Assembly (NCBI GenBank): GCA_000934665.2
Contig: JYFJ02002766.1
Location: 1-51,329, forward strand
Direction of reading: 5' to 3'
DNA: 51,329 nt
DNA from: Catajapyx aquilonaris
Lineage: Eukaryota
The translations under genes and the position numbers were made by a program. Below the pieces are notes generated by a model. It saw only the letters and a program-made list of their open reading frames with translations, made no database searches and was not told the origin of the DNA. Positions 1 through 51,329 of this stretch are shown here, piece after piece. The first letter of the stretch is position 1. Each line of letters starts with the position of its first letter.

Positions 1-2154
1 CCCCCACCCGGCATTTTACAATCAAAAGGACCACCACGAATTTAAATGGTTAATTTTGGCGCAAAGTTGTTATTCATTAATATCACTCCTACATCGAATT
101 TTGAACGAAAAGAACTAAAGAAACGGCCCAAAAACCTGCCAATTGTTGGTTGTCAGTTGTGCCAACTCAATAACCTTTAGTAACTGTATAAACGACCTGC
201 CAGTTGGCACAACTGGAAAAACAACAATATATACATTCCAGGCTAATAATTCGAACGTGGGAGGTTTGCAACCCGCCTTCTTACGATCGATTCTACGTAT
301 TCGACGGTATAGTCAGTATCCGACACTACACCGAAAGAAGTGCCTCGAAGACCGTGTACTGCACTTCCCAGCTGTGAAAGCACCGCATGTGGTAGGCCTA
401 CGCGCGCAGTAACAGAGCAGTCCGACCAATAATGCTAACGTTTCGAATTTGGAACTTACATTTCTCCCCCAGTGCATACGGCCATGTTTCAATAAGCCAG
501 CGCGCGGCTGAAGTATACGAAACATTCGCCGAATCAATTAGGAAACAGTACCTGCGGTTTGCCGACCCTTTGATTCGTTGTTTTGCTTCTGGGTTTGAAG
601 TCGGGGAAGTGACCAGGGGCCCCGGAATTAATAATTCCTCATGCTTGGTCAGAATACAGATGGGGTCATTGTCATGGGTCAGGTCGAATCGTAAGTCGCT
701 AGGTTACGAACAAATTGATTCGGCGAATGTCCCGTATACTTGACATGAGCCGGTGGCGAGGGGGGCACATGTAGGGTGGGAGGAGAAGGGTAAAAGGTCC
801 GGCGGGTGACGATGACCGAGGCGGGAGAGACAGGGAAAAAAGCGACCTTCACCCACGGAGGTCAACATGCAACTGGACGTGTTCCACCCCCACTGCGCAT
901 GCTCGGAACGGGGGCCAATCGGAGGCGTCATGGTAACAATGCGCCATGGATACGTCGCAGCAACAATGGACGGGGGCCAATAGGAAGAGGTGGCGGCAAC
1001 AATACGGAGGCGGACCAATCAGAGGGCTCGGCCCCCGTCCGCAAGCATTTTAATATTATAGACTGTAATATTTGGATGTCACGATCTCACGACATCAATT
1101 TTATTTTACCTACATATAGCCTGATATCTCTGGTCAAAATTGAATAAACTATTAATTTATATGCAATAAGAAATTAAACAAGTACGGAAATTATCTCCCA
1201 CCCAAACCCTTGACTTAAAAATTACTTAAAATTGACTTAAAAATAAAACAAACTCACAAACTTACAAACTCTCATGGATCTGGTACGTAGCTGTGATAAA
1301 TGGCACTAATGTCGATTATTGGATTGTATAATAGCGTGCTCGTTGCCATGGCATCGTCACCAGGAGGACATTCGTGTCGATTATTCGATTGAATAATGGC
1401 TCGTTGTCAAGGGATCATCGCATACACAACACATGAACATGTCAATCATGAAGTGCTCTCATGGCCGTTTCAATCATATAGAACAGAGTATGCGGTGGAG
1501 CAAAATTTCATACCTCGCAGCACATCACTATTCAGAGAAACCTTCCTTCGATCGGGCTACGATGTCGTTAATGAAACATAAAGGTCAAATGGCATCAACA
1601 CTTTCAACTTCTATTCCTTGTATCCAACAGTGAATTTCAATGAAAATAAATGATAAAAAATTTAGTTCAATGAAGACAAATGCCCTGATGAGAAGTGCTA
1701 CATTTGAGGATATTGAAACATGATTTACAAACAAAAGAAAAAAAATCCTACACCATATTTCTCAAATGCTGGAAAATTGGTTATATGACAGATTATATCG
1801 CTCATATAGTGTCAAGATCGATTCCGAGGTCGATTAATTGGTCCATGTTATTTCACGGTGGCTGCTTTACTTCTTGCAGTGCAAATAAGTGGTGAGATCG
1901 CCACACAATTATAATATTGAATATAAGGAGCAAACATAGGAGTTATTGCGTGTTAGTACACTGAGACTGAAGGTTCTTTCGTCGTTACATTCTTGTTCAG
2001 CACGGTTCCTTGCAGAGCAGTTGGACATATCTCAACCTCTCCCAACTTATTACATTCCATGTCCTTCCCCTTTTGGTGCACAATGCTGTGATGTGACCAA
2101 GGATGTGACTACGTATCCTTAATTAAATGTGTCAGTAATTACAAGCAGAAAAAA

Positions 2155-4368
2155 ATGAAGATCGCTCTGATTATCTGCATATTTGCATTGTTACTGACAG
2201 TGGTGTCACGTCGCATAGTGATTCATACAAATGAAATGGAGACTTTTGAACAGACTCAATTCATGTGGACCATTTTGAAAGATGATAAACTAGTGGAGTG
2301 TCCTATGGTTGTGTATCATGATGTTGCAGGTGGGCTGCCAGGCCATCTCACGACTCTTTTGACAAACATGTCTCTTCTTGGACGACCTGTGCTCGTGTCC
2401 AAATCGAGCTCAGCCAGCAGCACTTGGACCTGCGATCCTGAGGAATCAACTTCACAAACCTTAGAACTGGATCCAAAGGAGAAGATGGCCAAATGTGCGG
2501 TGTATCTGATCGTGGCATGTTCTTCCAACTACAAAGCTGTCGTGGAAGAGATATTGGAAGAAGATGAGGCCATCCTGGTAGCGAATAGAGGGAGGGACAG
2601 ATTTGTGTTGTGGATGAGGGATGTCACTGAAGTCAATATCCTTCTGGAGAAGCCACTGTCTAACATCAAATACAAAATTATGATCAACTCGATTCAAAAC
2701 GATTCTTTGCTGGCCCATTCAGTGTGCTATTTCTGCAAAGAAGGAAGCCCAACTGTAGAACTAACCGTGTTAACAACCTCAAATGAAATTGCCGAGAGAC
2801 ATAATATATTTCGGGACACGGCCAAAAACTTTCACGGGAAATTTCTAAATGCCATAAACCCAATTGGCGACAGTCACTTGGAGTGCAATGTGACATCCAG
2901 GAACATTGAATTGTGTTTCTTAGGAAATGCACTAAACTTCACTTGGAACATTTCTCAGGTCGATATGGTCTCCTTATTTAACAACAAGTCTGCGTTAAGT
3001 CAAGTTGCAGATGACATAAATAGTGGAAGGTTAAATTTTGTGGCATGGTGACCCCGCTGGGTGGCCTCCGGGTCACCCGGGGTCGTGTTTGTATGGCCCG
3101 CGCCTCCCCTAGGTTGGCTCCCCTGGAAAGTGGCAGTTAGTGGCCGCGTGGGGAGTCACCTGGCGGGAGGGCAAGGGAGTCGAAGAGAAGCGGGTAAGCC
3201 GGAGCAAGGAGAAGACGTGTGTTTGTGATCCCCCCGGTTTCACGGTCTTGGTCCAATAAACGTGAGTAACAGAACTCCTGTGTTTGTTCTTGGGGACCTG
3301 GTAAGGTACCACGGTAAGAATTTCATCCCGCAAATGCCAGTGATTATGTTTGCAAATTCACTTGGTGATATAACAGCCCCTTACACAACAAACAGTCTCA
3401 ATTTCCTGGCTCGAACGCCACTTGTGAAAAGTACCGCATTCATTGTGCTTTTACCCTTCACACTCTGCACCTGGTGTTTGGTTGCTTGTTCATTATTCGT
3501 TTCTTGCGTCACTTTAGTAGTCATCTCTAAACTACATCCTCAGCAGTCGTTTCACAAGAAGCCCAGTTATTTTGAGTCATTTAATTGGTACATGGACTAC
3601 CTCGTAAAAGTATTTTTTGAAGAAAGCACCCCATTTCCTGACCGTCCCTCATTGAAGATTTTTGCAATGTTCTGGATTTATTTTTCTGTCGTTATTACCA
3701 CTGCATACCTTTCCAGACTGTATACTCTCCTTACTTTCCCACCGCGAGAGGATGTCCCCGACACATTTGAGAAATTGCATCTTTCTAATTTCCGTATAAA
3801 AATGTCAAAGGAGACTTACGGCTACGTAATACTGTCAGTGAGTAATAACAAGTATGCTGAGGATGACCCTTACAAAATTATGGTTGACAGAACAGAACCA
3901 GTGACAGACTGGGATGAGTGTTACCGGAACATAGTCACTGAAGATAGTGTCTGCGCGGAAACGGTCAGGTGGTTAAAAGAGTCACTGAATCGTCTGGATG
4001 TGTATGGCCAGGACCTTGGTTTTATATCCAACGATTGTGCAGTCGTTTTGTACCAAACGATTCTGGTTTTAAAAGGAACTATTTATTCGGTGAACTGGAA
4101 CAACTTGCTACACATCTTCTACAGCATAGGTTTGAGCGAGAAGAGTGAGAGGCTGCTGGAGCACAAAAGATTGCTGGATGCTGCTGAGGCTAGAAGAAGG
4201 GACCAAATTTCTGAGGGTGACGAAGGAATGGTGGTTTTTTCACTACAAAGGTTGCAAGGTCATTTTCTTGTCCTGTTCATTGGGTTGTGCCTTGCTATGT
4301 CATGTCTTGTCGAAGAAATTATAAATTATTATTGTTGTCCTCCTCTCTTTGCACGTACCGGTAAGTAG
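2155..4368 (+). pseudogene. Divergent ionotropic receptor IR1, interrupted by a 280-bp insertion (3039-3318)
   Basis: ORFs 2155-3051 and 3262-4368 are the N- and C-halves of the same protein as 9293-11200. Signal peptide, M1 (LLPFTLCTWCLV), M2 (WIYFSVVITTAYLSRLYTLLT) and M3 (FSLQRLQGHFLVLFIGL) are typical of IR/iGluR. The stop at 3049-3051 lies inside the insert. Confidence 0.85.
3039..3318 (+). mobile_element. Solo-LTR-like insertion with 5-bp TSD AATTT
   Basis: Absent from the paralogue (IR2 reads GGAAGGTTAAATTT|CATCCCG). AATTT is duplicated at 3034-3038 and 3319-3323. Starts TGTGGCA, has imperfect inverted TACCACG at 3307-3313 and AATAAA at 3255-3260. It lacks the canonical CA end, so the LTR label is tentative. 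Confidence 0.75.
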
Positions 4369-4565
4369 TATGTTTATGTACCTGACATAATATTTTCAAT
4401 ATTTCTAAGCTATGATTTAAGTTAACAAGGAATTGGTGTATCCGGGATGTATATAAATTGCACAGTAAAGTAATGTAATGAAAAATATCAATTTTGCAAA
4501 CACATCGGTCATTATTGCAATTGTTTTCAAGACCTTTATCAGGCAAATATTGTCCAATAGATCTA

Positions 4566-4921
4566 GGGGAGGCGGAGTGCTGCTGCGGTAACGTATGCAC
4601 CCACGGATATTAAGGTCCCGGGTTCGATTCCAGCCCGGGAACACCCCCTTCATCTCGTGCAGAGTTCAGGGTCACCTCTGGCTTCGTCTCGGGTGGTATT
4701 TCCAACAGACTAAACCACCCGGGGGAGTTCACTAAAAATGGCCACAACGTCAGATGCACTGCACCTTGCACATCCCCTCCTGTCATCCTGCCCGTGGGCC
4801 CGGGCTTTAATTAAATGGGCACCATGTACTGAACAACTCAAAATACAATAAAGGTCCATGCGATATACCCGGGAAGGGGTGAAAGCATTACCCACAAATT
4901 ATTTATTTATTTATTATTCAT
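4566..4921 (+). mobile_element. tRNA-derived SINE
   Basis: 16-bp TSD TTGTCCAATAGATCTA at 4550-4565 and 4922-4937; Pol III B-box GGTTCGATTCC at 4621-4631; (ATTT)n tail at ~4898-4921. Confidence 0.85.
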
Positions 4922-5924
4922 TTGTCCAATAGATCTATTACATTGGTTCTGTTTATTACAATGCCGGAATTATTTCTCCAGTCGTTATTTCTATTGCTTT
5001 AAATGCAAAAATGACTATACCGAGAAATAAATATTCAACAATTATTCATAGAAATGTTTACGTTTAATACTATGAATATTTCTGGAACCTTCCAATAATA
5101 TTACAGTGAAAATTTATGTTTAAAATTATGGAGAATTTTACAACGTAATCATTTCGAATCTGATATTATTAGATATGATAAATACCTCTATAGATATGTA
5201 CTCATAAACTCCACAGTAAGAAAGCATTCTACTAAAATAATGATGCCCAACCGCAAAATAAATCCTAAGAGGGGGTGTTATTTTTAAAATTTTACAAATT
5301 TTACAAATTATCCATAATTATAAATACATCCGTTTGTGATATGTGGGTCTGTCTGTCAGCCTGGAACTCCTACCGTCATTTGCCTGCCCTCTATGTTCCG
5401 CCACCTACATCCGAGTGCAACTAATTCTGAGATTTTGCAACGAAAATAATATGCCAATAGTGAATAGAGTGAGAAAGTATTTCTCAAAATTATTAAAGAA
5501 TGTATCTGAAACTCAAAAATAATTCCAGTCAGTTATAATATTCAAGTGAGACAGTGTGTGTGGCGATAGGATAAATGCCATTACGTATACTATACGTATT
5601 AATTTCTCATACATTAGCACAATGAGTGCTTTTTAAATTATTTTAAAAGTGCTCGTTGAGAATTGTTTCGGATTTTTAATTTTTAATGTTTTGAAATATT
5701 TTATTTGCATCTACTGATGTATACATAATAGGGCAACTTATGGATGGGATAAATGCCTCTCTATACACATGCACTTGTATACCGTACAACTGGTATAACA
5801 TTACTTAATGGGTATTACAGTATAAATTAACCCTGGAAAGTCGTGGAAATGACTAAAAATACACACTACACCAAAGAAGTTTTAAAATTGTTTTAAAAAT
5901 TGATTAACCCGTTTGAGGAAAGTC

Positions 5925-6060
5925 AAGTGTGAAACCAAATATCACTTATACGCATCAGTTATGCTTGAGAGCTACTGCGTAGTGTATGACCTTGACAGGT
6001 TCATGCCACGACGCCATACATGCAGTAAAATATACTATATGTCAAATGCCACTGGACGTT
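5925..6060 (+). repeat. IR distal upstream conserved block, copy 1 (others at ~8880-9040 and ~12043-12164)
   Basis: Shared core GTTATGCTTGAGAGCTACT...CTTGA(C/A)AGGTTCATGCCACGAC(G/A)CCATACAT, all three copies on the + strand. Confidence 0.8.
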
Positions 6061-6340
6061 GTACAATTTATAAATAATGAAACCAACACCTTTGTATGCT
6101 AAACAAAAGGAATTTTTGAGCATTCGGAGAGGGCAATCAGGTATATACATGACGTATGTGAGGGTACACCAATAGCAAATTCTATATTCATATAGTCGTA
6201 TATTGCAGCATGATTGCTGAGGGTTGACAGTCACGTCTTAGTCTGCTCAGAAGGATTACACTGAAACTTCATTCTATAGTGGATGTTGTCACATTAGTTA
6301 AAGACTTATCACGCGCATCAGTAACTTAAAGGCGATAAAA

Positions 6341-8229
6341 ATGAAGACTACTCTCACCTGCTGCATATCTGCGTTGTTACTGGCAATAGTGTCATGTCAT
6401 ATAACGATCCACAGGAAGGACTCTGAAGAAGGAAAGGACCAGACGCAGTTCATGTGGAACCTTCTGAAGGAGGATGAACTAGTGGAGTGTCCTCTGGTTG
6501 TGCATCATGATGTTGCAGGTGGGCTACCAGAACCCGTCATGACTTTGTTGGCAAATATGTCTCTTCTAGGACGACCAGTGCTTGTCTCCAGATCTATCTC
6601 GGCCAGTATCACTTGGACCTGCGATACTGTGGAACCAACCTCACAAACAAGCTTAGAACTGGACCCAAAGAAGAAATTAGCCAAATGTGCAATGCATATG
6701 GTCATGGCATGTTCGTCCAACTACAAAGATTTCGTGGAGGAGATCTTGGAAGAAGATGAGGCCGTCCTGGTAGCGAACAGAGCGAGGGACAAATTTGTGT
6801 TGTGGATGAGGGATGACACTGACGTCAATATCCTTCTGGAGAAGCCATTGTCTAAAATCAAATACAAAGTTATGATCAGTTCGGTTCATAACAAATCATT
6901 GATGGCCCATTCTGTGTGCTATTTCTGCATAGCAGGAAGCCCAACTATAGAACTAACCGTGTTAACCTCTAATGGGATTACCGAGGGACATAATATATTT
7001 CGGGACACGGCCAAAAACTCTCACGGGAAATTTCTAAAAGCCATAAACCAAATTGGCGACAGTCACTTGGAGTGCAATGCAACGTCCAGGAACATTCAAT
7101 TGTGCTTCTTGGGAAATGCCCTAAACTTCACTTGGAACATTTCTCAGGTCGATATTGTCTCCTTATTAATCAACAAGACTGCGTTAGGTCAAGTTATAGA
7201 TGATATAAATCACGGAAGGTTAAATTTCATCCCGAGAATGCCAGTGATTGAGTTTATAAATGGAATGGGTGATGTAACAGCCCCTTACACAACAAGCAGA
7301 CTCACTTTCCTGGCTCGAACACCACTAGAAAAGAGAATCGCATTCATTGTGGTTTTGCCATTCACACCAGGTACGTGGTGTGCAGTTGCTTCTTCGTTGT
7401 TCATTTCAAGTGTCACTTTAGTAGTGCTTTCTAAACTACATCACAAGTCGTTTAAGAACAATGCCAGTTACTTTGAATCATTAAAATCGTACATGCACTA
7501 CCTCGTGAAAGTAGCTCTAGAAGAGACTACCCCTTTTCCTGGTCGTCCCTCATTGAACGTTTTTGCAATGATCTGGATTTATTTTTCGATAGTGGTGACC
7601 ACAGCCTACCTTTCCAGACTGTACACTCTCCTGACTTATCCCCCGAAGAGGCTGTTCCAGACACTTTTGTGAAATTACAGTTTTCTAATTTCCATATGAA
7701 AATGTCAAAACTGTCTTATGACATATTACATGATAGCATTGATTTTGATGAAAATGACCCTTTCAAAATTATGCTTGAGAGAGTAGAACCAGTGACAGAT
7801 TATGATGAGTGTTACCAATATGTAGTCACTGAAGACAATGTCTGCATGGACAGCAGCTGGTGGTTAAAGGAGTCATTGAATCGTTTGGATGTGTATGGTC
7901 AGGACGTTGCTTTTATATCCGACGATAGCCTAGGCGTTGGGTACGTAGCTATTGTGGTTCTAAATGGACATATTTATTCGGAGAACTGGAACTACTGGAC
8001 GCACATCTTTTACAGCATTGGATTGAATGAGAAGAGTGAGAGGTTGTTGGAACACAAAAGATTGTTGGATGCTGCTCAAGCCAGAAGACAGGACCATTTT
8101 GTTGATGTTGACAAAGGAATGGTGGTGTTTTCACTACAAAGGTTGCAGGGTCATTTTATTGTCCTGTTCATTGGGCTGGGCCTTGCGATTACAGTCTTTA
8201 TAAAAGAAATTATATTTAATGTTATTTAA
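6341..8229 (+). pseudogene. Divergent ionotropic receptor IR2 with a 1-bp frameshift
   Basis: ORFs 6341-7672 and 7669-8229 together give a full paralogue. One extra C in the C5 run at 7640-7644 restores YPPEEAVPDTF (compare FPPREDVPDTF in IR1). It may be a homopolymer sequencing error. Confidence 0.8.
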
Positions 8230-8879
8230 TGTATAATCGATCCCTAGTTAAACTCCCAAGGGTCCAGACTTTACGATCACCCTCAGGTGCGTTTGTTTAC
8301 ATGCCAGTTGACGCGGCAGCCGCGTGGCCTTTGCTTGTTCGACTCAGCTTGGCTCTCGCCAAGTGGACTGTGGGACTGTCATGGTAGTTCAGTCACCATC
8401 CAAGAGATGGCAGGAGTATATTGAACCCTTACAAAATTATGTGTGAACCTGTAACATGGCTTTCACGCCTGCACACTTGTTACGTTGGGGAGAGAAAGTT
8501 GTCTGACACTCTTTGACTTCTCCAACACTGTAAACAACTACACAATTCCAAGAGAATATTTTGATGTTAGTCTAATAAAATGTAACTGATGTAAAATAAT
8601 GGCATTAAATACATGACAGCACATTTTTTTAAACATTGATTATTTATTTATTTTCAAAACCTATTAATTCATCAATTTTCTATGCTAATATACAGTATAA
8701 GAAAACCACGTCTGATACACCCTCATTGCACTGCCTGCACGTTGTTCTCGTTGATGGTGGCGAAGAGGACACCACCCACTCTAAAACAAAGGATGTGACG
8801 GAGAGACACGGTGTCAGACCATACCCGCTGCTGATCCGCTGACTAAGCTGGTCAATAGTCACTACAAGGTCACTAAAGC

Positions 8880-9040
8880 TCACAGCCCATGACAATTCAA
8901 ACTCTCGTCGACATGGTGTGAGTAGCCTACAAATATCACTTCTACGCACCAGTTATGCTTGAGAGCTACTACATATGAACTTGAAAGGTTCATGCCACGA
9001 CGCCATACATAAAATATAAATGTCAAATGGCACTGGAAGT
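8880..9040 (+). repeat. IR distal upstream conserved block, copy 2
   Basis: Matches 5925-6060 and 12043-12164. Confidence 0.8.
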
Positions 9041-9292
9041 CGTTCACTATCAGTTGAACTTACCCATGGAGTGCAATAAACAGAAATAATTCAATAATTC
9101 AATGAAGAGATACGTATTTCAACAGAGTGAGATGATGTGGAGATGATAGCCCTCAAGACAATATATTTGAAAAATGGAAAATCTTAAATAGAAAAATGGA
9201 ACTTAAAAAATAAAATCCGCAAAAAATTTCACAACAGTACCAAGTATGTGTATACTCATGTATTTTCAAAATTTTGTACATCGATTTCTGTG

Positions 9293-11200
9293 CTAAAGAC
9301 ATGTGACAGTGCTATAGTGAAGTACAATAATTTCTTTTATAAAGACGGCACTCGAAAGGCCCAACCCAATTAACAGGACAATGAAATGACCCTGCAACCT
9401 GTGGAGTGAAAACACCACCCTTCCTTCATCACCCTCAGCAATTTGGTCCCTTCTTCTGGCTTTGGCAGCATCCAGCAGTCTTCTATGCTCCAGCAGCCTC
9501 TCTCTCTTCAAGTGAAGTCCAATGCTGTAGAATATGTGCGACCAGTAGTTCCAAGCCTCAGCATAAACAGTTCCTTTTAGAAGCACATCTCCTATATACG
9601 ACTGGGAAAAACTATCGTCAGATATGAAAGCAATGTCCTGTCCATACACATCCAAACGATTCAACGATTCCTTGAGCCACCTGCTACTTTCCATACAGAC
9701 ACTGTCTTCAGTGATTACATTTCGGTAACACTCATCCCAGTCTGTCACTGGTTCTATTCTTCCCCACATAATTTTGTAAGGGTCATTCTTATCCAGGTCA
9801 GTACCCCAGCCTCTTACATTATAAGTTTCCTTTGGCATCTTTATGGAGAAGCTAGAAAACAGCAATTTCTCAAAAGTATCGGGGACATCCTCTGTTGGGG
9901 GAAAAGTAAGGAAAGTGTACAGTTTGGAAAGGTAGGCTGTGGTAATGACTACTGAAAAATATATCCAGAACATTACAAAAACATTCAATGCCGAATGATC
10001 AGGAAATGGCGTGCTCTCTTCTAAAGCTACTTTCACAAGGTAGTGCATATATGATTTAAATGACTCACAGTAACTGGCCTTGTTCCGATTCAACTTTTGA
10101 GGATGTAGTTTAGAGAGCACTACTAAAGTGACAATTGAAATTAACAATGACGAAGCAACCAAACACCACATGCCGAGTGTGAAGGGAAATGCTACAATGA
10201 ATGTGATCTTCTTTTCTAGTGGAGATCGAGCCATGAATGTCAATTTGATACTCCAGTAAGGGGCTATTAACTCACCAATCGCATTTAGAAACTCTATCAT
10301 TGGCATTTGCGAGAGGAAATTTAATCTTCCTCTATTTACGTCATTTAAAACTAGACCTATCGCAGATATGTTGCTAAACAATGAGGCAAAATTGAACTCA
10401 GAATTATTCCAAGTGAAGTTTAGCGCAATGCCCAAGAAACACAATTGAATGCTCCTGGATGTTGCATTGCACTCCAAGTGACTTTCATCAAAAAAATTTA
10501 TAGATTTCAAAAATTTCCCGTGCAAGTTTTTGGCCGTATCCTTAAATACGTGTCTATCGGCAATTTCATGGGATTGTAATATGGTCGACTTAACAGTTTG
10601 GTTTCCTTCTTTGCAGAAATAGCAGACGGAATGGACCATCAAAGAGCTGTTTTGAATCGAGTTAATCATCACTTTATATTTGATTTTAGACAGTGGGTCC
10701 TCCAGAAGGACACTGATGTCATTGTCATCCCTCATCCACAACACAAATCTGTCCCTCATACTATTCACCACCAGGATGGCCTCATCTTCTTCCAAGACCT
10801 CCTCCATGAAATCTTCGTAGTTGGACGAACATGCCACGACAAGATGCACTGCACACTTGGCCATCTTCTCCTTTGGGTCCAGTTCTACACCGGATGGTAT
10901 GCTTGACTCCACGGTATCGCAGGTCCAAGTGCTGCTGGCCGAGCTCGATGTGGAGACAAGAACAGGTCGGCCAAGAAGAGACATGTTTGTCAACAGAGTG
11001 ATGATAGATCCTGGCAGCCCACCTGCAACATCATGATGCACAACCAGTGGACACTCTACAAGTTCATTGTCCTTTAAAAGGTTCCACATGAACTGTGCCT
11101 GTTCCTTTCCTTCTTGACTGTCCCTCAAGTGAATTGGTGTGCGACCTGACACCACTGCCAATAACAATGCAGATATGCAGCAGGTGAAAGTGATCTGCAT
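9293..11200 (-). CDS. Divergent ionotropic receptor IR3 (635 aa, intronless, intact)
   Basis: Signal peptide, N-terminal extracellular domain, M1, pore region (YLVKVALEES), M2 WIYFSVVITTAYLSKLYTFLT, S2 and M3 FSLHRLQGHFIVLLIGL. Confidence 0.9.
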   Translation of the reverse strand: MQITFTCCISALLLAVVSGRTPIHLRDSQEGKEQAQFMWNLLKDNELVECPLVVHHDVAGGLPGSIITLLTNMSLLGRPVLVSTSSSASSTWTCDTVESSIPSGVELDPKEKMAKCAVHLVVACSSNYEDFMEEVLEEDEAILVVNSMRDRFVLWMRDDNDISVLLEDPLSKIKYKVMINSIQNSSLMVHSVCYFCKEGNQTVKSTILQSHEIADRHVFKDTAKNLHGKFLKSINFFDESHLECNATSRSIQLCFLGIALNFTWNNSEFNFASLFSNISAIGLVLNDVNRGRLNFLSQMPMIEFLNAIGELIAPYWSIKLTFMARSPLEKKITFIVAFPFTLGMWCLVASSLLISIVTLVVLSKLHPQKLNRNKASYCESFKSYMHYLVKVALEESTPFPDHSALNVFVMFWIYFSVVITTAYLSKLYTFLTFPPTEDVPDTFEKLLFSSFSIKMPKETYNVRGWGTDLDKNDPYKIMWGRIEPVTDWDECYRNVITEDSVCMESSRWLKESLNRLDVYGQDIAFISDDSFSQSYIGDVLLKGTVYAEAWNYWSHIFYSIGLHLKRERLLEHRRLLDAAKARRRDQIAEGDEGRVVFSLHRLQGHFIVLLIGLGLSSAVFIKEIIVLHYSTVTCL

Positions 11201-11688
11201 TTTTGTTTCCTCTTAATTACTGATCCACGTGGAAATATTGTTCTCTAAATAATGTGGCAATGTACACTTTAGAATGAAGTTTTAATGCAATCCTTCTGAG
11301 GAGACTAAGACATGGCAAGTCTACCTTGCCCAGCAACCATGCTGCACTGTGGAAATAGAATTTACTATTTTCCACCTTCACTCGCGTTATGCAGAAAATA
11401 TGTAACGAACCTTACCCTCCCCGAACGCTCAATACTTCCTTTGATTTAGACTTCAAAGGTGTTGGTGTTGCTATCTCATTACTTATAAATACAACTGGAG
11501 GTGAGGGAGCCATCATGGTGAAGGTAAACACACTGAAATATCAAGCTCGGAATATATTATACCTCTGGTGTCTGTATGTTAAATGTTTCTCAATGGTATT
11601 GCAGTAATCTCACCCTTTGTTGATGAAAATCTTGGTCCAACAAGTAATCAGTTTAGCTTGTACATTATCACGTGTACAGTAATGTCAC

Positions 11689-11825
11689 TGAGGTCCCGAG
11701 TTCGATCTCCGGATCAGACAGAGGATACATATGTGGATAGTTTCGATGGGTTCTCTCTGTGTTCGAGTGGGTTTTCTGGGGTTCTCCCGTTTCCTACCAC
11801 TATCAAAATATACCAATACCAATAC
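11689..11825 (+). mobile_element. Degenerate tRNA-SINE fragment
   Basis: B-box-like GAGTTCGATCTC at 11698-11709, followed by GGGTTTTCTGGGGTTCTCCCGTTTCC, which resembles a conserved SINE central domain (V-domain-like). No TSD seen. Confidence 0.45.
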
Positions 11826-12042
11826 ATACTGCTAGTGATGATAAAATTAAGAGTTACAAATTAGTTTTAATGAAGCATCATAATTATGGAAATCTGTGTT
11901 CTACTTGTAGTTTGTCAAATATCACAAGCAAATTACCTATTTCAAATAATTCCTGGATAAAAATACATGATTAACGTATAGTTGAATGACTACTACGCAG
12001 CTCGTGCCATAGCAAGGTTATTACTAAGATATAAGCCTGACC

Positions 12043-12164
12043 TGACAGCCCATGACAGTTCAAACTCTCCTCGACATGGTGTGAGGTTAAATATCACCTG
12101 TTATGCTTGAGAGCTACTGTATATGACCTTGACAGGTTCATGCCACGACACCATACATGAAATA
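12043..12164 (+). repeat. IR distal upstream conserved block, copy 3 (no IR gene follows it)
   Basis: Matches 8880-9016 and ends at the mini-Helitron. Confidence 0.8.
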
Positions 12165-12280
12165 CTAGCAGAGGAGCCATTCTTCGCACGGCCTGTTTCC
12201 ATATGGTAATCAATCACCAACAAAATGCTGTTGCCATGGGCAAACAAAAAAACAAACAAACTTTGCCTTACATACGTAGA
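12165..12280 (-). mobile_element. Non-autonomous mini-Helitron (116 bp)
   Basis: Minus strand reads A|TCTACGTATGTAAGGCAAAGTTTGTTTG...GGCCGTGCGAAGAATGGCT-CCTCTG-CTAG|T: 5' TC, 3' hairpin plus CTAG, A|T insertion site, no TSD. Confidence 0.75.
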
Positions 12281-12559
12281 TTATCAAAACATGTTATTGA
12301 TGAATTAATTTATAGCATCAAACCCATACGTTGAACTTGGTGTCAGTCAACGTACACAGAAGTGATCGAAAGCGGAGGGATAATGGGACAGTGTTATGAA
12401 ATAATGGGTCAACCCACAAAAATGTCAAAATTGAGTTATGCCCAGGAACATACACCCAAAGGATAGTACCGGGGTACTTCATTCAGTTAAAATCAAGGTG
12501 GCGAAATCAGCATTCTTCTGCCACAAATGACATAAAAGTTAACTCATGAATGGTGTGCA

Positions 12560-13033
12560 TGGACGGTGTTATGCAATAATTTGTCAACCCACGAAAATGT
12601 CAAAATTCAGCCAAGCCCAGGAACATACACCTAAAGCAGAAGTTCTTAACCTTTTCGGGCCTCTGCACCCCTTTGTAGACAATATATTGGTCCTTGTCGC
12701 ACCCCCTATACCAGGGGTGATTGATTAAGTTCATAGTTAGGCCAGTTATTAGCTCTTGGTTAGATTAAGTCCAGAGGTGCACCTTGCTCGCACCCCCAGG
12801 GAAGCCACCTCGCACCCCCTGGAGGTGCGGGCACCCCATGATAAGAACCGCTGACCTAAAGGATTCTACTTCATTCAGTTAAAATCACTCAGGTGAAATC
12901 TGCATACTTCTGCCATAAATGACAGAAAAGAACACTGAATTAATTTCACAGGTATGACCTTCAAACAGTTCAAAGCCCCTTTTCTCAAAACGGTTCTCGT
13001 GTGGGTTGACACATTATTGCATAACACCGTCCA
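12560..13033. mobile_element. MITE-like element with ~33-bp TIRs; a partial tandem copy lies at ~12385-12550
   Basis: TGGACGGTGTTATGCAATAATTTGTCAACCCAC (12560-12592) is inverted at 13001-13033 with 1 mismatch. No clear TSD. Confidence 0.65.
12637..12853. mobile_element. hAT (Charlie-like) MITE nested in the previous element
   Basis: 8-bp TSD ACCTAAAG at 12629-12636 and 12854-12861. TIRs are CAGAAGTTCTTAAC and (reverse complement) CAGCGGTTCTTATC. The empty site is visible in the sister copy at ~12455. Confidence 0.85.
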
Positions 13034-16000
13034 ATTATCAAATACAGTATGTTTCACACCACTCCATTTTACGCCGTTTTACGTTAACGCTGGTTTGAAA
13101 ATGACATCATAAAATTTTTAACTTGAAAAATTGTGCAAAATACGACGATAAAAACACAATCTGCACATAAGCACAACACTTCAACACTTTTGCGTCCAAA
13201 TGCACGACCATAAAATAATGCTATTTTTTGTCTTTCGTGGTGCCTTGTGGCGGGTTCTATCGATAAATACAGTACTGTATTGTTGGTCTCATCGGAACCC
13301 TCCGAAGTCTGTTAATTACCCTACGTCTACTGCAGTTCTTGCCAAAAGAAGGGAGAAGAGGTCCGGGTGCAGGTGTATTGCACAATGCTGTACAAAAGGA
13401 ATTGACTCCTTGCTTACATGAACTACTGCAGTTATGTTTTAAATGCAATAAAATCATACACAATTAGTATTGTAAGTGTTTGACCCTGACTACCCTGTTG
13501 GTGGGTGGAACCCAGCTTTTCCCAACCAGAGGGTTTGGGTTGTAAAAGGGACAAGGAGACAGTCTGTATTCAGCTTGGGACAGAGAAGGTCAATAAATAC
13601 CAGTGCTCAAGGAACCCACCTAGATTTCTTGGTATGGGCTATCTAGGGGCGGACCCGGGGCCGTCACAGTATACCTGCATACTTTGTTCGTTGTTGTTGA
13701 TTGGTTGAATTTTTTGTCATTTAGATCTTCAGGCTGGACCAGAACCTTCTTCACGGTCTTATAGTAACGTGAAATGCACTAGAAATGAAGAGACAACACA
13801 ATTATCAGCCATTTATTTTTATTACTTCATAAAGGATGCAAATTAAAACATTGTACATGATCGAAACGTAATATGCCAAAACCTGCATTGCCCGTCGCTT
13901 TGTAATAGGCTCATTCTCAACTGACAGTCACAATTTGATACGAAGCTGACTCTATGGATTATACATTGACATTTTTTCAACCCTGTACAATTTCTTAACC
14001 GACACCCTCTATCAAGACCGTCATCTCACCCCTAATTTACACTTTGTACAAAAAAAATCACTTTCTCTTTGTAACAACAATGTACAAGTATACAACATTG
14101 GATAGAAATCGGGTTTTGGGACAATCCACTCAGTAGCTGCCCTTTCCCGTGCGTTTTTATGAATCAGATATGAAGAGTACAATGCAGCATAATAAATTCA
14201 CATGCTTTTTTTGTGACTAGATGTATTGAAAGCAGCTGAAAAATTGCGACTTAAAGGCACTTATACAAAAAATTTTCCTTCCATTTTATAGTTATAGTCG
14301 TAATGTTTCTACCTAGCTGAAGCTAAAATGAGCTTAAAATGTAGTTCTTTTTCAGAACATGTAACCATTATGCGCACAGATGTAGAGCTTTCTCAAGAAA
14401 TAAATTCATCTTGTGTAACAATGGAATTGCAGATAAGACGAAGTAGTGTTACTTGTGCTGTTACACCCATGCAATTGGAATGTGGCTCGTTGCATCGTTA
14501 TTCACAGTGGAAAGGTGTGGTGGCAAAAAGCACGCCTCACTTATTCACTCAATTAGAACATTGAAGAAGTACGTCCATAAAAACACATTTTAGAATCTTC
14601 ACCACTAAAACTGAAATAAGGATCGCACTAAGGGCTGGTTGTATGAAAGCAAATTAGGGAAAATATCAAACTAAGGTATTTGCAATACATACCGGAATTA
14701 CTGAATATTTTCTCCACAATTTGTATTCGTACATACAGCCCTTAATGAATTTTTTACCTTACAGATTACTTCACAAAAACCAAATTGCATCCGTAAAGCA
14801 AGGAATGAGGGTGTTTTGCTACACTTTACTTTTTGAGCGATTGATTATTTCGCCCGCACACCTTACGTTATGCATATTTTAATTTGAACAAGCATTTTTA
14901 GGCGCCTTGTATTTGGCATTCACACACACACATCCGTAAATCTCGATACTTTGCACAACCAGTTACTGCCCTGTTATTTTATTGAGTGACTGGGTGGTAC
15001 GGAATACCTCATCAGATAAGACATGTAATAGCGTGAGACTAGGAGAACAATATAAGTCTTGCAAAATCACCATCTGAAACATGTTAAATAATTTTCTTAA
15101 ATATTCTCACTTCAATTCCGATTCATCCATCCCATCACGCTCTTTCTCCTACGCTCAAACAATGGCTTTGACAAAAATGCTTGTGAGTATCCATACTGTA
15201 TCCAGTACACGACCATTATTGGTAGAATGAAACTGATGAAATCTAATTTGAATAATCCGGCACAATAAATATCGCACCATCTCAGCCATATTAGCAATAA
15301 TGGTAATGTCAATTGTATTGTCATCCATATGATTGGTCTGAACATTTGACCAGTTTTGAAATATTTTACTCTCGCTTCAGTTGCTACGTCTATAAAACTG
15401 GATCCTTACGCTCCCTAGTTACACATTGTCAAGTTTGGTTTCATATCACTTCAATTGCCGTGGCCTTAACGCACACAATTGTAGTATTGTCGGTGTCTCC
15501 CTCAAAATTTGCCGTGGAAAAGTCTGTTGTAAAAGACAGTTGAATACAATTCACTGATGGCTTTAGTCCCCTCGAAATACACGTGTCCTGAACTGTGATA
15601 TGGTTTTAAGTCATTATGAGGTTAATGTTTTCTGCCTTGCAATGAATTGGAGTATTTTGCATAACTGAAATTTCCAACCTAAAACCAAAGGATCAGATAT
15701 TGCTTTAGTATCCGTGTTCTAACAAAGCGCAGGCAAACATTACAGAGAAAACTAACAAAAATGTTAAGTCCTCTCTCCTCTCACCACGAGGCAGCTAAAT
15801 TTTTATTAGTTCCTTCCATCACACTTGAAGGATGGAACACCCTGTGCATAGTCTGCACCATACTAAATTTGCAGGTATGTTAAGCCTTCAGTGGATAATC
15901 TTTGGCTTATTTTGCAGTGGTAAAACTATTCTTCCAGCATTAGCAACAAGTCGCTCCTGCAACATGCAAGGTTGTGTTATCTAGCTTCCGCAGCCAGCTG

Positions 16001-16459
16001 CAGCAGTTTACACCATTACAACACTGCACATTGCATATATGGGTTTCTTGTAAAGGATGGCAGTGTTGAGGACACTGCCCTTGTCGCACCTTATCCCAAC
16101 TCATTTGGCTGTCATACATGTGCCATTTGCATATTGCAAAGTGTAAATGTGGAACAACTGCTTCTTGGGCAGCAATCATTCGGTTAGGCTCATCACAATT
16201 GCTTTAACACGTTGCAACCACCAGGAGTGCCTACAACACCTCACTACAATTAACACCGGGTACCAAATAAACACCATGTATATTTCACCTTATCACTGTA
16301 CCTCCCAGAGAACATCCATGCACATGGGTCTCGAAAGTACAACACATTTTCAGTCACTACGTCTCACCAGCGTGTAAAAACATTTGTTCGGCTTATTCTG
16401 TGAGTATGGGTGAAGTCACTTGAACAGGGCTTTCACTACAGTCATGGGGCAGGCAACCC

Positions 16460-18355
16460 TCATGAAAGGAGGATGTCCAGAGCTTTGTCCCTGTCGTTCC
16501 CAGAGGAGACCAGAGCATGAACGATCTTTTCCTCTGAGAATCCCAAACCTGTGAACTGAGCCAGGAGTTCCAGGTGGCGTCTAGCCGCCTCCTCCTCCCC
16601 ACCGTGTGAAAAGAGGGCAGATTCGCACTGCTCTCCCGGATAGCCCAACTCCTCCAGGGATTGAACCAGCAGGAGATGCTCTACAACCTGAAATAGGTTT
16701 TGCAGCAATTATGTGGATCTACCTACCTTCGTCCAACTCACCTTCTTGTCATCTGCCCCAAGTCTTTGGCATGCCCTGGCCACTCTCGCAGGAGGGAAGC
16801 CCATTTCAGACAACCTTCTAGCTAGAGCCCTCTCCTCGGAACCCAGCTCCATGGTCGGATCGGGCAACTGGTCGTTCTTTTTGGCAGCTCCGCGTACACC
16901 AGTCCTGGTCTGAGCCCGCGCTGGAACCCTAGGAGGAGGGGTTCTGGCTGTCTTTCTTGCTTGGGAGTCCAGGGGTGCACCTGTCAGGCCCTGTGACCCT
17001 TCCATCTCTTTCCCAAGCTCTTGGACCAAGTCAGGTACACTCTTGGATACTCTAATGGGATTGCTTGCTACGGAATTAGGATATGGTATGGGGTAGGCTG
17101 GAGGAACGTACTGCGGATAGGACGTCTGGGAGTAGGTGGGAGGAGCATACGACGAGGTGCTGGGAACTGTCCAGGTGACGGGTGCAGTTGTATACTGCTG
17201 GGTTGATGCCATCGGAGTGTAATATGAGTTGTAGGCAGACGAGTATGAAGGAGGATATGTTGGAGCTGTTTTGAAGTAATCCATAATTAAACCTCAGTTT
17301 CGCAAATCAATAAATCATTATGCAATAGTTACCATATGCGGAAGCAACGCTGACACCCTCGTTATTGTTGCCATTAACCTTCTGAGGTTGCTGTCCATAA
17401 TGGGGATAGAAACCATTCACCTGTGATGCTGTAGTGGTATTGTTGTTATTATTGTAGCCACTAGCTCCGTACTGGCTTGGTTGCCTGAGAACCCTGGCCA
17501 GTTCCTCCATATCATTAATGGTCTTCAGCTCCATGTTGTCAAATGGTGACGAGGTGTCTGCTTCAAAGTCGGCCAAATTCAAAGGTGGGTAGCTAGGCAA
17601 ATGACCTGCCGATGGCATCATGGGCTGACTGCAGTTATCAACCTGAACTGGGATAAGAATGTGGGTCTCCCGTGCTCTGTCTGGTGAACCCGATGATTGT
17701 GCTGAAAATGAATCATCTTGCATTCAGGTCATACTTTATTACATCAGAGTTGCAAGCCCTCTGAACAACTCTGACTCTACTTACGTTTATCAACAACTTG
17801 CACTTCAGGTTCAGAAGTGCCGCTAGTCGGTATAGCTTCATCAGACTTGTCGCAATCATCAGGATTGGTTTCTTCCGCGCTGCTTCCTTCAACCTCCGCA
17901 CTTTTCCTTCTCTCTTCCCTCAATTTCTGTTCCTCCTCCTCCGCTTCCTCCTTCTTTCTTCGAGCCTCCTCCTCTGCTGCCTCAAGTGCCGCTATACGCT
18001 CCAGTCGCTTAGCCTTAGCCGCTTCTGCCTCTTTCCGCTGGTTCTCAATGTGCGCCAGGATATTCCGCTCCAGTGAGAAGTCATACTAGAAAATACACAC
18101 TGTATATTACCCGCAACTAATTGACAGGCCAGCCATTACCTCTTCACTGAGCAAGTCGTACGGTATCTTCGGGTGGAACCCAACTGGAAGCGTCACCTTC
18201 CTCGGAGGCTTGAACTTCTCCCCAACTTTCACAGGAACGCCGTCCATATACGTAAAATCTGCAAGGTTACGACAGAGAATTACATGTTGAGTCACCTGGG
18301 CAGACTCTTACTTACTGGCTCCATCCTTTCCCTCCGCTCCACCTCCATATGCCAT
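16460..18355 (-). CDS. UBAP1: Ubiquitin-associated protein 1 (ESCRT-I subunit), multi-exon
   Basis: Exons approx. 18355-18316, 18258-18140, 18085-17785, 17716-~17333, ~17292-16743 and ~16687-16460. N-terminal UMA domain (YMDGVPVKVGEKFKPP...YDFSLE), central DFEADTSSPFDNMELKTINDMEEL, and C-terminal UBA/SOUBA (MGFP...LGYP...LGFSEEKIVHAL...DRDKALDILL). Confidence 0.88.
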
Positions 18356-18677
18356 GACCTGGTCACCTTTGGCGGTCCAAGCCCCACCGCCACCGCACAC
18401 AATTCAGCTCATGGGAAGTGCGGTAGGTCCATCCAGTGTTGACCCAATGTTGGTGGCAGCAGCCCCACTGGTGGTCTCCTTCTGGTTGTCCACTGGTTGT
18501 CTCAAGTCCCTTCCTCTGGGTCCTTCTTCTCCCCCTTCTTCTTTATCATCTGAGGGACTTTTCAGTAGTGCCAACATGAAAATGAGCCTCATAGAGCATA
18601 GCTGCTATCCATAAACAGTGGAAAAAAGCAGCTACATTCAAGATTGCCAACAGGCGGTGCGTTCTTCAACCTTTGGA

Positions 18678-18710
18678 GGTGACATCCTGGTGACGTCCTG
18701 GTGAGGTCAC
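18678..18710. promoter_or_regulatory. 3 x 11-bp tandem CRE-like repeat in the putative bidirectional UBAP1/HSCB promoter
   Basis: GGTGACATCCT-GGTGACGTCCT-GGTGAGGTCAC lies between the divergent start codons at 18355 (-) and 18893 (+). Confidence 0.45.
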
Positions 18711-18892
18711 ACACTGCGCCGCTCTGCACTTTCTGAACTGGTGACCGGATGACCTGATCACAGGATAAAAATGTAAGTAGCAAATATTGCGCCATGAGGC
18801 ACATGGGGATGAGGTCACTGAGCACATGCCGCAGGCAATCATGAGCAATAAAATGGTTTCTAATATTTTGTACAGTATTTGCAGATTTGGTA

Positions 18893-21413
18893 ATGCGTGC
18901 GGCCACCGCAGTACTTGTCCGGAGTGTGAGGAACATTCACGGAACCGCTGCTAGTCTGACGCATAGGTAAGGACATTGCCGTACAGGGCTGACACGAGAC
19001 TGGGGAATGCGTGCAATTGAAATACTTCTCCACATGCTCCAGCCCAGCAGCTGCCTAATTACAATCTGCGGTTAGATATAGAACGAGCTTTTTTGAGCGA
19101 AATGGATGTAGGCATGTTTCATGGTCTGGCAGGAATGTCCTCGTCAGATTCTTCGGATGAGGATGAGATTTTTATACAGCTTTTGGATTATGTGCTGCCA
19201 CCGCCACGAGTGTTTAGGGATAGATCCAATCCGTTTGACACCCTAAGTGACGATGACTTCCGAATCAAGTTCCGCTTAACCAAGTCGACTGTGGTGAAGC
19301 TGCTGAATACGGTATGTTACTTAAGCAAATAATTACTGTCACATATCATCTAGAATAGAATGTACAGTAAAACAATATTCTCATAATTGCACTCATTCAT
19401 TGCAGGTTGAGAATCAGTTGGAATTTGCCAGCCAGCGGAACAGGTGTATGAACCCTATGAACCAGCTTCTTATGGCACTACACTTTTATGCTAGTAGTTG
19501 CCATCAGCAGGTTATAGCTGACATGTTCGGGGTCAATAGGGCAACTGTCAGTCGGCTTGTACATAGAGTGACGAGAGTTCTGGCTGGGTTACGTCCCACG
19601 TACATCCGCTTCCCATCCACAGAGGCGGAGAGGCAGGCCACAATGGGAGGATTCCATGCCATAGCTGGATTTCCTGGCGTGATTGGTGTGATTGGTTGTG
19701 TGCACATTCCTATACAGCAACCAGGGGGTGATGATGAAGAGGCTTTTCGAAATAGGACAGACCAGTTCTCGTTGAAGGTCCAGCTTACCTGTGATTCATC
19801 CCTTCGCATTACTAACATTGTGGCAAGATGGCCAGGATCAGTAGATTGTTCCATGATTCTAGACAGCTCAAACATTCGTGCCCGGTTTGAAAGTGGTAAT
19901 GTCCCAGAAGGGTACCTCCTGAGCAATGGCAACTATGCATGTCGGAAATACATCCTACCGCCAGTTGCTAACCCTAAAAGTCCTGTTGAGAAACAGTACA
20001 ATGCTGCACATCTTGCTACCCGCACATGCATTGAGAAAACTTTTGCACTTCTTAAGCAGCGTTTTCCAGGCCTAGGAACCGACCTGCGTCTGAAACTAGA
20101 CAACATTCCTCCCATGATTGTTGCAACCGCAGTTTTGCACAATATTGCTCGCATTGTGGGGGAAGATGGACCGTGTCGTGTTCGTGGAGAATGTAAGGTG
20201 GAATTGGATGATCCGAAAGACATTCTACCACCTGTTGAAGTGCTTGGGGGTGACAGGGCCATGAGGAGGGCTGTGATTCAGAAGTTTAACAAGGGTTAAT
20301 CCTTTTCAGCTGAACAAAAAATTGGCTTCACGGAAGTAACATTGTTAGAGTTTTTAAATTTGTAAATTATATTTCTAATCAATCCACATGAGTGGTTTTA
20401 AGTAAACGTGGTGTAAATTATGATTAGGATGTTTTTATTAATGACATGACGTGCCATGCCATGACATGCCCTATTTCTATACCAGCCAAAAAGATTGGGC
20501 CTTCAAAACATTCTGGCTAGAAAAAAACTAACTTGTAAGTAGATTTAACATGCAAGTGTCACACTGAGTTGTATAATGTACCTTTTGGATCCCTCACAGG
20601 ACTTCGGCCAGGCTGCAGTCACGTCCAGGCCACATACGAATACCATGGCGGTGTTACTCAGCAAAACCTCCAGAGAAACAGTGCTGGAAATGCAACCAGC
20701 CTATCGCTAACCTCTCCTTTTTCTGCCCTGGATGCCAGTCCATACAACCCCTGTTGGGATCACCAACCTACTTTGAGATCCTAGGAATCGAGAAGACGTT
20801 TGACGTGGACCCATTAGTGGTCAGCCAGAAGACACGGGAGTTGCAGCGAAGGTCAGTTGCCACACTATTCGCTACGCGGACCATTCAGAAATGTTTTTTC
20901 TGCAGATTCCATCCGGATCTGTTTGCGAATGCTAGTGAGAAAGAGCAGACGATGGCTCTGGACCACTCAGCCTTGCTCAACAAGGCCAACTCCACCTTGT
21001 CCAATCCAATGGAAAGAGGCTTGTACCTGCTCGGACTGCAGGACATGCGTATTGAGGATGGAACCAGCGGGGTCGAAGGGCCCTTCCTTATGGAGATGAT
21101 GGAGATGAATGAGGAGCTGGAGGACATCAAGGAAAAGGAGCAGGTGGCAAAAATCAAAGAGAAGGTTCAACGCGCCATTCAGGGACTAGTCAGGTTAGTT
21201 GGGCATCATAGCTCGAGAAGCTACATGATAACTCTGTACCTGCAGAAAAATTCTACAATATTATTTTAACCTTTCTTTTCCAGTGGAGTGTCCAAGGCCT
21301 TCAAGCAGAATGATTATGACGGAGCCAAACAACTTTTGATACAAATGAAATACTATGTGAATTTGATTGAAAAACTGAAGGAAATAGAACTGAAATTGGG
21401 CATTGTTTCCTGA
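18893..21413 (+). CDS. HSCB: Mitochondrial Fe-S cluster co-chaperone HscB/HSC20 (247 aa)
   Basis: Exons 18893-18966, 20600-20851, 20906-21193 and 21284-21413 total 744 nt with consistent phases. Presequence-like MRAATAVLVRSVRNIHG; tetracysteine CWKC...FCPGC; J-domain FHPD; C-terminal FLMEMMEMNEELE. The exon 1 assignment is inferred. Confidence 0.88.
19102..20299 (+). CDS. Harbinger transposase-derived (HARBI1-like, DDE_Tnp_4 family) protein, predicted catalytically inactive (367 aa)
   Basis: Exons 19102-19311 and 19406-20299 with a phase-0 GT-AG intron. Motifs FRDRSNPF..LSDDDFRIKFRLTK, HTH QLLMALHFYASS..QQVIADMFGVNRATVSR, GFPGVIGVIGCVHI, ARWPGS and RTCIEKTFALLKQRF. Confidence 0.88.
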
Positions 21414-22006
21414 CGGATTGTAATTTGTACAGAATGTTGCAAATAGTACTCGGGAGGGGTTTTCTTCCTACATTGACACTAAAAACTAAATTGAAAGTGA
21501 CTAGTCGCAAAATAAAAATGTCTTTAATGAAGTGTAAATAAAGGGGTGTAATACTGTACAACATTGTGGATATTAAGTAACCAACCCTGGCAATACATTT
21601 CTTTCGTCTTATTCACAGTGACAATCAAGTAACAGGCTCTCATCCACTGAACATTTCTGGAATGCCGTATCACAGTAAACATCAAACGTACACACAAGGT
21701 TATGTCTCTCGTGACTTGCTTTTTGTACAAAACTGCAACATGAAATATCTGAAAGAATTCAATACACTGTCGACGGAAATTAGTGGTGGCCGCATGTCAC
21801 AGATTATTTTAAGTACACAAAATACGTGATATTCAACTCTCACATAAAATCATCTGCCATCTTCTCATAACCTCGTAATAAATCGTAATCACTGGCAGGT
21901 TGTCTTTAAAGGCTTACGTCCTGTATACTCAAGTTAGTCAAAAAATATTTTGGAAAAGGCATTGAAATTGGCAGCAATCATTCAACTTATGATTCCACAT
22001 GCTCGT

Positions 22007-24181
22007 TCATATTGAAGTTGGATTTATTGTGGCTCCTTGCAACAGTGAGTTCCCGCCAATAATGGCTGTCCCAGCCAGTATGAACCTGTATCCAGTGAGA
22101 CTTCCCAGCAGCCTGAAGGCCGCAACCTCGGCATAGGTGACTCCCCCTACAAAATACACCAGAGCAACTTTCTGGCCGACTCCAGTGTTGCGTTCTCTTT
22201 CACTGATCTCGGAAATGGTCTTTCCAGGAAGTACCCTCAAGGCATCTTCCAGACCCATCAGTGAAAGCGATTTCTCCAGCACTCGCCTGGCAACACCACA
22301 TGCCAGAGGTAAGTACGAGTGGTTAAACACGTACCCAGGGTCAGTTGGTGTTGATATGTTGTTGTCCGTGTTGCCACCCACAAGCTTCAGTTGTTTGGAG
22401 ATTGATTGGAATGGGCTGCGCTTGTTGGGCAAGGAAAGGAGCTTGGCAAATGTCTCAGTGGTTGCCGCAGTGGTGGAATCGGCTGGCTGTGCCGCCATCG
22501 TGAACAGACCAAGCTTCTCTAGGCGATGAAGAGTGACCATGTGTTCGAATCTGAGGGTGCAAGATAACATTAGTGGTAAATAGGTGATCCCGCAAGTAGT
22601 GGTTTCGGCTGTATGGCAAGTTAAGCTTGACTAATATGAACAGGTTAAATTATTATTATTATGAGGCTTAAGGGTGGATAACTACCCATAGCTATGCAGG
22701 AACTGCGTCCTCAGTGCCCGATGCTCCTTAGCTGAAATTCCATCTTGTGTGTGGGAGTAGAGACACAAGAGCCGCAGAACTAATGGCAGGGACATGGATT
22801 TGGCCATACCATCTTCAATGAATCCCACTGCGTCTCGGTACATACCGCTCAGGATGTTGCTCTCCGTCAGTAGATGGCCCTCAAAGTTCTCGCCCTTTGA
22901 CTTCACTATCACTTCGGCTGCCCCTATGTGTAGTGCCAGGGAGCGGCTTTGGGCCTGAAATGGATTAATGCCTACATTACATATCACTCGGCACTCCCCA
23001 CAAAAATAAAAAGCCCCACTTTGTACCTGTATATCACGGAGCTTAGAAGCAATAAAGCTTTTCATCTCAGTGACGGACAGCTTTGATGAACTGTCCTTCA
23101 ATTGCTGAAGCCATCGAGCTTTAGACTGCAGGTATGGGAATATGTGAGCAAAGTGTTTGTGTCGTATCTCATTGTAAATGCCATCCCTGGATGTCAACTG
23201 GTACTTAATTGGTGCTCCTTCCTTCCCTGTCACTTCCGCGCCAAACTCAACAATCCCGCAACGGACACCAAACGTCTCATCCAACAGACTCTCATAGGTC
23301 AGCGGGGTCAGCAGGGGCGTCGTGTAGTCCACGTTGCGATCAAATATGAACAAATGCGTCACCTCTTTTGAGTGAAACTTTGGACGATCTACGCGATCAA
23401 ACAAAACCTAGGACAAGAAATGTGTTAGAATTTTAGAACAGCACATTTGGATGCCAACTTACTTTGACCATACCACTGACAATGTCCGAATACTTCCCAT
23501 GCCCATAGATATTGGTGATCTGTCCATACAGCATCTGGAAGCTCCATATCGAGCGTGCCACAGACGGCAGCAGAGACTGATCATCGTTCACAAACAAGGC
23601 TGGAAACAACTTTGGAAACTCGAGCGAGATAATGTCCTGGTCCAGCGGAATCAGCTCCCACGGAAACTCCTTCAGCTGGACATGCGCATAAAGGCCTTCT
23701 TCCTCAAACAAGCTTTTGATGGAAGTCAGAAGCCTCGGCACCACTATCATCAAATGCTTGTACTTCCTGCCACGCCCCAACTCACATGTCACATGGTCCG
23801 CAATAACCTTGGCCAGCAGTAGATCCGAGTAGAAGAAGTACACCCGCTGGTTGTTGGTGCACGTTGCTGGTGCCGTCCGCTCCAGTTTGTATATCTTCTC
23901 CACGCCATGATCCCTGTAATGCAGTACAGTGTTACTGCAGCCAGGTCACACTTGATGGCTACTCACTTGAGATTATTGACCCTGCATATCCTGTCCAGCG
24001 GCTTCATCAGATGGGGGTCCAACAGCAGATCCTTCTTCCCCGGCAGCTGGTCCAGCAGCTGGCAGAGGTTCTGGCACGAGGCCTGCCTCAGCAGCTCCAG
24101 GTCCACCGATGACCCTCCATCCTGACCCCTGCTGACCCCTGCTCTTCTGCTGACCACCCCGCCCAACTGAAGCTCATCCAT
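22007..24181 (-). CDS. VPS33B: Vacuolar protein sorting 33B (Sec1/Munc18 family), multi-exon
   Basis: LLDQLPGKKDLLLDPHLMKPLDRI, DRNVDYTTPLLTPLTYESLLDETFG and VYFVGGVTYAEVAAFRLLG...GYRFI. The LPGKKDL and YRFI motifs favour 33B over 33A. Confidence 0.88.
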
Positions 24182-24573
24182 CCTGCTGCAAATGACGCTC
24201 ACTCGAATATGGTGGCAACTAACCCCCTACCTGCCGACTAGGCAATCTCGCAACCACAAAGTGAGCCACAATCTGGCAACCTCGCAATGTGGCACCACAG
24301 GATAAAGATGTCCATAACGTTTTTATGGCCATCTTTATCCTGAATGGCGAAGAATCAATATGGGGCGATTCGTCAATAGACCTGTGATCACTTGGCAGGC
24401 GCGCAGGACCCAGTCGCCAGTGTGGTACCGGCACTGGCAGGGCCAACAGGACGGAGTAGCAACGGATCAGGTATTGTAGAGGAATTGGGGGGCCGTGACC
24501 AAAACGGCCTGTTGTTAAAATCATAATTTTATTACATAAATATCACTGCAGTAAAATGTGCAGTCACACAATA

Positions 24574-25418
24574 CTATAGGTTCTCCTCCCATAGTCGGAG
24601 TTCCGCAAGGTTTTTGTAAATGAAATTGTGGCTATGGGACCGACGGGTAGTCTTCTGGTCGTTGCTGTTCCCACTGGCAACATTGACCCCCACGACGCAT
24701 AGGCCACCTGCTTCGTGCTCCTCCTGGTTGTGCCTGCTAGTGCTTGGTCCACCACGGGGAGCAGCACGTTTGGCATGACCTGAGATCTTGACCTGCGGGG
24801 GCTGGGTCATTTCCTTCCTGAGTCGAGTACGCTCCTGATGGACATGTACGAGACCTGAGTTGTCCAGAATGTCGAATACACCGCTGCGACACAAACGCTT
24901 GTACGCGACCTGGAAGGAGGAACAATAAGGAGGATCAGCAAGTCGGACAATGGCAGGTTGCTTATTACCTCGTCTCGAGGCTCCATGAAGTACTCTGGAT
25001 GGGCTGCGACCTCTTCCTTGTAGGCGTTCATCTGTGCTTCAGGAAGTAACTTCCAACGATGCCATGCCATAGCAATCCACTGCTTATGCTGGTTCACTTT
25101 GCTCCCGGACGAGATTGACTACAATGAAATCAACAATCAATGGCTGGTGAACTGTGAGAGGAACATGATACGTACGAATCTGATGTCAGCATAGTAAATC
25201 TTGAACTCCAATGGGTGGTCATGGAAGTCCTTTGTCTCCCAAATGGCCCTGCGTCGCTGCAGGAAGACCACGTTGTCCATAATCGAATTCGCCATGAATT
25301 TTTTGATGTCATGGTACAGTTCCCTACAATTTGTCGCCCTTGTTGTGGGGCTTTCTGTCATACGCCATAGTTTCCTGGCATTGTCAACCAGCACCTTTTT
25401 CACCCTCTCTGATTCCAT
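24574..25418 (-). CDS. Orphan-like protein with one divergent HMG box (242 aa)
   Basis: Exons 25418-25176, 25118-24969 and 24909-24574, all phase 0 GT-AG, 729 nt. Spliced HPLEFKIYYADIR...AWHRWKLLPEAQMNAYKEE fits the HMG-box pattern. Confidence 0.6.
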
Positions 25419-25649
25419 GTTGGCATCAAAGTAAGGTCTCACAATGATCAGCAGCAAAGCTTAGGATCAGCAGTAAGGAAACGGTTACTCGTTCGGAACT
25501 GCGATGTCAACAAACTTACTGGTTGCTTGACAACTCACAAGGTGCCGGTCATGGGACTTACCGTATACAGGACAGTCATGTCCTCAGGAGATGAAAACCC
25601 TGGCAAAGTGTCCCTCTCAATTGCCATTTCAGAGCCAGCAATATCACTA

Positions 25650-27538
25650 ATGATGACAGTGATATCAACAATGATTCTGATGATACTAATATCAACAACA
25701 TCCAGTAAAGACTCTCAGATCACTGTCCAGATTCACATTGACGTCGAGCAACCAGTTGCCTACAGAACCAGCGACCGATTCCTCAGTGTCTCCTTAGACA
25801 CAAGCCTCATCTACCGCTCCTGGGCCGAGCTGGACTTAGGGTGAGTCATCCTCCACACTCCACACCTCACACTCCACACCAAATCGTTGCAGGTCTGTCA
25901 AGATTCAGAACCTGGCAGCCGCCCTGAATCCGAGCTATATCCGGTTTGGTGGGACGTACGCCAACCTTCTTCTGTTTGAGCCGACATCGAACAGAAACAC
26001 CGAGTTGCTTCCAAGGTTGCTTCTCTCCTCCGAAGACGATACTAAACTCATGACTGAACTTGGAGAACACACTGAGGACGAATACTTCGAGATGCCAATG
26101 GCACTTGCAGAACTGTCAAATGTCACATTGTTTCAGGACGACTTCATCCAGCTATACAGGTTTGTCGAGAAATCAGGCTGGGACCTCATATTTGACCTCA
26201 ATGTGCTGCTCAGACGGGGGTCAAAATGGGATCCGGACAATGCTAAGAAGATCATTGAGTTTGCAGACACAAATGGGTTCGATATCGCGGGATGGGAGCT
26301 TGGAAATGGTAAGGTAAGTGATGGAGTGTTAACACTGACAATACACTGATCTATGCTTCAGAACCAAACACCTTCATGGAAATGTTTGGAGTCAATCTGA
26401 CCGCATCCCAGCTGGGTAAGGACGTGGTCCAGCTGAGGTCACTTCTGAACAAGTACCCCCGGTACCGTGACTCTCTACTGCTTGGTCCAGACGTGACCAG
26501 AGGAAATCTCCTTACTTTCGATTACATAGAAGAATTTCTGGAGGAATCCAAGAGTGTCGTCGATGGTGTCACTTGGCACCAGTGAGTAACGTACGATCAA
26601 GACGTGACCAGTGTCTGAACCTTCTTCTTACAGCTACTATTTCAATGGCCGTACAGCCAAACCTGTCGATTATTTGAATCCGGGTATATTTAATTCTCTG
26701 AGGCGACAGATAAACAGATTCATTAAGGCAGTGAGCAAGGTGAACAGCGACACTCCACTGTGGTTAGGTAAATTCAATCATTTGACAATCCATCAGATGT
26801 CCCTAATTTTACAAACAAAACAGGTGAAACATCGTCTGGATACGGTGGAGGAACTAAAGGTATGTCAGACCGATTTGGAGCCACATTCATATGGTTGGAC
26901 AAACTGGGATTGTGTGCCAGTATGGGTGTGAAAGTCGTTGTAAGACAATCCTTTTACGGTTCATGGTACAGTCTGCTTCATCGGAAGACCACTGATCCTG
27001 TGCCTGTAAGTTGAATGTTGATCAAGTTTTTGGAGTGTTTAACCCTCTTTTGATAGGATTACTGGGTGTCCTTGTTGTACAAACGTTTGGTCGGACCTCC
27101 AGTGTTGGGTTTGACCCATAACTTCACCAGGTACGAGCGATTTTACGTACACTGCACCAGAGCTGCTAAAAACAAAAAGGAGTACACACCAGGGTCCGTC
27201 ACTGTGTATGGGATGAACCTGAAGAGTCGTACAGTCAAAGTCGTTTGGGGTAACGAGTGGGAGGGTGTGGTTCTGCAGTACCTCCTGTCTTCGGATGAAC
27301 TTGAGTCACCGTAAGTCTGTCAGTCAATACTTATTATAACTTAACGTCATATGTGACGACACATTACAGGGAAGTGTACCTGAACGGGGATTTGCTGAAG
27401 CTACGTCGGGACGAATCGGTGCCGTTCCTTGTGCCTAAAGTAATTTTTCCTGAGGATGGAATTACTCTACCTCCACATACTCTGGGATTTTGGGTGATAC
27501 CCGAAGCACATGTAAAAGCTTGTATTGGTAGAAAATAA
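25650..27538 (+). CDS. Heparanase-like GH79 glycosidase, copy 1
   Basis: Seven exons: 25650-25840, 25893-26308, 26362-26581, 26634-26767, 26824-27005, 27057-27310, 27370-27538. Signal peptide; catalytic WELGNEPN and WLGETSSGYGGG are formed across introns; WLDKLG and PDYW are present. Confidence 0.9.
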
Positions 27539-27589
27539 AAACACATGTACACTACAAATCAACTTTAAAGTCATCTGTAACACAACCTA

Positions 27590-28672
27590 TCAACGTATCG
27601 AGAACTCAAGAATGGCGTCCAAAATGTCAACACTGGCAAACTCCTCCCAAGACTCACTCTTCCTGACAGACTCCATGTTGGTCCTTGCAAATCTAACACA
27701 AGAACTCTTCAACTTGCTGCAACTGTGTTGCATCGCACAATCCAGGATGAGCAGAACATTGTCCACTGACAGGGAGGTGGCCAGATGCCGTTCACACATG
27801 GCCTGAAGACGAGGAAGTTCGTACTTGTCAGCGGCCACCATAAGGTCTTTGGTCATCTCATGGAAGTTGGGAGGACTCTGGTCGGTGTAGACGAAGTGCA
27901 GGAGGGCTTCCAGGACATGGGGATCCACGTCGGAGATGGGCACCGTTCCTGTGTCTGTCTCCACCGTCTTGTGTCTGAACATGGCTGCGAACACGGGACT
28001 GCGAGCACAGATCACGTTCCGGTGTGCCGGGAACCGTGTACCGTCCTTGGCCACCAGGGTCACGTCACTGTTAAACCCTGATTTCAGCATACCCACAAAG
28101 TCTGAGATCAACGCAGGCATGGGCACCTCAATCGACTCTCCCTCCATGTCGTGGGTGATGTCCAGGAGCAGCTTGCCTTTGACCAAGATTGTTAAGGTGT
28201 CATCTGCAAGTGACAGGTTCATACTTGATACTTCACATCATTTTGTAGCAGAGGTGACTGTACCTGGAATAAGATCATCAGATCTCTCTTGCAGCGCTTC
28301 GTTGGAGATAAACTTGGTGAATCCGTAAGCGTTTGTCCCCTTCTCTAGTGAGTATTCCCACCTCCTTCCTTCCAGGGAGAAGTACTCGTTGAACCCTGAC
28401 TGTATCATGTAAGTGCTCTGAAGCATGACCCTGGAGTCGTTGGGTGTGTTTGGGATGAAGTTGACATAGAGGGACAGGTGGTCCGAGGCCCCGTTTCCAT
28501 GTCCGTATGGGTACAACCAGAGCTCCCATTTGGTAGCGACGGGACCGTCAGTCGTGAACGTACCGGACACCAGCTTCTCCGTACAATCCTTGATGACACT
28601 GTAGTCCTTGACGATCCACTTGAAGCAGAATGATTGGACTAAGGCAGACGTTACGCAGCAGGATTGCGTCAT
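27590..28672 (-). CDS. MATH-BTB (SPOP/roadkill-like) Cullin-3 adaptor, divergent (340 aa)
   Basis: Exons 28672-28264 and 28203-27590. MATH motifs WELWLYPYG...HLSLY...YGFTKFI; BTB motifs SDVTLV...FPAHRNVICARSPVFAAMF...AADKYELPRLQAMCE. Confidence 0.88.
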
Positions 28673-28961
28673 GTGGAGAACATGAGTTGCTGTGGAGAGT
28701 GTCGTTGTGTCAAGTATTTTGAACTCTATCAATGATGTTGTAGAACAACATACTGTACCTTAACTCTGCCGGATATTGCGATGGACATTCACTTGTGACA
28801 CTTTAAGTGTTTCGACAAACTTTCCCATTTGTTTGACACTCTTGTTTACTAAGCAACAGCATATTGTTGTCTGTTTGTAGTGTAGCCAGATGCTAGTTAT
28901 TTTATTTTATTTTACACAGCCTGTTACTACAAGGAAGTTGCTGCATGTGGTGATCAGCGTA

Positions 28962-29917
28962 TCAGTCAAGTAACGACTTGTAGCATGTAGGGCAGGTCTG
29001 GAGGTCATGTAACATGCGTCCCAGAAGACAACTTCCGTGAAACACATGGCCGCATTTAGTGACTCTACCGGACAACAAAGTGTTCTTGCATAGTTTGCAG
29101 TAGTTTCCTCTGATTTCTCTTCTAAGAGCCAGTTTAAAGTTTGACAGCATCCGTCGTTTTCTCAGCAGACGGCGTATGCCGTGGGCATACAGCTACAACA
29201 AGAAATCATAAGTCATTTGCTGTGCAGATTGTGTGCCGTAGACAGACATACCTTAACCGAAGACAGAAATATGAGGAAGTAGAGATTCATGATGAAGATC
29301 AGCAGACTCGTGGTGTCAAAGGTCACGATCATGCAACCAGCGCAGATGATTATGGCAAGTGCTTTGGTGCAAATAAGAATCATGAGAACACCCTGTCCTT
29401 CCCAATAGTATATTGGGACCCATCCAAACAGGTAATTCAGTTCATCTCTCCTGCAAAGTGTTAGTGCTCAGCGTTTGTCACCTATTGTGTATAACAACAT
29501 ACCTAAATCCTGCGTACGTAAAGTATCTGACCGCCGCACAGGTCATAACATTCGTCGGTTTTGAAGACAAGATATTATACCAGAACAGAGGTTGATCCAA
29601 GATGATGATGGACATGATTGTCCTCACACGCCATGATGTGGTTTGAAATCGCTGAAACTGATTTCACTTAAATCATCATTTCTCACTTACCATGCTGGAC
29701 ATTGTTTACTTACCGCGAATCTGAACCTCATGTAGGAAAGAAGAGCCAAGTTCGGCAGGAGAAAGGACTTCAATTTGGTTTGATCTCCGTCACGTACGGA
29801 TATAGTAATAACAGTGTTTAGGAATAAAACCAGTTGTATCGTTCTACTTATTCCGTTTCTGGATCTGAAAAACTGATGAGGATTTAGAAAGAACGAGGAA
29901 AGTACGTTTGCGATCAT
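28962..29917 (-). CDS. Membrane-anchored RING-H2 E3 ligase, short TRC8/RNF139/RNF145-like (~255 aa)
   Basis: Exons 29917-29714, 29651-29518, 29450-29252 and 29192-28962 with consistent phases. Hydrophobic segments are followed by CKLC...CGHVFHGSC...CPTC. The start is uncertain. Confidence 0.7.
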
Positions 29918-30223
29918 GACTGTCGTAGGTCCCTGCAAATAACAATTGTTGTAATGTTGACATGGTGATGTTCACTATCATTGTACTCAACAGAAGGATT
30001 GGTTATCAATAAGATTTCCTGGGCGAACTTCACTGTTGAAATGTTTACAACTTCGCCAGAGGATTTCCTTGAATTACACAAAGGAAAGGAAATGGTGGCG
30101 ACATATACCTACTTCAATGAATGTCATATCTATCAGCTGTCAGATGATAATATGTCGTCATTAGTGAGATAAGAACTTACTACATCGATAGTAAGTAGGA
30201 CATGGTGTGATTAACTTCCTCAG

Positions 30224-32117
30224 ATGACCCAAGCAAGGACAATGCTGAGCACAACAATACTCCTGGTGATGGTAACATCACTTCAGGCATGTCGCGACAG
30301 TGTCCAGATTTACATCGACACAGGTCAACCAGTTGCCCATACTATCAACAACCGGTTCCTCAGCATTGCCATAGACTCAAACCAAATCCGACACAAATGG
30401 GGCAACCTGGACTTTGGGTAAGTGACCTCCAGTTGAATGACACTTTAACCTCAGTCAAATATTGCAGGTCACGAAAGGTTCAGTACTTGGCCTCGTCTCT
30501 GAACCCATCATACCTCCGACTGGGAGGTACGGCCGCTGACCTCCTCTTGTTTGACCCATATCCGGTCGAGGACACTGGGTTCCTTCCTGATGACTTCAGA
30601 CCGACTGAACTGGGACAATATTCGGAGCGGGAGTTACGGCAGGTCATGGCCGGAAAGAAGATGACCAACTTTACCATGTCTCAGTATGAATGGACCAGGC
30701 TGAACTGGTTTACCAGGAAAGTGGGGTGGGACCTCATATTTGACCTCAATGTGCTTCTGAGGCGGGGATCAAAGTGGGATCCGGACAATGCGAGGGAGCT
30801 TGTGTCGTTTTCGGATAGACATGGGTTCAACATCTCTTGGGAGCTTGGAAATGGTAAGCTAAACACTAGCCTTTGACCTTCCGGTTTGACCTTTGACCTC
30901 GATTCACCGATTATGCAGAACCAAACTCCTTCCGGCATGTGTTCGGGGTCAATCTGACCGCATCTCAGCTAGGTCAAGACTTCACCCAGCTGAGGTCACT
31001 CCTGAACAGATTCCCCAGATACCGAGATGCTCTGGTGGTGGGTCCTGACGTGACCCGAGGAAAACCAAGAGTGTATCGGTACATCCGAAGCTTCCTGAAG
31101 CGAGCCAAAGGAGTCGTCGGAGCAGTCACCTGGCACCAGTGAGTGAACTCTGACCTCGATTGACCCAATCCACAAGACATGACCTGTTGCTGTTGTTTCA
31201 GCTACTATTTCAATGGCAGGACAGCTACATTGGACGATTTCTTAGATCCGGATATATTTGATTCTCTGAGGCCACAGGTCAGAGGTGTCATGACCGCTGT
31301 TAGAAGTGTTGATCCCGATGCTCCAGTCTGGTTAGGTAAAGTCTGGTTGTACATGAATCCGGTTACAAAATTAATTTTGCAACCTATAAAAAGGTGAAAC
31401 TTCTTCGGCATATGGCGGCGGAGCACCAGGATTGTCCGACCGTTTTGTGGCCAGTTTTATATGGATGGACAAACTGGGACTGTCCGCTAGTATGGGTCTG
31501 GACTTGGTTATAAGACAAGCGTTTTATGGTAGCTCGTACAGTCTTCTTGATTCAGACTGTGATCCTCTTCCGGTACGTTTCGTTTCTCTGATTTCTTTTG
31601 GAATATTGCAAGTACCAGTACATGTAACTATTGTTTCTGACAGGATTACTGGTTGTCAGTGTTGCACAAGCGGTTGGTAGGACGGACAGTACTGGTTCTA
31701 AGTGGTAATTTCACAAACTGTGAGCGGTTTTATGTCCACTGCACCAGAGAAGACCATAGAACAGCGTACACACCGGGGTCTGTCACTGTGTTTGGGATGA
31801 ACTTGAATCCTCATCCTATTAGGATTGGTTGGGTCAACAAATGGGACGGACCTGTGAATCAGTACCTGCTGAGTTCGAATGACCTTTGTTCACAGTAAGT
31901 ACCTTTGTCTCTCAATCTTGACGACCACACTCACTGTTACACTTACAGGGATATGTACCTCAATGGACAGCTGCTACGAGTACTTCCAGACGGATCACTC
32001 CCGGACATTGTACCCGATGTGATTGACCCCGAAGAAGGCATTGACCTACCTTCACACACACTAGGTTTTTGGGTCATACCCGAAGCAAATGTATCAGCTT
32101 GTTTTGATAATAAATAA
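30224..32117 (+). CDS. Heparanase-like GH79 glycosidase, copy 2
   Basis: Seven exons: 30224-30417, 30468-30853, 30919-31138, 31202-31335, 31394-31572, 31644-31894, 31949-32117. Intron positions match copy 1; LRLGGTAADL, WELGNEPN and WLGETSSAYGGG are present. Confidence 0.9.
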
Positions 32118-33349
32118 ACTATATTTACATGAGCCAATATGACTGAACACCCCCTAATTACGCCCGTCGTTACTTGGGTCACCTTCAATGACCTCATCAG
32201 CTGAGACTCATTGCGCAACTGGTCATCTATGCAGGATGCTGTCTAAAGGCCAAATCCATTCATAGAGGTCAGTACTTTTTTAGTGTGCCATTGACACTAA
32301 TTGACACTTTATCTGACATCCCTCTTTGTCGTTGATTATCTTGTTGCATGGTCATGAAATATGTCGTCCTTGATAGCCTTTTTTTATATATAAATATTTT
32401 TTAGTAGATATCGCAGTTGGCACGGGTTCAATATCCTGCAGGTTGCATTAGTCTGTCTGCGACTGTCTGGGTTGGATGTACGCGACTCGGATATCTTGGA
32501 GCCAAATATATGTGAGTAATTACAGGTAATTACAATGAAAATTTGAGCAACCACTCACAGTTGTTCCCAGGTTGTTCCGGGGGGCGCCATATTGGTGTTA
32601 CTCTTAATTAATTAATAATTATATCTATTTATTAATTCAACTCCGATTAGTAGACCGCTAAAACCAGGCGCGACATTTCTTAAAACCCCGCCTAAAATTT
32701 CTATCCAACATCCCCGCGCCATCTATGAGCCACAAACCGCACTTTGGCCAGTGTTACCAGACGACCGTATCTCCAGCAACCTGTTTATTCCCCCCTCCTC
32801 TCATATTTATCCTAAAACTCAAAAATGTACTAAAACTCCAAAAAAAACCTCTCCGGATCTCCTCCCATCAGATCCTGAGGGAGAGGTTGACCTTGGCCTC
32901 ACAACATCCCACCCGTGACGTCACTCTTCGGGAGACCATGATGTCACCACCCATGGTACATATTTTTTAATTAACTTTAATTTAATGGGGTCCAAATCAT
33001 GGATTAATATGGGGTCATTTTCAGTACCCCAGTAGCACGTGCATGGTACGTGCATGTTCATGATTCCTTTCGACGTCATTGGTGTGTACAGGACGTTCCA
33101 TTTTTTTCACGTCACTGCCTCTTGGTTTTTTGTGCCTCCTGTTCCACTAGCCCACTGCAGAAATCGAGAGTGAATTTTGTCAAGGGGTGGTGGGCAGAAC
33201 AAGGCAAAAGTGTGGTGCGCTGGTAGCACGAGGTGGGGGGGACCGCACCGCAGGGCTCGACGGAAGGGTTTTTAAAAAGTAGGTAAATGTTGTGGAAATA
33301 TGGTTATGTAAGTTGACACAACGTAGTCTGGCAGGCACAGGACGGTGCG

Positions 33350-33482
33350 GTGTACAGGTACGACGCAGGCACACACGACATACAACGCAGCCACACACGA
33401 CATACGACCAAGCTGCTGTGTGTCGATGAACATAACCGACATACGACGCAGCAGTCGTACGTCGTGTGTCGATGCACTTAAC
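33350..33482. repeat. CpG-rich short direct and inverted repeats (ACACACGACATAC / GTGTGTCGATG), probably a MITE remnant
   Basis: Several CGACATACGAC units, and GTGTGTCGATG occurs twice. Confidence 0.4.
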
Positions 33483-33928
33483 GACATTACACAAGATACG
33501 GCACACATTTCGTGCAGAACCACTTGCATGCAAACCATCACGCTGACTGGTTTAAAGTCAATGTCAAGAGATTACGCGACAAGTTCGGTAAAAGTGATGT
33601 AACTTGCCGTGCAAACTGGGTTACATGCCTCCTCTGTGACCATTCAAGTGTGGTGAAAGCGTAGAAAAGCGAAAGTGGAAACCCAGCTTGGTCAAAAATA
33701 ACAAGTTTTCTCTTTCTGTTCTCCTTACAGGAATCGAATAAGTGATCCGCACCTAGGCGCCCCCACCCCTAAAGAACCTCTTCAGACACTAAGCCCACAC
33801 GACAAATTCACCGGTGAATAGTCCCCCATTATACATTTTATTTTTGTGTTGTACAGTCCCGCCTGTAGGGAGGGAACAAAAAAGAATCAAAATTTGAGAC
33901 CAACAGTGAGACATCAAATCGTAAAAAT

Positions 33929-36900
33929 ATGAACATGAGCTCCTTTTCTTCGGTCAGATGTGGGTTGAAGTCAGTGAAGAGATTCTTTCTGGTCCAGCCA
34001 CTCAAGTCCCATGCAGGTGAGTTTTTAGTGTGCTTGTACTTGATGAACGAATGATTTTTGACACCTGATGTCTTTGTCTAGGCGTATACGTGTTGTCTCA
34101 AGTGGACCTCGCCTCTGCGTCCAGTGAAGTCCGGCGGCAACTTGCGACGTCGCAGCCCTCCCTGCGAATAGTGTTTGGACCTCCTGGTAGCGGTGGTGGC
34201 AATGACAACACCAATTTCTTTAGCGAAGGTGGGAAGCGCACTGGAGGAGGCGGCGGGGGCAGCAGCGTCAGTGGCAGCAATGGCGGGGCCAAGGGCACTG
34301 GAAAGGATGGGGGAGGGGGGAAAGGGAGTGACCTCTGTTGCCCAAAGTGCGGGGATCCATGCACACAAGTGGAAACCTTTGTTTGTAAGTACTTCCAACG
34401 TTAATTGAAAATTAGTAGAGGAATGATGCATTGAGGATTTCGAAAAATAGTTTTTTTTTGCTACAAGAAATGAGTGCCTTTCTTTTTTGGCCGTTACAAT
34501 CCCATGTATGTCGTTCCGAAACAAATAGTGTACTGACTTACTATGCAAGGTTCAAGTTCACCAAGCAGGTTTTATTCAAGATCCATTTTTACCTCCTGCA
34601 GCATCTACCCGGTTCGTGAAGTGTGAGAAATGCCATCACTTCTTTGTGGTCTTGTCCGAGATGGATACAAAGAAGAGCTTGAAGGAAGGAAGAGGGGTAG
34701 ATCATGATCAGGCCAAGCATGGTGTCTTCAGGAAGCCGCCACCACCACCCAAGAAGGTGTTGAAAGTTTGCTTAACTTGTGCAGTAGTTTTCTAAATAGG
34801 TTCGTAGCGGTATTTGTGCAATGAAATGCCAAAGGATAGACCATCCCAAGGCAATTGGCTAGTATAGAACTGTACAAGTGTGATCTGCTGTGGTTGCAAG
34901 CAATCATGGCTCATTTCTCATGTCTTTTATTTTCCACAGATTTACGAATACCTGAACAAATATGTGGTGGGTCAGGACCGTGCAAAGAAGGTCTTGTCAG
35001 TGGCCGTTTACAACCATTACAAGCGCATCTACAAGAATGCACCTGCGTCTGGAAGTGCAGGAAGTGGCGGCAACAATGCAGGAGGTGGTAGACAGGAAGG
35101 ACATGAGCAACCCACTCAGCATGCATTTACACAAAGAGGTTCGTTTATTATTGGATATGATACGTCACAGCAGCCTTCTTGTAGTGTGTATGGTAACCTA
35201 GCGGGTGAACGAAAGCACGTACTCGTACAGCCCTGCCATTGCGAGCGGACCATTGTATTGCTGGGCCAGCAACATGTCTGTTTTAGTGATTGCTTGCCAA
35301 ATGGTAATTTCCAATTGACTCTGCTTTTACCAAGTTTTGGTCGCAGTGAACCTCTGACAATACAACAGGCTACATATTGTAATTAAATCAGAGGAAGGTG
35401 CATCTGGTATTCCATTAATATGCGACTGATTCAAGCCATCCATACTTTGCGTATTGACCCGGTCACATTGTGGCCAATGGCTGGTACACGTGCACTGAAT
35501 CACCTCAGGATTGGGAGTGAGCCAAATTGGCATGCATCTTGAGAATGGTCGAGCAGAGGCCATAAACCTTTTTTCTCAGCGAAACTTTACCGTAACCCTT
35601 ACAGTAACACCTCACACCAATAATTTGAGAAACCATTTATTGCTGTAAGCAGACATGTTGCTATCAACCTGTACAAGTAGGCTTATGTCTTAATGTTAGA
35701 AATTTGTTGGACACAAGTGAAGTACTGAACCTTACAGCATATTTCCTACTCCTTTCCATCTGTCCCTATAAAGTGCTGTCACCTGGGAGCACGGACTCAC
35801 GTAAGTGGATGAATCATGGCTGAAGTTGCATGTGCAAAGCAATTGATTTTATGGTTAAGAATATTGACAGAAGCATACTATACGTTCAAATTTCTGCAAT
35901 CTTTGAAAGCAAAATGACATTACTAGAAAAAATACGTGATATGCATGCAATTTTTTGTTGACCAGAGCAAGCAGATAAATCGCACTCTCTGATGAGACAC
36001 TAATTACATTTTGCTACTTTTCCTCTGCGTTGTTCCAGACCTCCTGCACATAGCGGGTCTCGGCCACAGCCCAGCACTAGGCATCCCATTCCAGCAGTCA
36101 TCTGATGACCAGCCTCACCACAGACGCAGCTCAACCCAGCAATCCCCACCGTCACAACAGCCAGCCTCTCCTGCTGCAACCACCCAGCAGGGAAGTCACC
36201 TTCTTGAGTCCACCAATCCAGATGCTCCCCGTCTGGAGAAGTCCAACATTTTGCTCCTGGGACCCACTGGGTCAGGAAAGACCCTCCTGGCACAGACAGT
36301 GGCACTCTGCCTGGACGTCCCCTTTGCTATTTGCGACTGCACAACTTTGACGCAGGCAGGATACGTAGGGGAGGACATCGAAAGTGTAATTGCCAAGTTG
36401 TTGCAGGATGCTAACTATAGTGTGGACAGGGCGCAGCAGGTTGGTATTTTTATTGTTGTAAGAAATTATAAGGCGCATATGCATTGTAATCATTTTCTAG
36501 GGCATAGTGTTTCTGGATGAGGTGGACAAAATTGGTGCTGTGCCAGGAATTCACCAACTTCGTGACGTGGGAGGCGAAGGGGTGCAGCAGGGGATGCTGA
36601 AGATGCTGGAAGGAACAGTGGTGAATGTTCCCGAACGCAATTCTCCTCGCAAACTGAGAGGAGAAACAGTGCAAGTGGACACCACAAATATCTTGTTTGT
36701 TGGTTCGGGAGCCTTCAGTGGGCTGGACCGCATTGTGAGTCGGCGCAAGAATGAAAAGTACCTTGGGTTTGGTGCACCAGTCAGTTCATCACCGGGGAGG
36801 AGGGCAGCCAGCCAAGCAGCACAGGCCAACCAGAGCAGCCAGAGCTCGGCAGAGGAGGACAATGCAGAGAGGGATGCCCTGCTCCGCGAAATTGAGGCCA

Positions 36901-37572
36901 GGGATCTCATCGAGTTCGGGATGATTCCTGTGAGTTGGTTTTGTCTGTCAATGTCTGATAACATGTATTGTGTCTAAGGACCAGTTGCATGATGGTTTTC
37001 AGCCAAGTGTATGCTGCTGTAACAAGCTGACTTTCTTCCCTGGCAGGAATTTGTAGGCCGCTTTCCGGTGCTCGTCCCATTCCATTCCCTGAGCAAGGAG
37101 ATGCTGATGAGGATCCTAACAGAGCCGCGGAATGCCCTCGTCCCTCAGTACCAGTCGCTCTTCACCATGGACAAAGTGGAACTAACCTTCACCACCGATG
37201 CTCTCAAAGCCATCGCAGGGCTCGCTATGGAAAAGAAGACAGGTGCAAGAGGACTTCGGGCCATCATGGTACAGTAATCAATCGTAGTGACTTGAATAAT
37301 GTTTTGTACCAAATTCTCATTTGATTCTCGTCTCTTTCCCTCCTCGTCTTCTCAACTGATGAACATACCAACAGGAGAACATACTTCTGGAGCCAATGTT
37401 TGAGATCCCTGGTTCAGATGTGGTGAGTGTCCACATAACAGAGGAGGTGGTGAGGCAACACATTCCTCCTGTCTACATACGAGGGAGGCAGCTCACAGAA
37501 GAGGATGACCAGCAGGCAAACAACAACAACAACATTGAGGTGCAACAACAGGCTAGGGCTGAGGCCAAATAA
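33929..37572 (+). CDS. CLPX: Mitochondrial ClpX AAA+ unfoldase (664 aa)
   Basis: Exons 33929-34016, 34082-34384, 34602-34756, 34940-35138, 36039-36439, 36501-36929, 37047-37268 and 37375-37572 (1995 nt). Zn finger CPKC...[14 protein letters not shown], Walker [13 protein letters not shown] pore loop, Walker [13 protein letters not shown] loop and TGARGLR. Confidence 0.95.
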
Positions 37573-40191
37573 CTTTTCCCTTGTTGCATCAACTGGAAAG
37601 GATAGGGTTTGATCTGTGCATCCCTGCAGTTTTAATGGATTTGCAGCAGGTCGGGGGAATTGAGCAGTACTCTGCAGTGTTTTGAAAGTGAGAGACACCA
37701 CCTCCATATGCCCACAACTCGTCTTTTGGACCTCTTCTAGGCAGTTTCCGCAGATTTTGAGATGCCCTTTGAGATAGTTCTGCAATATTAATTTTTGCAG
37801 ATTTACTAGGAGAAACAATGCTTACTATCTAATATTACTCACGAGTGTGCCGTTTACCGAATTCCGCACATTCAGACCTGTGATTTTGCCGACTGTGGCA
37901 AATTCTTGGGAAGGTGTCATGGTGTCTGCCAAATGTAATACTTGGCAAACTTTGCACAGTAACTATTTGCAAAGCTCTGGCTGTGTGACCCTGCAGAATG
38001 CAAGTCTGGAAACTTCTCATTTTACATTAATCGATGCACTTGCAAAATCAGTGGGTTTCCTTTATGACTTTCATTTGCAGGATTTTAATTTGTGATCAAG
38101 ACTGGCTGCACATACTTGCACTTTATATCAGCGAATGCGTTCGACAAAGTTGTGTTCATTCGGTAGCTGCCAATTTGAAACTTTCTTTGATTTCCTAATC
38201 CGGTTGCCATAATTGTGATGATTTTTTCTCCCGAGATGTACCATGTGCAAATTGCCATTACTCTTTCAACGTAGCTGCACAACAGTTTAATCCAAAAGGA
38301 TGACCCAACTCCCAGTCTTATGTACTGTGTACATGTCTGAACATTTATGATTTATAGTGTAGCCATGTAACCATGTACATATAACTAGGCACTTGTCACA
38401 TAGGCTGGAAAGTCACTGCAGGGTTGTAAATACTTTTTGTTTTGTCTGCGTGCGTGTGTGGATGAGTGTATGACTGGTATTACTCTTTCCTCTCTTGACC
38501 TTTTCTTTCCAATTCCTGACATTTTGACCCCTGTCCCTACCTATCCCGACTCTCTTTTTCTAGACTTGGCAGGAGCTGAGTGGACCTTCGCTAGTTATAT
38601 GGAGCGAGGACAGCCTGTTTCCTTTGGGGAGATAGACCATGATGCTATTTGAATGTTAATGTGATGGAAATAGGCCATTTTTATCGGACAAAAGCAACTT
38701 TCCTTTTTGCTAATCATTTTAAGGATGTACATAATCACAACTTTTTTCTTTATGGACCGGTTTATTAAATGTATGGAGTTTAAATAAAACTGATGATGGA
38801 ACGAATCCCCTCTAGTGGCTTGAGTCATTACAATATTTCAATTGAGACGTTTAGCTTTTTTGAAACTTCGGTTAAAATAAGCCGAGGAAGACTGCGAGAA
38901 TGTAAGTAGTGATTGTAAGCCTTTGGAATGTTGTAATTGACATTGCTCTATTATTATTACATTTTGGAAGTAATTTATACCACCATATAGATCCCGATTG
39001 CGAAACATGTCTTGACCAATATGCCCTTGTAAGGGTCGCTTTCCAAATGACAATTCGCAGAAATTGTGTGTGCTAAACCAGGGAGGTGTGCGACAAAGTG
39101 TAGGGCTATGAACATAGTCTGCATTAATATTTCGCTCGGGTAATGATGTGGTGTACTGTACAGTTTGGCGTAATAGATTGCGAAAATGGTCAGCCTATTA
39201 TTTATAAGTACTCGATACTAAAGTGAATGGTTCAAATGGCCTGGTATCAATATAATAATTCAAGATCACTCCCCTTAATTAGAGCTGGGTCATTCCATGT
39301 GAAGTCACCGAGCTTTTAAGGAGAATTGACCCTTGGGTTGTCAGATCATGACGAAATTCGGCTCGTCGGTTTAGTTACGTCCCAGAAGAATACCATTTGA
39401 GCAGTTTTGCGATGTAGAAAAATGCATCTGAAGGAACCCCTGCGCACAGAGGGAGTATGCGATGCACCCAAATTGGCGCGAATCGGTCCCAGCCTGCGCC
39501 CATGTGTCATGCAGAGCTACGTATCCCAATTTACCATTTATTTCTCTTTTTTTACTCGTCTAAAGAAGGTGTAAATTGTGAACAGATAGACGATTGCTTG
39601 TTTTAAACTTACTTTGTTTCAGGTCTATAGAACAGAGAGACTCTGCCAGTGGTTACCGAATGTCAGCGTTTGCACAACCACAGAATGGAAGGGGACCAGG
39701 TCAGCAAATGACCCATTTTTGGAAGTGAAATATGATAAATACTACGATTCTATAGGACGTAGTGTAGTGTCTCGCGTGGAATGGGCCGCCTGTCTCCCAA
39801 TTCTAGGAACAAGGGTCCCCCACGGGTACACTATAGCTAATAGGGTAATATATTATTGCCCTCTCTCCCTCCCCCTCTTTCTCTGTTTCCTAAAACAACT
39901 TTGAAGCTGTGGTGTGCCATCAACCAAAACATTTTGTTTTATATTTAAGTGGCAACTTGACTTTGCAATTTTGCCAAAATGGCAAAAGGACAATATTTTT
40001 TGCCATGAATACATATAAGTAAATGTAGTGATGTGTTTCCCCTTAGGAACTCTCAGCGTCGTCCCATGACCCACTGTATATTTGGAGAACACCATTCATG
40101 GAGCCTGCAGGCTGGAACCTATTCGCGCCAATATCCAATGGCATTATTTTACCTTTGATGTTGAGTTGATTGTAAATGAACACTCACAATT

Positions 40192-40787
40192 AAGGGAAGT
40201 GTAAGTGTTGTCAGTGGAGTTTCTGAATGAAACTTGGCACAATAATGCAGGCAGGTAAGTTATTAAAGAAAATGCAAACAATTTAGGTGGATGCCCACAA
40301 GGTCAAAAGTTATGACCTCTCGAACTCACAAGGGACACTTTCCAAGGTCTCGCCGATTTTCTTGAAATTCGGTACATTGGTAGGCCACCCCAAGGGATGA
40401 AAAACGCACCTATAAAGTGACCTGCTCAAAATGAACCGGTTGACCCTATTTTGGGGGGCAGAGGTCAACTCTTAAATGCCGAAAGCTCACCGATTTTCTT
40501 GAAATTTGGTGCATTGATAGCCCCCAAAAAGGGGTCACCGGGTCATTTTGAGCAAGTCACTTTAGGTGCGTTTTTCATCCCTTGGGGTGGGCTACCAATA
40601 TACCGAATCTGGAATCTCAAGAAAATTGGTGAGACCTTGGAAAGACGTGTCCCTTGTGAGTTCAAGAGGTCATAACTTTTGACCTTGTGGGCATCCGCCT
40701 CAATTGTTAGCGTTTTCTTTAATAACTTACCTGCCTATATTATTGTACCAAGTTTCATTCAGAAACTCCACGGACAACACTTCCCTT
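40192..40787. mobile_element. Foldback/MITE with ~260-bp inverted arms
   Basis: 40192-40458 is the near-perfect reverse complement of 40520-40787 around a ~60-bp spacer. The left end reads TTAA-GGGAAGTG; the right end reads CACTTCCC-TTGT (TTAA degraded). Confidence 0.85.
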
Positions 40788-41124
40788 GTCAGACCTAATA
40801 TATTGATCATGGGGATCATGTCTTACTGTGTGCTGTCAGTTTTTTCCCTGAATTAATAATTACCTCTTGTAAGCTCATATGAACACACTAATAACATTCG
40901 CAGAACATACTGGAATCCAGCAGGAGTGTGACATTTCTGCGAACAGATGTGAATCAATATTGGAAGGTGTCGTTCAGATAACGATTCTTCTTCCTATCAC
41001 TTGAGCTAACTTCTGGGAAAGAAACATGTTCGTTTGGGCTTTGCTGGCACCTTGTTATTGGTTATGCTGAACAATATCAATGTAAATAGCACAACTCCTG
41101 TCTGTACATCGTGCATCAAAGACA

Positions 41125-42002
41125 ATGCAAGTCATACCCATGTTCTGTGCAGTAGCCATGTTACTGAGACTTGTGTCTTGTAATGTGCTGCTTCAAGCAA
41201 AAGACAAAGGGAGTCTGCAGCCCCAATTCATGTGGAACCTGCTGAAGGAAGAGGAGCAGATAGAGTGCCCCGTGGTCGTACATCACGATGTGGGAGGTGT
41301 GCTTCCTCAGGAAATGATGAATTTGATGAAGAATGTGTCATCCCTATGGCGGCCTCTGCTTGTATCCATGTCTTTGGTCCGAAGCACTTGGGCATGCAAT
41401 CCATATAATGGCGATTCAACCTCACAACCTGTAGAGCCGAAGATGAAGACAGCCAAGTGCGCAATACATCTCATAGTGACATGTTCATCCAACTATGAAG
41501 ATTTCATTGAGGAGATATTAGAGGACTCAGAAAATGTACTGGTTGTTAGACCGACAAAGGACTTGTTTGTGTTCTGGGTTAGAGATGGTGCAGATGTTGA
41601 CTTTCTTCTAGAAAGACCACTCTCGAAAATTAAGTACAAGGTGGCCATCAACACTGGAGATAACACTCTGACAGTGAGTTCTGTGTGCCTTTTCTGCGAC
41701 GAAGGTGAGCATATCATTGAGTCGTCATCAGTCATGTCACCCAATCATTCCGATGTTTCTTTGCAACAAATATTCAGAGACACAGCCACTGACCTGCACG
41801 GAAAGTTGAAATGAGCAGATGGGACAGTGTTGATGCCAATGTGATGGTGTTTGCACTGGATAGGCTGCAAGGTCACTTCTTAATATTCTGCTGGGGAATA
41901 GTCATGGCTTTGTCTGCCTTCACTTACGAACTTATGGTTTGCAAGCAAAGATCAAGAATCTATTCATGTCCTAAATGTCAATCTGTAAGATGCATCTGGT
42001 GA
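41125..42002 (+). pseudogene. IR4, internally deleted ionotropic receptor pseudogene
   Basis: The N-terminal 229 aa match IR7/IR8, then jump at ~41809 out of frame to the M3 region (FALDRLQGHFLIF). About 1 kb covering S1-M1-M2-S2 is missing relative to IR7. Confidence 0.85.
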
Positions 42003-42319
42003 TGAAAATCATCGCAATCTTTGTAAGTTTTATTTATAATTATATCCCCCAGTATACACATACCTGTGTTACAGTGTCTTGATGTGTGTAAGAAGAATTT
42101 GAATAAAATAAATCAATGATGTTGTTATTAATATTTTATTCGTGTACCATTGCACAAAAATCATTACATTGCTCCAACAAACCAACACAGTGTGTAAAAA
42201 GCCCAAAAAAGTGTTACAAAAGTAAATATGATAGGAGAAAAAACCCGTCATCCCCCAAAAAAGTTTTGTCAAAATTTCCGAAAAATTTTACAACACTATT
42301 AGGACTAGGAACAGAACGA

Positions 42320-44248
42320 TTATGGTAAAAATGGATATTTCTTCGGTCCATACATACAGTGTACAATACGTTCATGAGTAAAGGCCGCGAGAGCCAAGCA
42401 TATTCCACAGAAAAACACTATAAAATGACCTTGTAACCTGTCTAGTGTAAACACCACCCTTACTTTGTCACTCTCAACAAAGTGGTCCCTTCTTCTGGAG
42501 TGAGCAGCATCCAGCAATCTTCTGTGCTCCAGCAATCTGTGACTCTTCACATGAAGTCCTATGCTATAGAAGATGTGATTCCAATAGTTCCAGTTCTCAA
42601 AATAAATAGTTTCTTTTAGCATGGCTGCTGTAGAGTAATAAATCAAAACAAAGTAATCTTCAGATTTGAAAACATTGCCCTGGCCATACACATCTAACAC
42701 TTCCATGGCGTAATTTAATAACCACGGTTTATCCATACAAACACTGTCTTCAGTCAGGACATTGTCAAAACACTTCTCCCATTCTTCCACTTTTGCTATT
42801 CTCTTGTACATGTTCTCGTAAGGGTTGTGCTCTTTGAACTCCATTGGTTCAATAAATACAAGATGAGTGTCTTCGTGCATTTTTATAGCAAACGTAGAAT
42901 TTGTTAGTTCTTTAAAATTGTCCGGGATCTCCTCCAATGGAGGAGAAGTGAGGACGGTGTAGAGTTTGGCGCAGTACACCGTCGTAATTATGATGGAGAA
43001 GTATATCCAAGTCATGGCCACAACCTTTGAGGCGGAGGGACCAGGAAATGGGGTGCTTTCTTCTAAGGCAACTTTCACCAAGTACTGCATGTGAACAGAG
43101 AACGATGAAGGTTGTCCAAGTCTGCCCTGGACAAACATTCTATGAAATTTGGCAATGAGCACTAAAGCTACACATGACACGAGCAACGAAGCAGAAATCA
43201 TGCACCAAGTACATGGAGTGAAGGGATATAGAATGACAAATGGGCTGACATCTGGTCCTGGTGTCCGTGCCAGGAAGGTCACTTTGTCGTTCTCATAAGG
43301 CGCTGTAAGGTCACCCGCTGCGTTGACAATTTCTATTACCGGAAAATCTACGAAAAAGTTCAGTTTTCCGATGAGTACGTCCTGTATGATTAAACCTAGT
43401 GCTGTGAAGTTGTTGAATAATCCGGTTGTATCTAATGCGGATATGTGCCAAGTGAAGTTAAGAGCTTTTCCGAAAAAACACAACGGAGTGTCCAGTCTCG
43501 TAGGGTTACCACACTCAGTATAACTCATATTTCTGGAACCCAGAGAATTTAACAATTTTCCGTGCAGGTTATTGGCCGTGTTTTTAAACAGTTTTCTAAA
43601 CAAATTGTGAGAATTATTCGACGATATTGCGACTGATTCGACAACTGGGTTCCCCTCATCACAATAGAAACACACGGAATGCACCAGTAAAGAACCGTTT
43701 TGTTGAGACTTGATGGACACCTTGTACTTGATTGCTGACACTGGTTTCCCAAGGAGATAATTGGCGTCCTCATTGTCTCGAATCCAAAACACAAACCTGT
43801 CCTTTGTTCTCTTCACTACCAATGCATTTACTTGCTCGTCTAATATCTGGTCCATAAAATCCTCAAAATTGGAGGAGCATACCGTAACCAGGTGTATGGC
43901 GCACTTAGCCATCTTCTCTCGAGGATCCAGTTCTAGACGTGATGGTGATGTACCGTCTCCTGAAGATGAATCGCAGTTCCAAGTGCTGACAGAATTCGAT
44001 TTGGAAACGAGCAGAGGCCGTCCAAGATATGATACGTTCCTGATGAAGTCCATCAGGTCTTCAGGAAAATGATCTAAGTCATGATGTAGCAGAGCAGGAC
44101 ACTCCACTCGCTCATTGTCCTTCAGCAGGTTCCACATGAACTGGCTTTCCACTCTGTATATAGTTGTATTCTTCCAGTGCATGAGTCCGTGACCCGAAAC
44201 TATTGACAACAATGTGACTAGTAGGTTAAAAGTATTTCTGATCTGCAT
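42320..44248 (-). CDS. Divergent ionotropic receptor IR5 (642 aa, intact)
   Basis: Same architecture: WIYFSIIITTVYCAKLYTVLT and FTLDRLQGHFIVF. Confidence 0.9.
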   Translation of the reverse strand: MQIRNTFNLLVTLLSIVSGHGLMHWKNTTIYRVESQFMWNLLKDNERVECPALLHHDLDHFPEDLMDFIRNVSYLGRPLLVSKSNSVSTWNCDSSSGDGTSPSRLELDPREKMAKCAIHLVTVCSSNFEDFMDQILDEQVNALVVKRTKDRFVFWIRDNEDANYLLGKPVSAIKYKVSIKSQQNGSLLVHSVCFYCDEGNPVVESVAISSNNSHNLFRKLFKNTANNLHGKLLNSLGSRNMSYTECGNPTRLDTPLCFFGKALNFTWHISALDTTGLFNNFTALGLIIQDVLIGKLNFFVDFPVIEIVNAAGDLTAPYENDKVTFLARTPGPDVSPFVILYPFTPCTWCMISASLLVSCVALVLIAKFHRMFVQGRLGQPSSFSVHMQYLVKVALEESTPFPGPSASKVVAMTWIYFSIIITTVYCAKLYTVLTSPPLEEIPDNFKELTNSTFAIKMHEDTHLVFIEPMEFKEHNPYENMYKRIAKVEEWEKCFDNVLTEDSVCMDKPWLLNYAMEVLDVYGQGNVFKSEDYFVLIYYSTAAMLKETIYFENWNYWNHIFYSIGLHVKSHRLLEHRRLLDAAHSRRRDHFVESDKVRVVFTLDRLQGHFIVFFCGICLALAAFTHERIVHCMYGPKKYPFLP

Positions 44249-44677
44249 TTTTTTACCCTACTCACGTTACACTATTTGTGTGTGTATAGATGCAGTATAG
44301 ATGTACAGAGTACGAACTTTACAGCTATAAATCGTAGTAATGTGTAGAGGCGACAGTGCGGGCAATGTAACTATATCTGACTCTCGTCATATAACCAGCC
44401 TAGATGACTGAAAGTATGGCAGCCCCTGATGGATTGCGAAACCGTAACACCAGACTATAATTATTTGGACTTGTGTTCTCAGAAGCGTCGCGTCCTTCTG
44501 CTCACTTCGTCTTGCTTGGCCGAGTTCTCAGAATATTGCATGGCTGGCTTGCCGATGGGCAGTGATGGTGTCCACATCAGTTGCTACAATAATTGATAGT
44601 TCCATTATCTCAGAACCAATTACCCTGAGGGTCCCTTTCCTGCTCTCATGGCAGTCATGGGTGTCATCATCGTCCTG

Positions 44678-44761
44678 TCCTAGAAGTCAACTTCACTGAA
44701 TAAGTTATCACTACTTGTAAGCTTACATGAACATACTAATGACATTCGGACAACATTGTGT
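44678..44761 (+). repeat. Conserved IR upstream block of the right array (other copies ~40847-40910, ~47712-47795, ~50088-50172)
   Basis: Core AGTTATCACTACTTGTAAGCTTACAT...CTAATGACAT...AACATTGTG. Confidence 0.8.
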
Positions 44762-45347
44762 AAGCCTCGATCGACTTGATGGTTTTAAAAATTAATTTAA
44801 AAAAAAGAGAGAGACCTTCCTTCAGCGGTCAAAAAATTGAATCGTTCCGGTTTGTGTTGGCCCCATCCCCAACGCCCACCCTGCCACTGATCAAGTGGGT
44901 GTATTTACTTGATACCTGGGAATTCCCTTCTCAAACCTATTAGCCCCCCAAAAAATATTCGATCCCAGAATTTTAACTATAGGTCCAATACACTCACAAT
45001 CACATGCAAATGATTAGCACAATTTTAGGTCATTTTCCATGGGTTTTTGTACGCTGACCTTTGACCTAAAAGGCCAACCTGCAACAAACAATGGAAAAAC
45101 TGCGGATTAACTTTCATTGGTACAATTTTGAAACTTTTTGTGTCCATATGTTGCCACGGCTCAGATACATATGCACATGTACAATTAATACAATAATAAC
45201 CAATGACATTAAAATACACTATTGCTGGACGTATTTGTGTTACACCCCCCCAAAAATGGACTTAACCGCCTTTGATCTGAGACGCCTCATTTATCCATGT
45301 ACAACTGCACGAAAATCATTACACTGCTGTTGTTGGGCAAAACTACA

Positions 45348-47279
45348 TTATGGTAAAAATGGGTATTTCTTCGGCCCATACATGCAATGTACAACACGTT
45401 CATGAATGAAGGCCGCGAGTGCCAAGCATATTCCACAGCAAAACACTATGAAGTGACCCTGCAACCTATCCAGGGTAAACACCACTCTGTCTTTGTCACT
45501 ATCAACAAAATGGTCCCTTCTTCTAGCCTGAGCAGCATCCAGCAATCTTCTGTGCTCCAGCAATCTCTCACTTTTCACATGAAGTCCTATGCTGTAGAAG
45601 ATGTGATTCCAATAGTTCCAGTTATCATAGTAGATAGTCCCTTTTAGAACAGCAGTGGAGAGATAAATTAAAACAAAGTAATCTTCAGATTTGAAAACAT
45701 TGCCCTGACCATACATATCTAACTCTTCCATGGCGCTATTTAATAACCACAGGTTATCCATACAAACACTGTCTTCAGTGAAGACATTGTCAAAACACTC
45801 CTCATGTAGCTCCACTTTTGCTATTCTCTGGTACATGTTCTCGTAAGGGTCGTGCTCTTTGAACTCCATAGGCTCTATAAGTACAACATGTGTGTCTTTG
45901 TGCATTTTTATAGCAAACGTAGAATTTGTCAGTTCTTTGAAATTGTCCGGGATCTCCTCCAATGGAGGAGAAGTGAGGAAAGTGTAGAGTTTGGCGCAAT
46001 AAACGGTTGTAATGATAATGGAGAAGTATATCCAAATCATGGCCACAACCTTTGATGCAGAGGGACCAGGAAATGGGGCGCTTTCTTCTAGGGTAACTTT
46101 TATAAGGTAATTCAGGTGAACAGAGAACGATGAAGGTTGTCCAAGTCTGCCCTGGACAAACATTTCAGTGTGAATTTTGGCAATGAGCACTAAAGCTCCA
46201 CATGACACGAGCAACGAAGTAGCAATCATGCACCAAGTACATGGAGTGAAGGGATATAGAATGATGAATGGGCTGACATCTGGTCGTGGTGTCCGTGCCA
46301 AGAAGGTCACTTTGTTGTTTTCATAAGGCGCCATTAGGTCACCTGCTGTATTGAGCATTTCTATTACCGGAAAATCTGTGAAGAAGTTCAGTTTCCCGTC
46401 GAGTACATCCCGTATGATTACACCAAGTGCTGTGATGTTGTTGAATAATCCGGTTGTATCTAATGCATATTTGTACCAAGTGAAATTGAGAGCTTTTCCG
46501 AAAAAACACAATGGATGGTCGACTATAGTAGGGTCACCACACTCAGTGAAACTCTGATTTCTGTAACCCAAAGATTTTAACAATTTTCCGTGCAGGTTAT
46601 TGGCCGTGTTTTTAAACAGTTTTCTAAACAAATTGTGAGAATTATTCAACGATATTGCGACTGATTCGACAACTGGGTTCCCCTCATCACAATAGAAGCA
46701 CACGGAATGCACCAGTAAGGAACCGTTTTGTTGAGCGTTGATAGACACTTTGTACTTGATTGTAGGTAGTGGTTTTTTAAGGAGATAATTGGCGTCCTCA
46801 TTGTCTCTAATCCAAAACACAAACCTGTCCCTTGTTCTCTTCACTACCAATGCATTTACTTGCTCGTCTAATATCTGGTCCATAAAATCCTCAAAAGTGG
46901 AGGAGCATACCATAACCAGGTGTAAGGCGCACTTGGCCATCTTCTTACGAGGATCCAGTTCTAGATGTGATTGTAAAGTACCGTCTCCTGAAGACGAATC
47001 GCAGTTCCAAGTGCTGACAGAATCCGATTTGGAAACGAGCAGAGGACGTCCAAGATATGACACGTTCCTGATGAAGTCCATCAGTTCTTCTGGGAAATGA
47101 TCTCCTAAGTCATGATGCAGCAGAGCAGGACACTCCACTTGCTCATCGTCATTCAGCAGGTTCCACATGAACTGGCTTTCCACACTGTCTCTAGTTGTAT
47201 TCTTCCAGTGCATGAGTCCATGACCCGACACTATTGACAACAATGTGACTAGTAGGTGAAAAGTATTTCTGATCTGCAT
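45348..47279 (-). CDS. Divergent ionotropic receptor IR6 (643 aa, intact), close paralogue of IR5
   Basis: Highly similar to 42320-44248, including the upstream flank. Confidence 0.9.
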   Translation of the reverse strand: MQIRNTFHLLVTLLSIVSGHGLMHWKNTTRDSVESQFMWNLLNDDEQVECPALLHHDLGDHFPEELMDFIRNVSYLGRPLLVSKSDSVSTWNCDSSSGDGTLQSHLELDPRKKMAKCALHLVMVCSSTFEDFMDQILDEQVNALVVKRTRDRFVFWIRDNEDANYLLKKPLPTIKYKVSINAQQNGSLLVHSVCFYCDEGNPVVESVAISLNNSHNLFRKLFKNTANNLHGKLLKSLGYRNQSFTECGDPTIVDHPLCFFGKALNFTWYKYALDTTGLFNNITALGVIIRDVLDGKLNFFTDFPVIEMLNTAGDLMAPYENNKVTFLARTPRPDVSPFIILYPFTPCTWCMIATSLLVSCGALVLIAKIHTEMFVQGRLGQPSSFSVHLNYLIKVTLEESAPFPGPSASKVVAMIWIYFSIIITTVYCAKLYTFLTSPPLEEIPDNFKELTNSTFAIKMHKDTHVVLIEPMEFKEHDPYENMYQRIAKVELHEECFDNVFTEDSVCMDNLWLLNSAMEELDMYGQGNVFKSEDYFVLIYLSTAVLKGTIYYDNWNYWNHIFYSIGLHVKSERLLEHRRLLDAAQARRRDHFVDSDKDRVVFTLDRLQGHFIVFCCGICLALAAFIHERVVHCMYGPKKYPFLP

Positions 47280-47988
47280 TTTTCAAACCCCTGCACCTTA
47301 CACTATTTATATGTGTATAGATAATAGATGTACAGAGTATGAACTTTAAAGTTTATGCAGTCAATCGTAGTTGTCTGCACAAGCGACAGTGAGGATAATG
47401 TAACTATATCTGACTCTCGTCATATAATGAGCCTAAATGATTAGGAGTATGGGAGCCTCTGCTGGATTACGAAACCGCAACATCAGACTTGTCTTCGCAG
47501 AAATGTTGCGTCCTTCTGCTCACGTCCCGTCGCGTCGTTTTGCTTGGCCGAGTTCTCAGAATATTGCATGGCTGGAAACTCTACACATCAGATGGGCAAT
47601 GATGTCCACTGTTGCTACAATTGATGGGATTGACAAATTCTCTTAGAAGCAATGACATAAGAGTTCATTTCCTGCCCTCCTGGGTGTCATAATCTGGTCA
47701 TAATCGTACTGTCCTAGGAGGAACTTCATTGAATTAGTTATCACTACTTGTAAGCTTACATGAACACCCTAATGACATCCCGACAACATTGTGAAACCAA
47801 CAGGGTTGGGAGCAGGAGAGCGTGACATTTCTGTTGACGACTTCATTTTGGATTCAGGCGATAATTATAGGTGGTCAGTGAGTGGGTTGCTCAACTCACT
47901 TTACTTCTTTCAGTCACTTGAGCTAACTGTCTAGCAAGAAACAGAAACCCCGATGTCACCTTCTCGAATAGTCCGTACATCGAAGACA

Positions 47989-49890
47989 ATGCAGGTCACA
48001 TGCATGTTCTACGCAGTAGCCATGTTACTGAGACTGGTGTCCTGTCATGTGCCGCTTCATGAGAAAGAAGATGGGGTTAGTCTGCAGACGCAATTCATAT
48101 GGAAACTTCTGAAGGTGGAGCAGGTGGAGTGTCCCGTTGTCATAAGTCATGACGTGGGAGGTGCGCTGCCTGAAGAGATGATGAACTTAATGAAGAACAT
48201 GTCATCCATAGGGCGACCTTTGTTCCTATCCGCGTCAAGTTCTGTCCGAAGCACTTGGACATGCAATCCTTATTCCGATAACTCAATCTCACAACCAGTT
48301 TTTGACCTGGCGCCGAAGATGAAGACGGCCAAGTGCGCAATCCATCTCGTAGTGACATGTTCATCCAACTATGAAGATATCATCGATGAGATATTAGAGG
48401 AATCAGAAAATGTACTGGTGGTTAGAAAGACAAAGGACATGTTTGTTTTCTGGGTTAGAGATAGTGTAGATGTAGACTTTCTTCTGGAAAAACCATTCTC
48501 AAAAATCAAGTACAAGGTGGCTATCAACACTGGAGAGAACAACACTCTATCGGTGAGTTCTGTGTGTCTTTTCTGCGACGAAGGAAAGCCGATCATTAAT
48601 TCGTCCATCGTGTCACCAAATCATTCCGATGTTTCTTTGCGACAAGTATTCAGAGACACAGCAACTGACCTGTATGGAAAGTTGTTGAGATCTCTAGGCG
48701 GTTACGATACAAGTTCCTCGGACTGTGAAGACCACAGGGAGATGGAGCATCAACTGTGCTTTTTCGGAAAAGCTCTCAATTTCACATGGCAGATATCGGA
48801 ATTTGATGGTATTACCGCACTTAATAACCTTACTATAATGGGTCAAATTGTCAGAGACATTTTAGACGAAAAATTGAACTTTGTCACCTACGCTCCTGTA
48901 ATAGTGTTGGCCTACATGATGGGTGACCTGATGGCGCCGTATGAGAACGACAAAATAACATTTCTTGTGCGGACTCCTAGAGAGGCCATCAATGCACTCA
49001 TCATTCTATATCCATTTACAATTGGAACTTGGTGTATGATTGGTACTTCACTGCTTATTTCAAGTGTAGCTTTAGTGTTGATTACTAGAGTACAAAGTGG
49101 ATATCTCACTCAAACATCGTTCACTGCTCATGTAACGTACCTCATGAAAGTGATCCTAGAAGAAAGCTCCCCATTCCCTCGTTTGTCTCTCTCAAAGGCG
49201 GTAGCGATGATGTGGATATATTTTTCAATGGTCATTACCACAGTGTACTGCGCCAAACTATACCTTTTTCTTACTTTTCCACCAAGAGAAAACATTCCAG
49301 ACACTTTTCATGAACTGGCCAATTCTACCTTTTCTGTTCGAATGACAAAAACCTTTCACACAATGTTCAGTTCTAGCATAGACTTAGAAAATGGCAATTA
49401 TGAGCAGATGTACAATAGAATAGAGACAGTTGAAGAGTGGAAGGATTGTTATCAAAATATTTTCCGTGGAGACAACGTGTGTATTGAATTGAGATGTTCG
49501 TTACAATATGCTATGGAAACGTTAGCTGCGGAAGGTCAATGTACTGCCTTCATATCCGATGATTATTTTGTTCTGGTGTATAGCTCCACTGCTCTTCTAA
49601 AGGGAAATTTATATTATGAGAGCTGGAACTATTGGAATCATATCTTCTACAGCATCGGACTGACACTGAGGAGTGATCGGTTGGACGAACACCTGAGGTT
49701 GTTGGCAGCGGAGAGGAATAGAAGGAATAACAGTGTTGATGAGGAAGGAAGGGTGGTGTTTACACTTGACAGATTGCAGGGACACTTCTTAATTTTCTGC
49801 TGTGGAATATCCATGTCTCTAGCCGCCTTCACTTATGAACTCATTGTGCTTTTCAAACACCGTTCATATAAATATCCATTCCTGCCCTAA
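47989..49890 (+). CDS. Divergent ionotropic receptor IR7 (intact; start at MQVT by homology)
   Basis: ORF 47953-49890. Paralogues start at MQV; WIYFSMVITTVYCAKLYLFLT and FTLDRLQGHFLIF are present. Confidence 0.9.
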   Translation: MQVTCMFYAVAMLLRLVSCHVPLHEKEDGVSLQTQFIWKLLKVEQVECPVVISHDVGGALPEEMMNLMKNMSSIGRPLFLSASSSVRSTWTCNPYSDNSISQPVFDLAPKMKTAKCAIHLVVTCSSNYEDIIDEILEESENVLVVRKTKDMFVFWVRDSVDVDFLLEKPFSKIKYKVAINTGENNTLSVSSVCLFCDEGKPIINSSIVSPNHSDVSLRQVFRDTATDLYGKLLRSLGGYDTSSSDCEDHREMEHQLCFFGKALNFTWQISEFDGITALNNLTIMGQIVRDILDEKLNFVTYAPVIVLAYMMGDLMAPYENDKITFLVRTPREAINALIILYPFTIGTWCMIGTSLLISSVALVLITRVQSGYLTQTSFTAHVTYLMKVILEESSPFPRLSLSKAVAMMWIYFSMVITTVYCAKLYLFLTFPPRENIPDTFHELANSTFSVRMTKTFHTMFSSSIDLENGNYEQMYNRIETVEEWKDCYQNIFRGDNVCIELRCSLQYAMETLAAEGQCTAFISDDYFVLVYSSTALLKGNLYYESWNYWNHIFYSIGLTLRSDRLDEHLRLLAAERNRRNNSVDEEGRVVFTLDRLQGHFLIFCCGISMSLAAFTYELIVLFKHRSYKYPFLP

Positions 49891-50406
49891 GACGAGAAGA
49901 CGAGTCAGCGCACCCGGTTTTGGCTCGAAGCTGCCCAGAAAGTGGCGGGAAACGTAATGACCCGGCCCTCTTAATAGTCAAAAATAAGAGACCGAAATCA
50001 TTCAACGTTTCACTCAGATAATGATATGACAGACTTCATACAGTATTTACATCACGAGGTTCACGTCCTTCTGGGTGTCATCATTCTTTCCTAGAAGCCA
50101 ACTTCACTGAATTAGTTATCACTACTTGTAAGCTTACATTACCACACTAATGACATCCAGAGAACATTGTGAAACCAAGCAGGGTTGGAGGCAGGAGAGC
50201 GTGACATTTCTGCTGGCGACTTCATTTTGGATTCAGATGATAATTATAGGTGGTCAGCGACGTGGTCAGTGAGTGGGTTGCTCAATTCACTTTACATCTT
50301 CCAGTCACTTGAGCTAACTGTCTAGCAAGAAACGGACGTTAGCACTAACCTCGCTGTCACCTTTTCAAATATTAATATCAACTATATTGTCCGGGCATCG
50401 AAGACA

Positions 50407-51237
50407 ATGCAGGTCACATACACGTTCTACGCAGCAGTCATGCTACTAAGACTCGTGTCTTGTCATGTGACAATTCAAGAAAAAGACGAAGGTGTTATTC
50501 TGCATACCCAGTTCATGTGGAACCTGCTGAAGGAAGAAGAACAGGTGGAGTGTCCCGTCATTGTCATAAGTCATGACGTGGGAGGTGCGCTGCCTGAAGA
50601 GATGATGAACTTAATGAAGAACATGTCATCCATAGGGCGACCTTTGTTCCTATCCGCGTCAAGTTCTGTCCGAAGCACTTGGACATGCAATCCTTATTCC
50701 GATAACTCAATCTCACCAGTTTTTGACCTGGAGCCGAAGATGAAGACTGCCAAGTGCTCAATCCATCTCGTAGTGACATGTTCATCCAACTACGAAGATA
50801 TCATGGATGAGATATTAGAGGAGTCAGAAAATGTACTGGTGGTTAGAAAGACAAAGGACTTGTTTGTTTTCTGGGTTAGAGATAGTGTAGATGTAGACTT
50901 TCTTCTGGAAAGACCATTCTCAAAAATCAAGTACAAGGTGGCCATCAGCACTGGGGAGAACAACAGTCTGTTGGTGAGTTCCGTGTGTTTCTTCTGTGAT
51001 GAAGGGAAGCCGATCATTGAGGCGTTCGTCGTGTCACCAAATCACTCCAATGTTTCTTTGCGACAAGTATTCAGGGACACAGCCACTGACCTGCACGGAA
51101 AGTTGTTAAGATCTCTAGGCGGTTACGACTCAAGTTCCTCGGACTGTGAAGACGAAAGGTGGTACAATAAACTGTGCTTTTTCGAAAAAGCTCTGAACTT
51201 TACATGGCATATCTCTGCCTTTGATACTGACATCTAA
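50407..51237 (+). pseudogene. IR8, truncated by a Helitron-like insertion
   Basis: Homology with IR7 ends at ~51232 (LNFTWHISAFD), where unrelated sequence supplies TAA. Confidence 0.8.
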
Positions 51238-51329
51238 TATATATAAAGCCCCAATCCGAGGAGGATATAGGATGGAAAAGATCTCCCACTTCCCGAGGTC
51301 GTACAGACCTCGGACTTACGCCGTTGGAT
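51233..51329 (+). mobile_element. Helitron 5' end, running off the window
   Basis: A|TCTAATATATATAAAG is a typical Helitron 5' terminus and coincides with the loss of IR homology. The 3' CTRR end is not in the window. Confidence 0.65.

Follow-up and report, generated by a model that had tools for sequence, protein, structure and literature searches.

A transposase-derived open reading frame (ORF) in Catajapyx aquilonaris, which we call the HARBI1-like ORF, is transcribed and uses exons of the iron-sulfur co-chaperone gene HSCB as the 3' part of its mRNA. By sequence it is the relic of a Harbinger-type transposase and is incapable of catalysis. We assign a probability of roughly 0.5 to the explanation as a whole, namely that this is a nested, HSCB-spliced, non-catalytic transposase derivative whose domestication is under way or complete. 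It looks like a jumping gene in the course of being tamed, and any benefit to the host is hypothetical. The analysis covers a 51-kb contig stretch (JYFJ02002766.1), referred to as the window, and all coordinates refer to it; the HSCB and HARBI1-like features described below are on the + strand. All of the sequence statements in an initial annotation of this locus hold, and its interpretive claims are taken up with the results that bear on them.

The PIF/Harbinger (DDE_Tnp_4) ORF occupies 19102-20299, just 5' of the HSCB exon at 20600 and on the same strand, and encodes 367 aa in two exons. Exon 1 (19102-19311) supplies 70 codons from the ATG and has no Pfam match; at least 40 of its residues are covered by 68 homologues, with a best identity of 41%. 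The predicted intron that follows (19312-19405; 94 nt, phase 0, GTATGT..TTGCAG) has an acceptor that scores 7.4, inside the trained range. Splicing it out restores colinearity with the homologues, whose N-terminal block then runs across the junction, and the three closest homologues have protein calls that start at the position of the 19311/19406 junction. The coding part of exon 2 (19406-20299; 297 codons plus TAA) contains the helix-turn-helix (HTH) region and the DDE_Tnp_4 domain with its dead triad, and is backed by Pfam, an AF2 model and a contig from a public run, X1, over 19624-20535. It matches DDE_Tnp_4 (PF13359) with an E value of 6.9e-26 across profile positions 1-158 of 158, and HTH_Tnp_4 reaches 21.4 bits, under the cutoff of 27. 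The complete two-exon gene proposed in the initial annotation is the one that we find.

The composition of the ORF sets it apart from its surroundings, with a GC content by codon position of 0.57/0.42/0.46 compared to 0.29-0.40 in non-coding DNA nearby, and its host-codon score is positive in frame 0 only. Two antisense ORFs that overlap the gene (19504-19932 and 19933-20277) were set aside after giving no family match. The AF2 model of the exon 2 protein has a pLDDT of 88 and a pTM of 0.87. Searching the PDB by sequence gave 0 matches, and Foldseek searches of the PDB with the model gave 0 matches at E ≤0.001. The weaker Foldseek matches, of which the best has an E of 0.012, are to DDE transposases (ISCth4, TMq 0.42; Tn5, TMq 0.40) and to retroviral integrases, which agrees with the DDE fold class while providing no test of it.

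An alignment of 95 homologues identifies the catalytic positions, and two of the three have lost the catalytic residue, just as had been read from the sequence at the outset. At the first catalytic aspartate, a column that is D in 98% of the homologues, the codon at 19694-19696 specifies glycine (IGCVH, compared to IDCTH in homologues). At the second, which is D in 100%, the codon at 19925-19927 specifies asparagine (SNGNY, compared to GDSGY). The catalytic glutamate, E in 99%, is kept at 20033-20035. In the AF2 model these positions lie on strand 1 (residues 92-103), just after strand 4 (170-172) and on the long helix (193-219), respectively. With G-N-E in place of D-D-E, the protein would no longer coordinate the metal ions.

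The divergence extends beyond the triad, as substitutions also affect five other residues with a conservation of at least 94% in homologues. Overall, the protein deviates at 12 of the 54 columns with a conservation of 85% or more, compared to a mean of 3.0, a median of 2 and a maximum of 13 among the 95 homologues, and the changes include D167G, K188T, N194K, H217D, D218C and D244N. They fall at 11 of 39 conserved columns within the catalytic domain and 1 of 15 outside it, a difference that falls short of significance (Fisher p 0.085). The protein retains the blocks RWPGS, LHN and R..E..K.RF, and its terminal branch is only 1.3-1.7 times the length of the sister branches.

A full-length DDE_Tnp_4 ORF with an HTH region would also be expected if HSCB harbored, by chance, an autonomous Harbinger element that is still mobile. 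We consider this extremely improbable, as it is contradicted by a triad in which two of three catalytic residues are non-acidic. As the initial annotation had also reported, the locus shows neither terminal inverted repeats (TIRs) nor a partner gene. When the two flanks are aligned, the top score is 15, compared to a median of 16 for shuffled sequence, and there is no pair of inverted repeats on either side of the ORF; a TIR pair with the 3-bp target duplication of an active element is not seen. In a scan of 11.3-35.4 kb, none of the 89 ORFs that reach 70 aa matches Myb, SANT or MADF, although split or shorter ORFs could escape it. One wider gapped alignment, of ~18674-18707 with ~20592-20627, was considered as a TIR pair and rejected; its score of 25 equals the best of 100 shuffles, and one arm falls in the promoter region and the other across the HSCB exon 2 acceptor. 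No close copy turned up in any collection searched. The 51-kb window has no second copy of the ORF, 5.8 billion clusters include no orthologue (best homologue, 51% identical), and none of the 65 pattern matches in JGI metagenome contigs was confirmed as a relative. A search with the combined names found no literature pairing HARBI1 with HSCB. The lineage is poorly sampled, with a VPS33B exon being at most 44% identical to anything found.

The host gene is HSCB, a J-type Fe-S co-chaperone gene whose product has the HSCB_C domain, the HPD motif and the N-terminal tetracysteine motif. Exon 2 (20600-20851; X1 contigs, spliced product) encodes the remainder of the presequence, the tetracysteine motif and the start of the J domain, exon 3 (20906-21193; Pfam, X1 contigs, spliced product) encodes the HPD motif and the start of HSCB_C, and exon 4 (21284-21413; Pfam, X1 contigs) includes the stop codon. 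Pfam detects HSCB_C in these exons (E values of 4.1e-8 and 8.4e-7), and the spliced product has the CxxC..CxxC motif together with an HPD motif that is assembled only once the 54-nt intron is removed. An exhaustive search found 3099 library matches at E ≤0.001, superseding a word-based search that had given 1 match at 35% identity. The introns at 20852-20905 and 21194-21283 were verified by contigs from X1, a single public run whose kind is unrecorded, and the same contigs verify 20600 as a used acceptor.

The X1 contigs do not cover 18272-19623, and they are spliced, as indicated by 10 further canonical joints in neighboring genes. One contig of 912 nt spans 19624-20535 and ends at a donor. 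The HARBI1-like exon thus extends 235 nt beyond its stop codon, as a transcribed tail (20300-20534) that leads to a GTAAGT donor at 20535. Removal of a 65-nt GT..AG intron (20535-20599) joins this exon to HSCB exon 2; a single contig carries the joint, 20534>20600, and its shorter side has 29 letters, below the 31 letters required for a bridging record. Scanning for poly(A) signals gave no AATAAA or ATTAAA between the HARBI1-like stop and 21511, and the first two AATAAA 3' of both ORFs are at 21511 and 21537 (21511-21542). Because of this joint, and because no AATAAA or ATTAAA precedes the HSCB 3' end, we conclude that the ORF uses HSCB exons as its 3' part. Physical coupling of the ORF to HSCB expression is supported. 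The initial annotation had suggested intronic polyadenylation or alternative splicing as possible routes; the coupling seen is not intronic polyadenylation, the last exon of the ORF being joined instead to the HSCB exon 2 acceptor.

In the observed isoform, the HARBI1-like stop codon (20297-20299) precedes the junction at 20534, and so there is no in-frame fusion of the transposase to HSCB exons. An in-frame donor within the ORF (19911, 5.3 bits) that would have fused it to HSCB was discarded, as the X1 contig reads straight through it. Nor can this isoform encode HSCB, because the HSCB frame is closed by a TAG at 20518-20520; the first in-frame ATG is at 20952, past the J domain. A stop codon upstream of exon junctions can trigger nonsense-mediated decay, and with its stop upstream of three such junctions, the observed isoform may be a target. 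X1 differs from the window at a single position, 20120 G>T, a non-synonymous change (Val to Phe) inside the HARBI1-like ORF.

HSCB protein must have another 5' end. The HSCB frame of the 20600 exon is open from 20577 only and has no ATG ahead of the cysteine motif, and more than 27 residues precede the first cysteine in 115 of 122 M-starting homologues with that motif. HSCB therefore needs an upstream coding exon, and the initial annotation was right to call for one in phase 2. Ranking 185 ATG-to-GT phase-2 candidate first exons between 16000 and 20599 placed 18893-18966 first. This putative exon comprises 24 codons plus 2 nt, encodes the presequence-like MRAATAVLVRSVRNIHGTAASLTH and, as previously described, ends AG|GTAAGG in phase 2; its donor scores 7.9 bits, compared to 3.8-10.8 for 11 RNA-confirmed donors. 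Once it is joined, the HSCB coding sequence has the 744 nt that had been claimed (247 aa plus stop). The first 25 residues of the modelled protein include 4 basic and 0 acidic residues, the first 49 include 0 acidic residues, and 52 residues precede the first cysteine, compared to a median of 63 in homologues. Upstream, a UBAP1-like gene is arranged head-to-head with HSCB, and the gap left before 18893 is promoter-sized.

We conclude that 18893-18966 is most likely HSCB exon 1, which would place the transposase gene in the first intron. The nesting claimed in the initial annotation stands insofar as the ORF lies, on the same strand, between the best exon 1 candidate and exon 2; the splice itself, 18966>20600, we infer from the exon model. 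The resulting putative intron 1 (18967-20599) would contain the transposase-derived gene and measure 1633 nt, ~12 times the largest of 11 RNA-confirmed nearby introns (53-135 nt), an outsized length that is expected because of an insertion.

The same length, far beyond that of the confirmed local introns, would also suit two neighboring genes. Under such an arrangement, 18893-18966 would not belong to HSCB, HARBI1-like transcripts would simply read through, and HSCB would start by way of a non-AUG codon, for which there is an in-frame CTG at 20613-20615, or an unrecognized exon. The sole upstream junction seen for the 20600 acceptor is indeed 20534 and not 18966. Nevertheless, we regard this arrangement as unlikely, since the transcript that makes use of that junction has the in-frame TAG and lacks an ATG until past the J domain, the N-termini of the homologues are longer than a start within exon 2 would give, and the top-ranked candidate upstream is presequence-like. 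Additionally, there is no loose end at 20600 that points to an exon outside 16000-24500.

The history that we favor, of a transposase derivative nested in HSCB and domesticated or becoming so, would begin with a PIF/Harbinger transposon that inserted in the sense orientation in a short HSCB intron 1, right after the exon that starts the presequence. The element would later have lost its terminal repeats and partner gene, while the two-exon, 367-aa transposase ORF stayed intact, retaining its HTH region and RNase-H-like fold but not metal coordination. As the ORF comes without a canonical poly(A) signal (AATAAA or ATTAAA), its last exon would be spliced from a strong donor to the HSCB exon 2 acceptor, and its mRNA would end with HSCB exons 2-4 as a 3' UTR. 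HSCB protein would come from the alternative choice, in which exon 1 (18966) is joined to 20600 and the whole cassette is skipped. The product would be a non-catalytic and probably DNA- or protein-binding transposase derivative whose expression is tied to the HSCB unit. Of the earlier proposal of a domesticated non-catalytic transposase, the G-N-E triad upholds the second adjective, and the first is our interpretation. That the ORF is translated, is under selection or has any function in the host we likewise infer.

A less probable competitor is a decaying transposon fossil, a dead copy that is open by chance and whose splice sites cause part of it to enter HSCB transcripts unproductively, either as a poison cassette or as retained intron, without a functional protein. 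Decay would account for the loss of the catalytic residues and of the five others with at least 94% conservation in homologues, and the 5.8 billion clusters include no orthologue that shows constraint. The observed isoform, moreover, has the architecture of a premature-stop transcript and is unable to encode HSCB, the ORF lacks an AATAAA or ATTAAA of its own, and the sole variant seen is non-synonymous. In simulations of neutral decay by substitutions only, with 9-12 of the 54 conserved positions changed, the ORF stayed open in 4-10% of runs. That range leaves room for a fossil, and its low values also hint at selection, in a way that is suggestive only. Indels had no part in the simulation and would make an open frame rarer still, and the real ORF keeps its ATG, its full run of 367 codons and both splice sites of the 94-nt intron. 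The fold-defining blocks are retained, and GC3 and the codon score are still unlike those of the non-coding surroundings. Finally, the ORF has outlasted the TIRs and the partner gene, a pattern that serves as a criterion of domestication in the account given in PMC9710019.

This combination resembles several known systems. Among animal PIF/Harbinger derivatives, the insect genes DPLG, APLG and BPLG and vertebrate HARBI1/NAIF1 are described as intact ORFs, often in two exons, with no TIR or target site duplication (TSD) (PMC9710019). Like them, by the criteria set out in that source, the HARBI1-like ORF has an intact coding region and no transposable element hallmarks were found; it is also transcribed, in an X1 contig joined to HSCB exon 2. 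Domesticated PIF genes are defined there by cross-species synteny and a dN/dS of 0.1-0.25, and several have an adjacent co-domesticated Myb/MADF gene. In Arabidopsis, ALP1 (and ALP2) are described as non-catalytic PRC2 accessory proteins derived from PIF/Harbinger transposases. ALP1 belongs to the same superfamily and also has two of three triad residues non-conservatively replaced (DGA for DDE; PMC4671723). Unlike the HARBI1-like ORF, it is conserved across land plants, with genetic and biochemical function. The HARBI1-like ORF further differs in being from another kingdom, in its G-N-E pattern and in its position inside, and spliced onto, another gene. Host-transposase fusion genes that arise by alternative splicing are described by Cosby et al. 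(bioRxiv 10.1101/2020.05.07.082677), and our locus shows the first two steps of their scheme, an intronic DNA transposon insertion and the subsequent joining of transposon and host splice sites. In contrast to the fusions presented there, the HARBI1-like ORF in the isoform seen here stops short of the junction, which leaves the host exons as nothing more than a 3' UTR and yields no fusion protein.

The HARBI1-like protein is only 34-36% identical to fish proteins named HARBI1, and its sister proteins are unnamed and have kept the triad intact, because of which we do not consider it a HARBI1 orthologue. Vertebrate HARBI1 itself keeps the DDE triad. Non-catalytic Harbinger derivatives became chromatin-complex subunits in plants, and in vertebrates, new genes can arise when a transposase is captured through splicing. 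The HSCB locus would be an invertebrate intermediate, with its mobility gone, wired by splicing into an essential housekeeping gene and yet unfused. If the ORF is under selection, it would offer a simple system for studying a nested transposase gene that borrows the 3' end of its host, and the effect of this on HSCB dosage. If it is not, the locus would be an ordinary fossil that creates unproductive HSCB isoforms.

One further outcome of the 18966 donor, which we view as very doubtful, is that a single pre-mRNA gives rise to two mutually exclusive proteins, HSCB when the donor is joined to 20600 and the dead transposase otherwise, possibly as a presequence fusion through an acceptor at 19098. 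This weak candidate, TTTTTTGAG|C (19083-19098), lies 4 nt before the HARBI1-like ATG and is in frame with HSCB exon 1. If used, it would fuse the HSCB presequence in frame to the complete HARBI1-like protein. Such a fusion would send a DNA-binding, non-catalytic transposase into mitochondria, and each transcript of this kind would withhold one HSCB mRNA. The acceptor scores 4.4, compared to 6.1-15.0 for 11 confirmed acceptors. Of 8 AG sites, it alone is in frame, and it would define a 131-nt intron, within the size range usual for this genome.

The transposase-like open reading frame (ORF) is a PIF/Harbinger-derived gene that is non-catalytic and, in an uncommon arrangement supported by RNA, is wired into a host gene, the iron-sulfur co-chaperone gene HSCB. 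It lies on the plus strand in two exons (19102-19311 and 19406-20299) that encode 367 aa and flank a predicted 94-nt intron, GTATGT..TTGCAG, between 19311 and 19406. Exon 2 gives a full-length DDE_Tnp_4 match (E 6.9e-26) and a weak one to HTH_Tnp_4 (21.4 bits; cutoff 27), and exon 1 is colinear across the junction with the N-terminal block of homologues, 68 of which cover it at a best identity of 41%. In a collection that does not include the window's own HARBI1-like protein, we found 176 relatives at E up to 1e-5; none was an orthologue, the best being 51% identical. Because the closest named relative of a neighbouring VPS33B exon, a mollusc protein, is only 42% identical, such collections represent this lineage poorly. 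We built a quick 48-row tree from the window protein, 42 hits out of the first 45 (the other three were shorter than 285 aa) and five more remote hits. In it the window protein is sister (SH-aLRT 89) to a group of four unnamed proteins whose triad is intact, on a branch of 1.03 versus 0.62-0.82 from the same node to the sisters. The protein calls of three of these four start exactly at the window's exon-2 boundary, which suggests that the ancestral element may already have carried the intron.

The sequence statements of the initial annotation all hold: the HSCB exons, the phase of its proposed first exon, the 367-aa ORF, the dead triad, and the lack of terminal inverted repeats (TIRs) and of a Myb partner. 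Across 95 aligned homologues of at least 280 aa (25 of 120 listed were dropped as too short), the window protein deviates at 12 of the 54 columns with a conservation of 85% or more; the others deviate at 3.0 on average (median 2, maximum 13). The changed columns are S101, D167G, T169V, K188T, N194K, H217D, D218C, D244N, G246N, T255P, R281K and G284A; E280 and the blocks RWPGS, LHN and R..E..K.RF are retained. A confident AlphaFold model from a 24-row alignment (pLDDT 88.0, pTM 0.87) has the three triad positions where DDE enzymes have theirs: one on the first strand, one directly following the fourth strand and one on the long helix. In such enzymes, loss of the metal-binding aspartates abolishes catalysis. 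Because these residues are replaced here, the protein, judged by its sequence, cannot be a transposase. A comparable fate is described for Arabidopsis ALP1, a Harbinger transposase derivative with DGA replacing DDE that is now a PRC2 accessory protein (PMC4671723).

The ORF may be a domesticated gene, and it may also be a well-preserved fossil. In substitution-only simulations with 9-12 of the 54 conserved positions altered, the frame stayed open in 4-10% of runs (4000 each), a share that indels, ignored here, would lower. The changes fall on 11 of 39 columns in the catalytic domain versus 1 of 15 outside it (p 0.085). Composition is coding-like, with a GC3 of 0.46 (non-coding DNA nearby: 0.29-0.40), and frame 0 is the only one in which the host-codon score is positive. 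No inverted repeat brackets the ORF in the window; the 5' flank against the reverse complement of the 3' flank reaches a best score of 15 (shuffle median 16). We found no second copy within the window, and a scan of the 89 ORFs of 70 aa or more lying between 11.3 and 35.4 kb gave no match to a Myb, SANT or MADF family. The hallmarks of insect PIF-derived genes are an intact ORF, no TIR or target-site duplication, synteny and low dN/dS (PMC9710019). On sequence features, the locus has the anatomy of a domesticated PIF gene and shares it with the insect genes; the comparative hallmarks, synteny and low dN/dS, are those described for the insect genes.

Contigs from X1, the only public run with this DNA and one whose kind is not on record, were examined over 16000-24500. 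In three genes they leave out eleven stretches bounded by GT..AG or CT..AC, which shows that spliced RNA was their source. The eleven introns are very short, at 53-135 nt, all have canonical ends, and four measure 53-55 nt. X1 coverage has a gap at 18272-19623, so it shows neither the transcript start nor the predicted junctions 19311>19406 and 18966>20600. Over the covered parts, X1 differs from the window at a single site: one contig, at depth 5.8, carries G>T at 20120, which turns a Val into Phe within the IVATAVLHN block of the HARBI1-like ORF.

Downstream on the plus strand, the HSCB exons (20600-20851, 20906-21193 and 21284-21413) encode an HSCB_C domain, and both introns, 20852-20905 and 21194-21283, are among those skipped in X1. 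Once spliced, the product carries the tetracysteine motif; its HPD motif forms only after removal of the 54-nt intron. That intron, 20852-20905, is itself open in frame, and the unspliced ORF reads through. The 20600 exon has no in-frame ATG ahead of the Cys motif and is open only from 20577. More than 27 residues precede the first Cys in 115 of 122 M-starting homologues with the motif, taken from the best 150 of 3099 library hits (median position 64, quartiles 49-81). We ranked all 185 open ATG-to-GT segments ending in phase 2 within 16000-20599, scoring donors by a matrix trained on the 11 confirmed donors nearby. The segment proposed earlier as the upstream exon, 18893-18966 (AG/GTAAGG, phase 2, plus strand), came first, with a donor of 7.9 bits (training range 3.8-10.8). 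With it the first Cys would fall at residue 53. The first 25 residues of its peptide include 4 basic and no acidic ones, and the predicted spliced protein is free of acidic residues up to position 49. The RCY/S ahead of the Cys motif resembles the R-3 cleavage motif. The resulting intron 1 would span 1633 nt, far from the 53-135 nt of the confirmed introns, which leaves room for 18893-18966 being no HSCB exon; the same length fits an insertion into a short intron. An 18-nt direct repeat (18883-18900 and 18997-19014, 15 of 18 identical, a score reached by 9 of 500 shuffles) spans the ATG of the proposed exon and another ATG within the putative intron, and could be chance or a small duplication at an old insertion site.

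The coupling itself is supported by RNA. A 912-nt X1 contig covers 19624-20535, the final 676 nt of the ORF and a tail, and ends at a GTAAGT donor. One contig joins 20534 to 20600, the same acceptor that HSCB requires. The shorter side of this joint, 29 letters, is below the 31 set as bridging threshold; in its favour are the canonical GT..AG termini, the strength of the donor and the fact that the 912-nt contig stops there too. The proposal of a domesticated, non-catalytic Harbinger derivative coupled to HSCB is partly supported, with the mode of coupling corrected: intronic polyadenylation had been suggested as one route, but no AATAAA or ATTAAA occurs from the ORF stop to 21511, the first two coming after the HSCB stop, and X1 splices 20534 to 20600 instead. 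As read from its frames, this isoform can encode the HARBI1-like protein and not HSCB, whose frame is closed by TAG at 20518-20520 with the first in-frame ATG at 20952, past the J domain. The HARBI1-like stop lies upstream of three exon junctions, so by the usual rule we infer that the isoform would be exposed to nonsense-mediated decay.

A bolder reading is an in-frame fusion of HSCB exon 1 to the whole HARBI1-like protein. Among 8 AG sites in 18990-19101, only TTTTTTGAG/C at 19098, 4 nt ahead of the HARBI1-like ATG, would join in frame, giving a 131-nt intron; this candidate acceptor scores 4.4, below all 11 confirmed ones (6.1-15.0). In the gene-birth scheme of Cosby et al., a DNA transposon enters a host intron and alternative splicing follows through transposon-borne sites; in 8 of the 9 cases they looked at, the site is an acceptor immediately 5' of the transposase ORF (bioRxiv 10.1101/2020.05.07.082677). 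Our locus shows the first two steps but no fusion protein. No paper with both HARBI1 and HSCB was found in the library searched.

The window is an animal locus, with ordinary host genes on both sides of the pair. On the minus strand lie a UBAP1-like gene (16.4-18.3 kb; UBA domains, four spliced junctions) and a VPS33B-like Sec1-family gene (21.5-24 kb). Two paralogous heparanase-like genes (25840-26349 and 30211-30876) separate HSCB from a CLPX-like AAA+ gene (34868-36977) on the same strand about 14 kb away, which, like HSCB, codes for a mitochondrial matrix protein; a MATH-BTB gene is also among the flanking genes. Between the head-to-head UBAP1-like gene and proposed HSCB exon 1, 18676-18712 holds three closely similar GGTGA(C/G)-type motifs, GGTGACATCC, GGTGACGTCC and GGTGAGGTCAC, the middle one with a TGACGTC core; they are candidate elements of a bidirectional promoter. 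A tandem family occupies 2092-11212 and 41086-51237; at least 8 genes or fragments about 640 aa in size, most of them without introns, lie there on both strands, some apparently split or truncated (for example 2092-3051 with 3229-4368, and 6302-7672 with 7477-8229). Its members have a signal-peptide-like start and a ligand-gated ion-channel match (Lig_chan, E 1.6e-10 in the one member scanned), and the array seems to be a set of variant ionotropic receptors that expanded in this lineage.
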